DNA of 64,000 bases, from positions 51,579 to 115,578 of the forward strand of contig CAWEYC010000039.1 of the NCBI GenBank assembly GCA_963813195.1, in the 5' to 3' direction. Of this stretch, positions 1-64,000 are shown piece after piece. Under the pieces are notes generated by a model. The model was not told where the DNA came from and did not search any database. It saw only the letters and a program-made list of their open reading frames with translations. Position 1 is the stretch's first letter, and the number at the start of each line of letters is the position of its first letter. This DNA comes from an uncultured Alphaproteobacteria bacterium. GTDB lineage: Bacteria; Pseudomonadota; Alphaproteobacteria; Rhizobiales; Beijerinckiaceae. The position numbers were made by a program, and so were the translations under genes.

Positions 1-488
1 GCCAGCACCGCGCCTTTGGAGGCGCAATACGCCGCGGCGTTCTTCAGGCCGATATGCGCGGCCGTGGACGCGACGTTGCAGATCTTGCCGCGCTTGTTCT
101 CGATCATGCTCGGCAGCACCGCTTTCATGCCGAGCCAGACGCCCTTGGCGTTGATATCCATGATGCGATCCCAGACATCCTCGGAAACGTCGACGGCTGT
201 GTCGCCGGCAACGGCGACGCCAGCGTTGTTGACGAGCGCGTCGATGGCGCCGAAGCGGCTCAACGTATCGGCGACCAGCTTGTCCCATGCGGCGACGTCG
301 CGAACATCCATTGTCGTCGCAACGGCGGCGCCGCCGGCCGCGGAAATGTCCGCGGCGACCTGAGCGACCCCTTTGACGTCGACCAGCACGACTGTCGCGC
401 CGTAACCGGCAAATCCTTTCGCCGTCGCCCGGCCGATGCCGTCGCCGGCACCGGTCACAATCACCACTTTGCCTTTAAAATTCATCAT
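1..488 (-). CDS. SDR family oxidoreductase (3' end runs off the window)
   Basis: Manual translation from ATG at 488: MMNFKGKVVIVTGAGDGIGRATA...LVNNAG...YCASKGA, giving the TGxxxGIG, NNAG and YxxSK motifs. Not in the ORF track because no stop lies in the window. Confidence 0.93.
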   Translation of the reverse strand, partial: MMNFKGKVVIVTGAGDGIGRATAKGFAGYGATVVLVDVKGVAQVAADISAAGGAAVATTMDVRDVAAWDKLVADTLSRFGAIDALVNNAGVAVAGDTAVDVSEDVWDRIMDINAKGVWLGMKAVLPSMIENKRGKICNVASTAAHIGLKNAAAYCASKGAVL

Positions 489-611
489 GTCGGTTGGTTC
501 CTTTGGGAATGCCTCGCCGGGCGCGGCGCCCTGATGGCCGGGGACTTGGGAAGAGCGAGACGCGGCGGCGAACCGGGCCGCATCGTGCGAGGCTCTGACG
601 CGCGATGCCGC

Positions 612-1817
612 TCATGCCTGCGGCGCCGGCGCATCGCGATAAAGCCTGACGAGACGATCGCGAAAATCAGGCTCGAGTTTCTTCAGTGTGCCGGCGACAG
701 GATCGGCGCCGGCGAGCATCGTATCGGTGGCGTCGCGCGAGAAGTCCATGACGAATCGCACGCGATCGAGACGCCGCTTCTCGACGCGGTCGGGGACGGC
801 GTCGAGGCCGTCGCCGGCGTCCAGCGCGCGGCCGACTTCATCCGCCACCACGCAAGCGTCTTCCACCGCTTGGGTCGCCCCTTGCCCGAGCGTCGGAACC
901 ATCGGATGGGCGGCATCGCCGACGAGCATCACGCCGCGCGCGCCGGAGTAGCGAACCGTTCCGTCCTGCAACCGCGCCCAATGAATCTGGTCGGCATGGC
1001 TTTCAATGGAGGCGATGAGATACTCGGCTTGGGAGGACGGCCGGCCGTTGGCGGGCGTGTAGGCCGCGCGCAGAGCCGCGGGTTGCTTCATGGCGTCGGG
1101 GACATTGCCGTCGGCTGGAATGGGGAACGATCCCGCGCAATAGATGAAGTCGCCAGGCACGCGAAAAGAAAGCAGCCGGTTGGGCCCGTTGAACCACTGG
1201 CCGTAGTCGTCGATCGGACAATCCTCGCCTGCCGGGAACAGCAACCGGTAAAGGCAGACGCCAAGGAAATTCGGCGCCTCGGCGCCGAGAAAACGATCGC
1301 GCACCTGCGAGTAGCGGCCGTCGCCGCCGACAAGCAGATCAATCCCGCCGATGCGCTTCCGACAGCCGTCCGATCTATCGACGTAGCGGACGAACAAGCC
1401 GTTCTCATCGCGCCCGCATTCCCGCATTTCCGCGCCATAGATGATTTTCTCGGCGAGCGGCGCCCGCAGAAGCGCGTAAAGCTCCGCCCAGCGAATGCGA
1501 ATTCCGGGGTTGTCGGAGACCTCTTTCAAAGCCAGGTCCATCAGAACTTGGCCGTCGGTCAGCGAGATCGACCAACTCTCCCAAGGCAGGCTGTTCGCAA
1601 TGATCGTTTCGGCGCGCTCGGGCATGATCTGGCGCAAGGCCTTGAGGGCGTTCGGCCCGACATTGAGGCCCGTGCCGGCGTCCATATGCTCGTCGGCGCC
1701 GACGCGTTCGAAGCAAATGAGATCGATGTCGTCGCGGCGGATCAGACCTGAGGTGATCAGGCTTCCCGCGATTCCGGCGCCGCAGACGACGATGCGCGGT
1801 CGTGTTTTCCGCTTCAT
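612..1817 (-). CDS. FAD-dependent monooxygenase (salicylate / 6-hydroxynicotinate hydroxylase-like, group A)
   Basis: GAGIAG Rossmann motif, DG motif (LVGGDGRYS), GD motif (LVGDAAHPMVPTLGQGA). Start placed at MKRK (1817). Confidence 0.9.
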   Translation of the reverse strand: MKRKTRPRIVVCGAGIAGSLITSGLIRRDDIDLICFERVGADEHMDAGTGLNVGPNALKALRQIMPERAETIIANSLPWESWSISLTDGQVLMDLALKEVSDNPGIRIRWAELYALLRAPLAEKIIYGAEMRECGRDENGLFVRYVDRSDGCRKRIGGIDLLVGGDGRYSQVRDRFLGAEAPNFLGVCLYRLLFPAGEDCPIDDYGQWFNGPNRLLSFRVPGDFIYCAGSFPIPADGNVPDAMKQPAALRAAYTPANGRPSSQAEYLIASIESHADQIHWARLQDGTVRYSGARGVMLVGDAAHPMVPTLGQGATQAVEDACVVADEVGRALDAGDGLDAVPDRVEKRRLDRVRFVMDFSRDATDTMLAGADPVAGTLKKLEPDFRDRLVRLYRDAPAPQA

Positions 1818-1877
1818 GCAACCGCAACTCTCACAAACTGAGAACAACCGACGGCGTCTGCTGGCGGCCGCGCGCGA

Positions 1878-2171
1878 TCATTTGGCTCGTTCGGCGACGA
1901 TCGCGATCAAGCCGCCGCCGTCAGGCCCCTGGTGCTCAGCCCCGCCGGAGACGAAGATCGCCGTGTCGTTGATGACGCTCGCGGCAATCGCGCCGACCGC
2001 CGCGCGAATATGCCGCTGCTGGTCGATGCGCGAACGACTTGGGTCAAAACCCCGCGCGTTTGGCCATTGACGTATGTTTTGCCGATCCGCCCCGCCCGCC
2101 GCAATAGCCCGCCGCAAACTTGAAACGTCGCCTGGATCGGGAAGAGGAAACCGGTGGACGTCCGCTTGCAC
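1878..2171 (-). pseudogene. Internally deleted ring-opening amidohydrolase (AtzD/barbiturase family), 97-aa ORF
   Basis: N-terminus VHRFPLPDPGDVSSL and C-terminus RHIRAAVGA...FVSGGAEHQGPDGGG match the two ends of cyanuric acid hydrolase/barbiturase. About 260 central residues are absent. GTG start with GGAG RBS. Confidence 0.75.
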
Positions 2172-3006
2172 GCATTTTCTCCGCAGGCTGACGGCCAATT
2201 AGGGTCTAAGGACAGACGTCAGATGTCTCAATAGAATTAACAATCCCGGGAAATGCAAGAGCAAAATTGGCGCCCCTCCGGTCGTCCACCGGAAGCGGCC
2301 CAGCGCAGCGGCGCACGAGCGCCTCGCCGCCGTCAAGCCGTTGATCGTGCAACGCCGGGCGTTCCGCGTTCAAGCAGCAGCACCATCTCGTCGACCAGCC
2401 GCGTCTTGCGAAACCGCGTCCAACGGAAGTTGGCGCCCCCGACTTAAAGGCAAATACCACAAACTTCGGTATAGTTCTCCGATCGCTTCGAATACTGGAT
2501 ACCCACCTACGTGCGATTGAGCGATCAGTCTCGGGCGTTTTAAAGTGGCAGTGATCTGAGCGCGGGGCAATCGCAACAATCCCAACGGTCGGGATGACCG
2601 GCCTGCAAATCGCGGTTGAACGGCGAAGGAGTCCGCTCCTTCGCCTTTACGGCGGCGCAGGAGACTAAACTTCGCGCGCGGCGGCCCAATGCGGGGCGAG
2701 GCTCAACAAACCACGTCCCGAAATCGCAAGTCCGCGGCTGTGAGATGGGACGGCAAATAGGAGATGCCCGGTACACCCCACGTGAGGTCGACGAGGGAAG
2801 ACAGAGTTGAACAGCTCGTCAACCAATCCTGGTCCGTTGCCAAGTCGGCGCAATAGCATCGGTAAGAAGGAATCTCCACAGGAGCTGTCCAAAGGGCCTT
2901 TGTCATCTGCCAAAGCGCGAAATAGGCTTGGCGCACATGCCTGCTAGCGGCAAATAGAACTCCATAGGGTCCGCAATATCTTTGCAATCACAGTTTATTG
3001 AAATGA

Positions 3007-4569
3007 GTGGCAGAGCGGATGGATATCAAACCCCTGTTCGGTCTAGGCGGTGTTCTCGTCGCCGCTATGACTGCCGAATTCAATGACCAAGTGACGTCCA
3101 CCGCACTCGCCGACATCCGCGGCGCACTCGCGATCAGCCACGATTCCGGGACATGGATCGAAAGCCTGTATGTGTCTGCCGAAATCATCGGGATGGCGAT
3201 TTCGCCGTGGCTGTTGATGACCCTGACATTAAGGCGCTGGACTCTTTTCGCGATAGCGCTGTGCGGAGCCTCGAGCGTGTTGATCCCGTTCAGCCCGAAC
3301 ATTGAAGCGCTCTACGCGCTGCGGCTGCTCCAGGGGCTCGCGGGGGGCCTGATCATCCCTATCCTGATGACTACGGCCTTTCGTGTTCTTACGCCAAATA
3401 TTCGACTCTACGGCTTGGCCGTCTACGCTTTGACCGCGACATTCACGCCAGCGCTCGCTGCGACGGTCGCTGCATTTTGGACGGATATGGTGAATTGGCG
3501 TTTCGTGTTCTTGCAGACGATCCCTCTTTGCTCTCTGGCTGGCGTTCTCGTCTGGTACTGTCTGCACCAGGATCGGCCGAGATATGAACGGTTTCGAATA
3601 CTGGACTGGCGCGGCACGCTGCTTCTGATGATTGGGACCGGCGCCTTAAGCACCCTGCTGTATCAGGGTGATCAACTCGACTGGTTCAACTCAAGGTTGA
3701 TCTGCGTCCTGGCTCTGGTAAGCGCCGTCGCCATCCCACTGCTGCTAGTCAACGAGTGGTTCCACCCTTTGCCGCTTCTGAAACTGCAGATGCTTGGCCG
3801 GCGCAACCTCGCCTATGGTGTGATAGGTTTGTGCTGCTTTCTGGTCATCAGTCAATCCGGTTCGACTGTGCCCCTGCGATACCTGCAGGAAATCCAGGGG
3901 TACAGACCGCTGCAGTCTAACCTGATCACCCTGGAGATCGCGGCGGCGCAACTCGTGATGCTGCCCGCAATGGCGTTGCTGCTGGATTACAGGTGGGTCG
4001 ATTCGCGCATCGTCAGCTTGGTTGGGCTCGGATTGATCTTCGCATCCTGCATCGGCTCGGCTTCTCTCACGGTCTATTGGAACCGGAATCAATTCTATTT
4101 ATGGCAGGCGCTTCAGGCGGTCGGTCAGCCGATGGTGATTATGCCGCTGCTATTGATGGCGACCAACACCGTTGCCGCCCCGGCGGAAGGTCCTTTCGCG
4201 TCCGCGCTGGTCAACACGTCGCGCGCCATCGCAGAGGCGGCGGGCGCCTGGGTCCTAGACCTGATCGACCGTTGGCGCAACGCGCTGCATTCCGACCGCC
4301 TCATCGATCAAGTCGGTCAGGATCGCTGGCGGGTGATCCAAAGCAATGGGGTGCTGCCCCGGCACCCACCGCCGCTGACGCCCGCCGGTCAGCCCCGAGC
4401 GCCGAACAGCCTGGAAGCCTTCAGCCACGCCTTGGCGCAGCAGGCAACGATTTTATCGACGAGCGACACATTCCTGATCCTCGGAGCCCTGACTCTTTTC
4501 CTGATGGTCGTGGTGATGACGTTGCCTTTCCGCACGGTCCCACCGCGCATCCACTTTGCAAAGCTCTAG
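3007..4569 (+). CDS. DHA2-family MFS efflux permease (EmrB-like)
   Basis: 520 aa, many hydrophobic segments, RLLQGLAGG and WRFVFL motifs, directly upstream of an HlyD gene. Confidence 0.88.
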   Translation: MAERMDIKPLFGLGGVLVAAMTAEFNDQVTSTALADIRGALAISHDSGTWIESLYVSAEIIGMAISPWLLMTLTLRRWTLFAIALCGASSVLIPFSPNIEALYALRLLQGLAGGLIIPILMTTAFRVLTPNIRLYGLAVYALTATFTPALAATVAAFWTDMVNWRFVFLQTIPLCSLAGVLVWYCLHQDRPRYERFRILDWRGTLLLMIGTGALSTLLYQGDQLDWFNSRLICVLALVSAVAIPLLLVNEWFHPLPLLKLQMLGRRNLAYGVIGLCCFLVISQSGSTVPLRYLQEIQGYRPLQSNLITLEIAAAQLVMLPAMALLLDYRWVDSRIVSLVGLGLIFASCIGSASLTVYWNRNQFYLWQALQAVGQPMVIMPLLLMATNTVAAPAEGPFASALVNTSRAIAEAAGAWVLDLIDRWRNALHSDRLIDQVGQDRWRVIQSNGVLPRHPPPLTPAGQPRAPNSLEAFSHALAQQATILSTSDTFLILGALTLFLMVVVMTLPFRTVPPRIHFAKL

Positions 4570-4576
4570 GAGCCCA

Positions 4577-5806
4577 ATGGCGGAGGATGTAGCGGAACTC
4601 GAGACGAGACCCGACGAGCCGACGCGGAAGCCGGAGCCAGACCCGACGCCGGCGCGCAAGAACGACGATCAGGCCCACCAGAAGGATGGAGAGTCGAGTA
4701 AGGTCGAGCCGCCGGAAGCCGATAAGCTTCCCCCGGCTTTGCCGGGGTGGCCCTTTGTTCTGGTCGGACTCGTCGTGGCGATCTTCGTCGCAGTGGTCTT
4801 GTACATCATTTTCCGACCACGCCCAGACGTAGAGACCGACGATGCTTATGTGATGGTCCATTACGCGACGATCGCGCCGCGCATCGCCGGCCAAATCGCT
4901 ACAGCGCCTGTCGACGACAACGACGTCGTCAAGACAGGACAAGTTCTCGCAACGCTGGACCCGCGCGACAACGAAACCGCCTTGGCATCCGCCGAGGCGG
5001 CGGTCGCGCGCGACAGATCGCAACTCGATGAGATCTCTGCGACCGTGTCGCGCCAACCCTCGCTCATTGAAGAGCAGAACGCGGCCGTTGCGTCGGCACG
5101 CGCCAAGCTCGCTTTCGTTGAGGCCGACGCGCGTCGATACAGCAATCTCGCTGCCACGGGAGCCGCCACGGTGCAGGAACACCAGCACGCCGACGCCGCG
5201 CTTCGACAGGGTCAAGATTCGTTGGATAGCGCTGTGGCTTCCCTCGATGCGGCGCGTCGGCAACTTGACGCGCTCAAGGCCCAGAGATCCGCGGCGGAGG
5301 CGGCGGTCAAGGGCGATGAGGCTCAACTTGAACAGGCCAAGCTCAATCTTTCCTACACACAGATTCGCGCGCCGATCGACGGCGTCGTGGGCGAACGGTC
5401 GGTACAAGTCGGCAACTACGTCGGCCCCGGCACGACTTTGATGACTGTCGTGCCGCTCGACCAAGTCTATATCGAAGCGAACTATCGCGAAGTGGATCTG
5501 CTGCACATCCGCGGCGGCCAGCCCGCGACCATCCATGTAGACGCCTATGACATCGACCTCAAAGGGATAGTGGATGGCGTGCCGCCGGCCTCCGGCGCCA
5601 CATTTGCTCCCATCGCGCCCAACAACGCCACTGGCAATTTCACGAAGATCGTGCAACGACTACCGGTCAAGATTGTGGTGACGCCCGGGCAACCTTTGGC
5701 TAAGCTCCTGCGCGTGGGTTTGTCAGTCGAGACCACCATCCATACAGGACTGGAGGATGTCGTGGACGAACAGCGCAGATCAAGCGATCGCGTGACCGGG
5801 CGCTGA
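4577..5806 (+). CDS. HlyD/EmrA-family membrane fusion protein
   Basis: TDDAYV, IAPRIAGQI, IRAPIDGVV and NATGNFTKIVQRLPVKI motifs. ATG 4577 follows a GGAG RBS. Confidence 0.93.
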   Translation: MAEDVAELETRPDEPTRKPEPDPTPARKNDDQAHQKDGESSKVEPPEADKLPPALPGWPFVLVGLVVAIFVAVVLYIIFRPRPDVETDDAYVMVHYATIAPRIAGQIATAPVDDNDVVKTGQVLATLDPRDNETALASAEAAVARDRSQLDEISATVSRQPSLIEEQNAAVASARAKLAFVEADARRYSNLAATGAATVQEHQHADAALRQGQDSLDSAVASLDAARRQLDALKAQRSAAEAAVKGDEAQLEQAKLNLSYTQIRAPIDGVVGERSVQVGNYVGPGTTLMTVVPLDQVYIEANYREVDLLHIRGGQPATIHVDAYDIDLKGIVDGVPPASGATFAPIAPNNATGNFTKIVQRLPVKIVVTPGQPLAKLLRVGLSVETTIHTGLEDVVDEQRRSSDRVTGR

Positions 5807-5809
5807 TTG

Positions 5810-7297
5810 ATGCGCGCCTCGCCTCTTATGGCGCGCCTGTCCGGTCCGATGTTAGGCGCCTGGCTGACCGGCTGCATCGTTGGGCCAGACTACCATATCC
5901 CGGAGATAAAAGAGGCGCCCCGATGGGCGGCGCCGCTTGATAGCAGCGTGCCTAGCCGGACCGTCGAGGGCGCCGTCGACGCGGCTTGGTGGCAGACTTT
6001 CCGTGACGTTCAGTTGTCTTCGCTCGTCGAAAGGCTGGTGGCCCAAAACTTGGACCTCAAGACAGCGGCGGAACGCGTAGTCCAGAGTGTGGCGCAACGC
6101 CAGATCGCAACGTCACAGGGGCTGCCGCATATCGAAGGGCTATCATCAACGACTTATAATCGGCAGAGCCCGAACGGCACGCTCTCTCTGCTCACACCGG
6201 CGCCCGGCGCGCCTTTGGAATACGGCCTCTTTCAAGACGGCTTGACGTCATCGTGGCAGTTAGACCTGTTCGGTCGTGTTCGTCGGGCGGTGGAAGCGGC
6301 CGACGCCAACACCTTGGCGGCCGTGGAGAATCGGCACGGCGTCGCACTCGCGGCGGTCGCCGAATTGGCGCAAAGCTACATGCAATTGCGCGGAACGCAG
6401 GACCGTCTGGGAGTCGCGAAACGCAATCTGCGCCTCGCCGAGGAGAACGTGGAGCTTGTGAACGCGCGTTTCGGTGGCGGAGTCGCCACGACGCTCGACT
6501 TGGCGCAAGCCAGGGCGCAACAAGCCACCATTGCCGCCACGCTGCCGCCGCTGCGCATCCGGGAGGCGGAGCTCATCAACTCCATCGGGCTGCTGTTGGG
6601 CGACGCTCCCGGCGCGCTCGAGGCCGAGTTGCACCGCTCTCAGTTACTGCCGCGCGTGCCGCGCAAGGTTCCGGTGGGGCTGCCCGGAACGCTCATCCGC
6701 CGCCGTCCGGACGTACGCGAAGCTGAGGCACAACTCCATGAAGCCACTGCGCAGACGGGCGTTGCGGTGGCGAACTTCTACCCTGACCTGACATTGAACG
6801 GCGCCGCCAGCGTGGAAAGTCTGCGGCTGACCAATCTGTTTTCCCCGACTTCGGCTGCATTCGCTCTGGGGCCGTCAATTTCGATTCCGATCTTCGAAGG
6901 AGGACAGTTGCGAGGCGCGGTGGCGCTGCGCGAATCACAACAGCGGGAAGCGGCCATCTACTTTCAGAAAACGGTCTTGCAGGCCTGGAAGGAGGTCGAC
7001 GACGCCTTGACCGCTTATCGCGAAGCGCAACGCCGACGAACCGAAGTCGCCCGGGCCGTCACTGAAAATCAGGCCGCTCTGCAAGCCGCGAGGCAACGTT
7101 ACTCGGAGGGCGCGATCGACTTCCTAAATGTCATCACGACACAAGGCCAGTTGCTGCAGAGCGAAAATGATCTCGCCGACAGCGAGACTCAAATCGCGAC
7201 GGATCTGGTCAATCTTTATCGCACGCTCGGGGGAGGATGGGAGATAGCAGATGTCGCCCATGATGCGGACCGATCGGCCCCAGCGAGATCACCGTAG
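5810..7297 (+). CDS. NodT/OprM-family outer membrane efflux lipoprotein
   Basis: Lipobox LTGC then VGPDY, plus SWQLDLFGRVRR, RRPDVREAE and LYRTLGGGW. Confidence 0.92.
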   Translation: MRASPLMARLSGPMLGAWLTGCIVGPDYHIPEIKEAPRWAAPLDSSVPSRTVEGAVDAAWWQTFRDVQLSSLVERLVAQNLDLKTAAERVVQSVAQRQIATSQGLPHIEGLSSTTYNRQSPNGTLSLLTPAPGAPLEYGLFQDGLTSSWQLDLFGRVRRAVEAADANTLAAVENRHGVALAAVAELAQSYMQLRGTQDRLGVAKRNLRLAEENVELVNARFGGGVATTLDLAQARAQQATIAATLPPLRIREAELINSIGLLLGDAPGALEAELHRSQLLPRVPRKVPVGLPGTLIRRRPDVREAEAQLHEATAQTGVAVANFYPDLTLNGAASVESLRLTNLFSPTSAAFALGPSISIPIFEGGQLRGAVALRESQQREAAIYFQKTVLQAWKEVDDALTAYREAQRRRTEVARAVTENQAALQAARQRYSEGAIDFLNVITTQGQLLQSENDLADSETQIATDLVNLYRTLGGGWEIADVAHDADRSAPARSP

Positions 7298-7404
7298 GGG
7301 TTCATCGTGGGCAGGTGATTCGCAAACTGGGCGCCACGTCGGCTATCGATTTGGCGCGGATGGCGGAGAAGTTGAAGATCTCGCCCTGCGTGGTTAGCGG
7401 TTAG
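7282..7404 (+). pseudogene. C-terminal fragment of a FixJ/LuxR response regulator
   Basis: Manual translation SEITVGVHRGQVIRKLGATSAIDLARMAEKL matches the FixJ HTH consensus SEITVKVHRGQVMRKMGARSLADLVRMA. No N-terminus is present. Confidence 0.75.
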
Positions 7405-7630
7405 TGGGCGAAGGAACGGGCATATCGGAGAGATGTCGGATATCGAGGTCGCGCTGGCCGATCGAAGGCGCGCAGCGTATGACCTTGCGCGATTATACTG
7501 AGGGATAGGCCCTCGCTGCCTAAGTACCATGGACGGCGATCCGAGAGGCGGGATAACGTTATTGTGAGCCGCACGCTCCTTAATGCGGGCGTGCGGGCAG
7601 CGTGCCGAATTCACGAAATGGGAGACATGC

Positions 7631-8296
7631 ATGCAAACGCCTCCGTTTGCCTGGCGCCGAGAGGAATTCGTCCTCCTGAGTGAACTGAAGCACCGGCATT
7701 CCAACGGCCTTCAATCGATTGCAAGCGCGATGGCTGGCTGTGGTCGCGAACCGACGCTGACTCGGATACGTGCGAGGCTCGTCGATCTCGAAGAGCGCGT
7801 CTTCGCGCACGCTTCCTTGAATAAGCTTCTCTCCGTCGCGCCGCGCCCGGAACAGTTGGAGCTTCACTGCCTCGCGCTTTGCTTCAACCTTGTTCGTATG
7901 TTCGGCCGCGAAGATGTCACACCCCACGTCCATATGGACGACGTCGACCTTAGTGCGATTCAAGCGTTCTGGACGTCTCTCCTTGTCGCTGAGCTTGTGA
8001 CCAACGCTTTGAAACACAGTTTCCCGGAGAAGCAAGGTGGAACGATCTGGACCGATATGAGGCGCGTAAGGGAGCACGAAGTCGAGTTGACGGTCAGCGA
8101 CAGCCGCAAAGTGTCATTGGACAACCGAGTGATGCGCGAGCCGCGCATTGCGAACGCTCTCGCGCAAAAGCTGTCAGGAAGAATCGACGTCTTGCGAGAC
8201 GAAGGTTATATCACACGTGTGCGGTTCCCACTTGAAACAAAGCGCCGGGACGATGCCAAAGCCATCCTGGATATCGGCGCGGTTTTGGACGACTGA
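7631..8296 (+). CDS. Sensor-less HisKA_2/HWE-type histidine kinase-like protein with degenerate ATP lid
   Basis: ELKHRHSNGLQ H-box-like segment and ELVTNALKHSF N-box. G-boxes are replaced (DSRKV). GGAG RBS before ATG 7631. Confidence 0.7.
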   Translation: MQTPPFAWRREEFVLLSELKHRHSNGLQSIASAMAGCGREPTLTRIRARLVDLEERVFAHASLNKLLSVAPRPEQLELHCLALCFNLVRMFGREDVTPHVHMDDVDLSAIQAFWTSLLVAELVTNALKHSFPEKQGGTIWTDMRRVREHEVELTVSDSRKVSLDNRVMREPRIANALAQKLSGRIDVLRDEGYITRVRFPLETKRRDDAKAILDIGAVLDD

Positions 8297-8669
8297 CCTT
8301 CAGATCGTTTTGTGCTGGCTCGCGAGGTAGGGGGTGGAACCGGGCTCGGTGGTCTTTCCAATACGGGCGCGACCGGACGACCGATGATTGGCCTTGTTGA
8401 AATGGCGCCGCGCTCTTTCGTTCTCGTTTCCAAGCGCGCCGACTTCGCTATTCCCGCACGCCACGTCTACCGATCGCGCGATGGCAAACGGCGCCCCGCG
8501 GCCACTTCCGACGTTTGCAACTCGCGGGATAGCTCGCCAGCAGTCGTGTTCGGCCCGATAACGCTGACCGCGAAACTTGGTGTATCCGCGTCGTCCGCTA
8601 AACCAAAGTATGATCCTATCTACTCGCTAAAGTGTCGACATGTTTTTTCCGCCCAATGGCCTATTCTCC

Positions 8670-8823
8670 CCGAGTCCATTCATCTTCAAAACCGCCTTTC
8701 CCAATGATGAAATCCGCGCGCGCGGGCGCAGTATGCTTCCTGAACAAGCCTTTCACCGATGCGGAACTGATCGCGGGCATCCACTCGGCCCTGGCGCGCC
8801 GACCTCCATGGTGCGGCCGTTGA
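8670..8823 (+). pseudogene. Frameshifted C-terminal remnant of a single-domain response regulator
   Basis: PFIFKTAFPNDEIRAR in one frame continues as AGAVCFLNKPFTDAELIAGIHSALAR in another, the typical receiver-domain tail with the KPF motif. Confidence 0.65.
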
Positions 8824-8965
8824 CTTCAGAAGGAATCTCATAAGTTGAGCCGTGTTGTGCGCAGTCGAGGAGTGGTGCCCCAGGATCGACAGTCGGCGTC
8901 GCCGAATTGTCCAAACTACACCGTCTTCCATGTTTACGCTGCCGGCGGCGGTTGGAGAGAGTTAG

Positions 8966-11817
8966 ATGCCCAGCGACCTTAGTCAGAATGTGCGAGGCAC
9001 AATCGAATTCGGTCCATTCCGACTGCGCTCCGCCGAACGGCAGATCGAACGATCTGGGGCGCCGGTGCGGCTCGGGGGCCGTGCCATGGATATCCTCATC
9101 GCCCTGGCCGAGCGTGCTGGCGATGTGGTCAGTCACCGCGAACTAATCGACCGGGCGTGGCCGAACCTCATAGTGGAGGAAGCCAACCTGCGGTTCCAAA
9201 TCGCCGCGCTACGCAAAACTCTTGGCGACGGTCAGGATGGCGCGCGCTACGTGATTAACGTCCCCGGGCGTGGCTATAGTCTCGTCAGCCCCACGACACG
9301 TTCCACAACTGGCGCGTCGCCGCTAAGCCTAGAAGGCGCTATCCATGGCCTTCCCTCGCTCCGCAAACGGATGGTGGGACGCGACGCTGCGGTTCAGGCC
9401 ATCGCGGCGCAACTGGCGAGCCAGCGTTTTGTAACCATCGTAGGCCCTGGCGGCATCGGCAAGACAACCGTCGCCGTTTCGATAGGCCACGCTGTCGCGG
9501 CCGACTATCGCGGGGTCTGCTTTGTCGATTTGGGGCCGCTCGCTGAACCCCGCCTCGTGCCAAGTCTGGTCGCAACAGCGCTCGGGTTCGTCGTCCAGTC
9601 CAACAACCTGATCGCCAGCCTGATCGGATTCCTGCGGGACAAGCGGATGCTTCTGATCCTGGATGGCTGCGAGCACGTGATCGAGACGGTGGCTGCCTTC
9701 GCAGAGGCGATCTACGAGCAGGCAGAGGGCATCCATATTCTCACGACAAGTCGTGAGGCGCTACGGATCGAGGGCGAGCACGTACATCGTCTGTCCTCGC
9801 TGGAATGTCCACCGATGGGCGACATGCTTGCTGCAGCTGAGTCACTCGCATTCCCCGCGGCGCAGCTCTTTTCAGATCGGCTCAGCGCAAACTCCGACGG
9901 TCTTGCGATTCGGGATTATGACGCGGCGGTCGTGGCGCGCATCTGCCGAAAACTCGACGGAATTCCTCTCGCCATCGAGTTGGCGGCGGCCCGAGTAAAC
10001 GCTCACGGAATCGAAGGGGTCGATGCAATGCTCGACAGCACGCTGAGCCTCCTGTGGCAAGGCAGGCGCACCGCCTCACCGCGCCACCAAACGCTGAACG
10101 CCGCGCTCGACTGGAGCTACGACCTGCTCGTCGAAAACGAGCGAGCCATCCTGCGGCGTCTCGCCGTATTTGCAGGTTCGTTCAGCCTCGAGGCTGTTCA
10201 GGCGCTCGCTCGAGACGGCGGCGCCGAGGCGGGAGAAATCGCCGAGGTTGTAGCGAATCTCGTCGCCAAGTCGCTGATCGAGTCCGACGCCGGGGGCGGT
10301 AGGGGCGTGCGCTACCGTTTGCTAGACACCACTCGCACTTATTTGCGCGCGAAAATGGCCGACGCTGGCGAGGCAGACGCTGTGGCTCGGCGTCATGCGG
10401 AATTCTTCTGCAAGCTCCTCGAGCGGATCAGCGCGCAGGCCCCAGCCCTTTCGGAAGCCCCAGGATTAAGTGCACTGCAGCGAGCACCTCGGCAATGTCC
10501 GCTCAGCGCTGGAATGGGGCTTTCTCAGAGCGCGGCGACGTCGTTCTTGGAGTTGCCTTGGCGGCGGCTGCGGCGCCGTTGTTCCTGGAAATGTCGCAGT
10601 TGACGGAATGCCGATACTGGACCGAAAGGGCTCTCGCAGCGCATGCAGCCTCGGGGAACATACGCAGAGAAATGGAGTTGCAAGCCTCGCTCGGGATGTC
10701 GCTGATGTTCACCGAAGGTAACAGCGCCGCCGCCCTCCACACGTTGAAGCGGGCGATGGAGTTAGCCGAGAGGCTCGGCGAACTGAGCTCGCAACTGCGG
10801 CTGATCGGCTCACTTCATCTCTTCCACACCCGCATCGCCGACTTCCGCGGCTCAGTCGGGCTAGCTGAACGCGCCCGTGATGTCGCGGTCAAGATGGGGG
10901 ATCCAACCGGGTTGGCTGTAGCCGAATGGATGTTGGGCGTGTCTCATCACTTGGCTGGAGATCAATCGAACGCCCTCATCCATTGTTGGAGTGCGATCGC
11001 ACGCCCCGCCATCTCCATGCATCCCGATGTCATGCGTTTTGGATTCGATCATCGTGTACGTGCGCTTTGCGCCTTGACCCGGGCGCAGTGGTTGCGCGGT
11101 CATGCAGACGAAGCAGCGGACACGGCGCGCTATACCGTTCGCGAGGCCGAGGCTCACGCACATCAAGTAACCTTGTGCATCTCGTTGATCTACACGATGT
11201 TCGTGTTTCTCTGGAGAGGTGACTGGTCAGAGGCTGAAGCGAACGTTGAGCGATTGATCTCGGAAACGGAGAGACACTCGCTCCACCCATACCACGCGGT
11301 GGCCCTGGGTCTCAGAGGCGAACTCGCCGTGCGGCGAGGCGACGCGGCAGCGGCGATTCCGTTGTTGCTGGGCTGCCTGCAAGCCTTGCGTTCCGAGCGA
11401 CACGAAGTCCTGACGGCAGTATTCACAAGCGACCTGGCTGAGGCCATGGCGATGACCGGAAGGCTCGACGAGGCGTTGGTGACAATGGACGCGGCAGTGT
11501 CTGAAGTTGAAGGCAGGGGTGGCTCATTCGCTCTGCCGGAAATGTTGCGTCTCAAAGGCGATCTCTTGCTCAAAGGGGAGTCCGCGAAGGCAGTTGAGGC
11601 GGAGAACTGTTTTCGTCGATCGCTCGAACTCGCGCGCCGGCAAGGCGCTTTGGGTTGGGAGGTACGCAGCGCCACCTCGATGGCCCGGCTTCGGGCTAGC
11701 CAGGGCCGCCGTGCGGAAGCCCGCGAAGAGCTTGCCTCGGTATTTGGAAGGTTTGCCCAAGGCAAAGAGACGGTTGACCTCCGCGCAGCGGGCAAACTCC
11801 TCAAGGCGCTCGGCTGA
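8966..11817 (+). pseudogene. OmpR-type wHTH + P-loop ATPase + TPR transcriptional regulator, two frameshifts near 10470-10520
   Basis: wHTH (NLRFQIAALRKTLG...NVPGRGY), Walker A GPGGIGKT, LDGIPLAIELAA. The conserved EHLGNVRSALEW sits in a second frame and the TPR tail in a third. Confidence 0.8.
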
Positions 11818-11895
11818 ATCCGGAGACGTCGGCGAACTCACTGGCGCCGTCGCCGGGAAATCGTGTGGCCACCCCCGGCTTGCAAGGGCGTTCAC

Positions 11896-11929
11896 ACAGA
11901 GTCTTACAGAAACGTGCACTCTTACAGAA
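11896..11929 (+). promoter_or_regulatory. Direct repeats TCTTACAGAA upstream of catalase (candidate operator)
   Basis: Exact 10-mer at 11902 and 11920, plus a partial ACAGA at 11896, about 130 bp before the katA ATG. Confidence 0.45.
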
Positions 11930-12058
11930 CCTTGCAACGTTTCGCATGCCGGTCAGCTCACTCGGGTTCAGAGTGGCTGAGGCCGGCACGGCGCCCTTTC
12001 GGTAGCCGCGTTCGGCCTGTCTGCGTCCACTCAGCGGCGCCCATTCAAGGACTGTCCT

Positions 12059-13528
12059 ATGACCGACAAACGTCAGTACCTGACCCATGCGACGGGAGCG
12101 CCCGTCATCGACAATCTGAACATCCAGACGGCCGGCCGGCGGGGCCCCGCGCTGCTCCAGGACATCTGGCTGATCGAGAAGCTGGCCCACTTCGACCGCG
12201 AGGTCATCCCGGAGCGTCGCATGCACGCCAAGGGCGCCGGCGCTCACGGGACCTTCACCGTCACGCACGACATTTCTCGCTACACAAAGGCCAAGATCTT
12301 TTCCGAGATCGGGAAACAGACCCCAATGATCGCCCGCTTCTCGACGGTGGCCGGCGAGCGCGGCGCCGCGGACGCGGAGCGCGACATTCGCGGCTTCGCG
12401 CTGAAGTTCTACACCGAGGAGGGCAACTGGGACGTCGTCGGCAACAATACGCCGGTGTTCTTCTTCCGCGACCCGCTGCGCTTTCCGGACCTGAACCATG
12501 CGATCAAGCGCGACCCGCGCACCGGCATGCGCAGCGCCGACAACAACTGGGACTTCTGGACCCTGTTGCCGGAGGCTTTGCACCAAGTCACGATCATCAT
12601 GAGCGATCGGGGCATCCCGCGCAGCTTTCGTCACATGCACGGCTTCGGCAGCCATACTTACAGCTTCATCAACGCCGCCAACGAGCGGACCTGGGTGAAA
12701 TTCCACTTCCGGACCCAGCAGGGCATCCAGAACCTGACGGACGCTGAGGCGGAAGCCCTGGTCGGAAAGGATCGCGAGACGCACCAGCGCGACCTCTACG
12801 AGAGCATCGAGCGCGGCGATTTTCCACGCTGGACCCTCTTCATACAAGTGATGACCGATGCACAGGCAAAGGCGTTCCCGTTCAACCCATTCGATCTGAC
12901 CAAGGTCTGGCCGAAAGGCGATTTCCCACTCATCGAGGTCGGATACTTCGAGCTGAACCGGAACTCGGAGAACTTTTTCGCGGAGATTGAACAGGTCGCA
13001 TTCTCGCCTGCTAACATCGTGCCGGGAATCAGCTTCTCGCCCGACAAAGTGTTGCATGGGCGCCTTTTCTCCTACGGAGACGCGCAACGCTACCGACTGG
13101 GCGTCAACTTCAACCACATTCCCGTCAACGCGCCGAAGTGCCCGTTCCAAAGCTACCACCGTGACGGGGCTATGCGTACGGATGGAAATCTGGGCCGCAC
13201 GCCGACCTACTTCCCGAACAGCTTAGGCGAGTGGACGGATCAGCCGGAACTCGAGGAGCCGCCGCTGGAGATCGAGGGCTCGGCCGCGCATTGGGATCAC
13301 CGTGTCGATGACGATCACTATCAGCAGCCGGGCGATCTGTTCCGAAAGATGAATTCGGCCCAGCGGCAGGCGCTGTTCGACAATACGGCTCGCGCGGTTG
13401 GCGGGGCCGCCCTACCTATCCAGAAGCGTCACATTGCGAACTGCGCGAAGGCCGATCCCGACTACGGCGCCGGCGTCGCGAAGGCGCTGGGCGTCAGTTT
13501 CAAACAACCGTCGATCGCCGCTGAGTAG
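12059..13528 (+). CDS. katA: Monofunctional heme catalase (small subunit)
   Basis: [15 protein letters not shown] active-site signature and RLFSYGDAQ proximal heme-ligand signature, 489 aa. Confidence 0.97.
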
Positions 13529-13652
13529 CGGGCGCCCGCTTTGCCGGCCGGCGGCCGCCCTTCCCCAGCCGTCGGCCACTCCAAACCAACGTATTGCTCC
13601 TTCGCGCAAACCTGATCGCGCTGCCCGATCAGCCTCATTTCCGGAGTCAACG

Positions 13653-14384
13653 ATGTCCAATCAGATCGCACCCAAGCTCCTCGCGGAGTTCATCGGCACC
13701 TTCGCCTTCGTTTTCATCGGCGCCGGCGCCGCGGCCGTAGTCGGCGACAGCGTCGGCTTGCCCGGCATCACCGCGATCGCCTTCGCCCATGGCTTGACCA
13801 TCATGGTATTTGCCTTCGCCTATGGCGCTGTGTCGGGGGGCCATATGAACCCTGCGGTTACTGTCGGCGTCCTCGCCGCTGGCGCGATGCGCGCCGATGA
13901 GGCTGCCGGCTATATCATTAGCCAGCTCCTTGGCGGTGTCGTCGGGGCGTTCTTCCTGTCCGCCATGCTCGGCGGCGCCCATACCGGCCTCGGCACTCCT
14001 GCTCTCGCGCACAACCTCGCTCTGGGCGCCTCCACACTCACGATCGCGCCTAGCATCGGATTTCTTATTGAGGCCGTACTGGCCTTTTTTCTCGTCACAG
14101 TCGTCCTCAGCACCGCCGTCGCGGGACGCGCCGGTAACCTCGCGCCATTGGCGATCGGAATGACGCTGACCCTCAACATCATCATGGGCGGCGCGCTCAC
14201 GGGCGCGGCGTTCAACCCGGCGCGGGCGCTTGGCCCGATGGTCGCGACCGGAAACTTCACCAATGTCTGGCTGTACATGGCAGCCCCCATCGTGGGCGCC
14301 ATCGTCGCCGCCGTCCTCCATACGAGCCTCGTCCGTTTGGCCCATGAGCCGACGGCGGCGGCCGCCTCCGCCCCGGCGGAGTAA
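13653..14384 (+). CDS. MIP-family aquaporin
   Basis: Two NPA motifs (SGGHMNPAVT, AFNPARALGP) and six hydrophobic helices. GGAG RBS before ATG 13653. Confidence 0.95.
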   Translation: MSNQIAPKLLAEFIGTFAFVFIGAGAAAVVGDSVGLPGITAIAFAHGLTIMVFAFAYGAVSGGHMNPAVTVGVLAAGAMRADEAAGYIISQLLGGVVGAFFLSAMLGGAHTGLGTPALAHNLALGASTLTIAPSIGFLIEAVLAFFLVTVVLSTAVAGRAGNLAPLAIGMTLTLNIIMGGALTGAAFNPARALGPMVATGNFTNVWLYMAAPIVGAIVAAVLHTSLVRLAHEPTAAAASAPAE

Positions 14385-14559
14385 ACCCTTCGCGTGGGGG
14401 CCGCGCAGGTTTTACAAATACGATCCGGGCGGGTCCGTCCGAATCGCCTGCGCGGCCCTACGTTGCGCTAGCTCCCGAAAGATCTCGTCGGTCCGACCCT
14501 CGACGCGCGCTCTGGACCCGGCGCCTTTGGAGCGTCGAGGATCGTCGGGCCCGGACGTC

Positions 14560-15812
14560 CAGGGCAACGAGTCCAGGTTAACGGGGCGTGATCTGTAGCA
14601 TTTCGGTGAGGTAGTCCGGGCTCCAGGAAGCGACTTTGCGGCGTCGCTTGATGGCGCGCTTGTCCTTGGCCTGTCGGACGAGATTGAAAGCGAAGTGGCG
14701 CACGACGGCCATGTTGTGAGCGCCGTGGCCGATCCTGAGACGCGAGAGGTCCTCTTTGAAGGTGACGTCGAGCACCCAATGAACGCGGTTCTCGATGCCC
14801 CAATGGCTCCGCGCCGCATCGGCGAAAGCCTCGGCCGAGAGAGGGCGCGAGGAGATGTAGTAGCGCCGCTGGAGGCTGACATTGTCTCTTTTCTCGATCT
14901 GGGTTTCGATCATGCCGATGACGGCCAGCTTCGGAAAGCGCCTTGCGCCGGGAAAGGCGCGGTCCGAACCCAGCCAGTCGACCGATCTTGAGACCTTGTG
15001 CGTGCAAATCTCCAGGCGGCCATGGGCTTTGTCGAGGCTCTGGGCAATTCCTGCTCGGGCGCGTCGGCGAAATAGCTTTCGGCCTCGGCCCTCAGCGTCG
15101 GCTGGTTCTCCTTGACCGGCAGGAGATAGTCGGCGCCCGCCGCGACGATCGCTTCGGCGATGGCGGGATTGCAGGCGATGGCGTCGATCGAGACGAGCGC
15201 GCCGTCAAGCTCCAATTGATCGAGCAGCTCGGGGATGACGACGATCTCGTTCTCCTTCTCGTCCACCGCCTCCTGGGCCAGAACCAGGCGGGCATTGGTG
15301 GCGTAGGCCGAGACAAGATGAAGCGGTCCCTTGCCGATCTTCTTGTTATGGCTGCGCCGGGAGGTCTTGCCGTCAATCGCCACCAACTCCGGACGGCCCG
15401 GCCAGCAATCGGCGACCCAGGCCCGGAAAGCGCCCGAAAAGACCTGAGGATCGATCCGGTTCATCAGCGAGCGCAGCCAGTCGGCGCAGGGAATGCCGAA
15501 GTGGTAATCGGAAACGCCGCGTAGGAACTTCAGGTTCGCCTCGCCCCAGTCGACGATGTCGTCGCAGTTGGCGATCGTGGCGCAGACCGTCAAGAACAGC
15601 ACCTCCCGCAGCGGGTAGGCGACGCGCCACGGCTCGCGCACATCCTCGATCGCCGCGAAATGCTCCAAAAGCAGCGCCAGACGCGGCTTGGGCAGATTCC
15701 AATCGTCCATGAGGCCCTCCCGAATCAAACCGATCCGAGAGAATCACCGCCGCACAATCAGCAAAAGCCCACCTCAACCCATAATCGGCGTTAACCCGAG
15801 TTCGGAGCCCTG
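14560..15812 (-). mobile_element. ISAs1-family insertion sequence, decayed
   Basis: 24-bp imperfect terminal IRs CAGGGCAACGAGTCCAGGTTAACG / CAGGGCTCCGAACTCGGGTTAACG. Flanks ccggacgtc / gcggatgtc match 7 of 9 (old TSD). Length 1253 bp. Confidence 0.9.
14578..15710 (-). pseudogene. ISAs1 transposase, frameshifted near 15040
   Basis: IDGKTSRRS, NEIVVIPELL, IDAIACN, HWGIENRVHWVLDVTFKED motifs split over two frames. HGRLE is out of frame. Confidence 0.9.
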
Positions 15813-16271
15813 GCGGATGTCCGATTTGTTTGTATACCGGCGCGATTGAGGCCGAGTGAGACACACCGTGACATGACCCTTTGCCGCCGAACTTTCGTCA
15901 CAGAATTGCCTCGCAACTCACGCCTTCTTGGTCGCATCTCGTGCGAGTGGCGTATCGTGAACGCCCCGCCAGCCCGGATGAACGGCGGCGGGGCGTTTCT
16001 TTCGTAGCGTCCGCCTTGCGCGCTTTTTCGAGCGCTCGGCGCGGGAAATAGGCCCGACCTTCGCATTTCAGTTTAGTCTTCCGCGCCCCCGCAAAGTTTG
16101 GATGGCTGACGGCCCGGTTGGGGCGTGCGGATATTCGAACCCCTCGGGACCTTGCGCGTCTCGAACCCCGCCGCGGGCGCCAGGAGACCGGCCGCCGGGG
16201 AGACGCGGCGCCCGGTTCGCTTTCGCGTTTGCGGTGGCTTCAGTTAAAGCGGCTTCAATGACGGGGGGCGA

Positions 16272-16679
16272 TTAGCAGTAGTCGCGCCCGCAATCGCCAG
16301 GGCCGTAACCCCATCCTGGACCATAGTAGCCAGGTCCGTAACCGTAGCCGTAGTAGCCGGGCCCGTAGCCGTAGCCAGGTCCGTAATAGCCGTAATAACC
16401 GGAGCCAATGACAGCGCCGGCCGCCAGTCCTCCAAGTACTGCGGCCGGGCCCCATCCGTAACCACCCCAACCCCATCCAGGACCGCGCCAGCCATAACCA
16501 CCGCGCCAGCCATAGCCGCCGCCGCGCCAGAAGACCCGATCGATGTACGAAGATACGACTGGCTTTTGCAATGACGGCTCAGAAAGGGTCAGGGCCGATG
16601 CTGGGCTCAATGAGAGACAAATCACCGCGCCGTCAGTTAGGGCGGCGGCCGAACGAGTTGATAGGCCTCGAAGGGACAT
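16272..16679 (-). CDS. Gly/Tyr/Trp-rich low-complexity exported protein
   Basis: Strong GGAGG RBS, signal-like N-terminus, RGGYGW and YGPGY repeats, 135 aa. Confidence 0.7.
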   Translation of the reverse strand: MSLRGLSTRSAAALTDGAVICLSLSPASALTLSEPSLQKPVVSSYIDRVFWRGGGYGWRGGYGWRGPGWGWGGYGWGPAAVLGGLAAGAVIGSGYYGYYGPGYGYGPGYYGYGYGPGYYGPGWGYGPGDCGRDYC

Positions 16680-16959
16680 CACGTCGCCTCCTCCGTATTG
16701 CCCCAGCATCCAAATCCTAGCACCGTCGAAGTGAATGGCCAACGAAGTCCAAGACGAGCGCGGCGCCTGGCTGGGTAAGCGCTCCCGCGGCCGTTTTTCC
16801 CGGGGAGGGGGCATCGATGGCAGCGCTATATTCTGGGAGGGATCCGCAAATGTGCGACCTTCGGCGACATAAAGAGGAATGCGGCTGGCCCCTGTGCTTA
16901 ATGCTGTTTGTAGGGCGGCCCGCTAGTATTGTGTTATTTCAATGCGTTGCATGACGCGC

Positions 16960-17049
16960 TGGCGGAGCGGGTGAGATTCGAACTCACGGTGGACTTGCGC
17001 CCACGGCGGTTTTCAAGACCGCTGCCTTAAACCACTCGGCCACCGCTCC
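16960..17049 (-). tRNA. tRNA-Ser (anticodon UGA)
   Basis: GGAGCGGTGGCCGAGTGGTTTAAGGCAGCGGTCTTGAAAACCGC...GAGTTCGAATCTCACCCGCTCCGCCA, 90 nt with long variable arm and encoded CCA. Confidence 0.97.
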
Positions 17050-17078
17050 GGCGCTTTCGCATAGCCCAATCCGCGAGG

Positions 17079-20205
<3,127 letters not shown>

Positions 20206-20581
20206 CGTGTCGGCATGCCACACAGCGGGCCGCCCCGGCAAGGAGATGTAGGAGTTCACGGCCTAGCAGCGAGCATTCTCTCTGCCGCCGCGCCAGTCGA
20301 CGGCCGGTCCGTCGGCGCTCTCGAAGATCTGCGGCGCCTCGCCGCGCTTCCCGCTCGGCTTTCTGGCCGACCGGCAGGTCCCCTAGACGATTGGCGGGAG
20401 TGGGGCGCGCAACCGAGCGAAGCAAGTCCATTGTCACGCACTTGTCATCGGCAAGAACGCGTCGGGGAACTGACCGCGCACTCAGTCGGAGCTACAATCT
20501 CAAAGGCGCCGCCACGGAAGCGATGTGCGGTCGCGCCCAGCGCCGTGTGCATCGACCGCAGCCTTTTTCGTGGAGATCGCC

Positions 20582-21193
20582 ATGTCTTTGATCCGTTTCG
20601 GCGTCGCCGTGATGGCGCTCCTCTTGGCCGGTGGAGCGCTGGCCCAAGATGCGCCACGTGTCGCAATTCGCGGAACGATCGAATCCATCTCGGGCGACGG
20701 CGCGACGCTCGACGTTCGCTCTCGAGCCGGCGAACGCACCGAATTGCGATTGAAGGCGCCGCGCAGGGTCATCGCAGTCATTCCCGCCAAGCTCGCCGAC
20801 ATCAAGCCCGCCTTGTTCATCGGCGTCGCGGCGTTGCCCGGGGCCGACGGCGCGTTGAGGGCGATGGAGGTTCATATTTTTCCCGAGACGATGCGGGGCG
20901 TCGGCGAGGGCTTCCGCCCCTTCGATCTCGCGCCGGGCAGCACGATGACCAACGGCGCGGTCAACGCGAGGATCGAGGGCGTCGACGGGCCCAAACTCAC
21001 GGTGACATACAAGGGAGGCTCCCAGACCATCCTCGTCGACAGATCCACGCCGATTGTTACTTTCGCTCCGGGCGCGCCCGGCGATCTAAAGGCCGGCGCG
21101 GCGATCGTCGCGCGAGGCGTCAGGGCGGCGGACGGGGTCTATGAGACGAGCCTCATCCAGGTCGGCAGGGACGGGCTGACGCCGCCAATGTGA
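20582..21193 (+). CDS. Conserved exported hypothetical protein (beta-rich, DUF5666-like)
   Basis: Signal peptide (ALA-Q), RGTIESI, EVHIFPETMRGVGEG. GGAG RBS. Confidence 0.7.
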   Translation: MSLIRFGVAVMALLLAGGALAQDAPRVAIRGTIESISGDGATLDVRSRAGERTELRLKAPRRVIAVIPAKLADIKPALFIGVAALPGADGALRAMEVHIFPETMRGVGEGFRPFDLAPGSTMTNGAVNARIEGVDGPKLTVTYKGGSQTILVDRSTPIVTFAPGAPGDLKAGAAIVARGVRAADGVYETSLIQVGRDGLTPPM

Positions 21194-21273
21194 CGTGGCG
21201 GCTAAAACAGCGCCGACCCTCTCCGTCTATTCCCCGGCTTTCGCGCCGGCCTAATCGGCGGGTATAACGCGTC

Positions 21274-23373
21274 ATGCGCCCCGCCTTGCTCGATCCCCTG
21301 TTCGCCCCAGCCGGCGCCTTGCCCGGCGTTGGACCGAAGAATGCCAAACTCTTCGACAAGCTGCTCGGTCGCCCGCACGGCGCGCGCGTGCTCGACGTGC
21401 TGTTCCATTTGCCCTACGCCGCGCTCGACCGGCGCGCTCGGCCCAAGATTCGCGACGCGCAGCCGGATGCGATCGCGACGCTCGAAGTGCGCGTCGTCGA
21501 GCATCGGCCGCCGCCGAGCCCGCGCTCAAAGGCGCCCTTCAAAGTTCTGGTCGAGGACGATACGGGCGATGTCGAGCTGGTGTTCTTTCTCGCCAATACC
21601 GAATGGATCAAGAAGCGCCTTCCGGTCGGCGCCACGCGGTGGGTGTCCGGAAAGCTCGAAATGTGGGACGGCCATTTTCAGATGGTCCACCCCGATCGCG
21701 TGATGGACGCCGAGGAACTGGCGAAAATGCCGGCGGTCGAGCCGGTCTACGGCCTCACCGAAGGCCTTTATCCACGCACGGTCGCCAAGGCTGCGCAGGG
21801 CGCGCTGATGCGGTTGCCGCGCCTGCCCGAATGGATCGACGACGCCACCGCCGCCCGTCTAAAGGCGCCTAGCTTCGAGGGGGCGCTCGGCGCGCTCCAC
21901 AACCCGAGCGCGCCCGGCGACATCGACCTAGCCGGGCCCGCCGCGACTCGCCTTGCTTATGATGAATTGCTCGCCAACCAGCTCGCACTGCTGATGGTGC
22001 GCGCGCGCATGCGCAACATCGCAGGTCGCGCGCATGTCAGCGCCGGCCGGCTCGGGCAAACAATACTCGACGCCCTGCCGTTCTCGCTTACGGGATCGCA
22101 GGCGAAAGCGGTCGTTGAAATCCGCGATGATCTTGGTGCGCCCAAACGCATGATCCGCCTGCTGCAGGGCGATGTCGGCTCGGGCAAAACGATCATCGCG
22201 CTCGTCGCGATGGCCGACGTTGTGGAGGCAGGACGACAGGCGGCGTTGATGGCGCCGACGGAAATTCTGGCTCGCCAGCATTTCGAGCGCATGCGCCCGC
22301 TCGCCGCCGCCGCCGGCCTGCGCATCGCGCTGATGACCGGACGCGACAAGGCGCATGAGCGGCGACAGGGACTCGCCGCGCTTGCGGCGGGCGAAATCGA
22401 CATCGTCGTCGGCACACATGCGTTATTCCAGGAGAGCGTGGCGTTCCGCGATCTTGGCCTCGCGGTCGTCGACGAGCAGCATCGCTTCGGCGTGCATCAG
22501 CGCCTTGCGCTTGCAGGGAAGGGGGATGCGGTCGATCTCCTCGTGATGACCGCGACGCCGATTCCGCGGACCCTGGTGCTCGCCTATTTCGGTGATATGG
22601 ACATTTCCGCTTTGATCGAGAAACCGCCTGGCCGCCTGCCGATCGACACGCGCGCGATCCCACTCGAGCGGCTCGACGAGGTCGTCGCCGGGATCGGCCG
22701 AGCGATCGCGAGCGGGGCCCGCGCCTATTGGATCTGTCCCTTGGTCGAGGAGAGCGAGGCGCTCGACGTCGCAGCGGCCGAAGAGCGTGCGGACGTCCTT
22801 CGTCAGTTTTTCGGCGACGCGGTTGGGCTGGTCCACGGCCGTATGAAGGGGCCGGAAAAGGATGCGGCGATGGAGCGGTTCCAGCGCGGCGAAACGAAAG
22901 CGCTCGTCGCCACCACGGTCGTCGAGGTCGGGGTCGACATACCGGAGGCGACGATCATGGTGATCGAGCACGCCGAGCGCTTCGGCCTCGCACAATTGCA
23001 CCAGTTGCGCGGGCGCGTCGGGCGCGGCAGGGGCCGCTCCTCCTGTCTCTTGCTTTACAAGGGGCCGCTCGGCGAGGCCGCTCGCGCGCGTCTTGAAATC
23101 TTGCGCGAGACGGAGGACGGTTTCCGCATCGCCGAGGAGGATTTGCGTCTGCGCGGCGAAGGCGACGTGCTCGGCGCGCGGCAAGCCGGCGCTCCCGGCT
23201 TCCGGCTCGCGAGGTTAGAAATTCACGGCGCGCTGCTGGCGGTCGCCCGCGCGCAGGCTCAAGCGGCGCTGGCCAAGGGCGACCGGCTGCGCGGCGAAGA
23301 GAACCGCGGCCTGCGACTGTTACTCTACTTGTTCGAGCGGGACGAGGCGGTGCGCCTGCTGGAGGCGGGGTGA
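21274..23373 (+). CDS. recG: ATP-dependent DNA helicase RecG
   Basis: LLQGDVGSGKT, DEQHRFGV, MTATPIPRTL, QLRGRVGRG. Confidence 0.97.
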   Translation: MRPALLDPLFAPAGALPGVGPKNAKLFDKLLGRPHGARVLDVLFHLPYAALDRRARPKIRDAQPDAIATLEVRVVEHRPPPSPRSKAPFKVLVEDDTGDVELVFFLANTEWIKKRLPVGATRWVSGKLEMWDGHFQMVHPDRVMDAEELAKMPAVEPVYGLTEGLYPRTVAKAAQGALMRLPRLPEWIDDATAARLKAPSFEGALGALHNPSAPGDIDLAGPAATRLAYDELLANQLALLMVRARMRNIAGRAHVSAGRLGQTILDALPFSLTGSQAKAVVEIRDDLGAPKRMIRLLQGDVGSGKTIIALVAMADVVEAGRQAALMAPTEILARQHFERMRPLAAAAGLRIALMTGRDKAHERRQGLAALAAGEIDIVVGTHALFQESVAFRDLGLAVVDEQHRFGVHQRLALAGKGDAVDLLVMTATPIPRTLVLAYFGDMDISALIEKPPGRLPIDTRAIPLERLDEVVAGIGRAIASGARAYWICPLVEESEALDVAAAEERADVLRQFFGDAVGLVHGRMKGPEKDAAMERFQRGETKALVATTVVEVGVDIPEATIMVIEHAERFGLAQLHQLRGRVGRGRGRSSCLLLYKGPLGEAARARLEILRETEDGFRIAEEDLRLRGEGDVLGARQAGAPGFRLARLEIHGALLAVARAQAQAALAKGDRLRGEENRGLRLLLYLFERDEAVRLLEAG

Positions 23374-23490
23374 CGGCGGCCTGAATTGTTGGACAAAAGC
23401 GGCTCGAAGTGCTTAATCCTCCCGCCGCCCGGGAAACCCTATACCCATGCATTCCCCCGCCGCCGCGTCCCGCTATAGCTGGAGCCGACT

Positions 23491-24228
23491 TTGCCCATTG
23501 GGATCATCATCACTATCATCGACGTCGCATTGATCGTGCACGCGGCCAAGACCGGGCGCTTCTCGCCCTGGGGCTTTATCATCCTCTTTCTGCCGGGCGT
23601 CGGCGCTCTCGCTTACGTCGTGGTGGAGCTTCTGCCTGAATGGTTCGGCTCCCACAAGGTCCGGCGGGCGCGCCAGCAGTTCGCGGGCGCGATCAATCCG
23701 ACCCGCCGCTACCGACAATTGCGCGACGAACTCGAAATCGTCGACACGATCGCCAACCGCGCCGCTTTGGCCGACGAGTGCCTGACGCTTGGCAAATACG
23801 ACGAAGCCCTGATCCAATACAACGCGGTCCTCGCCAAGCCGCTCGGCGAGGAGCCGGGCTTCGCGCTCGGCAAGGCGCGCGCCGAATACGGCGCCGGGAA
23901 CGCGCGCGCGGCGACCGCGACTCTCGAAGAGCTCAAGCGACGCTGGCCCGATTACCAGTCGGGGGACGGTCATCTGCTTTATGCGATGGCCCTGGAGAAG
24001 GTTGGGCGCGACGATGAAGCGCTCGCCAATTACGCCGACGTGAGCCGCTATTTCCCTGGCGCGGAGCCGCGGGTCCGTCAGGCCCAGTTGCTTCAGCGCC
24101 TCGGACGGGTCGCCGAAGCGCGCGAAATCGCGGAGGATGTCGCGCGAACGCTGGGCCGCGCCCCGGCGCACGTGCGCCGCAGCCAAACGCAGTGGTTGGC
24201 CGCCGCGAAGCAGATCGCCAGAGCCTGA
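23491..24228 (+). CDS. Membrane-anchored tetratricopeptide-repeat protein
   Basis: Two N-terminal hydrophobic helices followed by TPR-like helices. TTG start. Confidence 0.75.
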   Translation: MPIGIIITIIDVALIVHAAKTGRFSPWGFIILFLPGVGALAYVVVELLPEWFGSHKVRRARQQFAGAINPTRRYRQLRDELEIVDTIANRAALADECLTLGKYDEALIQYNAVLAKPLGEEPGFALGKARAEYGAGNARAATATLEELKRRWPDYQSGDGHLLYAMALEKVGRDDEALANYADVSRYFPGAEPRVRQAQLLQRLGRVAEAREIAEDVARTLGRAPAHVRRSQTQWLAAAKQIARA

Positions 24229-24307
24229 CGCTTTGCCCTGACTTCCGCGAAGTCTGGCGCCACTGCTCGATCGGCCTGCGCGCGCCGCGAAATTGTGAGG
24301 AGATGGC

Positions 24308-25258
24308 ATGGGCATCCTGGTGAACGGCGAATGGCGGGTCGACGGCGAGTTCCCAAAGGACCCGTCGGGGCGATTCGTGCGGCCCGATACCGCGTTCCGC
24401 GATTGGGTGACCCCGGACGGGTCGGTGGGGCCGACGGGGGAGGGCGGGTTCGCGGCCGAAGCGGGTCGCTACCACCTCTATGTCTCGCTCGCCTGTCCGT
24501 GGGCGCACCGAACTCTCATTTTTCGCAAGCTCAAAGGCCTCGATGAGATGGTCGGCCTGTCGGTCGTCAATTGGCATATGGGTGACGACGGCTGGACGTT
24601 CGCAGAGGGCCGCGGCGTCATCCCCGATCCGGTCCGCGGCGCTCGTTGTCTCTATGAACTCTATACGGCCTCGCGGCCCGACTATACGGGCCGCGTCAGC
24701 GTGCCCGTTCTTTTCGACAAGAAGCGCGGCCGGATTGTCAACAACGAGTTGGCCGATATCATCCGGATGTTCAATTCCGCGTTCGACGGCCTCGGCGCGG
24801 CGCCGGGGGACTTTTACCCCGCGGACTTGCGCGGCGAGATCGATGCCCTCAATGCGCGCATCTACGCAACCGTGAACAACGGCGTCTACCGTTCTGGATT
24901 TGCCGCCAAACAGCCCGCTTACGAAGAGGCGGTGATTGCGTTGTTCGAAACCCTCGACGCGCTGGAACCGCGGCTCGCCGACAAGCGGTTTCTGTTGGGC
25001 GATCGCCTGACCGAGGCGGATTGGCGTCTATTCACGACCCTCGTACGTTTCGACCCGGTCTACGTCGGGTTGTTCAAGTGCAACATCCGGCGCATCGCCG
25101 ATTACCCCCATCTCACGCGGTATTTCGGCGAGCTACGCGCCTGGCCAGGGATCAGCGAAACCATCGATCTCTTCCATATCAAGCAGCACTATTACGGCAG
25201 CCTTATCTTCATAAATCCCACGGGAATTGTGCCGTTGGGGCCAGCCGACTCCAAATGA
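24308..25258 (+). CDS. yqjG: Glutathionyl-hydroquinone reductase (omega-class GST)
   Basis: YHLYVSLACPWAHRTLI, VNNGVYRSGFA, LFTTLVRFDPVY. Confidence 0.9.
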   Translation: MGILVNGEWRVDGEFPKDPSGRFVRPDTAFRDWVTPDGSVGPTGEGGFAAEAGRYHLYVSLACPWAHRTLIFRKLKGLDEMVGLSVVNWHMGDDGWTFAEGRGVIPDPVRGARCLYELYTASRPDYTGRVSVPVLFDKKRGRIVNNELADIIRMFNSAFDGLGAAPGDFYPADLRGEIDALNARIYATVNNGVYRSGFAAKQPAYEEAVIALFETLDALEPRLADKRFLLGDRLTEADWRLFTTLVRFDPVYVGLFKCNIRRIADYPHLTRYFGELRAWPGISETIDLFHIKQHYYGSLIFINPTGIVPLGPADSK

Positions 25259-25344
25259 GGTAACTCGCCAATTTGCCGCCGCGGTTCGCTTCTGCGAGGT
25301 TTTCCTCGCCGCCGTTTCGCCTTACGGTGAAGCCGGAAAGGGCC

Positions 25345-26106
25345 ATGGGCGGGCGAAGTCGGATGGGGCTGTCGAGCTGGATGCGCGCGGCGCGCCTGAG
25401 CGCCGCAATAGCGTTCGCAACGGCCGGGGCTTCGGTCGCCAATGCAGCGCCGCCGCCAAAAGTTGACGTCGTCGCCTTTGGCCTCTGGGGCGATCAGAGC
25501 GTTTTCGCCAGCGAAGCCGCGGGAGCGGCGCGCATCGTCGCTCGTCGATACGGCCACGGCGGCACGGTGATCGTGCGGGCCAACACTAAGCGGCGCGGCG
25601 ACGCCACGGAAGGAAATCTCCGCTCGGCCCTTGCCTCGCTCGGCGCGACGATGGACCCGGAGCGCGACATTCTGTTCCTCATTCTCACTTCGCACGGCGA
25701 CCAAGAAGGCGTCGGGGTCGCCACGCCAAGCGGAAAGTCATTCATCACGCCGATCGAATTGCGCAACATGGTGCGCGAGAGCGGCGTGCGGCTCAGCGTG
25801 GTCGTCGTTTCCGCCTGCTATTCCGGAGTATTCGCCGATGCGCTCGCCGAGCCTGACACACTCGTCATCACGGCCGCGGACGCGGGCCATCCCTCTTTCG
25901 GCTGCCGCGACGGCGCGAAATGGACGACTTTCGGCGAGGCGTTCTTCCGCTATGCGCTCGCGCAGACCAAGACGCTGCCAGACGCCTTCGCGCTTGCGCG
26001 CAGCCGCATCGCGGCTCGCGAACACGCCGAGGGCTATGATCCCTCGAACCCGCAAATGGCCGGCGGCGAGCGCGTACTGGAGCGCCTGCGCGGCGGCGGC
26101 GAATAA
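25345..26106 (+). CDS. Peptidase C13 family protein
   Basis: FLILTSHG and VVSACYSG His/Cys dyad motifs, SFGC, signal-like N-terminus. Confidence 0.8.
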   Translation: MGGRSRMGLSSWMRAARLSAAIAFATAGASVANAAPPPKVDVVAFGLWGDQSVFASEAAGAARIVARRYGHGGTVIVRANTKRRGDATEGNLRSALASLGATMDPERDILFLILTSHGDQEGVGVATPSGKSFITPIELRNMVRESGVRLSVVVVSACYSGVFADALAEPDTLVITAADAGHPSFGCRDGAKWTTFGEAFFRYALAQTKTLPDAFALARSRIAAREHAEGYDPSNPQMAGGERVLERLRGGGE

Positions 26107-26329
26107 ACCACGGTCGGCCCATGCCGACGGCCGGGCCGGCGTATCGCCGCTCACCCCATTCATCGCCGAATTGCTGCGATTGCGACAATTCGAAGAAGTT
26201 TTCATAAAAAGCCTCAAACATTTTGCAGCATTGTATCGGCTGTCGCACGCCATGCGGTCGCGCCTCCGTCCCACTCTCCCTCAACCCGGGACGTGGCGGC
26301 GTCGGGCTCGAGCTGGAAGAGGTGACGCT

Positions 26330-26524
26330 ATGGTCCGACGTTCAGGAGCGAATTGGGGCATCAAAGCGGCCGCATGCGCGGCGATCATCGCTTGGCAGAT
26401 CTACGAGATGGCGAGGTCGAGCGTCTTCTCGCCTGACGAGGGCAACGCACTGCGATACCTCGTCATCGGCGTCGCGCTGTTTGGCCTCATCGCCTCGCTG
26501 CTCAAGCTCAACGCCGACTACTAG
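26330..26524 (+). CDS. Small two-helix membrane protein (64 aa)
   Basis: GAGG RBS then MVRRSGANWGIKAAACAAIIAWQIYEM...LRYLVIGVALFGLIASLLK. Confidence 0.55.
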   Translation: MVRRSGANWGIKAAACAAIIAWQIYEMARSSVFSPDEGNALRYLVIGVALFGLIASLLKLNADY

Positions 26525-26657
26525 GCGCGATGCGTCGATCGCTTCTCGCGCCGGGCACGCGTGAGACTCGAGGAAGGCTGACTTTCTCGCCCGCCCCCGC
26601 TATAAGCCGCGCGACGTTGGGCGCGCGCTGAGGCCGCGCCTCCCCCTGAGGATGCTC

Positions 26658-26963
26658 ATGTCTGGTTCCGATCTCTCGAGCGCCGGGCTCGACGCGCGGC
26701 GGCGGCGCGTATTGTTTCGCGCCTGGCGGCGCGGTCTGCGCGAGATGGACCTGGTCATGGGCCGGTTCGCCGATAGGAACCTGCGTGAGATGGGTGAAGC
26801 CGATTTGAGCGAATTCGAGCGCCTCCTCGACGTTCCCGACCCGCAGGTTCTCGCCTGGATCACCGGCGAGGCGCCGACGCCGCCGACCTTCGATACGCCG
26901 CTGTTCGCGCGCCTGCGCGCCGCGCCGCGAGAAGCCTTGATTAGGGAAGCCGCCGGAAAGTGA
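26658..26963 (+). CDS. sdhE: FAD assembly factor SdhE / succinate dehydrogenase assembly factor 2
   Basis: RAWRRGLREMDL (RGxxE motif), coupled to mfd as usual in alphaproteobacteria. Confidence 0.92.
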   Translation: MSGSDLSSAGLDARRRRVLFRAWRRGLREMDLVMGRFADRNLREMGEADLSEFERLLDVPDPQVLAWITGEAPTPPTFDTPLFARLRAAPREALIREAAGK

Positions 26964-29900
26964 AATCACTCGCCTCCGCCGTCGAGCGTCTCGCGCAAAG
27001 CGGCGACGTCACGCTCTCTCGCGCGCCCGAAGGATTCGACGCCTTCGTTGTTGCCGAACTCGCGCGCAGCTTTGCGCGCGCCGGGGAAGAGCGGGCCGCC
27101 GCGCTGGTTTTCGTCGCACGCGACGGGGTCCGGGCGCAGAGCTTCATCGACGCGCTGGCCTTCGCCGCTCCCGAGATCGAAGCGCTCTACCTGCCGTCGT
27201 GGGATTGCCAGCCTTACGACCGCGTTTCGCCGAACGCGGCTGTCTCGGCTCAGCGCATGACGGCTCTGGCGCGGTTGGCGCGGACGCGCGGCGCGCTGGA
27301 GCGGCCGCGCGCGCTCGTCGTCACAGTCAATGGCCTCGTGCAACGCGTTCCCCCGCTGAAATTCGTCTCGGGATCGGCCTTCTCCGCCGCACCGGGTAAC
27401 AGCGTGCGGATGGAGGACCTCGCGCTCTGGCTCGAGGCCAACGGCTACGGCCGCGCAAGCTCGGTGCGCGACGTCGGCGACTACGCCACGCGCGGCGGCA
27501 TTCTCGATCTTTATCCGCCAGGCGCGCCGGCGCCGATCCGCCTCGATTTCTTCGGCGACACTCTCGAATCCATTCGCTCGTTCGATCCAGAGACCCAGCG
27601 CAGCGTCGGTCAATTGCGCGCGCTCGATCTGGTGCCGATGAGCGAGGCGCGACTGACGAGCGAATCGATCCGCCGATTTCGTCAGGCCTATACGGCGGAG
27701 TTCGGTGCGCCGAGGCGCGGCGACGCGCTCTACGAGGCTGTCAGCGAAGGGCGTCGCGCGATCGGCCTGGAACACTGGCTGCCGCTGCTCTACGAGACGA
27801 TGGACAGCGTGTTCGATTACGCGGCGGGCGCGCCGTTCGTGCTCGACGCGCGTGTCGAAGACGCCGCCCACGAGCGTTTCGCGCAGATCGCCGATTATTA
27901 CGGCGCGCGCCGGGCGGCTTACGAGGAAGACCCGGCGAAGGCCGACTATCGGCCGCTCAAGCCCGATCGCCTCTACCTCGGCGAAGAGGAGTTTCGTCGC
28001 CGGCTGACGAGCGGGCCCCTCGCGCGTCTGACGCCGTTCGAGGCCTCGCCGGGCGCCGCGAACGTCGTCGACTGCGGCGGTCGGGTCGGTCGCGATTTCG
28101 CGCCGGAGCGCCTGGACGAAAACGTCAATGTCTTCGACGCCGCGGTCGGACATATCCGGACCTTGCGCGACAATGGCCTTCGCGTCGTGGTCGCAGGCTG
28201 GAGCGACGGCTCGCGCGAGCGCCTCAGTCACGTGCTCGCCGAGCATGGGCTGAAATCGCAAGAGCTGGTGTCCTCCTACGCGCAGGTGAAGACCGCCCGC
28301 GCCGGCACGTTGCCGCTCGCGGCGATCGCATTGGAGCGCGGCTTCGAGGCGGACGATCTCGCCATCGTCGGCGAGCAGGACATCCTCGGCGATCGCCTAG
28401 TCCGCCAGCAAAAGCGCAAGCGCCGGGCGCAGGACGTGCTGGCCGAAGCCGCCGCGCTGACGGCGGGCGACCTCGTCGTGCATGTCGATCACGGCATCGG
28501 CCGCTTCGTCGGCCTCAGCACGATCGAGGCTGCAGGCGCGCCGCACGACTGCCTGGAAATCCACTATGCGGGCGGCGATCGACTGTTCCTGCCGGTCGAG
28601 AATCTCGAACTGCTGTCGCGCTACGGCTCCGAGCAGGGCGAACTCGACCGCCTGGGGTCCACGGGCTGGCAGACGCGCAAGGCGCGGCTGAAGAAGCGCG
28701 TACGCGAAATGGCAGGTGAACTGATCCGGATCGCTGCGCAACGCATGACGCGGGCCGCGCCGCGGCTCCTCCCGCCCGAAGGGCTCTATGACGAATTTTG
28801 CGCGCGCTTTCCCTACGACGAGACTCAGGACCAGGCGAGCGCCATCGAGGCGACGCTCGACGATCTCGCGGCGGGACGGCCGATGGACCGGCTCGTCTGC
28901 GGTGACGTCGGCTTCGGCAAGACGGAGGTCGCACTGCGCGCCGCCTTCGCCGCCGCGATCAACGGCAAGCAGACCGCGATCGTCGTTCCCACGACCTTGC
29001 TTGCTCGCCAGCACGCGAAGAACTTCGTGCAGCGCTTCGCCGGCCTGCCGATCCGGATCGGGCAATTGTCTCGCATGATCGGCGCCGCCGAGCAGCGCGA
29101 AGTGAAGAAGGGTCTCGCCGAAGGCGCGATCGACATCGCGGTCGGCACGCACGCGCTGCTCGGCAAAACGGTCGCCTTCAAGGATCTCGGCCTCGTCGTC
29201 ATCGACGAGGAGCAGCACTTCGGCGTCGGACACAAGGAGCGCCTGAAGGAGCTGCGCTCGGAGGTGCACGTGCTCACGCTGTCGGCGACGCCGATACCCC
29301 GCACGCTGCAACTCGCCATGACCGGCGTGCGCGAATTGTCGATCATCGCGACGCCGCCGATCGATCGGCTTGCCGTGCGCTCGTTCGTCTCGCCCTTCGA
29401 CGCGCTGATTGTGCGCGAGGCGCTGCTGCGCGAGCGCTATCGCGGCGGACAGTCGTTCTATGTCTGCCCGCGCATCGAGGACCTCGACGAGGCCGCGGCG
29501 TTCCTGCGACAAAACGTCCCTGAGGCCAAGTTCGTCGTCGCTCACGGCCAGATGGCGGCGCGCGAACTCGAGGACAAGATCGGCGCGTTCTACGACGGCA
29601 AATACGACATTCTGTTGTCGACCTCGATCGTCGAATCCGGGCTCGACATCCCCCGCGCCAACACGCTGATCGTCCATCGCGCCGACATGTTCGGCCTCGC
29701 GCAGCTCTATCAATTGCGCGGCCGGGTCGGTCGCGCGAAGACGCGCGCCTACGCGATCTTCACTACGCCGCCCAACAGGCCGGTGACGACGCAGGCGCAG
29801 AAGCGGCTCGAGGTCTTGCAATCGCTGGATACGCTCGGCGCTGGTTTCCAGCTCGCGAGCCACGATCTCGATCTGCGCGGGGCAGGCAATCTGCTCGGCG

Positions 29901-30466
29901 AGGAACAATCGGGCCACATCAAGGAAGTCGGCTACGAACTCTATCAGCAGATGGTGCAGGACGCGATCGAGCGTCTCAAGGCGGGGGTCGACGAGCCCGC
30001 GCAGGAGATGTGGTCGCCGACGATTTCGCTCGGCGCGCCGGTGACGATCCCGGAGGCCTATATCCCCGACCTGCCGACGCGCCTCGCGCTCTATCGGCGG
30101 CTCTCGGCGCTCGAAGAGGACGCCGACATCGATGCGATGGGCGCCGAGATCGTCGACCGCTTCGGGCCGCCGCCGCAGGAGGTGGCGCTGCTGCTGAAGC
30201 TGGTGACGATCAAGGCGCTCTGCCGGCGCGCGCATGTCGAAAAGCTCGACGCTGGCGCGAAAGGGCTGACGCTCGCCTTCCGCGACAATTCCTTCGCCAA
30301 TCCAGCCGGCCTCGTGAAATGGGTGACGGGCCAGGGCTCGCTCGCCCGCGTCCGCCCGGACATGCGCATCGTCGTGACCGGCGACTTCGACGAGCTGCCG
30401 CAGCGGCTCGAGGGAACGCTGGCGATCATGCGCGAGATCGCGGCGATCGCGCGCAAGAAGGGGTAG
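26960..30466 (+). CDS. mfd: Transcription-repair coupling factor
   Basis: 1168 aa, VHVDHGIG CarD-like domain, CGDVGFGKTEVA, DEEQHFGV, QLRGRVGR. Confidence 0.98.
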   Translation: MKSLASAVERLAQSGDVTLSRAPEGFDAFVVAELARSFARAGEERAAALVFVARDGVRAQSFIDALAFAAPEIEALYLPSWDCQPYDRVSPNAAVSAQRMTALARLARTRGALERPRALVVTVNGLVQRVPPLKFVSGSAFSAAPGNSVRMEDLALWLEANGYGRASSVRDVGDYATRGGILDLYPPGAPAPIRLDFFGDTLESIRSFDPETQRSVGQLRALDLVPMSEARLTSESIRRFRQAYTAEFGAPRRGDALYEAVSEGRRAIGLEHWLPLLYETMDSVFDYAAGAPFVLDARVEDAAHERFAQIADYYGARRAAYEEDPAKADYRPLKPDRLYLGEEEFRRRLTSGPLARLTPFEASPGAANVVDCGGRVGRDFAPERLDENVNVFDAAVGHIRTLRDNGLRVVVAGWSDGSRERLSHVLAEHGLKSQELVSSYAQVKTARAGTLPLAAIALERGFEADDLAIVGEQDILGDRLVRQQKRKRRAQDVLAEAAALTAGDLVVHVDHGIGRFVGLSTIEAAGAPHDCLEIHYAGGDRLFLPVENLELLSRYGSEQGELDRLGSTGWQTRKARLKKRVREMAGELIRIAAQRMTRAAPRLLPPEGLYDEFCARFPYDETQDQASAIEATLDDLAAGRPMDRLVCGDVGFGKTEVALRAAFAAAINGKQTAIVVPTTLLARQHAKNFVQRFAGLPIRIGQLSRMIGAAEQREVKKGLAEGAIDIAVGTHALLGKTVAFKDLGLVVIDEEQHFGVGHKERLKELRSEVHVLTLSATPIPRTLQLAMTGVRELSIIATPPIDRLAVRSFVSPFDALIVREALLRERYRGGQSFYVCPRIEDLDEAAAFLRQNVPEAKFVVAHGQMAARELEDKIGAFYDGKYDILLSTSIVESGLDIPRANTLIVHRADMFGLAQLYQLRGRVGRAKTRAYAIFTTPPNRPVTTQAQKRLEVLQSLDTLGAGFQLASHDLDLRGAGNLLGEEQSGHIKEVGYELYQQMVQDAIERLKAGVDEPAQEMWSPTISLGAPVTIPEAYIPDLPTRLALYRRLSALEEDADIDAMGAEIVDRFGPPPQEVALLLKLVTIKALCRRAHVEKLDAGAKGLTLAFRDNSFANPAGLVKWVTGQGSLARVRPDMRIVVTGDFDELPQRLEGTLAIMREIAAIARKKG

Positions 30467-30519
30467 CCGCGGGTCGATCGCGATTGCTCGTTGTTCTGAG
30501 ATGGAATCAAGCCTCCGCC

Positions 30520-30604
30520 GTCTTGGCGAGCAAAGCGGCGCCATCCAGACGTCGGGATCGCGGCGGCGGCTCAGTCTGGATCGCCACGCTTCGCTCGCGA
30601 AGAC
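30520..30604. repeat. REP-like palindromic element, family A copy 1
   Basis: gtcttggcgagcaaagcggcgccatccagac ... gtctggatcgccacgcttcgctcgcgaagac, similar to the copies at 33261 and 40539. Confidence 0.75.
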
Positions 30605-30638
30605 GGCGGGCTCCGGTTCGACCTAAATACAAAGCGCT

Positions 30639-31563
30639 CTAAAAAATCGACCAGCGCATCCGCTTGGCGAGCTTCTCCAGCGCGATGGCGCCGAGATACG
30701 AATTGCCGTTGGCGTCGAGGCCGGGCGACCACACGGCGATCGAGGCCTTGCCGGGCGCGACGGCGAGTATGCCGCCGCCGACGCCGCTCTTGCCCGGCAG
30801 TCCGACGCGAAAGGCGAAATCGCCGGAGCCGTCGTAGTGACCGCAGGTCAACATCAGCGCGTTGATGCGCCGCGCCCTCTCCGGCGACACGATCGACATG
30901 CCCGTAGCCGGATTGCGTCCCGAGGCGGCCAGATATCGCCCGGCCAGCGCGAGTTGCCGACACGACATGGCGATCGCGCAATGGTGGAAATAGACGCCGA
31001 GGATGAAGTCGACCGGATTTTCGAGCCGAGCGAACGACTTCATGTAATTGGCGAGCGCCGCGTTACGATAGCCGGTGCGCTTTTCCGATTGCGCGACGGC
31101 CTGGTCGATGACGATGGAATTGTCCTCGGCGAGGAAGCGCACGAAGCGCAGGATTTCGCCGAGCGCCTCGCGCGGCTCATGGCCCGACAGGATCACGTCG
31201 GTCACGGTGATGGCGCCGGCGTTGACGAACGGGTTGCGCGGGATGCCTTTCTCGTATTCGAGCTGGACGATCGAATTGAACGGATTGCCGGAGGGCTCGC
31301 GGCCGACGCGTTTCCATAAGAGGTCGCCGACCAGGCCCAGGGCGAGCGTCAGCGTGAAGACCTTCGAGACGCTCTGGATCAGAGAAGGGCGCATCCGCGT
31401 CGCCCGCGACGATCACCCGTCCGTCGACATCGGCGACCGCAAGGCCGAACGCGGCGGGGTCGACCCGCGCGAGTTCCGGAATGTAGCTCGCGACCGCGCC
31501 GCGATCCGTCCGCGCCCTCATTTCGGCGGCGATGTCCTGCACAGCGGTTTCGAGATCGGTCAA
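30639..31563 (-). pseudogene. glsA: Glutaminase with a single +1 frameshift near 31381
   Basis: [12 protein letters not shown]...DAPF then SIQSVSKVF (SxxK) in a shifted frame, plus NPFVNAGAI and [14 protein letters not shown] start at 31563. Confidence 0.88.
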
Positions 31564-31652
31564 CGGTTTCCCCGGGGGCGAAAAGGACGCGGCTCTTACG
31601 CTAAAGCACGGCGATCGGAAAACCAGCGCCCATTCGCGAACATCGATGGGCG

Positions 31653-31710
31653 CCAAACTTTTCCAAGGGTTTTCCAAACGTTCCCAAGGAATTTCCAAAC
31701 TTTTCCAAAT
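31653..31710. repeat. Phased TTTTCCAA-like repeats (about 10-11 bp period)
   Basis: ccaaac ttttccaagg gttttccaaac gttcccaagg aatttccaaac ttttccaaat abutting the IS66 left end. Confidence 0.6.
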
Positions 31711-33216
31711 GTAATTGCTCACTCCCCCTGGGAAGATGGCGGTTTTGACGAGATCGGCGCGGTGTTTGACAGGCGAAACGGCGACTGATTCAAGCTTGCG
31801 ATGGATCGCAAGGCGCTTGATTCGCTTGACCGGGAAAGCCTGATCGGCATCATCGCGATGCAGTTCGAGGCGATTGAGCGGTTGACGGCCGAGGTGGCGG
31901 CGTTGCGAGCCGAGAACGCCGAACTTCGGGCCGCAAACGCCGAACTTCGCGGCAAGCTGGACCAGCCTGCCAAGACACCGGATAATTCGAGCCTCCCGCC
32001 GAGCCGGGGACAGAAACCCTCGATCTGGGCCAAGGATCGTCCCAAGCGCGCGCCGCATGCGGGCGCGCACCGGCCCTTGCACCCCAATCCCACGCAGCGG
32101 CGCGAGGTTCTGGCGACGGCCTGTCAGCACTGCGGCGCCGACGTCTCGCGAAGTCCGCAAAAGCCGCGCGAAACCTATGACCGGATCGAGATCCCCGACA
32201 TCAAGCCGGATGTGACGCGGGTAACCTTGCACGGCGGCGTCTGCCCCTGTTGCGCCGGGCGCTTCAAGGCGCAGGCGCCCGAAGGGTTGGAGCCGGGATC
32301 GCCGTTCGGCCCCAACCTGCGCGCCTTCATCGTCTACCTCCGATTCACGCAAGGCGTCGGGTTCGAGCGCCTGTCGGCGCTGATGCGCGATCTCCTCGGC
32401 GTCGACATCAGCGAAGGCGCGATCGTCAATGTCCTCAAGGCGGCGCGGCGCGGCTTTCGGACGGCGAGCGAGGCCATCCGCGCCCGTCTCTTGTCGGGAA
32501 CCGTGATCTGCTCGGACGAAACCGGCTTTCGCGTCGGCAAGAGAAGCTGGTGGCTGTGGGTGTTCCATCACGGCGACGACGCCTATTTCATGAGCCACCC
32601 GCGACGCGGCAAAGTGGCCGTGGAGGAATTCCTCGGCCCCTTTCGACCCGACGCCTGGGTTTCCGACCGCTTCGGCGCCCAAAAAGGCTGGGCGAAAAAC
32701 GATCATCAAATCTGCCTCGCCCATCTGCTTCGCGACACCCAATTCGTCATCGACGAGGGCGACGACGTCTTCGCGCCGGGCTTGCGCCATCTCATCGGCC
32801 GCGCCTGCCGCCTCGGGCGTCGCCGCGAAAGGCTCGCCGACGCCTCGCTCAAAATCTATCGCGCCAAACTCGACGCCGATCTCGACGATCTGCTCCACCT
32901 GGCCCCAAGCCATGCCGCCGGCGTCAAATGGCAGGCCACAATCCAAAAGCTCCGCCCCCATCTCTTCGTCTTCATGGCCAACCGCGCCATTCCGCCAACC
33001 AACAACGGTTCCGAACGCGCCCTGCGGCCCTGCGTCACCTTCCGAAAAATCACCAACGGCTTCCGCTCCCAATGGGCGGCCTATCAATACGCCAATATTC
33101 GATCCGTCATCGAAACCGCTCGCCGGCAATCCATCGGACCCCTCCAAGCCATTCGACAGGCCATCCTCGCCTAACCATCAAACCCAAAAGTCAAGCCCCC
33201 AGGCGTGAGCAATTAC
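31711..33216 (+). mobile_element. IS66-family element (single-ORF, ISBst12-like)
   Basis: Terminal IRs GTAATTGCTCAC at 31711 and reverse complement ending at 33216. No 8-bp TSD is visible. Confidence 0.92.
31801..33174 (+). CDS. IS66 transposase (TnpC)
   Basis: Coiled coil, [10 protein letters not shown], zinc finger (CQHCG...CPCC), [25 protein letters not shown]. Confidence 0.95.
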
Positions 33217-33260
33217 ATTGTTGAGCCCGCCGTTTTACGCCCTTCCGTGAACTCCACCTC

Positions 33261-33343
33261 GTCATCGCGAACGACAGCGAAGCGATCCAGACTAAGCCGC
33301 CGCCAACTCCAAGCCTAGATCGCTTCGCTCTGCTCGCGAGGAC
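33261..33343. repeat. REP-like palindromic element, family A copy 2
   Basis: gtcatcgcgaacgacagcgaagcgatccagact ... ctagatcgcttcgctctgctcgcgaggac. Confidence 0.75.
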
Positions 33344-33594
33344 GACCCTGGGGTTGGGCTCGGCACTGCGGCGGAAGCCTTCGCTGAGGTGCGATTTCAG
33401 ACTACAGCAAATTCTGATTTTCAGGAAGAGAATGCTCGAAATCGGGATCAAGCAAGCTGCCGCGGTGTTTCCCTGTGGGGCGCCTTTTCCGTTGCAGGCC
33501 TCATCGAATTCAGTGAGATTGAGCGCTTCGCTCGGAGCTACGTGAGGGAAGTGAAAGCGCCACGACGCAGGCGCGCGAAAAGGGAGGGGTCACG

Positions 33595-34501
33595 ATGGCG
33601 ATCAAGAACTTCGATGCGGAGACGCTGACGGCGGAAGTGCTGCGGCGGCTGGAAGGCGCCGAAAATCCTCGCGCCAAGGAGGTCCTGTCGAGCCTCGTCC
33701 GACATCTCCACGGCTTTGTCCGCGAGGTCCGGCCGACGCCGGAGGAGTGGATGGCGGGCGTCAAGTTGTTGATCGAGACCGGACAATGGTGCGACGGCGA
33801 GCGCAACGAGTTCATCCTGATGTCGGACACGCTCGGCGTGTCGATGTTGGTCGACTTCCTCAACTACGGCCGCATCGAGGGGTGCACCGAGTTCGACGGT
33901 GCTCGGCCCGTTCTTCGTCGAGGACGCGCCGGAACTCCCGCTGGGCGCCAACATCGCCAAGCCCGGCACGTCCGGCGAGCCTTGTGTGGTCACCGGCAGC
34001 GTTCGCGATCTTGACGGGCGACCGATAGCAGGGGCGCTCCTCGATGTCTGGGAAGGCGACGGCGACGGCTTCTATGACGTGCAGAAGACGGATGGCGTGA
34101 ACCTGCGCGGACGCTTTCGCACCGGCCCCGACGGCGAGTTCTGGCTCAAATGCGTGCGCCCGACGAGCTATCCCGTGCCGACCGACGGCCCGACCGGCCG
34201 GCTGCTCAAATCGGCGGGGCGTCACCCGATGCGGCCGGGGCACCTCCACACCATGCTCGCCGCCCCGGGCTTCGATACGTTGGTGACCCATCTTTTCGTG
34301 CGCGGCGATCGCTACCTCGATTCCGACGCGGTTTTCGGCGTGAAGGAATTGCTGATCGTCGACTTCGATAAGACGAATTCGCCTGAGGAGGCCGCCCGAT
34401 TCGGCATGGAAGCGCCGTTCTGGCGGGCGCACTACGACTTCGTGCTCAAGCCGGCCGCCGCTTCGCCCCGGCGCGAAAAGGTTGCCGTCCTCACCGATTG
34501 A
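33595..34501 (+). pseudogene. Intradiol ring-cleavage dioxygenase (hydroxyquinol/catechol 1,2-type) with a +1 frameshift near 33892
   Basis: RNEFILMSDTLGVS, then TE(S)TVLGPF broken by an extra T. Iron ligands YDVQ, YPVPTDGP and RPGHLH are present. Confidence 0.88.
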
Positions 34502-34830
34502 TCGCTTCCAGCGCCAGTCCCCGCGTGCTCGGGCCGAGGGCGATGGCGACGACGCCGACCGCCATTGCGGCGCCGATGAAGATGGCGACGAAGGGGACGC
34601 CGCCGGCTTCCAGCAGCAGGGCGATCACCAGGCCGGCGAACGCGCCGACGAGCCGGCTCCAGGAATAGACGAAGCCGACCGCGCGGGCGCGGATGCGGGT
34701 GGGGTAGACCTCCGCCTGGTAGCCGTGAAACGCGTAGGACATGATGTTCGAGGCGAGCGTGAAAACGATGCCGAGCGCGATGAGCGCCGCCGCGTCGCTC
34801 GCCTGAGCAAAGAGCGTCATCGCGACGCCC
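34489..34830 (-). repeat. Orphan copy of the last 342 bp of the MFS gene (direct repeat of 37019-37360)
   Basis: Base-by-base comparison gives about 21 mismatches in 342 bp with a 2530-bp offset. It encodes the same C-terminal ~110 aa with 4 substitutions. Confidence 0.95.
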
Positions 34831-34894
34831 GCATTGCGGGAGATCAATGTGTCACTGCCGGCCCGATTTTCCGCCTGCGGCACGTTGCGCGTGG

Positions 34895-36895
34895 TCACGA
34901 GGGCTCAGCTTCGATCTGATCGCCGCCCAGCCCTGGCAAACGCCAGATTTCGCAAGCCGCTAGAGCCATCCCTCTGCCGCGCGCCTCGATTTCGTTTTCG
35001 TCCCACATCGGCTTTTTCGCGAAGTCTCGGGTCATCATGAGAACGGACTGGTCTTCGAATTCTTTTCGCTTAATATCGAACGATTTGTTACTAACTCGGC
35101 TGTTGAATGATTGAGTTACAAGCGTGAGGTTACCAATCGTGTCCTTGAGGCGATTGCGCATTACAATTCGGCCTGAGGGACTGTTGTCTTCTATCTTTGA
35201 GTACTGTGCCTGGCTGAAATCCCAGTCAGACGGGACCAAGCTACCCATCATTGGCCAGTGAGCGCGCCATGCCGATGGCATGATGTGTTCGACAGTAAGG
35301 TCGTCTGGCAAACTCTGCGTTTCCTGAAACCTGCCGCGCTTTCGTTGTTCGATCGTAGATAATAGCGCCCTTGTCTTCGCCGGTCCGAGCGTTGTGTAAA
35401 CCGGCATGCTGACTAGCAAACGAAAAAATTCGTCGTCTTTCGGGAAGCGACCGCTTTCTGACTTTTGATCCAAGAAAAAACTTTGAAATCCACTTTGGGT
35501 CCAACCTGCACGGTCGACATGCGCGATCGCCGAAAGGAATAGATTGTTGTAATTCTTGTTTGTTAGCCCACACACCGCACGCCGCACGATAAAGGATAGC
35601 AAAAAATCGAGCGCATCCTTCTTTTCAGTGTTGGTCAGGTTTTCTGTCGCCCAAAGGCGAAGGATTAGCGGGTTCGCAGTTGTCACATCCCAGAGTTGCA
35701 GGCGGCGGGAAAAATCGGACAGGGCTGAATTTGTCTCTCTCTCGATGAATTCGCGATAGATAGCCCCGTAGGCTTCCAGATCGTTAATTTCGGCTTCGAC
35801 GGTCGGATAACGCGGCTTCGTGCTATTTCTGGGCGGCTTCAGAAACGCCTTGTATTCTGAAAAGAGCTTTGAGATCGTGATCTCGCCCGCGATTTTGCCT
35901 GCGATGAAATTGGCGAGGAAAAACTCGATGCGCTGTTTCTTGTAGCGCCCTTGTTTTTCGAACATCGACCAGAACGGGTCGTCGAATGGCTTCCAGTGCG
36001 CGGAAAACAATTTCTCGGCTTTAGCCGGGCCAATGCTGGAGTCCGCCCTCTGGAATATGTTGTTCCTGATGAGGTCCGCCGCCAAAAGCGGCTCACCGCG
36101 GTCGTTGAGGGTCTCAAAGATGACCTGTGCATCGTCGCCCTCGTCCAAAACGATTTCAACAACTTTGAATTCCTCAAGTAGCGACTGCCAGATCGCGTCG
36201 AGTTTCAGCTCCCGAGGAATCCCGTTCTCGGAACCGGCGCTTGCTTCCACTTCATCAGGGACTTCCTCAAGCTCGGAATGAAGGTCGTCGGTTTCAACTG
36301 AATGCCGAATCCGGTCGTAGAAATAGCCATAGGCGCCGAGGACGTTCGGCACATAACTGTATTCTGCGATCTGGTCTCGCTCCCAGTTCTTATACCAATA
36401 TTCACCGTGCTTTTTCCGAAGCGTCGCGCGTTCCTCGGATAATATAATATCTATGAACATTTCGCGATCGCCCTGCGTCGGCCAGACCTTGAAGATTTCA
36501 ACCTCTGGTTGTTCCATGAGTTGCGGATCGCTGTTCGACACGAATCGCTGGATATTCGACGCAGCGGCCTCATGGTTGATCCTCTGTGCGTAGTGGCGGG
36601 CCGCCGTCAGGAACAACTGGAAGGTCGTCAGCCGCTGCTGTCCATCAACGACTTGGAAGGACGGCACCTGCCTTACGCTGGGCTTGGCGCGGCTTTCCAG
36701 CACAACAGCCCCCATAAAATGTGAGAAGCGCTGAGGACGTTTATCCAAACGCTCAATCGCCTTGGTCCGTACGTCCTGCCAGAACGGTTCCCATTGCTTG
36801 ACCTTCGTCCAGACGTAGCGGCGCTGATAGATCGGTACGCAATAGCGGTTGCGGTTCTGCAGGAGCGTTCCGATTTCGACCGGGCCAGCTTTCAT
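34895..36895 (-). CDS. DUF262-DUF1524 protein (fused GmrSD-like modification-dependent nuclease)
   Basis: VPIYQRRYVW, HFMGAVV, VVDGQQRLTT, IFETLNDRG (DUF262); TVEHIMP and IGNLTLV...N (DUF1524, HNH-like). Visibly lower GC than the flanks. Confidence 0.88.
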   Translation of the reverse strand: MKAGPVEIGTLLQNRNRYCVPIYQRRYVWTKVKQWEPFWQDVRTKAIERLDKRPQRFSHFMGAVVLESRAKPSVRQVPSFQVVDGQQRLTTFQLFLTAARHYAQRINHEAAASNIQRFVSNSDPQLMEQPEVEIFKVWPTQGDREMFIDIILSEERATLRKKHGEYWYKNWERDQIAEYSYVPNVLGAYGYFYDRIRHSVETDDLHSELEEVPDEVEASAGSENGIPRELKLDAIWQSLLEEFKVVEIVLDEGDDAQVIFETLNDRGEPLLAADLIRNNIFQRADSSIGPAKAEKLFSAHWKPFDDPFWSMFEKQGRYKKQRIEFFLANFIAGKIAGEITISKLFSEYKAFLKPPRNSTKPRYPTVEAEINDLEAYGAIYREFIERETNSALSDFSRRLQLWDVTTANPLILRLWATENLTNTEKKDALDFLLSFIVRRAVCGLTNKNYNNLFLSAIAHVDRAGWTQSGFQSFFLDQKSESGRFPKDDEFFRLLVSMPVYTTLGPAKTRALLSTIEQRKRGRFQETQSLPDDLTVEHIMPSAWRAHWPMMGSLVPSDWDFSQAQYSKIEDNSPSGRIVMRNRLKDTIGNLTLVTQSFNSRVSNKSFDIKRKEFEDQSVLMMTRDFAKKPMWDENEIEARGRGMALAACEIWRLPGLGGDQIEAEPS

Positions 36896-37020
36896 ACACT
36901 ACCTCCCCACTTTGGTTGCGTTATTCCCTAAGATGTCAATGGCTTCCACCGCAGTACTGCAGACCATGGGCGGGAACCAAACGTCGGATTCTCACCACTA
37001 GCGCGATTGCGCCCAAGCCC

Positions 37021-38439
37021 TCACCGATTGATCGCCTCCAGCGCCAGCCCACGCGTGCTCGGACCGAGGGCGATGGCGGCGACGCCGACCGCCATTGCGG
37101 CGCCGATGAAGATCGCGACGAAGGGAACGCCGCCGGCTTCCAGCAGCAGGGCGATCACCAGGCCGGCGAAAGCGCCGACCAGGCGGCTCCAGGAATAGAC
37201 GAAGCCGATCGCGCGGGCGCGAATGCGGGTGGGGTAGACCTCCGCCTGATACCCGTGAAACGCGAAGGACATGATGTTCGAGGCGAGCGTGAAGACGATG
37301 CCGAGCGCGATGAGCGCCGCGCCGTCGCTCGCTTGAGCGAACAGCGTCATCGCGACGCCCATCGTGACGAGCGCGGCAATGATCTGCGTCTTGCGTTCGA
37401 TGCGGTCGGCGAACAGCGCGCCGACGAGCGGCCCGAACGGGCTGGCGATGGCGATGATGAAGGAATATTCGAGGCTCGTCGTGATGTTCACGCCGCGATG
37501 CATCAGGAGGGTCGGAACCCAGGCGGCGAAACCGTAGAAGCCGATGACCTGCGCGGCGTTGAAGATCGACAGGATGATGGTGCGATTGAGATAGGGCGGG
37601 GCGAAGGCTTCGGCGAGCGATCCCGCGCCCGAAAAGTCTTCGGGGGCGGCCGGCTTCGGGGGCGCGAGCGCCGCGCCGCTCTCTGTCGCGACTTGGCGTT
37701 CGAGGTCGGCGACGATCGCCAGCGCTTCGTCCCCTTTGCCGTGACGCGCGAGCCAGCGCGGGCTCTCCGGCAAGCCGCGACGGAGGAACCAGACGATCAG
37801 CGCGCCGGCCGAGCCAATGAGAATGATCGCGCGCCAATAGTCGAGGCCGATGGGCGAACTCCCCTTCAGGCCCCAGGCGAGCAGCGCGCAGGCGGGCACA
37901 GCGAGAAACGTGATGACCTGATTGAAGCAAAAGGCGCGTCCGCGCGCCTCGCGGGGGACCAGTTCGGAAATGTAGGCGTCGATCGTCACGAGTTCGACGC
38001 CGATGCCGATCCCGGCGATGAAGCGCCAGAGGACGAGATCGAAGCCGTTGGTCTGAAACGCCATGATGGCGGTGGTGACGGAGTACCAGATCAGCGATCC
38101 CGTGAACACGGCGCGGCGCCCGAACCGGTCGGCGACTTGGCCAAACGCCAGCGTTCCCACCCAAAGCCCGGCGAAGGTCGCGAACACGAAGACGCCGAAG
38201 CCCGCGACCTTCAAGACGGCCAGCGAGGCGAATATGCCGAGCGAATCCGGTTTGAACAGCCCGGACGCGACCATGCCGGGCGCGACATAGCCGGTGAAGA
38301 ACAAATCGTAATATTCGAAAAACCCGCCCAGCGAGATGAGCAGAACGAGGCGCCAGACGGCGCGCGTCGTCGGCAGCCGGTCGAGCCGCGCGGCGACTTC
38401 GGCATATTTCTGGGCCTGGGCGTTGAGCTGGACTTGCAT
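37021..38439 (-). CDS. MFS transporter (aromatic acid/sugar porter-like)
   Basis: [36 protein letters not shown] motifs. Confidence 0.92.
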
Positions 38440-38635
38440 TCGATCCCCCCGGAGACCCCCGGCGCTGTGCGAGGGACTGTTGCTTCGCCGGCTTTACCCG
38501 CGATTCGCCACGGGCCGGACGGCGTTCTCGCGCTTCTTAGCGCGTTCCCGTATATGCTGCAACTCGGCGACGCGTGTCGCCTGGATTTTTCGTCGGCGGC
38601 TGCGCGCCGGCCCGGCGTTGGGGAGGACATATGTC

Positions 38636-39085
38636 GTGAGCCACATCGTCTATGTCCTGAACGGGCCGAACCTCAACCTGCTCGGCAAGCGCCAGCCCGC
38701 GATCTACGGGCATGAGACGCTGGCCGACGTCGAGGCCTCGTGCCGGAGCGCCGGGGCCGAATTGCAGCTCGAAATCGAGTTCCGCCAGAGCAACCGCGAA
38801 TATGAGATCATCGACTGGATTCACGAGGCGCGCGAGAGGGCTGTCGGGATCGTCATCAATCCCGCCGCTTTCACCCACACCTCGGTCGCCATCCTCGACG
38901 CGCTCAATGCCTTCGAGGGACCGATCATCGAGGTCCATATCTCGAACATCCACAAACGCGAGCCGTTCCGCCATCATTCCTACGTCTCAGGCGTAGCGTC
39001 GGGCGTGATCGCCGGCTTCGGCGTCCAGGGCTATGCGCTGGCGTTGCAGCATATGGCGCGGCTGATTGGTGAGACGAAGGCGTAA
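38636..39085 (+). CDS. aroQ: Type II 3-dehydroquinate dehydratase
   Basis: [55 protein letters not shown] start after GGAGG. Confidence 0.95.
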
Positions 39086-39102
39086 GCTGCGTCGCGCGGT
39101 TG

Positions 39103-39174
39103 CCCTCATCCGGCGCTTCGCGCCACCTCTCGGCGAACGAGACGTTCGCCTGACACCCGCAAGCGGGAGAAGGG
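39103..39174. repeat. Intergenic palindromic repeat, family B copy 1
   Basis: ccctcatccggcgcttcgcgccacctctcggcgaacgagacgttcgcctgacacccgcaagcgggagaagg; the core is shared in inverted orientation with 49958-50032. Confidence 0.7.
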
Positions 39175-39218
39175 TTGGGGTGAGGGCGCGGCGATGAGCC
39201 GCTAGCGAGCAGAAATCC

Positions 39219-40475
39219 TCACGCCCACTCGCCCTTGCGGAAGACCGGCGCGCGGCTGCCGTCGGCGTGAACGCCGTCGATGTCGATCTTGTCCGAACCG
39301 ATCATCCAGTCGATGTGGATGAGGCTCTTGTTGCCGCCTTGCGCGGCGATCTCATCGGGCGTCAGCTTCGCGCCTTCGAGGAAGCATTTCGAATAGCATT
39401 GGCCGAGCGCGATGTGGCAAGCGGCGTTCTCGTCGAACAGCGTATTGAAGAACAGCAATCCGCTCTTCGAAATCGGCGAGGAATGCGGCACCAGGGCCAC
39501 CTCGCCCAGGCGGCGGGCGCCCTCGTCGGTATCCAGCACTTTGTTCAGCACCTCCTCGCCGCGCGCGGCTTTCGCTTCGACGATGCGTCCTCCCTCGAAT
39601 CGCACCGCGATTTCGTCGATCAGGGTGCCCTGGTAGGAGAGCGGCTTAGTGCTGACGACACGGCCTTCGACGCGTAGCGCGTGCGGTGTGGTGAAGACCT
39701 CCTCGGTCGGGATATTCGGGTTGCAGATGACGCCGTTCTTGGCGACCGAAGCGCCGCCCTGCCATTCGTGCCCATCGGCAAGACCGATCGTCAGGTCCGT
39801 GCCGGGGCCGGAATAATGCAGCGCGCGGAACCTGTGCCGATTTAGCATTTCGGTCCGGCTGCGCAGCACGGCGTTATGCGCCGTCCAAGCCGCGACCGGA
39901 TCGTCGTTGTCGACGCGCGAGGCGGCGAAGATCGCATCGGCGAGCTTGGCGACCGCGACGGGCTCCTCGTCGCCGGGAAAGACCTGCCTGGCCCATGAAG
40001 CGTTGGGATAGGCGACGAGGTTCCAGTTGATGTCGAAGCCGGCGATTTTTTCCAACGCCGGCTGATAGGCGATCGAATTGGCCCGGTTGGCGCGCGCGAC
40101 CTTCGCGGGGTCCTCGGCGGAAAGCAGCATCGGATTGTCCCCGACGACCCCCAGCCGCGCCGCGCCGCCGGCGAAGGCCTTGGCGACGCCGTCATAGAGC
40201 CAGCCCGGGGCGCGATCGAAGCTCTCGTCCCGCGCGAAGCGAAAACGCGAAAGGGTGATCTCTTCGTCGGAGAGGATCGGGGTGACGAGGCCCGCGCCCG
40301 CCTTATAGGCATGTTCGACGATCCGCCGCACCAACGGCAGCGCCGCGACCGGCGCGGTCAGGAACAGATCCTGCCCCGGCTGGAGGCACACCCCGACCTT
40401 GACGGCCACCTCGGCCAGCCTGTCGAGTTTCACGGGGTCAATCGATGCGGAGAGGTTGCGCTGATGCGTTGTCAT
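39219..40475 (-). CDS. Aminopeptidase T/II (peptidase M29)
   Basis: NIPTEEVFTTP, LGEVALV, LFDENAACHIALG, HIDWMIG. Confidence 0.93.
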   Translation of the reverse strand: MTTHQRNLSASIDPVKLDRLAEVAVKVGVCLQPGQDLFLTAPVAALPLVRRIVEHAYKAGAGLVTPILSDEEITLSRFRFARDESFDRAPGWLYDGVAKAFAGGAARLGVVGDNPMLLSAEDPAKVARANRANSIAYQPALEKIAGFDINWNLVAYPNASWARQVFPGDEEPVAVAKLADAIFAASRVDNDDPVAAWTAHNAVLRSRTEMLNRHRFRALHYSGPGTDLTIGLADGHEWQGGASVAKNGVICNPNIPTEEVFTTPHALRVEGRVVSTKPLSYQGTLIDEIAVRFEGGRIVEAKAARGEEVLNKVLDTDEGARRLGEVALVPHSSPISKSGLLFFNTLFDENAACHIALGQCYSKCFLEGAKLTPDEIAAQGGNKSLIHIDWMIGSDKIDIDGVHADGSRAPVFRKGEWA

Positions 40476-40538
40476 AGGGCTCGTCCTGGAACGGTGTCGG
40501 TCAGGCATACATAGCTCGTGTTGCGCTTCATTCCAGCC

Positions 40539-40623
40539 GTCATCGCGAGCAAAGCGAAGCGATCCAGACTTAGGGTCTGGGGCGCCGGCTTAGTCTGGAT
40601 CGCTTCGCTTTGCTCGCGATGAC
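40539..40623. repeat. REP-like palindromic element, family A copy 3
   Basis: Perfect 32-bp arms gtcatcgcgagcaaagcgaagcgatccagact / agtctggatcgcttcgctttgctcgcgatgac. Confidence 0.85.
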
Positions 40624-40676
40624 GGGGGAGGCTGGCTGGCGGTGGTCGAGTGGCCAGCGCGAGATCGGCAGGGAGC

Positions 40677-40816
40677 GCCGTCGACCTCATGGAAGCCTCT
40701 TCTTTCCGAAGTTTTGAGGCTGTCAATGGCGCGCCTTTCGCGCGCCGCCTCCGGCGGTCGAAGACCATTGACAGCCTCAAAACTTCGGAAGTTCATGCTT
40801 CCATGAGGTCGACGGC
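40677..40816. repeat. 140-bp long palindrome (52-bp arms)
   Basis: Arms 40677-40728 and 40765-40816 are reverse complements except for one ~6-nt internal mismatch. Confidence 0.9.
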
Positions 40817-41182
40817 TTGGTGTGTGACGGGAGGGTCGGCCCGAGGTGAAAATGTCGGGAGTCGCCTGTCGGACCGTGGAATTGCGCATTCGTATCCTGT
40901 CACGGTACCCCGACTAGATGAGCCTTCGGAATAGCCAAGTGCGCCGCTTCTCGCGACCCAGCGCTTTAACGCTGAGATTGATAATTACTGAGGCACGAAT
41001 TACGTTGGGTAGGGCTTGTTTTCTTCCTTTCTCGCTCGGGTAGCGGAGACAGTTGCCAAGGATCGAGCCGGCCGGGTCGCTTTGAGGAGATGCTGTTGCG
41101 AAAGCAATTGCCCGTTGCGCTGATTTTCTCTCACCCTCATATGTACTGCCGCCGGTGAATTAATTTTTTTCGGAGGGGACTT

Positions 41183-41680
41183 GTGAAAGACAAAGAATTG
41201 CGAGGCCTCGTTCTTGAGAGGTTTTATGCGCTCCGGAATAGCGGTGATCCCGTTCAACTAGCGCAGATCGTTTCCGTCGCTCCCAACGACTTAGTCCAGC
41301 TTACAAATGTCTGTGACCAATTAGCAGAGTACGGATTGATCGAATGGAACCCGCTCAAGTCGTTAGCCGGCGTCATCGGAGGGATTGGCCGGATTACGGC
41401 ACGAGGCGTTGACGTTGTTGACGGTGACGTTTCATCCCCCATCACCGTGACCCTTCACGATCATAGCATTACGGTGTCGGGATCTACGAACGTTCAGATT
41501 GGAAACGCCAACTCAATTCAAAATGTCGACATTTCGAAGGTGATGGAAGCGATTGATCGATCGACTGCCTCACCGGAGCAAAAGGAAGAGGCGAAGTCTC
41601 TATGGGCAAGGCTTACTAACAATGCGGCCTTCGCCGCGATTGTCGGAGCGGTGGTAACGTTAGCTGGCACGGCTCATTAG
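41183..41680 (+). CDS. Orphan low-GC protein: wHTH-like N-terminus, RHIM-like NVQIG motif, helical C-terminus
   Basis: GTG start after GGAGG, 165 aa, DQLAEYGLIEW...RITARGVD then ITVSGSTNVQIGNANSIQN. Confidence 0.75.
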   Translation: MKDKELRGLVLERFYALRNSGDPVQLAQIVSVAPNDLVQLTNVCDQLAEYGLIEWNPLKSLAGVIGGIGRITARGVDVVDGDVSSPITVTLHDHSITVSGSTNVQIGNANSIQNVDISKVMEAIDRSTASPEQKEEAKSLWARLTNNAAFAAIVGAVVTLAGTAH

Positions 41681-42759
41681 CCCGCCGCCATCTCCACCCT
41701 TCGTCCCCCGTCATCGAACACATGCACGTCGCGCAGATCCGCGCCGAGCGTGATCGTGTCGCCGGCCCTCGGCGTCTCGCGGCCGCGGATTTCCGCGACG
41801 AGCATCGCGTCGTCGGGGCGGCGAACGTGGGCGAAGGAGGATTCGCCGAGGCGTTCCACGAGTTCGACCGTCCCCCGCGTCGCGAAGGCGGCGGGCGCGC
41901 CGAGGTGTTCGGGCCTGACGCCGACGGTCAGCGCCGCGTCCTCGCGGAGCGCGCCGGCCGGCGCGACGAAGGCGTCGACCGCGGGGCCGGAAATATAAGC
42001 CTGGCCGTCGGCGACGCGGTCGACCTTGGCCTTGAAGAAATTCATCGCCGGCGAGCCGATGAATCCGGCGACGAAGAGATTGGCCGGCGTATAGTAGAGG
42101 TCGAGCGGTTTGCCGACCTGCTCGATGATCCCGTGGTTCATCACGACGATCCGGTCGGCTAGCGTCATCGCCTCGATCTGGTCGTGCGTGACGTAGACCA
42201 TCGTCGCCCCGAGCAGCCGGTGCAGCCGAGCGATCTCGACGCGCGTCGATACGCGCAGCGCGGCGTCGAGATTGGACAGCGGCTCGTCGAACAGGAAGAC
42301 GTCGGGTTCGCGCACGATGGCGCGACCTATGGCGACGCGTTGGCGCTGGCCGCCGGAGAGATCGCGCGGCTGGCGCTGGAGCAGCGGCTCGAGTTTCAAC
42401 ATGCGCGCGGCCTCGGCGACGCGGCGATCCATTTCCGTGCGCTCGACGCCGGTGAACTTGAGACCGAATGTCATGTTCTTGCGGACGTTCATATGGGGGT
42501 AGAGCGCGTAGGACTGGAACACCATGGCGATCTTGCGCTCGGCGGGGGCGAGCGCATTGACGAGCCGGTCGCCGATGTAGATGTCGCCCGAGGTCGGCGC
42601 GTCGAGCCCGGCGATCATGCGCAGCAGGGTCGATTTTCCGCAGCCGGACGGCCCGACCAGCACGAGGAATTCACCGTTGTCGACGCCGAGATCGATATCG
42701 CTGAGAACGCGCGTGTCGCCGTAGGCCTTGGCGAGCTTTTCAATGCGCAGGTTGGCCAT
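41677..42759 (-). CDS. Carbohydrate ABC transporter ATP-binding protein (MalK/MsmK-like)
   Basis: GPSGCGKST, LSGGQRQRVA, FLFDEPLSNLDA, YVTHDQ. Confidence 0.96.
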   Translation of the reverse strand: MANLRIEKLAKAYGDTRVLSDIDLGVDNGEFLVLVGPSGCGKSTLLRMIAGLDAPTSGDIYIGDRLVNALAPAERKIAMVFQSYALYPHMNVRKNMTFGLKFTGVERTEMDRRVAEAARMLKLEPLLQRQPRDLSGGQRQRVAIGRAIVREPDVFLFDEPLSNLDAALRVSTRVEIARLHRLLGATMVYVTHDQIEAMTLADRIVVMNHGIIEQVGKPLDLYYTPANLFVAGFIGSPAMNFFKAKVDRVADGQAYISGPAVDAFVAPAGALREDAALTVGVRPEHLGAPAAFATRGTVELVERLGESSFAHVRRPDDAMLVAEIRGRETPRAGDTITLGADLRDVHVFDDGGRRVEMAAG

Positions 42760-42770
42760 GGAGAGGAACC

Positions 42771-43601
42771 CTATTTCACCGCGCCGGCGGTGAGCCCGCT
42801 GATGAGCTGCCGGGAGAAGATGACGTAAATGGCGATGACCGGCAGGATCGCCATCGACAGGGCCGCGAGCACGGAATTCCAGTCGGTGATGTACTCACCG
42901 AGGAACTGCTGCACGCCGAGCGTGATCGTATGGGTCGAGTCGGACGAGGTGAGGATCAGCGGAAACCACAGATCGTTCCAGATCGGCACGATGGTGAACA
43001 CCGCGACGGTGGCGATGGCGGGACGCAGCAGCGGCGCGATCACCTCGAAGAAGATGCGCGTCTCCGGCACACCGTCGCAGCGGGCCGCGTCGCGCAGGTC
43101 CTTTGGAATCTGCTGGATGAACTCGCTGAGGATGAAGATCGACATCGGCAGTCCTTGCGCGACATAGACGAGGATCAGCGCCGTCAGCGTGTCGTTGAGG
43201 CCGGCCTTGCGCATCATGGTGAGGATCGCGACCGAGCCGAGACGGATCGGCACCATGATGCCGATCGAGAGAAAGAGCGCCAGCGCCGTCGAGCCGCGAA
43301 ACTTGTATTCAGTCAGGGCCCAGCCGGCCATCGCGCCGAACAGCAGCACGAGCCCCATGCTGACGAGGGTGACGATCAGCGAATTGGCGAAATAGGTCCC
43401 GACATGCGAGGCGTGGAACACCTTCAGGTAGCCGATGAGGGAAAATGTGGTCGGGTCCGGCGGCGCGAGCGGCGCCCCGAAGATGGCCCTGCGCGCCTTG
43501 AAGGAGTTCATCACGACAAGCAGGATCGGCCCGACCGCGAGCGCGCTGTAGGCGATGAGGATGACGTGAACGCCGAGGCTCTGCGCGCGATGTTTGAGCA
43601 T
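42771..43601 (-). CDS. Carbohydrate ABC transporter permease
   Basis: EAA-like loop DAARCDG, WNDLWFPL. Confidence 0.93.
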   Translation of the reverse strand: MLKHRAQSLGVHVILIAYSALAVGPILLVVMNSFKARRAIFGAPLAPPDPTTFSLIGYLKVFHASHVGTYFANSLIVTLVSMGLVLLFGAMAGWALTEYKFRGSTALALFLSIGIMVPIRLGSVAILTMMRKAGLNDTLTALILVYVAQGLPMSIFILSEFIQQIPKDLRDAARCDGVPETRIFFEVIAPLLRPAIATVAVFTIVPIWNDLWFPLILTSSDSTHTITLGVQQFLGEYITDWNSVLAALSMAILPVIAIYVIFSRQLISGLTAGAVK

Positions 43602-43609
43602 CGTTTTTC

Positions 43610-44560
43610 CTAGAATGCATAGCGCTGCAGGCGGCGCTGCACGACGAAGAGATAGAGGCAGACGCCGACGAGAATGATGAAGAACATCACCGTCGCCACC
43701 GCCGCCCCCATCGTCGGATTGCCGAGCTGCAACTGAAAGCCGAAGAACGTGCGGTAGAAGAACGTGCCGAGAATGTCGGAGGCGAAATTCGGCCCGGCGA
43801 GCGCGCCCTTGACGGAGTAGATGAGATCGAACGCGTTGAAGTTGCCGACGAAGGTGAGGATCGAGACGAGGCCGATGGTCGGCGCCACCAATGGCAGCTT
43901 GATGTGGAGGAAGATGCGGAAGTGCCCAAGCCCGTCGACGCGCGCGGCGTCGACGAGCTCGTCGGGGATGTTGAGCAGCGCCGCGTAGATCAGCATCATG
44001 GGAATGCCGACGAATTGCCAGACGGAGATCAGCGCCAGGGTGACGAGCGCCGTCGAAGGCAGGCCGAGCCAGGGCGCAAACCAGGCGCCGAGCCCGACGC
44101 TCTTGAGCGCGCCTTCGGCCACCCCCCAGAGCGGCGAAAGGATGAGGTTCCAGGCGAAGCCGACGATGACCACCGACAGCATGGTCGGCAGGAAAATAAC
44201 GGTGCGATAGAGCCCCTTCAGCTTTAGGCCGGGCAGGCTCAGCAAACCCGCCAGCGCGATGCCGATCGGATTTTGCACCAGCATATGAACTGCGAAGAAG
44301 AGCAGGTTGTTCTTCGCCGCGTTCCAGAATGGCGTCGACCAGACTGCGTCCGTCAGGAGCGTCACGAAATTGGTGAGACCGACGAAGTGGTAAGCGCCGG
44401 AACTGTCGGTCGAATAGGTCGACAGTCCCATGGTCGCGAGCAGCGGGTAGATCGAAAACAGCGTGTACACGGCGAGGGCGGGCCCGAGAAACAGCGCCAT
44501 GAGCGCGAAGAACCGCCCGCGCGGCATCGAGGCGACGACTTGGGATAAGGGTTCGGCCAT
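43610..44560 (-). CDS. Carbohydrate ABC transporter permease
   Basis: IPDELVDAARVDG EAA loop, FNAFDLIY. Confidence 0.93.
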   Translation of the reverse strand: MAEPLSQVVASMPRGRFFALMALFLGPALAVYTLFSIYPLLATMGLSTYSTDSSGAYHFVGLTNFVTLLTDAVWSTPFWNAAKNNLLFFAVHMLVQNPIGIALAGLLSLPGLKLKGLYRTVIFLPTMLSVVIVGFAWNLILSPLWGVAEGALKSVGLGAWFAPWLGLPSTALVTLALISVWQFVGIPMMLIYAALLNIPDELVDAARVDGLGHFRIFLHIKLPLVAPTIGLVSILTFVGNFNAFDLIYSVKGALAGPNFASDILGTFFYRTFFGFQLQLGNPTMGAAVATVMFFIILVGVCLYLFVVQRRLQRYAF

Positions 44561-44643
44561 CGTTCGTTTCGTCGGATAAGAGAAGAGCGAGCGTCGCCGT
44601 ATTCGCCGGCCGCCGTCAAGCGGTCCTGTTCGGCAAGAGAGTA

Positions 44644-44667
44644 CGCCCTCCGCTCGGGCGGAGGGCG
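44644..44667 (-). terminator. GC-rich stem-loop between solute-binding and permease genes (attenuator/stabiliser)
   Basis: cgccctccgc-tcgg-gcggagggcg perfect 10-bp stem. Confidence 0.5.
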
Positions 44668-44682
44668 CATTCGTTCAGAGCG

Positions 44683-45942
44683 TCACTTGGCGGGGTGGTA
44701 CCATTTGTCCAGGCCGTCCTGCAGCTGCTTGCCGGCGGCGTCGGGCTTCAGCGTGCCGTTGATGACCTGCGCCGAGACGTTCCAGAGTTCGTTCTCGAGA
44801 TTCGGCGTTCCGCGGTTCAGGATCTGATAGGAGTTGCGGATGGTCGACTTGCAGTCCTTCCGCCACCCGACCATCTCCGCCGCGAGAGGGTCCTTGATCG
44901 TCACCGGCGCATTGCTGAGCGGGAAGAACCCCGGCAGAGCGTTGGCGTAGAGGGTCGCGAATTCCGGCGTCGTCAGCCATTCCAAGAACTTCTTTGCGTC
45001 TTCCTTGTTCTTCGAGGCCGAGTTGACCCCCATGCCGATATCCACGTGGTCGGAGATGTAGCACTGGCTCTGACCGGCCGGCAGGGGCGGCGGGAACGCG
45101 CCCATCGGGAATTGCGCCTGACTGCGGAAGGTCGAAATGTCCCACGATCCCGCGGGATAGATTGCCGCCTTGCCGAGCGAGAACAGGTTCTGGCTGTCGG
45201 GGTATTTCTGAGCCTGGAAGCCGGAGCCCATGTAGGGCGCCCACGAAGCGAGCTCCTTGAACACGGCGACATAGCTCGGGTCGGAGTATTTCTCTTTTCC
45301 GGCGATCAGGGCGAGGCGGCCGGTCTCTCCGTTCCAGTAGTCGGGGCCAATGTTCTGGAAGCCCATTGTCGCGGCCTCCCACTGGTCGGCCGTGCCGAGG
45401 TCGATCGGCGTGTAGGTGCCGTCCTTCTTCAGCTTGTCGAGAATGGCGTGGAACTCGGCCATCGTTTTGGGCTCTTGGGCGCCGATCTTCTTGAAGGCGT
45501 CCTTGTTGTAGATGAATCCGTGGATCACGGACGCCATCGGCACGCAGAAGGTGACCTTGCCGTCGTCGGTCGACCAGGCGGCCTTGGCCACGTTGGAGAA
45601 GCCATCCATGCCTTTGAGGTCGTTGAGGGCGTCGAGCTGGTGCTTCTGGTACAGCTGGAGGGACGCGTCAAACGGCCGGCAGGTGATGAGGTCGCCCGCA
45701 GTGCCGCCGTCGAGGCGGGCGTTCAGCGCGGCGTTGTAATCGGCCGGCGCCAAGGGCGCGAATTCGACCTTGATGTCGGGGTAATGCTTGTTGAAGGCAG
45801 GAATGATCGTGTTGTTCCAGATGTCGGCGTCGTCGTTGCGCCAACTCTCGATTTTCAGCGTTCCCGCTTGGGCCGCCGCGAGGCCGGTCAGCAGCGCAGC
45901 GAGCGCCACCCCGCTTCGCACAATGGAAGTCGCATAGTTCAT
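44683..45942 (-). CDS. Carbohydrate ABC transporter substrate-binding protein
   Basis: Signal peptide (AAAQA), FNKHYPDIKV, GFIYNKDAFKK. Confidence 0.92.
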   Translation of the reverse strand: MNYATSIVRSGVALAALLTGLAAAQAGTLKIESWRNDDADIWNNTIIPAFNKHYPDIKVEFAPLAPADYNAALNARLDGGTAGDLITCRPFDASLQLYQKHQLDALNDLKGMDGFSNVAKAAWSTDDGKVTFCVPMASVIHGFIYNKDAFKKIGAQEPKTMAEFHAILDKLKKDGTYTPIDLGTADQWEAATMGFQNIGPDYWNGETGRLALIAGKEKYSDPSYVAVFKELASWAPYMGSGFQAQKYPDSQNLFSLGKAAIYPAGSWDISTFRSQAQFPMGAFPPPLPAGQSQCYISDHVDIGMGVNSASKNKEDAKKFLEWLTTPEFATLYANALPGFFPLSNAPVTIKDPLAAEMVGWRKDCKSTIRNSYQILNRGTPNLENELWNVSAQVINGTLKPDAAGKQLQDGLDKWYHPAK

Positions 45943-45966
45943 CGCTCACTCCTCCGATGCCGGGCG

Positions 45967-46866
45967 TCATGCCCGGGTTTGAAATTCTCCGCCTCGGTCG
46001 CCCGTCGCGCGCGCGAGCGCCGTCTCCAGATCGCCCTCGCAGGCGGCGACGAGCGCTTTGGCTGCTGGCGCGTCGAGCCGGCTGGCCGCGACAACCACCG
46101 CCGCTTTGACGTCGTAGTTGGTCGCGTCGAGCGCCGCCGCCGCCGTCCCGCCGTCCACCTCGCTCAAGCACTCCACGATGCCGCGCGCGCGGGCGCGCAG
46201 CTTGGCGTTCTCGGGTCGCAGATTGACCATCAAGCCGCGGTGCACGTGGCCGAGCTTGGCGCAGGCCAGCGTCGAAATCACGCCGAGCGCGGCCTTTTGC
46301 GCGGTTCCCGCGCCGAGCCGCGTCGAACCGTCGATCGCCTCCGGGCCAGTTTCGAGCAACACGCCGACGTCGGCGCCATCGAGCAGCGGCGCGCCGGCTC
46401 GGCAGGCGATGGCGACGACGCGGGCGCCGCGGGCCTTGGCGGCGCGCGCTCCGGCGACGGTGAAGGGAGTCGAGCCGCTTGCGGAAACCGCGATGACGAG
46501 ATCGTTGGCGCAGGGTTCGAGCGCTTCGATCGCGCGCCGCGCGGCGGCTTCGTCGTCTTCGCCCGCGCTGTCGACGAGCGATCCGGGGGCGGCGCCGCTG
46601 GGCGCAACGAAGGCGAGGCGCGCGGCGTCGAGGCCGAAGGTGCCTGGCAGTTCCGCGCCGTCCTGCATCGCGAGGCAGCCTGAAGCGCCGGCGCCGAGAT
46701 AAATCAGTCGACCGCCCGCGCGCAGCGCCGCGGCCGCCTCGGCGGCGGCGGCGTGCAGCCTATCGGCGACTTCCGCAACGCGCTGAACGGCGCGAACCTG
46801 GTCGTCGACAAGGGCCTTGAGCAGTGAGTGGTCGTCGCGCGGGGCGCGGTCAAGCGTCGCGTTCAA
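45967..46866 (-). CDS. murQ: N-acetylmuramic acid 6-phosphate etherase-like SIS protein
   Basis: GRLIYLGAGASG, ELPGTFG, SASGSTPF, GSTRLGAGTAQK, GLMVNL. Confidence 0.82.
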   Translation of the reverse strand: MNATLDRAPRDDHSLLKALVDDQVRAVQRVAEVADRLHAAAAEAAAALRAGGRLIYLGAGASGCLAMQDGAELPGTFGLDAARLAFVAPSGAAPGSLVDSAGEDDEAAARRAIEALEPCANDLVIAVSASGSTPFTVAGARAAKARGARVVAIACRAGAPLLDGADVGVLLETGPEAIDGSTRLGAGTAQKAALGVISTLACAKLGHVHRGLMVNLRPENAKLRARARGIVECLSEVDGGTAAAALDATNYDVKAAVVVAASRLDAPAAKALVAACEGDLETALARATGDRGGEFQTRA

Positions 46867-47020
46867 TGCTCCCCCCTCGGCCTGTGCGCGTTCGGCAACG
46901 GCATACCACTAGATACCTCTTGTTTTCGATCATTAACTAAATGTATACCTCTTGTCTAGGGGCGAGACGCGCCCGCTGCCGTTTTGCTGCAGGGCGGCGC
47001 GTCGGGGCCGGAGGATGAGC

Positions 47021-47791
47021 ATGAATGAGCTTCGCCAGGCGCGACCTGAGCGGGGACCGCTTTTCGAGGCGGTCGGAGCGACGCTGAAGCGGGAAATCGC
47101 CTCCGGACGCTTCGCCGGCGCCGACGTCCTGCCGGGCGAGCGGGAATTGTCTGAGATCTTGCGCGTCTCGCGCACGACTCTTCGGCGCGCCATCGCCAGC
47201 CTGGTCGAAGAGGGCGTGCTGTTCCATCGCCACGGCGCCGGCACCTTCGTGCGGCGCAACGCTCCGCATGTCGAGCAGCCGCTTTCCCGATTGACGAGTT
47301 TCACCGAGGATATGCGCTCGCGCGGGTTTGCCGCGTCCTCGCGCGAGATCGAGCGCGGCCTGTTTCTGCCGACGCCCGAGGAGGCGATGATGCTCGGCGT
47401 CAGTCCGCGCGACAGCGTATTTCGTCTCGCCCGTCTGCGCCTCGCCGACGGCGTTCCGATGGCGATCGAACGGGCGGTGGTGCCGGCCCGCTTCATCAGC
47501 GACGCGGCGCATGTCGGCGACTCCCTTTACGCCGCGCTCGACGGCGAGGGCTGGCGGCCGGTCAGGGCGCTGCAGCGGCTGCGGGCGGTGGTGCTCGGCG
47601 CGGTCGACGCGGCATTGCTCGACGTTCCCGAAGGCTCGGCTGCGCTCGACATCCATCGTATCGCTTACCTCGCGGACGGGCGTTGCGTCGAATATACGCG
47701 ATCGTTCTATCGGTCGGACACTTACGATTTCGTCGCCGAGTTGACGCTCTCGCCAAGCGCGCTCGCCGGACACAGCGAGGGGACAGCGTAA
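47021..47791 (+). CDS. GntR/HutC-family regulator with UTRA domain (NagR-like)
   Basis: LPGERELSEILRVSRTTLRRAI, GAGTFV, LTSFTEDM, YRSDTYDF. Confidence 0.92.
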   Translation: MNELRQARPERGPLFEAVGATLKREIASGRFAGADVLPGERELSEILRVSRTTLRRAIASLVEEGVLFHRHGAGTFVRRNAPHVEQPLSRLTSFTEDMRSRGFAASSREIERGLFLPTPEEAMMLGVSPRDSVFRLARLRLADGVPMAIERAVVPARFISDAAHVGDSLYAALDGEGWRPVRALQRLRAVVLGAVDAALLDVPEGSAALDIHRIAYLADGRCVEYTRSFYRSDTYDFVAELTLSPSALAGHSEGTA

Positions 47792-48819
47792 TGAGCCAGA
47801 CTTTTATGGCGGCCGAGATCAACGACGCCGGCAAAGCCGTGGCGCGCCAACTCGTGGCCAACGCCACGCCGACGGCCGCCGTCGCCGCGGCCTTGCGCGC
47901 CCGGGATCCGCAGGTGGTCGTGACGATCGCGCGCGGCAGTTCCGATCACGCCGCGCTCTACTTGAAGCATCTCGTCGAGTTGCGGCTCGGTCTCGTCTGC
48001 GCTTCGCTTGGTCCGTCGGTCGCCTCGCTCTATCGCGCGCCGCTGCGCCTCCGGGACGCTGTCGCAGTTACGATTTCCCAATCCGGCCGCAGTCCCGACA
48101 TCCTTGCGATGCAGAGCGCCGCGCGCGAGGCGGGGGCCTTCACGGTCGCGCTTGTCAATGACGCGGGCTCGCCCGCGGCGCTCGAGGCCGACGCGCTGCT
48201 GCCCCTGCACGCGGGCGAAGAGCGTTCGGTGGCGGCGACGAAGACGATGATCGCCTCGCTCGTCGACGGCGCCTCGCTCGTCGCGCATTGGTCCGGCGAC
48301 GCCGATTTGCGCGCCGCGCTCGACGATTTGCCGGCCCTTCTCGACGCCAATTCGGCTCCCGCGCCCGAAGAGCTCGTGTCCAAGATCGCCGCGACGCGCT
48401 CGCTCTATGTGCTCGGGCGGGGCGCCACGCTGGCGATCGCGGCGGAGGCCGCGCTCAAGCTCAAGGAGACGAGCGCGATCCACGCCGAAGCGTTCTCTTC
48501 CGCCGAAGTTCTGCACGGGCCGGCCGGTGTGATCACGCCGGGCTTTCCCGTGATCGCCTTCGTGCCCGCGGACGCGGCGCGCGCCGGCATGCTGGAGACG
48601 ATCGAGCGTCTAGCCTCGTTTGGCGCCGCGCCGCTCCTCGTCGACGTCGAGCCGCATCCGTTCTGGCCGACCTTGATCGCGCCCGCTTCAGGACACACGC
48701 TGCTGACGCCGATCCTGGCGCTGCATACGTTCTACCGCCTCGCCGAGGCGACGGCGCGCCGCCGCGGACGTGATCCCGACACGCCGCCGAATCTGATGAA
48801 AGTCACCCGCACGGTTTGA
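47791..48819 (+). CDS. SIS-domain sugar-phosphate isomerase/deaminase (GlmS C-terminal/NagB-II-like)
   Basis: ARGSSDHAA, ISQSGRSPD, SVAATKT, EAALKLKE, EVLHGP, KVTRTV. Confidence 0.9.
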   Translation: MSQTFMAAEINDAGKAVARQLVANATPTAAVAAALRARDPQVVVTIARGSSDHAALYLKHLVELRLGLVCASLGPSVASLYRAPLRLRDAVAVTISQSGRSPDILAMQSAAREAGAFTVALVNDAGSPAALEADALLPLHAGEERSVAATKTMIASLVDGASLVAHWSGDADLRAALDDLPALLDANSAPAPEELVSKIAATRSLYVLGRGATLAIAAEAALKLKETSAIHAEAFSSAEVLHGPAGVITPGFPVIAFVPADAARAGMLETIERLASFGAAPLLVDVEPHPFWPTLIAPASGHTLLTPILALHTFYRLAEATARRRGRDPDTPPNLMKVTRTV

Positions 48820-48835
48820 CGAGGAGAGGGATGGG

Positions 48836-49942
48836 ATGAGCGAAACACCGGAATTGTCGACGCGCGGGCGCAAGTCGCGCGTGCTGGTGGTCGGCCTGGG
48901 AACGATGGGAATGAGTCATGCGCGCGCTTATCGCGCCATTGAGGGCTTCGATCTCGCCGGCCTGTGCACCCGCAACGCCGCGGCGCGCGGCGACCTCGAT
49001 GCAGAATTCGCTGGCGTGCCTCGGTTCGACGACCTCGCGACCGCGCTCGCCGCGCTGAAGCCCGACGCGGTTGCGATCGCGTCATATACCGAATTTCATG
49101 CGTCGATGGCGCTGCAGGCGATCGAGGCCGGCGCGCACGTATTTTGCGAGAAGCCGCTCGCCGACACGCTGAAGGCGGCCGAGAAGATCGTCGCTGCGGC
49201 GCGCGCCGCCAAGCGCGCGCTGCTGGTCGGCTATATCCTGCGCGTTCACCCCTCGTGGACGCGCTTCGTGGAGATCGGCCGCACGCTGGGCAAACCGCTT
49301 GCCATGCGCATGAACCTCAACCAGCAATCGTCCGGCTCGTTCTGGAACGTGCACAAGGCCCTCATGCGCTCCACCTCGCCGATCATCGATTGCGGGGTGC
49401 ATTACGTCGATATCATGTGTCAGGTCACCCGGTCGCGGCCGGTCGCGGTGCACGCAGTCGGCGCGCGGCTGACCGACGAGATCGCGCCCACGATGTACAA
49501 TTATGGCCATCTGCACATCGCTTTCGAGGACGGCTCGGTCGGCTGGTACGAAGCAGGGTGGGGCCCGATGATGAGCGAGACCGCCTTTTTCGTAAAGGAT
49601 ATGATCGGACCGAAGGGCTGCGTCTCGATCGTCGCCAAGGAGCCGGCGGCGGGCGACGCGACGCATTCGGCCGATCATGATACGCACACCCGCACCAACG
49701 CCTTGCGCATCCATCATGCCGCGCTTGACGCCGCCGGCGCTTTCGCGCACCCCGACGAGGTCCTCTCCACCGAGGAGGAGCCGGGGCACCAGGAGCTCTG
49801 CGAGCGCGAGCAGCGCCTTTTCCTTCGCGCCATTCGCGGCGAAGTCGATTTGACCGAGCATCTCGAGGACGCGCTCAATTCCCTGCGCATCGTATTCGCC
49901 GCCGACGAGAGCGTGCGCACCGGAGAAGTCGTGCGCTTGTGA
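48836..49942 (+). CDS. Gfo/Idh/MocA-family oxidoreductase
   Basis: VGLGTMG, HVFCEKPLA, DCGVHYVD. Confidence 0.9.
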   Translation: MSETPELSTRGRKSRVLVVGLGTMGMSHARAYRAIEGFDLAGLCTRNAAARGDLDAEFAGVPRFDDLATALAALKPDAVAIASYTEFHASMALQAIEAGAHVFCEKPLADTLKAAEKIVAAARAAKRALLVGYILRVHPSWTRFVEIGRTLGKPLAMRMNLNQQSSGSFWNVHKALMRSTSPIIDCGVHYVDIMCQVTRSRPVAVHAVGARLTDEIAPTMYNYGHLHIAFEDGSVGWYEAGWGPMMSETAFFVKDMIGPKGCVSIVAKEPAAGDATHSADHDTHTRTNALRIHHAALDAAGAFAHPDEVLSTEEEPGHQELCEREQRLFLRAIRGEVDLTEHLEDALNSLRIVFAADESVRTGEVVRL

Positions 49943-49957
49943 GGCGGCGCCGCCGTT

Positions 49958-50032
49958 CCTTCCCCCCTCGCGGGTGTCAGGCGAACGTTTCGTTCGCCGA
50001 GAGGTGGGGGCCGAAGGCCGACGGATAAGGGG
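49958..50032. repeat. Intergenic palindromic repeat, family B copy 2
   Basis: Reverse complement contains ccacctctcggcgaacgaaacgttcgcctgacacccgc, one mismatch from copy 1. Confidence 0.7.
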
Positions 50033-50162
50033 CCGCGCCGAAGGCGCTTGTTAGCATCATCCCGGTCCCGCTGGACAGCCGCGCCTTGCGGCTTGCACAG
50101 ATGTCGTGTCCGCTGGCCTTCGTGCTATCCATTGGCGACAGGCGGTTCAGGAGAGGCTTGCG

Positions 50163-51167
50163 ATGAGGATCTGTGTGGTCGGCGCCGGGGCGATCGGAGG
50201 TCTGCTCGCCGCCCGATTGGCGCGGGCCGGCGAGGTGGTCTCGGTGGTGGCGCGCGGCGCCCATCTCGAAGCGATCCGGAAGGATGGGCTTCGTCTCACC
50301 GACGAGCATGGCGGAGGGTTCGCGGTTGAGGTTGCGACAACCGACAAGATCAGAGAGGTCGGCGCACAGGACTGTGTGATTCTGGCCGTGAAGGCGCATC
50401 AGGTGGCGGCCGTCGCCGCCGATATTCCCGCGCTTCTCGGCCGCGACGCGACGATCGTCACCGCGCAGAACGGCATTCCGTGGTGGTATTTCTTCAAGCA
50501 CGGCGGCGAACACGAGGGCCGGCGGCTCGAGACCGTCGATCCCGGCGGGGTGATCGCGGCCCATCTGCCGGTCGAGCGCGTCATCGGCAGCGTCGTCTAC
50601 GCGGCGGCCGAGATCGTCGCGCCTGGGGTGATCAAACACTCAGAAGGCAATCGGTTTTCCCTGGGTGAGATCGATGATTCGAGCACGCCGCGAGTGGCGG
50701 CTCTGTCCGAGGCGCTGATGCGGGCCGGCTTCAAGGCGCCGGTCGTCACGGACATTCGCAATGAGATCTGGATGAAACTGTGGGGCAACCTCTGCTTCAA
50801 TCCGGTCAGCGCGCTGACCCACGCCACTCTCGAAGATATTTGCCATTATCCGCCGACGCGCGAACTCATTGCGCGGATGATGAAAGAGGCGCAAGCGATC
50901 GGCGAGGCGTTGGGCGTGCGGTTTCGCCTCTCGATCGACAAGCGCATCGCAGGGACGGAGGCGGTCGGCCGACACAAGACTTCGATGTTGCAAGACATCG
51001 AGGCTGGGCGCGCGATCGAGGCCGACGCGTTGCTCGGCTCGGTGCTCGAACTCAGCCGCCTTACCGGCGTGGCTGCGCCGAGCCTGGAAATCGTCTACGC
51101 GCTGGTCAAACTCACTGCTAAGATGCTGCTTGAGCAGAACGGCAGGCTCGCGATTGAACCTTTGTGA
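50163..51167 (+). CDS. Ketopantoate reductase-family protein (PanE2 / oxalyl-CoA reductase-like)
   Basis: VVGAGAIGG, AQNGIPWWYF, WMKLWGN, TSMLQD...E. Confidence 0.88.
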   Translation: MRICVVGAGAIGGLLAARLARAGEVVSVVARGAHLEAIRKDGLRLTDEHGGGFAVEVATTDKIREVGAQDCVILAVKAHQVAAVAADIPALLGRDATIVTAQNGIPWWYFFKHGGEHEGRRLETVDPGGVIAAHLPVERVIGSVVYAAAEIVAPGVIKHSEGNRFSLGEIDDSSTPRVAALSEALMRAGFKAPVVTDIRNEIWMKLWGNLCFNPVSALTHATLEDICHYPPTRELIARMMKEAQAIGEALGVRFRLSIDKRIAGTEAVGRHKTSMLQDIEAGRAIEADALLGSVLELSRLTGVAAPSLEIVYALVKLTAKMLLEQNGRLAIEPL

Positions 51168-51203
51168 GCGACCCAGACTTACATCTCTCGGACGGAGAAC
51201 GCC

Positions 51204-52721
51204 ATGTCGAGCGTATCGACGCTTCAGGATTTGATGATTTCTGGCCAAGACGCTCGTCCCTCGATCTTGGCGCCGGGCGCCCGACCGCTTTCCTTCGGCC
51301 GGCTTCGAGAGCTGATTCGCGAGACGGTCGCCTCGCTCAACCGCTATGGCTTCGGTCGCGGCGACCGGATCGCGATCGTTCTTCCCAACGGTCCCGAAAT
51401 GGCGACCGCCTTCATCGCGGTCGCCGCGGCAGCGACTGCGGCGCCGCTGAATCCGGCGTATCGCGCCGATGAGTTCGAGTTTTACATGTCGGATCTAAGC
51501 GCCAAGGCCTTGGTCGTCGAGGCCGGCAGCGCCAGCCCGGCCGTAATGGTCGCGCGCAAGCTGGGCGTCCTGGTCCTCGAACTGCAGCCACAGGCGGAAT
51601 CGGGAGTAGGCGCATTCGTCTTGACGTCCGCGGCGCCCCGCAAAGCGGGGCTCTCGCCAGGCTTCGCGCATCCGGACGAGATCGCGCTGATCCTGCATAC
51701 CTCCGGCACGACGTCGAGACCGAAGATCGTGCCGCTCACGCACCGGAATGTCAGCGTGTCCGCGCAAAATATCGCAGCCCATCTGGCATTTGCGCCGTCC
51801 GATCGCGGCCTGAACATCATGCCGCTGTTTCATATCCATGGACTGATGGCGGGGTTGCTTGCGCCACTCTCACGCGGCGGCAGCGTATTCTGCACGCCAG
51901 GCTTCAATGCGCTGAGATTTTTTCCTTGGCTGCAGGAGGCCAGGCCGACCTGGTACACCGCCGTGCCGACCATGCATCAGGCGATCCTCACCCGCGCGGG
52001 CCAGCACAAGCACGCCATCGCCGCCAACCCGCTGCGCTTCCTGCGCTCGTCCTCGTCCTCGATGCCGCCGCGAGTCATCGCCGAGTTGGAGGCAACCTTC
52101 GGCGCGCCGCTGATCGAGGCTTACGGCATGACCGAGGCGGCGCATCAAATGGCCTCCAATCCGCTAAATGGCGTCCGCAAGCCTGGCTCCGTCGGCGTCG
52201 CCGCGGGGCCCGAGATCGCGATCATTGACGAGAGCGGCAGAGTCAGGGGGGCGGGTGAGATCGGCGAAGTCGTCATCCGCGGCGCCAACGTCACGGCAGG
52301 ATACGAGAACAATCCCAAAGCAAACGACGAAGCGTTCACCGGCGGCTGGTTCCGCACCGGCGATCAGGGCGTCATCGACGAGGACGGCTACATCACTCTC
52401 ACGGGGCGCCTCAAGGAGATCATCAACCGTGGCGGCGAGAAAGTCTCGCCGCGCGAGGTCGACGACATTTTGATGGAGCACACGGCCGTCCGGCAGGTCG
52501 TCACCTTCGCCATGCCGCACGACAAGCTCGGCGAGGACGTCGCGGCGGCGGTGGTCTTGCGAGAGGGATTGCAGCCCACCGAGAAGGAACTGCGAGATTT
52601 CGTCAGCGAGCGGTTGGCCCCCTTCAAGGTGCCGCGCCGAATCGTGTTCCTCGACGAAATTCCGAAGGGCTCCACGGGCAAGCTTCAGCGTATCGGCTTG
52701 GCGGCGAAGCTCGGCCTGTAA
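51204..52721 (+). CDS. Acyl-CoA synthetase (oxalate-CoA ligase-like)
   Basis: LHTSGTTSRPK, MPLFHIHGL, YGMTEAAHQ, WFRTGDQG, KLQRIGLA. Confidence 0.9.
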   Translation: MSSVSTLQDLMISGQDARPSILAPGARPLSFGRLRELIRETVASLNRYGFGRGDRIAIVLPNGPEMATAFIAVAAAATAAPLNPAYRADEFEFYMSDLSAKALVVEAGSASPAVMVARKLGVLVLELQPQAESGVGAFVLTSAAPRKAGLSPGFAHPDEIALILHTSGTTSRPKIVPLTHRNVSVSAQNIAAHLAFAPSDRGLNIMPLFHIHGLMAGLLAPLSRGGSVFCTPGFNALRFFPWLQEARPTWYTAVPTMHQAILTRAGQHKHAIAANPLRFLRSSSSSMPPRVIAELEATFGAPLIEAYGMTEAAHQMASNPLNGVRKPGSVGVAAGPEIAIIDESGRVRGAGEIGEVVIRGANVTAGYENNPKANDEAFTGGWFRTGDQGVIDEDGYITLTGRLKEIINRGGEKVSPREVDDILMEHTAVRQVVTFAMPHDKLGEDVAAAVVLREGLQPTEKELRDFVSERLAPFKVPRRIVFLDEIPKGSTGKLQRIGLAAKLGL

Positions 52722-52736
52722 GCGGACTTTGCTCGG

Positions 52737-53015
52737 CTACGGTTGGGCGACGGCGAGGCGTTCGTGGGTTCGATCCCTGCTCATCGCCTTGAGCGGAGAC
52801 CCCGCAATCGGGCGGCCCGCCGTCTCGATCTGAACCGCATTATGCCGCGCAGACATTTCAGGAGAAGTCTCATGAAGAAAGCTCGCTGCCCTGACTCCAG
52901 CCAGAACGAGAAACGCGACGCCGACGACTAGCGAAACCTTGAACTGCCGGCGCGCCATCGCACGAATTGCCGCGGGCGAAAGGTCTGGCTCCTCGATATG
53001 CCGACCGATTTTCAA
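52737..53015 (-). CDS. Small hypothetical single-TM protein
   Basis: 92-aa ORF fills the gap between genes; ARRQFKVSLVVGVAFLVLAG hydrophobic segment. Confidence 0.45.
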   Translation of the reverse strand: MKIGRHIEEPDLSPAAIRAMARRQFKVSLVVGVAFLVLAGVRAASFLHETSPEMSARHNAVQIETAGRPIAGSPLKAMSRDRTHERLAVAQP

Positions 53016-53110
53016 ATCCTATCTCCGATTCGCCGCATGGTCGCGGGGCGACGTCGGCAGAGGCGCCGACGTCGTTGTTTTCATGGGGGCTTTCCGCCAC
53101 CTCGCTCACC

Positions 53111-53611
53111 TCATCCCCTATCCCTATTCTCGTCGCCGTGCCGGCCGCCATGATGGAACCCGCGAGCGAGGACGTGGAACAGGATGGTGAAGGTGCGCTT
53201 CTGGCCGTCGTCGAGGCTGGCGTAGAGGGGCGCCGCGGCGTCGGCGACAACCTTCAATTCGGTCGAGCGTTGCGCCAGCCGGTCTGAGCGCAGGCGCAAT
53301 CGGTCGATTAGAGACGGACGGTCGCCATCGTCTTCATGTTCGCGCATCGCGCGGAAGCGATCGGCTCGATCCTTGGCGACGCCGCGGACGGCATTCTCAA
53401 AAAGCGGCCAGTTCCTTTCCTGATCGGCCGTGAGTTTGAGGCCGCTCTTGAGCCCGCCGAGCCACGCATCGAGGAGCGCGGCGCGCTGCGCCATCCAATG
53501 ATGGTGCTCTCCCTGCGCCGGCATGTCGTTCGCATCGGCAAAAGCGGCGGAGACGAGCGGGCTGCTGGCTAGCAGAGCGATCGCAGCGCCGGCAAGGATC
53601 ATTTTCTTCAT
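53111..53611 (-). CDS. Spy/CpxP-family (LTxxQ) periplasmic protein
   Basis: Signal peptide, LKLTADQERNW and ASLDDGQK motifs. Confidence 0.85.
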   Translation of the reverse strand: MKKMILAGAAIALLASSPLVSAAFADANDMPAQGEHHHWMAQRAALLDAWLGGLKSGLKLTADQERNWPLFENAVRGVAKDRADRFRAMREHEDDGDRPSLIDRLRLRSDRLAQRSTELKVVADAAAPLYASLDDGQKRTFTILFHVLARGFHHGGRHGDENRDRG

Positions 53612-53752
53612 AGGCCACCACCTGATGAGTTGCGTTGGGCTGTCGTTGAACAGTCGTGCAAGGGTTTCCGACGATACGGATTTGCACCCCGTGTGAGGCA
53701 TCGCACCCAGATCGTCGATGAGGGAATTTAAGGCGGCGGGACGGGAAGTCAC

Positions 53753-53767
53753 GTTAAGCGTTGTTAC
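53753..53767 (-). promoter_or_regulatory. Candidate OmpR-family operator upstream of the Spy-like gene
   Basis: gttaagcgttgttac, 10-bp-period half sites similar to 61912-61927. Confidence 0.35.
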
Positions 53768-53836
53768 AACATATTGCCGGGCGACCCCGGCGGCGCCGGC
53801 GGGAGCGCGACCACCGCCGACCGCGGGGAGCGATGA

Positions 53837-56800
53837 TCAGGCCGAGTCATGTCCGCCTCGCGCCCAACGGCGGGCGCGCCTGACGCGCCCGCCAGGCAAA
53901 ATCCGGCGCCATCGGCGGCGCAGCCACCAGCTGAGTCGGTCAAGGTAGAGATAGACGACCGGCGTCGTATAGAGGGTCAGCGCCTGGCTCACGATCAGGC
54001 CGCCGACGATGGAAATGCCGAGCGGCTGGCGCAACTCGCTGCCTTCGCCAAAGCTGAAGCACAGCGGGAGGGCGCCGAGCATGGCGGCTGTCGTCGTCAT
54101 CATGATCGGGCGGAATCGCATCACCGCGGCATGGAAGATCGCCTCCCGGCTCTCCATCATTTCGTCGCGCTCCGCCTGCAAGGCGAAGTCAATCATCAGG
54201 ATCGCGTTCTTTTTGACGATGCCGATGAGGAGGATGACCCCAATCAGGGCGATGATCGTGAACTGGGTATGGAACAGGAGCAGCGCCAGCACCGCCCCGA
54301 CACCGGCTGAGGGGAGGGTCGACAGAATCGTGATCGGATGGACGAAGCTCTCGTAGAGAATGCCCAGCACGATATAGATCGCCACCACCGCTGCGATCAC
54401 CAGAAGCAGCTCGCTGCCGAGGGACTGTTCGTAAACCAGCGCCGTGCCGGCGAACCCGCCGATCAGGTCGCTCGGCATACGGATCGCTTGCACCGCGCGT
54501 TGGATCGAGCTCGCCGCGTCGCTCAGCGACTTGCCTTCGGGCAGGTTGAACGAGATCGTCGTCGCCACGTACTGGCTCTGATGGTTGACCGCGAGCGGCG
54601 TGCTCGAGGGGCCGAAGCTGGCGAAGGTCGACAGCGGCGTCATCGTCTCCGACGACGTCGACACCGCGGCGCCGGTCGATGCGCTCATGTTCCCGGTCGA
54701 TGCGATTGTCGCCTGGGCTGCCGTGCGCACGGCGGCGGCTTCGCTGCTGGCGCTGGTCGCGCTGCTCGCGCTGGTCGTCGTCGGGGCGAGCGACACGACA
54801 TGGCTGGTGGGCGCGACGGCATTGTTGGTGATGGCCGCACCGTTGTTGGTCGCCGAGGCGACGGCGGAGGACAGCGTGGGATTGACCGGCGGCGTCGCGG
54901 CCGCCGTTGCGATCGTGACGCCGGTCGGGGTCCCCGCGCTCACCGCGCTGAGTTGGGTGGTTGCCGATCCGCTCGGTTGCCCACCGGACGTGCTGACCCA
55001 AATGTCCGCGAGCGTGGACGGACGCTGCCAGTATTTCGGCGCGACTTCCATCACGACGTGGTACTGGTTCAGCGCGTTGTAGATCGTCGAGACGGAACGC
55101 TGTCCGAATGCGTCGTACAACGTGTTGTCGATCTGGTACATCGTCAGACCCAGCCGCGACGCCGTGTCGCGATTCACTACGATATTCGTCTCGAGGCCTG
55201 TCTGTTGCTGGTCGGAGCTCACGTCGACGAGAGATTTGTCCTTCTCGAGCGCCGCTAAGAGTTTCGGCCCCCATTCGTAGACTTCCGAGGTGCTGTCGCC
55301 GAGTATCGTGTATTGATAGAGCGCGTTACTCGATCGGCCGCCCACACGAATATCCTGCACCGGTTGCAGGTACAGCCGCCCTCCGGGAACGGCGGCGAGC
55401 TTGCGCCGCAGCCGCGCCATGACCTGGTCGATCCCGTCCCGTTCGCTGAGCGGCTTCAGTGAGATGTAGGCGGATCCTATATTGGTCTGCGCGGAAGCGC
55501 CGCCGCTGCCTGAGCCGGTGAAGCCGACCACATCCTGCACCGCCGGGTCGTGCTGGACGATCGCCATCATCTGCGTAAGCTTCTTGCTCAACAATTGGAA
55601 CGAGCTGTCTTGATCGGCAACGAGACTGGCGGTCACGCGCCCGGTGTCCTGCTCGGGAAAGAAGCCTTTCGGGATGATCCTGATCAACCAAACGTTCAGC
55701 GCCACGGTCGCGACCAGCAACAGCAACACGATGAAACTATGTCTCAGCGCGACGGCCAGGCTGCGCGCATAGCCGTCCTGGAGACGTTGGAACAGGCTTC
55801 TTCGGCGGATGGACTCGAGGCTCCGCCCGGTATCCGCGCGAAGGACCAGCGCGCACATCATTGGCGTCGTCGTCAGGGAGATGAACATCGACACCAGGAT
55901 GGCCAGCGAAAGCGTGACGGCGAACTCGCGGAAGAGGCGCCCGATGATGCCGCTCATCAGAAGAATCGGCAGAAAAACGGCGATCAGCGACAGGGAAATG
56001 GAGACGACGGTGAATCCGACGTCGCGCGCGCCGCGAAGCGCCGCCTGCCTTCGCGACATGCCGTCCTCGAGATGCCGCGAGATATTCTCCAGCACGACGA
56101 TGGCGTCGTCCACCACGAAGCCCGTCGCGATCGTCAGCGCCATGAGCGACAGGTTGTCGAGAGAATAACCCAGCAGGTACATCGTCCCGAACGTGCCGAT
56201 GATGGAGACCGGCACCACGACGGCCGGAATGATCGCGGCGCGCCCGTTGCGCAGGAACGCGTACACCACGGCGACGACCAGGATGCCGGCGATGATGAGC
56301 GTTCGCTGCGTCTCGCTGAGCGAGGCCCGGATCGTCGTCGAGCGGTCCGAAGCGAACGCGATGTCGAGGTTCGCCGGCATCGCCGCCTTGAGGTGGGGTA
56401 TCGCCGCTCGCACTGCGTCGACCGTCGTGATGATGTTCGCGCCGGGTTGGCGAAAAACGATGACCAGCACGGCCGGCTTTCCGTCGGCGAGACCGAGGTT
56501 CCGCAGGTCCTGCACCGAATCCCGTACGTCCGCCACGTCCTCCAGGCGGACCGCGTCCCCATTGCGGTAGGCGACGACCGACGATCGATAGTCCGCCGCG
56601 CGATTGGCCTGATCGTTGGTGTAAATCTGCCAACGACGTCCGCCGATATCGATATCGCCCTTCGGACTGTTGGCGTTCGCGCTCGACAGCGCCGAGCGGA
56701 CGTCCTCCAACCCGATGCCGTAATGCGACAGCTTCGTGGGGTCCAACTCGACCCGCACGGCGGGCAAGGCCGCGCCGCCGATGATCACCTCCCCGACGCC

Positions 56801-57310
56801 GGATATCTGCGACAGTTCCTGCTGCAGGACGACGCTCGCCGCGTCGTACATCTGTCCGCGGGTCAGCGTCGGGGACGTCAGCGAGAGAATCAGCACCGGC
56901 GCGTCCGCCGGATTGACCTTGCGGTAGGTCGGTCGCGACAGCAGGTTGGTCGGCAAATCCGCCTGCGCCGCGTTGATCGCCGCCTGCACGTCCTCCGCCG
57001 CGCCGTTGATGTCCCGATCCAGTCCGAATTGCAGGATGATGCGGGCCTGGCCGGTCTGGCTTTGCGACGTCATTTCAGTCACGTCGGCGATTTGCCCGAG
57101 GTGTCGCTCGAGCGGCTCCGCGAGACTGGTCGCCACGACGTCCGGGCTGGCGCCCGGCAACTGCGCCTGGACCAGAATCGTGGGAAAATCGACCTGCGGC
57201 AATGGCGAAACAGGAAGCTGCGCGTAGCCGAGGACGCCTGCTAACGCGATCGCGATCGTCAACAGCGTCGTGGCGACCGGTCTCGATATGAATGGCGCCG
57301 ATATGTTCAT
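53837..57310 (-). CDS. mdtC: RND efflux permease MdtC-like with long low-complexity insertion
   Basis: [47 protein letters not shown]. Confidence 0.92.
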   Translation of the reverse strand: MNISAPFISRPVATTLLTIAIALAGVLGYAQLPVSPLPQVDFPTILVQAQLPGASPDVVATSLAEPLERHLGQIADVTEMTSQSQTGQARIILQFGLDRDINGAAEDVQAAINAAQADLPTNLLSRPTYRKVNPADAPVLILSLTSPTLTRGQMYDAASVVLQQELSQISGVGEVIIGGAALPAVRVELDPTKLSHYGIGLEDVRSALSSANANSPKGDIDIGGRRWQIYTNDQANRAADYRSSVVAYRNGDAVRLEDVADVRDSVQDLRNLGLADGKPAVLVIVFRQPGANIITTVDAVRAAIPHLKAAMPANLDIAFASDRSTTIRASLSETQRTLIIAGILVVAVVYAFLRNGRAAIIPAVVVPVSIIGTFGTMYLLGYSLDNLSLMALTIATGFVVDDAIVVLENISRHLEDGMSRRQAALRGARDVGFTVVSISLSLIAVFLPILLMSGIIGRLFREFAVTLSLAILVSMFISLTTTPMMCALVLRADTGRSLESIRRRSLFQRLQDGYARSLAVALRHSFIVLLLLVATVALNVWLIRIIPKGFFPEQDTGRVTASLVADQDSSFQLLSKKLTQMMAIVQHDPAVQDVVGFTGSGSGGASAQTNIGSAYISLKPLSERDGIDQVMARLRRKLAAVPGGRLYLQPVQDIRVGGRSSNALYQYTILGDSTSEVYEWGPKLLAALEKDKSLVDVSSDQQQTGLETNIVVNRDTASRLGLTMYQIDNTLYDAFGQRSVSTIYNALNQYHVVMEVAPKYWQRPSTLADIWVSTSGGQPSGSATTQLSAVSAGTPTGVTIATAAATPPVNPTLSSAVASATNNGAAITNNAVAPTSHVVSLAPTTTSASSATSASSEAAAVRTAAQATIASTGNMSASTGAAVSTSSETMTPLSTFASFGPSSTPLAVNHQSQYVATTISFNLPEGKSLSDAASSIQRAVQAIRMPSDLIGGFAGTALVYEQSLGSELLLVIAAVVAIYIVLGILYESFVHPITILSTLPSAGVGAVLALLLFHTQFTIIALIGVILLIGIVKKNAILMIDFALQAERDEMMESREAIFHAAVMRFRPIMMTTTAAMLGALPLCFSFGEGSELRQPLGISIVGGLIVSQALTLYTTPVVYLYLDRLSWWLRRRWRRILPGGRVRRARRWARGGHDSA

Positions 57311-57338
57311 GCCGGCAGAGCCTCTCCGAGCCCCCGCG

Positions 57339-60300
57339 TCACTCGGCCGACGCCGGACTGATCCGCCGATCGGATCGCTCGGGGAAGAAGCGTTGCGCGA
57401 GCCGATCGATCGCGAGGTAGACGACGGGCGTGGTGAACAGGGTGAGCAACTGGCTGACCAGGAGACCGCCGACGATGCAGATGCCGAGCGGCCGGCGCAG
57501 CTCCGATCCGGTTCCGGTTCCGAGCATCAACGGCAGCGCGCCGAGCAGGGCCGCCATGGTCGTCATCAGAATCGGCCGGAAGCGCAGCAGGCACGCCTGA
57601 TGGATCGACTCGCGCGGGCTCTTGCCCTCCTCCCGCTGCGCCTCGAGCGCGAAGTCGATCATCATGATCGCATTCTTCTTCACGATGCCGATGAGGAGGA
57701 TGATGCCGATGATGCCGATGATGTCGAGGTCGGCGCGGACCAGGCGCAACGCGAGCAGCGCGCCGACCCCGGCGGAGGGCAGGGTGGAGAGAATCGTGAT
57801 CGGGTGCAGGAAGCTCTCGTAGAGGACCCCGAGCACGATGTAGACGGCGACCACAGCGGCGACGATCAGCACCAGTTCGTTGGAGAGCGACTTCTGGAAC
57901 GCGGACAGCGCTCCCTGGTAGGACGTTGTGAAGCTGGCCGGTAGCCCGATGTCGGCCTCCGCCTGGCTGATCTCGTCGACCGCGCTGCCCAAGGACGCCC
58001 CTTTGGCCAGGTTGAACGAGATGGAAGTCGAGGGAAATTGGCCGAGATGCGCGATCTGGAGCGGCGCGTTGGTCTCGGAGAGAGTCACGACAGCGGACAG
58101 CGGCACCTGTCCGGTGCTCGACGTGGACGAAGGTAGATAGATTGCCGAAATCGCGTCGTCGAGACTGTGCAGGTCGTGCATATCCGCGTTCATGATCACG
58201 CGATACTGATTGGATTGCGTATAGAACGTCGAGGCGATACGCTGCCCGAAGGTGTCGTAGAGCGCGTTGTCCACCGTGGCGGGCGTGATGCCGAAGCGTG
58301 CCGCTGTCCGCCGGTCGATGATCATCCTGAGCTGGCGGCCCTGCAGCGCGAGATCGGTCGAAACGTCCTGGAACTCTGGCATTTGCTGCAGGCGCTGAAC
58401 CAGCTTCGGCGCCCAAGTCGCGAATTTTGACTGATCCGGGTTTTCGAGGAAGAACATATATTGAGCGCGCCCAACCGTGCTGTCGATCGTGAGGTCCTGC
58501 ACCGGCTGCATCGCAAGCGAGATGCCAATCACGTGCTTCGTTTCTTCCTCGAGCCTGCGGATGATCTCGCTGGCGTCGTCGCTTCGCTCGTCGCGGGGCT
58601 TCAGCGAGATGAGAAGCCTTCCGTTGTTCAAGGCCATGTTCGTCCCGTCGACCCCGATGAAAGAGGCGACGTTGGCGACATCGCGGTCCTGCAGCACCGC
58701 ATCCACGAGCGCCTGCTGCCTTTGCGCCATCGCCGAGAACGAGATGTCCTGGGCGGCGATCGTGATGCCCTGGATCGCGCCGGTGTCCTGCACCGGGAAG
58801 AAGCCTTTAGGGATTTCGGCATATTGGAAGCAGGTCACCGCGAGGGTGAGCACGGCGACGATCAAGGTGGCGCCCTGATGGTCGAGAACCCAAGTCAACG
58901 CACGATCGTATTCGCCGATGATCCATTCGAACCCTCGTTCGGCGGCGAGATCGAAGCGATTGCGTGTGTGCTCCGGCCGATGCCGCACGATTAGAGCGCA
59001 CAGCATCGGAACCAGGCTCAACGACACGACCGCCGACAGCACGATCGTCATCGCGAGCGTGAGCGCGAACTCGTGGAACAGCCGTCCCACCTCGTCCCCC
59101 ATGAACAGGAGTGGTATCAGCACCGCGATCAACGACACGGTCAACGAAACGATGGTGAACCCGATCTCGCCCGAGCCGCGCAGCGCCGCTTCCAGCGGCG
59201 CCATTCCCTGCTCGACATATCGGGCGATGTTCTCGATCATGACGATCGCGTCGTCCACCACGAACCCGGTGGCGATGGTCAGGGACATCAGCGACAGGTT
59301 GTCGAGCGAGAAACCCAGGAGATACATGCCTGCGAGCGTCCCCACGATGGAGAGCGGCACGGATAGGCTGGGAATCAGGGTCGCCGGCAGATTGCGCAGG
59401 AAAACGAAGATCACCAGCACCACCAGCACGACAGCAAGGCCGAGTTCAAACTCGACGTCGCTGACCGAGGCGCGTATCGTCGCGGTCTGGTCCGAAAGTA
59501 TGGCGACGTCGATGCCGGCCGGGAGCGACTGTTCCAGCTTCGGCAGCAACGCCTTCACCGCGGCGACGACGCCGATCACGTTGGACCCCGGTTGCCGCTG
59601 GACGTTGAGAATGATCGCCGGCGTGCGATTGGCCCAGCCCGCAAGCTCGGAGTTCTCGGGGCCGTCAACAACGGTCGCGACGTCCGAGAGCCGGACCGCG
59701 CCGCCGTTCTTGTAGGCGACGATCACTTTGCGAAAGGCCTCCACGGTCTGCAACTGATCGTTGTCGTTGATCGTGCTGTCTTGAGAAGGTCCATCGAAAT
59801 TCCCCTTCGGCAGGTCGGTGTTTTCGTTGGTGATATCCGTCCGGATGTCGTCGATGGCGAGGCCATAGGCGGCCAGCGCGCGCGGGTTCAGCTGAACCCT
59901 TAGCGCGGGCCGCTGGCCGCCTTCGATCGACACCAGCCCCACGCCCGAGACTTGCGAGAGCTTCTGCGCCAGACGAATGTCCGCGACATCCTCCACCTGG
60001 GTCAGCGGCAGCGTTTTCGAGGTCAGGGCGAAGGTGATCACCGGGGTATTGGCGGGATTGACCTTCGCGTAGACGGGCGGCGCCGGAAGCCCCGAGGGCA
60101 GCAGGCTGCTTGCGGCGTTGATGGCCGCCTGCACCTCTTGCTCGGCGACGTCCAGCGACAAGTTGAGGTCGAACTGCAGCGTCGTCACAGCGGCGCCGGC
60201 CGAGCTGATCGAGCTCATCTGGTCCAGCCCCGGCATCTCGCCAAACTGACGCTCGAGAGGCGCCGTCACCGCGGTCGTCATCACCTCCGGACTTGCGCCG

Positions 60301-60455
60301 GGATAGAAGGTGGAGACCTGAATGGTGGGATAGTCCACCTCCGGCAATGCGGAAACCGGCAGGAACCGGTATGCCACGATCCCGACCAGGAGCATGGCGA
60401 CCATCAGTAGCGTCGTCGCCACTGGCCGCAGAATAAAGATGCGCGACGGGTTCAT
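57339..60455 (-). CDS. mdtB: RND efflux permease MdtB-like
   Basis: [49 protein letters not shown]. Confidence 0.94.
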
Positions 60456-60464
60456 GGCTCACGC

Positions 60465-61799
60465 CTACTGCGCGTTGGGTGGTGCGCCGGCCGGCTGCGA
60501 CGGCTGCTTGCGCCCATGCCCCTTCAAACTCTCGCCCGACGAAGCCTTGCCGGTCTGGCCGTCCGGAGGAGCCTGCGACCCGCCGTCGACGTTGGCCGCC
60601 GGATCGGTCGCGTCCGCCGTTATCCGCACCTTCGAGCCTTCGCGAAGCCGATCGGCGCCGTCGACCACAACAATGTCGCCCGGCTTCAGCCCCGACAGGA
60701 TCTGTACTCGCTCGTCGTCCGTCATCCCGGTCTTGACGACCTGCACCGCGACGGAGCCGTCCGGCTTGACCAGATAGACGAACGCTCCCGGCGCGCCGTG
60801 CTGGATCGCCGCCACCGGCGCGACCGTCACTCCGCTCAGTGTCCGCACGAGCAGCCGAGCATTCACGAACTGATTGGGAAACAGCGTTTCGTCGGTATTG
60901 GGGAACGTGGCGCGCAGCTTGATCGTGCCGGTGGTGGTGTCGATCTCGTTGTCGACGCTTTCCAGCGTGCCGGTCGCGATCAGCGTGGCGTCGGAGCTGT
61001 TGTAAGCGCTCACCGACAGCGTCTTGCCCGCTCGCACCTGCTGCCAGATGGGTTGAACGTCGGCTTCCGGCAGCTCGAAGATCACCGAGATCGGCTGTAT
61101 CTGCGTCAGCACCACCAGCCCGGTCGAGCTCGTCGTCTGCACGTAATTGCCGGGGTCAACCAGCCGCAAGCCGACGCGGCCAGTCACGGGCGCGACGATA
61201 TGGCAATAGGTCAGGTTGAGCTTGTCGGTCTCGATCGTCGCCTTATCCGTCGCCACCGTCCCTTGGTCTTGCTTCACCAGGAACTCCTGATCGGCGACCT
61301 GCTGCAGCGCGATAAAGTCTTCCTTGCCGAGCTTCTGGTATCGAACGAGGTCGGATTGCGCTTGCTCGAGAAGGCCCTGATCGTGGGTGAGTGCCCCCTC
61401 GGCCTGATCCAGGGCAGCCTGATAGGGCCGGGGGTCGATCTGAGCTAGAAAATCGCCCTTGTGGACGAGCTGGCCTTCCTTGAACCCGACGGAGACGAGC
61501 TGGCCGTTGATCTGGGTCTGCACGGTTACTGTCGCCAGCGGGGTCACCGTTCCCAGACCGGACATGGTCTCCCTGATGTCGCCTGTGCCGATCTTCGCGG
61601 CGCCGACGTCCTGCACCGTTTCTTGCTGACGTTTGCCGCTAGGGGCGGGGGGCGCGAAGAGTCGCCAGGCGACGAAGCCCAACAGGGCGAGGCCGAAGAG
61701 AGGAAGCGCCCACCTGAGCCGGCTTCTCCGGCGCGCGATCTCGCGGGACGGCATGTCGGCCTCGGTCTCGGCCTCTTTCACTCCTACCCGTTCGTCCAT
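60465..61799 (-). CDS. mdtA: RND membrane fusion protein MdtA-like
   Basis: LGTVTPLATVTV, QIDPRPYQA, IDTTTGTIKLRA, LFPNQFVNARL. Confidence 0.92.
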   Translation of the reverse strand: MDERVGVKEAETEADMPSREIARRRSRLRWALPLFGLALLGFVAWRLFAPPAPSGKRQQETVQDVGAAKIGTGDIRETMSGLGTVTPLATVTVQTQINGQLVSVGFKEGQLVHKGDFLAQIDPRPYQAALDQAEGALTHDQGLLEQAQSDLVRYQKLGKEDFIALQQVADQEFLVKQDQGTVATDKATIETDKLNLTYCHIVAPVTGRVGLRLVDPGNYVQTTSSTGLVVLTQIQPISVIFELPEADVQPIWQQVRAGKTLSVSAYNSSDATLIATGTLESVDNEIDTTTGTIKLRATFPNTDETLFPNQFVNARLLVRTLSGVTVAPVAAIQHGAPGAFVYLVKPDGSVAVQVVKTGMTDDERVQILSGLKPGDIVVVDGADRLREGSKVRITADATDPAANVDGGSQAPPDGQTGKASSGESLKGHGRKQPSQPAGAPPNAQ

Positions 61800-61911
61800 G
61801 ATCTCCTGTGTCCTCGGGACTGTCAAAGTCGCGCACCGGCGGACGCAACGAACCAAGTTGAGGCCAGCCTCAAACGTAACTTCAGAATATCTGCGATCCC
61901 TCGGATGTCAT

Positions 61912-61927
61912 ATTAAGCGGCGTTAAG
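61912..61927 (-). promoter_or_regulatory. Candidate OmpR-family operator between mdtA and the response regulator
   Basis: attaagcggcgttaag with TTAAG repeated at 10-bp spacing. Confidence 0.4.
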
Positions 61928-62251
61928 AGAGATGTTTCTGAGTTTCGCAATGAGGCAGCGGTGTGGCGGCGCCGGCGTTCATCTAACCTCTCCGCAGCTG
62001 AACAAGAGCGCCGAGAAACCGTCACACTGGACTGCCTCTATCTTGGAGGCGCGCCCCTACTTCCTATGTCGTCTCAAGCGACCGCGCTGGACAGGCCATG
62101 CGACGCGCGACAAAAGGCCGCGGTGTCCGCAGCCCTGAATTAAACTCGCGGGACAAGCTGGATGTTCGGCTGGGCCGAAACAAAAAAACACATTTCGGCG
62201 GCTGACGCGCCTGGCAACTTGGGACTAACTAGTAGAGTTGAGGTTCGACCC

Positions 62252-63019
62252 ATGCTTGACGCCCAAGTCCCATTGTCCCGACTTCCTCTGGCGGAGGGTC
62301 CCGTCCACATTCTGCTCGTGGAAGATGACCCGGTGATCTCCAGAATGCTTGAGGAGCTTCTGGTGGAAAACGGATTCGCGACGAGCGTCGCCGCCTCGGC
62401 GCAGGATATGGACCTCGAGCTGGAGCGCGGCGCCATCAATTTGATTCTACTCGACGTCATGTTGCCGAATGAGGACGGTTTCAGCATCTGTCGACGGCTG
62501 AGGGCAATTTCCAGCGTACCGATCATCATGGTCACGGCGCTCGACGAAGATGTCGATCGCATCGTCGGGCTTGAGATCGGAGCAGATGACTACATCACGA
62601 AACCGTTCAATTCTCGCGAGCTCGTCGCCCGCATCCGCGCGCTTCTCCGCCGCACCGGCGCGGGCGCGGTCGACGCGGAGGCCGTCAATCGCAACCGGCT
62701 GCGCCCCTTCCGCTTCGCCGGATGGCGCCTCTATCCGGCGGAGCGACAGCTCTATAACCCGGAGGGAGCGCGGGTCTCGACCACGAGCGCGGAATTCGAT
62801 CTGTTGCTGGCCTTCTGCCAAAATCCAGGTCGGGTGCTGTCCCGCGAACACCTGCTCGATTTGACTCATAGCGGGCTCGCCGGTCCCATCGAGCGGAGCA
62901 TCGACGTGCATGTCAGCCGCATCCGGCAGAAGATCGAGCCCGACTCGCGGGACCCGACTTTAATCAAGACCGTGCGACTCGGCGGCTACGTCTTTACACC
63001 CAATGTGGAATTGTCCTGA
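62252..63019 (+). CDS. OmpR-family response regulator
   Basis: ILLVEDD, LLDVMLP, GADDYITKPF, RSIDVHVSRIRQK, KTVRLGGY. Confidence 0.96.
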   Translation: MLDAQVPLSRLPLAEGPVHILLVEDDPVISRMLEELLVENGFATSVAASAQDMDLELERGAINLILLDVMLPNEDGFSICRRLRAISSVPIIMVTALDEDVDRIVGLEIGADDYITKPFNSRELVARIRALLRRTGAGAVDAEAVNRNRLRPFRFAGWRLYPAERQLYNPEGARVSTTSAEFDLLLAFCQNPGRVLSREHLLDLTHSGLAGPIERSIDVHVSRIRQKIEPDSRDPTLIKTVRLGGYVFTPNVELS

Positions 63020-64000
63020 TGAGCATCATGAGCCGGCTTGCGCCCCGGTCGATCACCGCGCAAATCACCGGCATCATGGTCGCCGCGGTCGTGGTGGGCG
63101 TCGGGCTCGCTTCAGCGGTTCTCTTATATTTGTTCTACGACTGGCAAACGGGCGCAAACATGGAGCTCGTGGCCGCCACCAGAGCCGCCCGGATCGCGGC
63201 GATCGTCAGAAACGCGGAGGCGGCCCAATCGCAAGAGGAGTTGGCCAAGATCGTTAGCGGCCATCGGTGGCCCAGCATGGACGTCGAGGAAATGCCTCTC
63301 CAAGGCCTCGATGCGAAACCGAATCGCGAGCCCCGCAATCCAGCGTATCTGCAATCGATCAAGTCCATGCTGGAGGAAGCGTGGGGAATCGTGCCGCTTG
63401 CCAACATGCCCTCTTCCGACATGAACGATCAGGTCGCGGTGAAGGTCAATAAAGACACCGTCCTGATATTCGATGCGTCCCCTCATGCGCCGCTGCACAG
63501 TATCGTCCTTATTCAGAGCACCTGCGCGCTCGCCATCATAACGTTCATCATTTTGTTTCTTTCACTATACGCGGTGCGTTGGATAACCTCGCCGTTGTCC
63601 TCGATCGCGTCGGCGGCCCGTTCTTTCGGACATTCCTCGGCCGAGGAGGACGCCCTGGACACGAACGGGCCGCGGGAGATCGCCCAGGTCGCCGAAGCTC
63701 TGAACGACATGCGCAAGCGCGTCCGCACTCTCGTCAACGAGCGAACGCAAATGCTCGCCGCCATCAGTCACGATCTGCGTACGCCCCTCACTCGGCTGCG
63801 ACTTCGCACCGAGCGTCTGAGCGATGCCAACTTGAGCGAGAGCATGTTGCGCGACATCGCCACCATTAACGACATGCTCGGCGAGACGCTGGCCTATCTG
63901 CGCGAGGGCGGGAGGTCGGAACCCGTCCAGCTGGTCGATCTTCCCAGCATGCTGCAGACGATCTGCGCCGAGTTCACGGACGTCGGCTTCGATGTGTCAT
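63019..64000 (+). CDS. EnvZ-like HAMP sensor histidine kinase (cut by window edge)
   Basis: Manual translation from ATG 63019 stays open to the end: two TM segments, GPREI HAMP and AISHDLRTPLTRLRLR in frame. Confidence 0.93.
   Translation, partial: MSIMSRLAPRSITAQITGIMVAAVVVGVGLASAVLLYLFYDWQTGANMELVAATRAARIAAIVRNAEAAQSQEELAKIVSGHRWPSMDVEEMPLQGLDAKPNREPRNPAYLQSIKSMLEEAWGIVPLANMPSSDMNDQVAVKVNKDTVLIFDASPHAPLHSIVLIQSTCALAIITFIILFLSLYAVRWITSPLSSIASAARSFGHSSAEEDALDTNGPREIAQVAEALNDMRKRVRTLVNERTQMLAAISHDLRTPLTRLRLRTERLSDANLSESMLRDIATINDMLGETLAYLREGGRSEPVQLVDLPSMLQTICAEFTDVGFDVS

Follow-up and report, generated by a model that had tools for sequence, protein, structure and literature searches.

Whether lipid membranes limit the bacterial clearance of environmental H2O2, and whether cells build channels against such a limit, is a long-standing question. 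In Escherichia coli, whole-cell scavenging of H2O2 is reportedly limited by membrane permeability. Several eukaryotic channels of the MIP/aquaporin family are linked to H2O2: the plant TIP1s and mammalian AQP8 are said to conduct it, TIP1s being reported as H2O2 conductors and TIP2;1 as an ammonia conductor, and AQP8, which has a His/Ile/Gly/Arg filter, acts as both a peroxiporin and an ammonia channel. To our knowledge, the only bacterial peroxiporins described so far are those of catalase-negative streptococci, in which they serve to release peroxide. One bacterial MIP, So-AqpA, passes H2O2 both ways according to PMC6912568 (citing Tong et al. 2019). Full-text literature searches retrieved no catalase-aquaporin operon, in keeping with a sequence-only reading of the present locus, which did not know the pair as a described bacterial module. 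Here, we describe a catalase gene followed by a co-oriented MIP gene, and its relatives in soil bacteria.

Results

The window, that is, the whole 64-kb stretch of DNA that was analysed, contains, on the + strand, an intact catalase gene at 12059-13528 and a channel gene at 13653-14384. The gap between them is exactly 124 nt, as had been read from the sequence alone for katA and a co-oriented aquaporin gene. The catalase gene encodes a 489-aa protein that matches Pfam Catalase (PF00199) over 382 of 383 profile positions (633.6 bits, 1.6e-190) as well as Catalase-rel (PF06628), and its distal His/Asn and proximal Tyr motifs are intact, indicating that it is a monofunctional small-subunit haem catalase. 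Since the catalase domain begins at residue 9, a signal peptide does not fit, and the protein was assigned to the cytoplasm; H2O2 therefore has to pass the inner membrane to meet it. This is the sole monofunctional catalase of the genome, a genome search having otherwise given one weak catalase-related match. In addition, two katG genes are present, and beside each of them an oxyR-like gene is encoded divergently.

The program-made ORF of the channel spans 13398-14384. Its true start was placed at the ATG at 13653, because a GGAG ribosome-binding site 7 nt upstream is shared without exception by 19 aligned loci and every homologue starts with MSNQ or MSNR. The resulting 243-aa protein matches PF00230 from profile position 8 to 222 of 222 (2.8e-48) and has both NPA boxes intact (HMNPAV and FNPAR). 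Its AF2 model (pLDDT 85.6, pTM 0.84) adopts the canonical aquaporin fold. Foldseek searches with this model gave a TM of ~0.8 to many aquaporins and, against the PDB, did not tell TIP, AqpZ, AQP0 and AQP1 apart, so that the fold assigns no subfamily to the channel.

HMMER alignment to AtTIP2;1 (5i32) and AqpZ identified the filter residues as His46/Ile176/Ala185/Arg191, in agreement with the earlier manual assignment of an ar/R filter unlike that of AqpZ. His46 aligns with His of TIP2;1 and Phe of AqpZ, Ile176 with Ile of TIP and His of AqpZ, and Ala185 with Gly of TIP and Thr of AqpZ, while Arg191 is the conserved filter arginine. Moreover, His120 in loop C corresponds in the alignment to a loop-C His in TIP2;1, and this loop has a clade-specific insertion; clade-specific residues were also found. 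Taken singly, the channel sequence scored 107 bits with AtTIP2;1, its best PDB match, and 100 bits with AqpZ, whereas the clade profile scored 216 bits with AqpZ versus 173 bits with TIP2;1. The description of the channel as a TIP-like aquaporin thus holds for the filter pattern but not for descent. The channel scored 125.3 bits with the NCBIfam AqpZ equivalog NF003838, below its cut-off of 256, and a distinct AqpZ-like gene is located on contig 3 of the host genome.

The filter had also been taken as a hallmark of TIPs, but it has no diagnostic value: of the 108 nearest 50%-cluster representatives, 65 carry His/Ile/Ala(Gly)/Arg, as do 32 of 80 relatives from metagenomes, and all of these lack a catalase link. 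Because this filter is common in uncharacterised MIPs that do not lie beside catalases, the filter alone predicts no peroxide role. Within the clade it is invariant, save that Arg is replaced by Ile or Met in one subclade and, independently, in one Devosia sequence. The Arg-replaced members read His/Ile/Ala/Ile, resembling the His/Ile/Ala/Val of plant TIP1.

The pair is not unique to this genome. When adjacency was counted across genomes, as the sequence-only reading had proposed, in loci whose MIP is 63-87% identical to this channel, 37 of the 43 that were informative had a co-oriented catalase gene adjoining the MIP orthologue. These soil bacteria belong to several alphaproteobacterial families, including Bradyrhizobium, Mesorhizobium, Xanthobacteraceae, Devosia and Roseiarcus, and the pair was also found on a megaplasmid of Bradyrhizobium and on two more chromosomes of that genus. 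The MIP gene stands without a catalase gene at six informative loci (L016, L019, L025, L034, L036 and L041), and in three more the catalase gene is degraded or displaced (L011, L020 and L053). Two gene orders exist, catalase-MIP with spacers of 101-122 nt at about 20 loci and MIP-catalase with spacers of 109-185 nt. One MIP clade is partnered with four deeply separated catalase lineages, and monophyly of the MIPs linked to catalase lineage A was rejected (AU test, p = 0.004). These data indicate that the partnership outlasted partner exchange or recombination. When the flanking ORFs of 58 loci were clustered, catalase was the only constant neighbour; genes for HD-domain, aminotransferase, AraC, Mo-oxidoreductase and Zn-dehydrogenase proteins recurred in subsets of these loci only. 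Given its recurrence in dozens of related soil bacteria, the pair is probably a working unit.

The distribution of the pair is nevertheless patchy and rare, with about 45 occurrences among 185,579 species representatives, and it was seen in none of 300 genomes from the order to which the window belongs. A genome of the same family, G178, encodes a catalase of 60% identity but has neither a MIP gene nor synteny with the window, suggesting that the pair was not inherited vertically in this family. In soil metagenomes the unit is abundant, with over 120 clusters of its proteins at 90% identity. Near-identical copies of the pair were also observed in MAGs labelled as other phyla. None of the ~130 other MIP genes in the 300 same-order genomes lies within ~57 kb of a catalase gene, and none of 80 metagenomic MIP loci at 30-56% identity has one; the closest outlier (P0132, 57% identity) sits on a 6.4-kb contig that carries no catalase gene. 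The genes around the nearest relatives without such a link (L041, L044, L047 and L055) hint at no substrate.

The spacer between the two genes (13529-13652) was folded and aligned across 19-21 loci. A GC hairpin without a U tract follows directly after the catalase stop (13546-13577), and its stem, CCGGCGGC...GCCGYCGG, is kept together with the GGAG across catalase lineages A and B. Its stability was no greater than that of shuffled sequences (z = -0.24) and covariation was almost nil (1 of 11 pairs); the hairpin is conserved in sequence, not demonstrably in structure. Neither a sigma-70-like promoter nor a terminator-like site (intrinsic terminator) was found in the 124-nt gap. The shared strand, the conserved spacer and the gap free of promoter-like and terminator-like sites suggest that the catalase and MIP genes are probably carried on one transcript. 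A long GC-rich hairpin without a U tract lies 14 nt past the channel stop (14398-14458, + strand; the segment 14370-14480 has an MFE of -53.7 kcal/mol, z = -2.4 versus shuffles) and may mark the transcript end. Directly downstream of the pair is a truncated ISAs1-family transposase gene on the - strand (14910-15728), which matches NCBIfam NF033564 at profile positions 1-217 of 314 (6.5e-64) as well as Pfam DDE_Tnp_1 and DDE_Tnp_1_assoc.

Upstream of the catalase gene, at 11902-11936 on the + strand, two copies of TCTTACAGAA form a tandem direct repeat with an 18-nt period, 123-157 nt before the start codon. This repeat is a candidate operator; its two copies are the sole matches in the window, and because 15 of 100 shuffles also yielded two matches, it is weak on its own. 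The AfsR/SARP-like gene further upstream (8966-11817, + strand) had been regarded as the pair's own regulator. It encodes an OmpR-type winged helix, NB-ARC and TPR domains (Pfam Trans_reg_C, NB-ARC, TPR_12 and TPR_MalT; NCBIfam AfsR-like and TOMM kinase/cyclase TPR), but reads as two ORFs that overlap (8966-10603 and 10495-11817) and are probably one frameshifted gene, and it was seen at no other locus, so that a dedicated regulator finds no support. Regulators beside the pair vary: some Bradyrhizobium loci have an OxyR-like LTTR and others AraC, and many loci have none. A divergent OxyR-type LTTR with Cys-N8-Cys (Cys203/Cys212) lies upstream of the catalase gene at L001 and L067/L068, with a weaker homologue at L035. 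No OxyR gene adjoins the pair in the present genome, whose two OxyR-like genes lie next to its two katG genes. An EcfG-type general-stress promoter (GGAAC-N15-18-CGTT) was found upstream of the pair in none of 31 loci.

Discussion

Our results show that the catalase-MIP pair is a real, conserved and apparently undescribed module, for which an H2O2 mechanism is plausible. We are inclined, if only by a little, to regard the two genes as one selected unit in which the channel would speed H2O2 to the cytoplasmic catalase; H2O2 would be the permeant and the net flux would be inward. In such a unit, an inner-membrane channel with a wide TIP/AQP8-like constriction would lower the membrane barrier to H2O2, so that peroxide from outside could reach the catalase fast, while peroxide made internally could equilibrate outward through the same pore. 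The cell would thereby become a far faster H2O2 sink than a lipid bilayer alone permits, and the conserved intergenic hairpin might set the ratio of catalase to channel expression. Filters of the TIP2;1 type that are accompanied by a loop-C His are known chiefly for ammonia, which counts against a peroxide substrate. In addition, faster entry of H2O2 through such a channel could be harmful to the individual cell, in which case the benefit would need to be large or to arise at the community level. It is therefore with some reserve that we suggest the further step, namely that a dedicated peroxiporin may have evolved in soil Alphaproteobacteria to feed a cytoplasmic catalase by import and destruction, lifting the diffusion limit and making its carriers community-level sinks for H2O2; on the genomic evidence we hold this to be possible, a little short of an even chance. 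The loss of the near-universal filter arginine in some clade members (His/Ile/Ala/Ile), read as part of the same import-and-destroy proposal, could represent convergence on plant TIP1, a suggestion that we likewise make tentatively.

Several other explanations were weighed against import of H2O2. If the MIP were a plain water channel co-regulated with a stress catalase in a stationary-phase, desiccation or osmotic set, the two genes would share regulation and not a substrate. The best fit of the clade profile to AqpZ (216 bits), the soil habitat of the carriers, where they face drying, and the existence of catalase operons with desiccation-protection partners, such as dtpC-katE in Acinetobacter (PMC13232832), are in line with this explanation. 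However, no AqpZ-type MIP gene of the same order lies near a catalase gene and the genome has its own AqpZ-like gene, the Phe/His pair found in water-selective AqpZ is missing from the filter, and OxyR-type regulators stand at some loci whereas the EcfG-type promoter stands at none of those searched, which makes a water channel unlikely. We consider it equally unlikely that the channel serves another small solute, such as ammonia, urea or formaldehyde, with the catalase as a safeguard against H2O2 leaking through a wide pore. Such a role still requires H2O2 to permeate the channel. Filters of the TIP2;1/AQP8 type do pass ammonia and His120 aligns with the TIP2;1 loop-C His, and aminotransferase, xanthine-dehydrogenase-family, sulfite-oxidase-like and Zn-dependent dehydrogenase genes are neighbours in subsets of loci, but no metabolic neighbour is kept throughout the clade, in which catalase alone is constant, and further MIPs with the His/Ile/Ala/Arg filter manage without a catalase.

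The pair might also act as a gas vent, through which O2 made by the catalase leaves the cytoplasm during a peroxide burst. An O2-conducting bacterial MIP, Pn-AqpC, exists (PMC8406300), and the subclade with Ile or Met in place of Arg has a more hydrophobic constriction. Nevertheless, we regard a vent as very unlikely, given that O2 freely crosses bilayers, that Pn-AqpC differs from the present channel in its filter (Tyr/Val/Pro/Arg) and is a member of the aquaglyceroporin branch (PMC8406300), and that the pair has no gas-specific feature. Neutral hitch-hiking, in which the genes merely travel together on a mobile segment with no functional tie, would account for the patchy and rare distribution, the IS fragment beside the pair, the plasmid copy and the almost identical copies from MAGs that are labelled as other phyla. 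Hitch-hiking would, however, keep the flanks and a single arrangement, whereas the genes occur in two orders, the catalases fall into four lineages, the trees are incongruent and the spacer is conserved while the flanks differ by locus; we therefore give this explanation hardly any credence.

If the MIP conducts H2O2, its natural variants, with Arg versus Ile/Met in the filter and His versus Gln in loop C, offer a series for finding what makes an aquaporin H2O2-conducting. Owing to its abundance in soil metagenomes, the unit could be important for the turnover of peroxide and for cross-protection within communities of soil and rhizosphere, legume symbionts among them.

Among solved structures, E. 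coli AqpZ is the closest bacterial relative by profile and shares the fold and NPA boxes, but it has a Phe/His/Thr/Arg filter, and AqpZ-type genes of the same order are never catalase-linked. Plant TIPs (AtTIP2;1, PDB 5I32; TIP1;1/TIP1;2) share the His/Ile/Ala-or-Gly/Arg filter pattern and, in TIP2;1, the aligned loop-C His, and the His/Ile/Ala/Val filter of TIP1 is mirrored by the subclade in which Arg is replaced by Ile or Met. In contrast to the present clade of bacterial inner-membrane proteins, plant TIPs are not paired with catalases, and there is no evidence of common descent. The eukaryotic AQP8 resembles the channel by its filter pattern as generally described, no AQP8 structure being among the PDB matches. 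As for catalases co-transcribed with other genes, the partner in katB-ankB of Pseudomonas aeruginosa is an ankyrin-repeat protein gene and not a channel gene. In dtpC-katE of Acinetobacter baumannii, the catalase is co-transcribed with a defence gene whose product is a dimetal oxidase-like protein, again not a channel (PMC13232832). The streptococcal So-AqpA (PMC6912568) and Aagp of S. suis (PMC10461500) are, in the accounts these sources give, similar to the present channel as bacterial H2O2-passing MIPs tied to peroxide stress and peroxide-responsive regulators. According to the same accounts, they differ in that their hosts are catalase-negative Gram-positive bacteria, in that they pass mainly self-made H2O2 outward with no catalase partner, and in that they are channels of the water type for which no His/Ile/Ala/Arg filter has been reported. 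Compared with this streptococcal release of peroxide, a conserved catalase-channel unit would provide a direct and easily testable case of the opposite logic.

Conserved pairing of a catalase gene and an aquaporin-family gene

The gene at 12059-13528 (plus strand) encodes an intact monofunctional haem catalase of 489 aa, which matched 382 of the 383 positions of the Pfam Catalase profile (1.6e-190) and also Catalase-rel. Distal His/Asn and proximal Tyr motifs were found by sequence inspection, and the catalase domain begins at residue 9, indicating that the enzyme is cytoplasmic. It is followed on the same strand, 124 nt after its stop codon, by a gene for a 243-aa MIP-family channel (13653-14384; PF00230, 2.8e-48). 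Although the mechanical ORF of the channel opens at 13398, within the catalase gene, its true start is the ATG at 13653, which is shared by all homologues and has upstream of it a GGAG that does not vary among 19 aligned loci. The channel scored 125 bits against the NCBI AqpZ equivalog, below the cut-off of 256. An AlphaFold model built from an alignment of 29 rows confidently predicted a canonical aquaporin fold (pLDDT 85.6, pTM 0.84), and Foldseek searches with this model did not tell aquaporin subfamilies apart.

When one genome from each of 185,579 species was scanned, 58 loci were obtained. In 46 of them the MIP shares 63% identity or more with that of the window, and 43 of these had sufficient flanking sequence for judgement. 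The pair is not confined to the window's genome: a same-strand catalase adjoins the MIP in 37 of the 43 informative loci, a count that takes in copies interrupted at the edge of a contig and three in which the catalase is degraded or displaced, while in the other six no catalase accompanies the MIP. The pair was seen in Bradyrhizobium, Mesorhizobium, Xanthobacteraceae/Pseudolabrys, Methylobacteriaceae, Devosia, Roseiarcus and a few otherwise-labelled MAGs. The pair also occurs on a 538-kb Bradyrhizobium plasmid, annotated merely as 'catalase' and 'aquaporin', and on another two chromosomes of Bradyrhizobium. Both gene orders occur: where the catalase comes first the spacer measures 101-122 nt (about 20 loci), and where the MIP comes first it measures 109-185 nt. 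Flanks vary by locus, and the catalase is the sole constant neighbour. MIP copies in MAGs labelled Steroidobacteraceae, Acidimicrobiales and Nitrolancea (L042, L045 and L046) are 67-87% identical to alphaproteobacterial ones, the product of either recent horizontal exchange or contamination of the bins.

As controls, 300 genomes of the window's own order were sampled, in which roughly 130 further MIP genes turned up, none more than 44% identical. A catalase is also present in about 50 of these genomes, and comparison of the listed coordinates placed the nearest same-contig catalase about 57 kb from any of these MIPs. Nor was a catalase found at any of 80 metagenomic loci whose MIPs are 30-56% identical.

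Selectivity filter of the channel

HMMER alignments against solved structures (AtTIP2;1 and AqpZ) bore out the His/Ile/Ala/Arg filter read manually from the sequence. His46 occupies the position of the AtTIP2;1 H2 His (Phe in AqpZ), Ile176 that of the TIP Ile (His in AqpZ) and Ala185 that of the TIP Gly (Thr in AqpZ), while Arg191 is the conserved filter Arg; His120 matches the His by which loop C extends the filter of TIP2;1. The clade profile scored 216 bits against AqpZ and 173 bits against TIP2;1, so the earlier description of the channel as TIP-like holds for the pore and not for descent. The clade is further marked by a loop C insertion, predicted to be a small beta-hairpin, by Asn175 beside the filter Ile and by Phe187 ahead of the second NPA box. 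A His/Ile/Ala(Gly)/Arg filter was found in 65 of the 108 nearest full-length 50%-cluster representatives and in 32 of the 80 metagenomic MIPs. Together with the control counts, these data indicate that linkage to catalase, unlike the filter, is peculiar to a single alphaproteobacterial clade.

The filter Arg is nearly universal in aquaporins and its loss is rare. In catalase-linked MIPs it was replaced by Ile/Met (NPAIS/NPAMS) at least twice, in L028-L032, L039, L046 and L053 (MIP at about 5001-5738 in most of these loci) and separately in Devosia (L023:231-968), in parallel with plant TIP1 (His/Ile/Ala/Val). These Arg-less MIPs have Asn/Asp two residues ahead of the second NPA box. An actinobacterial MIP clade (L049-L054, L057) has a Thr/Ile/Gly/Arg filter, SPV or NPV rather than NPA in the second box, and a conserved neighbour set (clusters c14, c27, c29, c31 and c32).

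Possible partner exchange and the intergenic spacer

The catalases paired with the clade fall into four deeply separated lineages. MIPs partnered with two of these, lineages A and B, are intermixed in the tree, and a tree constrained to hold the lineage-A-linked MIPs together was rejected (AU p = 0.004, for a group named after inspection of a quick MIP tree). B. valentinum LmjM3 carries two pairs (L010 and L017) whose MIPs are sisters and whose catalases, 81% and 62% identical to that of the window, belong to different deep lineages, which hints at a duplicated pair that exchanged partners, or at gene conversion.

Spacer sequence is conserved in loci of both catalase lineages A and B. A GC hairpin lacking a U tract, identified by folding and alignment, lies directly 3' of the catalase stop (13546-13577, plus strand) and is followed by a second conserved block and the ribosome-binding site; no promoter-like or terminator-like site was found in the 124-nt gap. 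A long hairpin (14398-14458, plus strand; z = -2.4) lies 3' of the channel stop. This arrangement would fit an operon with an intercistronic hairpin, which may tune the catalase:channel expression ratio.

Regulation and genomic surroundings

The sequence-only reading assigned the pair its own upstream regulator, which was not supported. The AfsR/SARP-like gene concerned (wHTH, NB-ARC and TPR) reads as two plus-strand ORFs in different frames with a 109-nt overlap (8966-10603 and 10495-11817), probably reflecting a frameshift in the gene or an error in the assembly, and clustering of flanking genes found no such regulator beside other copies of the pair. Such a regulator is unusual for an alphaproteobacterium-like genome. 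Upstream of the catalase, a plus-strand tandem direct repeat (11902-11936; two copies of TCTTACAGAA, 18-nt period) could conceivably be an operator, a putative winged-helix regulator site; CTTGCAA at 11879 and 11931 flanks it.

In Bradyrhizobium sp. URHD0069 (L001) and two Bradyrhizobium chromosomes (L067/L068), an OxyR-like LTTR with a Cys-N8-Cys redox pair is divergent from the catalase, which links peroxide sensing to at least some members of the clade; L035 has a weaker homologue. On the two chromosomes, genes for a dihaem cytochrome c peroxidase/MauG-family protein and for an FMN reductase (L067/L068:10965-12431) are about 4 kb away from the oxyR-catalase-channel cluster and make up, together with it, a small neighbourhood for handling peroxide. 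An EcfG-type general-stress promoter was absent from every locus searched.

Two katG genes, each accompanied by a divergently transcribed oxyR-like gene, are also present in the window's genome (G000:C38:7464-10673 and G000:C29:171253-174463; L069-L074), which makes the pair a third, accessory scavenger among three separate H2O2-scavenging loci. Another MIP-like match in this genome (G000:C27:325437-326075; L061/L062), the third, consists of two partial stretches within an open frame of 522 aa and could represent a MIP that is fused or degenerate. The pair was probably acquired horizontally, since the MIP clade was not found in sampled members of the order, another genome of the family encodes a catalase of 60% identity but has neither a MIP nor synteny to the window, and a truncated ISAs1-family transposase gene (14910-15728, minus strand) lies directly downstream. 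Unannotated ORFs at 14412-14882 and 14468-15007 lie between the pair and this fragment.

Proposed function and comparison with known systems

Because the catalase is cytoplasmic, external H2O2 has to cross the inner membrane. Seaver and Imlay reportedly found in 2001 that membrane diffusion of H2O2 limits whole-cell scavenging, and Bienert et al. are said to have found in 2007 that TIP1 and AQP8, with filters of such type, pass H2O2. The channel would let external H2O2 through to the catalase; according to PMC6912568, H2O2 can pass through bacterial MIPs both ways. We slightly favour a peroxide channel that feeds or relieves the catalase, a reading weakened by how common its filter is outside the clade and by the six loci lacking a catalase. 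It seems rather unlikely that the channel simply carries water and is co-regulated with a stress catalase, and we are about as doubtful that the cargo is another small solute with the catalase retained as a safeguard. An O2 vent is very unlikely, and the filter of the known O2 porin reads Tyr/Val/Pro/Arg, in contrast to the His/Ile/Ala/Arg of the window's channel. From the comparative sequence evidence, retention of the channel beside whatever catalase lineage, despite rearrangements, would be best explained by a shared substrate; neutral hitch-hiking of both genes is scarcely credible, and the weaker claim of a co-selected functional pair is very probable.

The initial observation was confirmed and its interpretation supported in part, and the peroxide-channel mechanism appears plausible, specific and cheaply tested. 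No account of a catalase-aquaporin operon emerged from full-text literature searches; the sequence-only reading likewise knew of no such described bacterial module. The known bacterial peroxiporins, So-AqpA and S. suis Aagp, come from catalase-negative streptococci and have no catalase in their gene locus, and in known catalase operons such as dtpC-katE the partner is not a channel. The pairing described here, within known protein families, is real, conserved and apparently undescribed.

Follow-up and report, generated by a model that had tools for sequence, protein, structure and literature searches.

The window, the whole 64,000-nucleotide stretch analysed here, contains an intact MFS transporter gene that is separated from an orphan copy of an MFS gene end by a single gene, which encodes a GmrSD-family Type IV restriction endonuclease (Table 1). 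The two MFS ends are direct repeats of 342 bp, spaced by exactly 2530 bp: copy A, the orphan, and copy B, the end of the intact gene. The repeat occurs only twice in the 5.95-Mb genome of the window (G000). Copies A and B differ at 21 of 342 positions (93.9% identity), and in the MFS frame 16 of the 20 differing codons are synonymous and four change an amino acid. Under neutrality, at least 17 synonymous differences among 21 would arise with P = 5e-7, an excess indicating that the two copies were functional coding sequence while they diverged. Identical blocks within the repeats reach 44-55 bp, and at the body-proximal edge the final 18 bp agree between the copies (34813-34830 and 37343-37360).

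Table 1. Features of the locus, with positions in the window; R and Z denote two sister lineages
Feature	Position	Strand	Description
mfd (transcription-repair coupling factor)	26960..30466	+	Conserved left flank, R-type; Pfam TRCF, DEAD, CarD_TRCF_RID
Tract near-identical to L038	30456..37056		6.6 kb, 99.7%; glutaminase, IS66-family IS, dioxygenase, orphan tail, GmrSD
Glutaminase gene	30639..31562	-	Z-like; Pfam Glutaminase; 93-94% identical to R-type copies
IS66-family IS	31708..33219	+	Single ORF (transposase, 31801-33174); Pfam DDE_Tnp_IS66 7e-39
REP-like palindromic element	33260..33345		About 87 bp; palindrome 33276-33293 / 33312-33329
Intradiol (catechol/hydroxyquinol-type) dioxygenase	33595..34501	+	Pfam Dioxygenase_N (33595-34014) and Dioxygenase_C (33899-34501) in different frames
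Orphan MFS tail, copy A	34489..34830	-	Z-lineage allele; last 113 codons, stop and 2 nt
Predicted 135-aa frame over orphan tail	34491..34898	-	From the ORF list; weak Pfam MFS_1 and Sugar_tr matches
Linker, tail A to GmrSD stop	34831..34894		64 bp; GC 0.64, host-like
GmrSD-family Type IV (modification-dependent) restriction endonuclease	34895..36895	-	666 aa, single chain; only ORF between the repeat copies
5' leader and probable promoter region	36896..36958	-	Moving with the GmrSD gene; homology to L039 homologue
Spacer	36959..37010		Matches L038 only; right end an apparent degenerate dioxygenase 3' remnant common to R-type backbones
R-type remnant directly after MFS stop	37011..37018		Homology to L128, L138 and empty sites starts here
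MFS gene end, copy B	37019..37360	-	Native 3' end of the 472-aa MFS gene, R-type; R-specific derived alleles
MFS (sugar-porter family) transporter gene	37021..38439	-	Intact, 472 aa; Pfam Sugar_tr 1e-33, MFS_1 1e-27

The GmrSD gene and its surroundings

Pfam assigns the GmrSD protein to GmrSD_N (2e-36) and GmrSD_C (1e-24), and the PADLOC model mREase_IV matches it over its full length (1.3e-91). It has the motifs DGQQR (residues 84-88) and EHIMP (536-540). In this it resembles the single-chain Type IV enzymes GmrSD, Eco94GmrSD and BrxU (PMC4619093, PMC4437046, PMC8565348), which carry DUF262 with DGQQR at the N-terminus and a DUF1524 His-Me finger domain at the C-terminus and are encoded by stand-alone genes. 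Its nearest named relatives are Agrobacterium and Rhizobium proteins (81-83% identical), and the gene lies outside any BREX or other multi-gene island. A stand-alone GmrSD nuclease of this kind should cut modified phage DNA. The GC content of the gene is 0.53 (0.53-0.54 with its leader), against 0.65-0.70 in the flanks, and homology to an 89%-identical homologue in L039 begins 63 bp upstream of the ATG. A Shine-Dalgarno motif, GGGGAGG, can be read upstream of the gene; a sigma-70 consensus scan of the leader region gave no match.

The two edges of the cassette differ in character. On the left, the junction 34830|34831 is free of homology: every alignment to an empty site ends at 34830, and the sole match to the 64-bp linker is in L038, a sister-lineage contig. 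The start of the 135-aa frame, which is annotated as a gene in two assemblies, is a GTG that overlaps the GmrSD stop (GTGA). On the right, the alignments of the R-type loci L138 (99.89%) and L128 both terminate at 37011. Homology to the ancestral locus extends 9 bp past the repeat, to 37010, and weakly for some 30 bp more; 36990-37010 is weakly similar to the sequence after the stop in L128 and L138 and to dioxygenase 3' ends. By this similarity the B-side homology represents what is left, in degenerate form, of a dioxygenase 3' end. The ORF list, Pfam and a repeat search found no integrase, transposase or long inverted repeat within 34831-37018.

Two genes to the left of copy A are affected by indels. 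An indel near 31379 shortens the glutaminase ORF of the window to 30639-31394 (the L038 product has 307 aa), and a T at 33892 that L038 lacks splits the dioxygenase, which is intact there (301 aa), into two frames. The frameshifted gene is either a pseudogene or a sequencing error. The IS66-family IS, which lies 1.3 kb to the left of copy A, has 18-nt terminal inverted repeats (31708-31725 / 33202-33219); G000 holds one copy of it, and 100% identical copies lie on other contigs of sample ERZ25039553. The REP-like element has more than 40 copies in G000, at 75-84% identity.

The original prediction, made from the sequence of the window, had described the repeats as about 21 nt but 4 aa apart and evolving as coding sequence, with a single low-GC GmrSD-like gene between them and no integrase, transposase or inverted repeat inside, and had noted that the orphan copy overlaps the convergent dioxygenase stop. 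All of this was borne out, the overlap measuring 13 bp (34489-34501). It also ended the repeat 2 bp past the MFS stop; on the B side homology to the ancestral locus continues as given above.

Empty sites and two lineages

The ancestral empty site is preserved at 13 related loci (G005, G143, G073, seven metagenome contigs and L125-L127), where the dioxygenase and MFS genes are convergent, contiguous and overlapping by 13 bp. Comparison with these relatives supports the predicted insertion. The closest backbone relatives of the window are L138 and L128. L138 is 99.89% identical over 37011-41716 (4.7 kb), encodes an identical MFS protein and has an mfd gene 98.95% identical to that of the window, compared with about 92% for L038. 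L138 and L128, which is also R-type, contain neither dioxygenase, IS, GmrSD nor orphan tail. The R lineage has lost the dioxygenase, leaving a remnant of 10-35 bp after the MFS stop. Between MFS and glutaminase, L138 has cytochrome c, MoCoBD and Fer2 genes, and L128 has YkuD and a 101-aa ORF. In all, four different gene sets occupy the glutaminase-MFS locus, in a variable region of 1.6-6.5 kb. The best explanation is that the locus is a recombination mosaic, a hypervariable stretch between conserved anchors (mfd and glutaminase on the left, MFS on the right). The proposal that defence genes are swapped at a fixed locus holds as far as content is exchanged, but the other sets are non-defence and have no orphan tail.

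The Z lineage is represented by L038 (ENA ERZ25039553 contig_89434), which was assembled separately and has the same order of tail A, GmrSD and tail B. The window and L038 share a near-identical tract, with 17 substitutions and 4 indels, between flanks that are both about 8% diverged; mismatches in the flanks cease at 30455 on the left and resume at 37057 on the right. Judged from these edges, the 6.6-kb tract is probably the unit most recently exchanged.

The alleles of the tails follow the lineages. Copy A is 100% identical to copy A of L038, shares derived alleles with the functional tail of L038 and is Z-type throughout; it differs from that functional tail by 8 synonymous and 0 non-synonymous changes and encodes the same C-terminus. 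The derived alleles of copy B are the R-specific ones also found in L128 (96.2% identity) and L138 (1 mismatch in 342). In tail B of L038 the first 38 bp and the remnant after the stop are R-type, and the rest of the tail is Z-type; the two tail copies of L038 differ at only 2 of 270 body-proximal positions. By its allele pattern, this switch marks a crossover at 37051-37063 and shows linkage of GmrSD to an R-type MFS end. Of the two dioxygenase 3' ends in the window, one is intact and the other degenerate, so that two haplotypes of a single junction are combined in it.

These patterns reverse the roles first given to the two tails. Copy A had been taken as the original chromosomal end; the closest backbones have neither dioxygenase nor orphan tail, and the orphan moves within a tract 99.7% identical to a sister-lineage contig. 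Copy B had been taken as a replacement 3' end supplied by the insertion, and it is native. The orphan is, as one refuting possibility had it, what remains of a whole MFS gene; that gene, however, is an orthologue from the sister lineage, not a paralogue.

Origin of the duplicated end

Our data suggest that the 342-bp duplicated end was left behind when two sister lineages exchanged DNA, and is not the trace of a 2.5-kb self-inserting circle. The history we favour, with roughly even confidence, involves one illegitimate join (34830|34831) and homologous recombination in a hypervariable region between core genes. A foreign low-GC GmrSD gene with its own leader would first have landed just downstream of the dioxygenase remnant in an R-type chromosome. 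A piece of Z chromosome, consisting of glutaminase, IS66-family IS, dioxygenase and the last 342 bp of the Z MFS gene, would then have been joined to DNA 64 bp past the GmrSD stop, one end by homology in mfd/glutaminase and the other at the homology-free junction. The orphan tail would thus be the broken end of the imported fragment, which explains both its perfect functional Z allele and its continued attachment to the dioxygenase. A mirror-image event could produce the same structure: an R fragment (MFS tail and GmrSD), anchored in the MFS body, may have displaced the Z tail. The composite would later have passed between the R and Z lineages by homologous recombination in flanking genes, and exchange of the whole composite would produce the 6.6-kb tract. 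Because that tract is common to both, the two known carriers of the cassette, the window and L038, are not independent. The roughly 70 bp of R-type sequence beside GmrSD in L038 (the remnant and 38 bp of tail) implies that an R-type chromosome linked to GmrSD must have existed; no such precursor, with GmrSD and without dioxygenase and tail A, is among the loci compared. Several histories can be fitted to the allele patterns given extra recombination steps, and the order of events is ambiguous.

Taken literally, the original prediction would instead have a 2.53-kb circle of MFS tail and GmrSD enter a native dioxygenase/MFS locus by a single RecA-dependent crossover within the tail. The repeats, with their identical blocks and exact spacing, are long enough for homologous recombination, and the chimeric tail B of L038 resembles one half of a Campbell product. 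However, the reciprocal half is absent: it would be a tail A whose first 38 bp are Z-type and whose remainder is the allele of the circle, whereas the actual tail A is Z-type throughout. Moreover, about 6.6 kb moved into this genome as a unit, by crossovers in the genes on either side; next to tail A, the dioxygenase, IS and glutaminase are 99.7-100% identical to L038, compared with about 92% in the flanks. R-type relatives are without dioxygenase, so the window never offered the native target, and formation of the circle requires an illegitimate join anyway. We consider this route distinctly improbable for the window. A circle, or a recombinase acting in trans, may still have been involved when the structure first arose in an ancestor, and the earlier interpretation of the locus is overall partly supported. 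The repeats could in principle still recombine and drop GmrSD as a 2.53-kb circle.

Alternatively, at least 342 bp could have been duplicated in situ when the cargo inserted, for example by unequal sister-strand exchange, with the copies diverging in place. The near-identity of the two body-proximal tails in L038 fits such an event. Neutral drift of an orphan would not yield the synonymous excess between A and B, nor the 8 of 8 synonymous differences from the functional tail of L038, and the sequences after the two stops are unrelated haplotypes, an intact dioxygenase and an R-type remnant. In situ duplication is therefore scarcely credible.

A further concern is that the metagenome assembly merged R flanks with a co-occurring Z middle segment, in which case the combination in the window would exist in no cell, though the cassette would still be real in L038. 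R-type and Z-type versions do co-occur in one sample, on neighbouring contigs (ERZ25039553 contig_89434 and contig_89435), G000 consists of 50 contigs with 4.4% contamination, and single-base indels disrupt genes in both assemblies. The switch points (30456 and 37011-37056) lie at the edges of the variable region, as a mixed-strain consensus would also give. On the other side, G000 contains neither of the alternative middle segments of L138 and L128, the R-type sequence beside GmrSD in L038 implies a real linked chromosome, and the 17 sites that separate the tract from L038 indicate more than the same reads. We give a strain-chimeric consensus little credence.

Comparison with known systems

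An intact target gene followed by cargo and by an orphan 3' fragment that ends a few nucleotides past the gene is also the classic footprint of a genomic island. The locus could be a decayed or cis-mobilizable site-specific element (CIME-like) that carried a 3' end and was integrated by a tyrosine or serine recombinase whose gene lay elsewhere or has disappeared since. The core would lie near MFS codon 360, where the 18 identical bp are found, tail A would be the end that was native to a Z-type host, now displaced but still contiguous with its native dioxygenase neighbour, and later homologous recombination would account for the present distribution. The CIME concept is published (PMC5704250), and islands at gene 3' ends (fda in Streptococcus, tRNA genes, guaA) are likewise bounded by direct repeats including the target 3' end, with no integrase inside. 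GmrSD homologues at tRNA-Gly and tRNA-Arg genes fit this pattern. In L149, one lies between 52-nt repeats of the 3' part of tRNA-Gly(CCC), with the identical block at the anticodon-loop end and no integrase within 5 kb. L146 and L148 have in common a block, 86% identical, that consists of a tRNA-like fragment, GmrSD and 67 bp; in one of the two genomes it directly adjoins tRNA-Arg(ACG), in the other tRNA-Arg(CCG). The flanks are of similar size throughout, about 55-115 bp, and this equally tight spacing hints that site-specific integration is the usual mobility of the family.

For the window, however, we consider site-specific integration unlikely. A repeat of 342 bp, 6% diverged, far exceeds the usual short att core, and the cassette and adjacent DNA are without a recombinase. 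The 80 metagenome loci, the 128 further genomes of the genus, L125-L128 and L138 show no second independent insertion at an MFS gene. The change to Z-type in tail B of L038 requires an extra recombination step, and the remnant beside tail B is specific to dioxygenase-deleted R backbones, so the tail of the element would have to come from such a chromosome. GmrSD homologues adjacent to guaA (L040, L152) have no flanking repeat. The allele patterns favour homologous plus illegitimate recombination.

Such a join would belong to homology-facilitated illegitimate recombination, which is known to leave orphaned 3' regions (PMC5361080; reviewed in PMC3240628), as at Rhs and T6SS loci. As in the C-terminal displacement of Rhs/CDI/T6SS genes (PMC5361080), a conserved gene with a working 3' end is followed by an older or foreign in-frame orphan that still resembles functional coding sequence, one junction is homologous and the other not, and mobile-element genes are absent. 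Unlike those systems, the target here is a housekeeping-type MFS transporter rather than a polymorphic toxin, the gene between the ends serves defence rather than immunity, and the orphan brings 4 kb of its own sister-lineage neighbourhood. For cDHS1/2 of Pseudomonas aeruginosa, defence hotspots that lie between core genes and bear no mobile-element markers, movement by homologous recombination in the flanks has been proposed (PMC10250203). There too, a variable region between conserved genes differs widely in content among close relatives and holds low-GC defence cargo, and the flank recombination proposed there has its counterpart here in the 6.6-kb tract. The present locus differs from cDHS1/2 in its small size, in its duplicated flank fragment and in having a defence gene in only one of its four contents.

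A direct repeat around a lone restriction gene

The window contains a 342-bp direct repeat whose two copies, A and B, lie 2530 bp apart (see table). The spacer holds a single ORF with a GC content of 0.53, against 0.65-0.70 in the surroundings. No recombinase gene, transposase gene or long inverted repeat is present within 34831-37018, and the 5.95-Mb assembly has no further copy of the repeat. The original prediction thus gave an accurate description of the locus: repeats around a lone low-GC GmrSD-like gene with no integrase, transposase or inverted repeat inside. It explained this arrangement by a 2.53-kb integrase-less circle, composed of an MFS tail and a defence gene, that integrated at the MFS gene and supplied it with a replacement 3' end.

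Features of the locus and its surroundings (window coordinates)
Feature	Position	Strand	Remarks
IS66-family IS	31708-33219		1.5 kb, single ORF, 18-nt terminal inverted repeats; single copy in the window's genome
REP-like palindromic element	33260-33345; 40531-40625		~87 bp; >40 copies in the genome at 75-84% identity
Intradiol dioxygenase			Convergent; stop overlapped 13 bp by copy A
Copy A	34489-34830		Orphan MFS 3' end
GmrSD ORF	34895-36895	minus	666 aa; sole ORF between copies A and B
Copy B	37019-37360		3' end of the intact MFS gene
MFS (sugar-porter) gene	37021-38439	minus	Intact, 472 aa; 3' end is copy B
Second low-GC patch (~0.51)	40950-41550		Over an ORF (41183-41680) without Pfam match, 99.9% conserved in contig L138

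There are 21 mismatches between the copies (93.9% identity). Read in the MFS frame, they amount to 16 synonymous and 4 non-synonymous codon differences. For a random point change in the tail sequence, the chance of being synonymous is about 27%, so the probability of at least 17 synonymous changes among 21 is 5e-7. Both tails therefore diverged as coding sequence, as had been proposed. The same synonymous bias contradicts a duplication in situ followed by drift, an origin that we regard as very improbable.

The product of the ORF is predicted to be a single-chain GmrSD-family Type IV restriction enzyme, a class described previously (PMC4619093, PMC4437046). Its N-terminal DUF262 domain (GmrS/ParB-like NTPase; Pfam GmrSD_N, 2e-36, residues 8-281) carries DGQQR at residues 84-88. 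The C-terminal DUF1524 (GmrD) His-Me finger nuclease domain (Pfam GmrSD_C, 1e-24, residues 484-644) has an EHIMP motif at residues 536-540, followed by the Asn-rich GNLTLVTQSFNSRVSN. The curated Type IV model PADLOC PDLC03655 mREase_IV matches residues 1-651 over model positions 1-625 of 629 (1.3e-91). Judged from its sequence, the protein is expected to cut DNA with modified bases. The gene stands alone in the window, and a class-wide protein search of 400 genomes plus the window's own (G000) found no close homologue outside G000. A consensus scan of the cassette flanks found neither a sigma-70 promoter nor a minus-strand terminator. A putative ORF, an orphan frame of 135 aa, has a GTG start that overlaps the GmrSD stop codon (GTGA, 34895-34898); locus L039 shows the same kind of overlap between a GmrSD stop and a 110-aa ORF of unrelated sequence.

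Two haplotypes of one junction

Dioxygenase and MFS genes are contiguous and overlapping in three genomes of the same genus (G005, G143 and G073; ~87% identity), and alignments of these genomes to the window stop exactly at 34830 and restart at ~37011. Seven metagenome contigs (L045-L051) and three ENA contigs (L125-L127) have the same contiguous arrangement. The strain comparison that the original prediction called for thus yielded empty sites, relative to which the cargo is an insertion, yet a rare one. Each of 80 metagenome MFS loci has a single tail and none has a GmrSD gene, so the different cargo anticipated behind the same MFS tail did not appear. The cargo DNA is absent from 128 other genomes of the genus. 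These loci and genomes, together with contigs L125-L128 and L138, include no carrier of the cassette beyond the window and one ENA contig, L038. Three short 'MFS' proteins (P0124, P0128 and P0130) that might have been further orphan tails are full genes, frameshifted, at ordinary empty sites.

The second carrier (L038; ERZ25039553 contig_89434, 14.7 kb) represents a sister lineage, Z, and has the gene order of the window: MFS, GmrSD, orphan tail, dioxygenase, IS66 transposase, glutaminase and mfd. The two sequences are ~92% identical left of 30456 and right of 37056, whereas the intervening 6.6 kb contain only 17 substitutions and 4 single-base indels. This tract spans the glutaminase, the IS, the dioxygenase, tail A (342/342), GmrSD, its upstream spacer and the first 38 bp of tail B. 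Given this identity profile, the recently shared unit is everything between mfd and the MFS gene end, not a 2.53-kb unit. The left end of the tract falls in mfd/glutaminase homology. At the abrupt 34830|34831 junction, a 64-bp linker past the GmrSD stop has a host-like GC content of 0.64 and matches nothing besides L038; the 63-bp GmrSD leader is also found with the 89%-identical homologue in L039. The IS was considered as a cause of this junction, but the element is 1.3 kb distant, is bounded by inverted repeats of its own and shows no link to the junction. Copies of the IS that are 100% identical occur several times in ERZ25039553 contigs, one of them nested in another IS that has >10 copies in G000.

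Several of these sequences carry single-base indels. One at 33892 of the window breaks the dioxygenase, one at 31379 shortens the glutaminase, and one in L038 at the equivalent of 36307 splits GmrSD. Frameshifted gene calls are also found in several related ENA contigs (L125-L127). This pattern suggests long-read consensus errors rather than pseudogenes.

The window's own backbone lineage, R, is represented by two further contigs. L138 (ERZ25039553 contig_89435, from the same sample as L038) encodes an MFS protein identical to that of the window and is 99.89% identical over 37011-41716 and 98.95% identical in mfd. Its 5.1-kb MFS-glutaminase interval (L138:4707-9805) encodes a cytochrome c, a MoCoBD oxidoreductase subunit, a Fer2 subunit and a 93-aa ORF, and contains no dioxygenase, IS, GmrSD or orphan tail. 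L128 (JGI Ga0672851_0008107), with flanks 96-99% identical to the window, has a YkuD L,D-transpeptidase and a 101-aa ORF in this interval (L128:6043-7610). Counting the G005-type loci, four different gene sets lie between conserved mfd/glutaminase and MFS flanks, and the glutaminase-MFS interval is therefore a hotspot where genes are generally turned over. A degenerate dioxygenase 3' remnant (10 bp clear, ~30 bp weak, with indels) follows the MFS stop on the tail B side of the window and in L128 and L138, from which it follows that R-type chromosomes had lost the dioxygenase. The window combines a complete dioxygenase at tail A with the R-type remnant at tail B and so unites two haplotypes of a single junction in one locus. 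We also considered the common 37010|37011 junction of the window, L128 and L138 as a site-specific target, but it is a degenerate remnant of 10-35 bp with indels and offers no common cut site.

These relatives identify the source of each tail. Genus outgroups were uninformative for polarising the 21 differences, as A and B are mutually nearest; L038, L128 and L138 settled which copy is native. Copy B shares derived alleles with L128 and L138 (e.g. 37048, 37051, 37063, 37079, 37114, 37126 and 37183) and has 1 mismatch in 342 to L138. It is therefore the native R end and not a supplied replacement. Copy A shares derived alleles with the functional tail of L038 (34596, 34650, 34679 and 34791) and encodes the same 113 residues, with 8 synonymous and no non-synonymous differences. 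The orphan, which had been taken for the probable original chromosomal end, is thus a Z-lineage allele that arrived with Z-type neighbours. In L038, tail B is chimeric: R-type over the post-stop remnant and the initial 38 bp, Z-type over the remainder, with the switch at ~38-45 bp. Because L038 still holds ~70 bp of R-type MFS end, GmrSD was once linked to an R-type MFS end.

An R backbone with a Z middle could also be produced by a strain-chimeric assembly. In favour of this, the two haplotypes are present together in one sample, and the points at which the sequence switches fall at the edges of the variable region. Against it, neither the L138 nor the L128 middle segment is found anywhere in G000, and the R-type sequence in L038 speaks for the existence of an R chromosome that carried GmrSD; we consider a chimeric assembly improbable. 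Fine interleaving of R and Z alleles in mfd/glutaminase, which could be taken for a mixed-strain consensus, proved to consist mostly of changes private to L038 or L138 once L128 was added.

Proposed origin and spread of the composite

With moderate confidence, we attribute the locus to homology-facilitated illegitimate recombination (HFIR) and later homologous recombination in the hypervariable mfd/glutaminase-MFS region. On an R-type chromosome, GmrSD with its 63-bp leader would first have occupied a position downstream of the MFS remnant. A linear Z fragment would then have integrated that began in mfd/glutaminase, took in the IS and dioxygenase and ended 342 bp into the MFS gene. One of its ends would have joined by homology and the other without homology at 34830|34831, onto host-like DNA 64 bp past the GmrSD stop. 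A mirror event would give the same structure: an R fragment with MFS tail and GmrSD displaces the tail of Z, in agreement with the 'C-terminal displacement' put forward for Rhs and T6SS loci (PMC5361080). Finally, the composite would have spread between R and Z by homologous recombination, with the L038 crossover at 37051-37063. This last step rests directly on identity and allele patterns, and the two before it are inferred; a precursor for them was not found among the loci compared. HFIR or 3'-end displacement predicts an orphan that is still an intact allele of a working gene and stems from a different lineage, and tail A, given its 8 synonymous and 0 non-synonymous differences from the Z tail, has this character.

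Alternatively, the 2.53-kb circle could have integrated literally, by homologous recombination. A Campbell crossover predicts reciprocal chimeric repeats, and these were not found: only tail B of L038 is chimeric, and tail A is Z-type over its whole length. For the window's genome, the circle is further contradicted by the 6.6-kb shared tract, by an R lineage without the dioxygenase and by the native tail B. We think it has little chance of being correct.

Core-flanked variable hotspots are a known kind of locus (PMC10250203). Type IV restriction genes and HFIR orphan 3' ends are known as well, and since all components and processes are known, the locus illustrates them clearly and instructively and does not amount to a new mechanism. 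It appears that one illegitimate join created the composite and that homologous recombination in conserved flanks carried a 6.6-kb block across ~8% divergence. The locus provides a natural example of a stand-alone anti-phage gene moving between related soil/peat Alphaproteobacteria without a mobile-element gene of its own. It also provides a warning. A long, synonymously diverged 3'-end duplicate beside a defence gene resembles a target-restoring integrative element, but an imported piece of chromosome can leave the same pattern at its broken end just as readily, and only close relatives discriminate.

GmrSD homologues at tRNA genes and guaA

Relatives of the window GmrSD lie in settings that resemble island footprints. 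In an uncultured Rhodospirillaceae MAG (CAYQAG010000002.1; L149:4835-7091), a 65%-identical homologue (5001-6956) is flanked by a 52-nt orphan tRNA-Gly(CCC) 3' part and the intact tRNA gene. The two repeat copies match at 90% of positions, and a 21-nt block without differences lies at the anticodon-loop end. No integrase is found within 5 kb, and the neighbours are housekeeping genes. Relatives of this genome offered no usable synteny for an empty tRNA-Gly site. A Reyranella MAG (L146:4908-7117) and a second, distant genome (L148:1431-3637) have in common an 86%-identical block made up of a tRNA-like 3' fragment, GmrSD and a 67-bp linker. In one of the genomes the block adjoins tRNA-Arg(ACG), in the second tRNA-Arg(CCG), and the outer flanks are unrelated.

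These footprints, together with others after guaA (L040 and L152), and the architecture of the window locus fit a decayed or cis-mobilizable site-specific cassette (CIME). The window repeats are 6% diverged, with an identical edge block of just 18 bp. Their 342-bp length, the R-type remnant on the tail B side and the lack of an independent insertion at an MFS gene speak against it. We found no adjacent integrase at the homologous GmrSD loci examined, and the only two carriers of the window cassette share the 6.6-kb tract including neighbour genes. We judge a CIME unlikely in the window. With similarly low probability, this GmrSD lineage may move as a recombinase-less single-gene cassette of ~2.1-2.5 kb carrying a target-gene 3' end, inserted and excised by recombinases acting in trans or by RecA on the carried fragment. 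The targets seen would then be tRNA-Gly, tRNA-Arg and the MFS gene, and the window insertion would later have been shuffled by homologous recombination. If true, the cassette would be the defence-gene counterpart of cis-mobilizable elements, reduced to a single gene. The occurrence of GmrSD homologues between repeats of tRNA 3' ends, without a neighbouring integrase, merits a survey of its own.

The gene guaA is a classic island target. In L040 (3690-7288) and L152 (3417-8387), GmrSD homologues of 78-84% identity lie directly downstream of it with no flanking repeat, and the one in L152 is interrupted by a 1.4-kb insertion.
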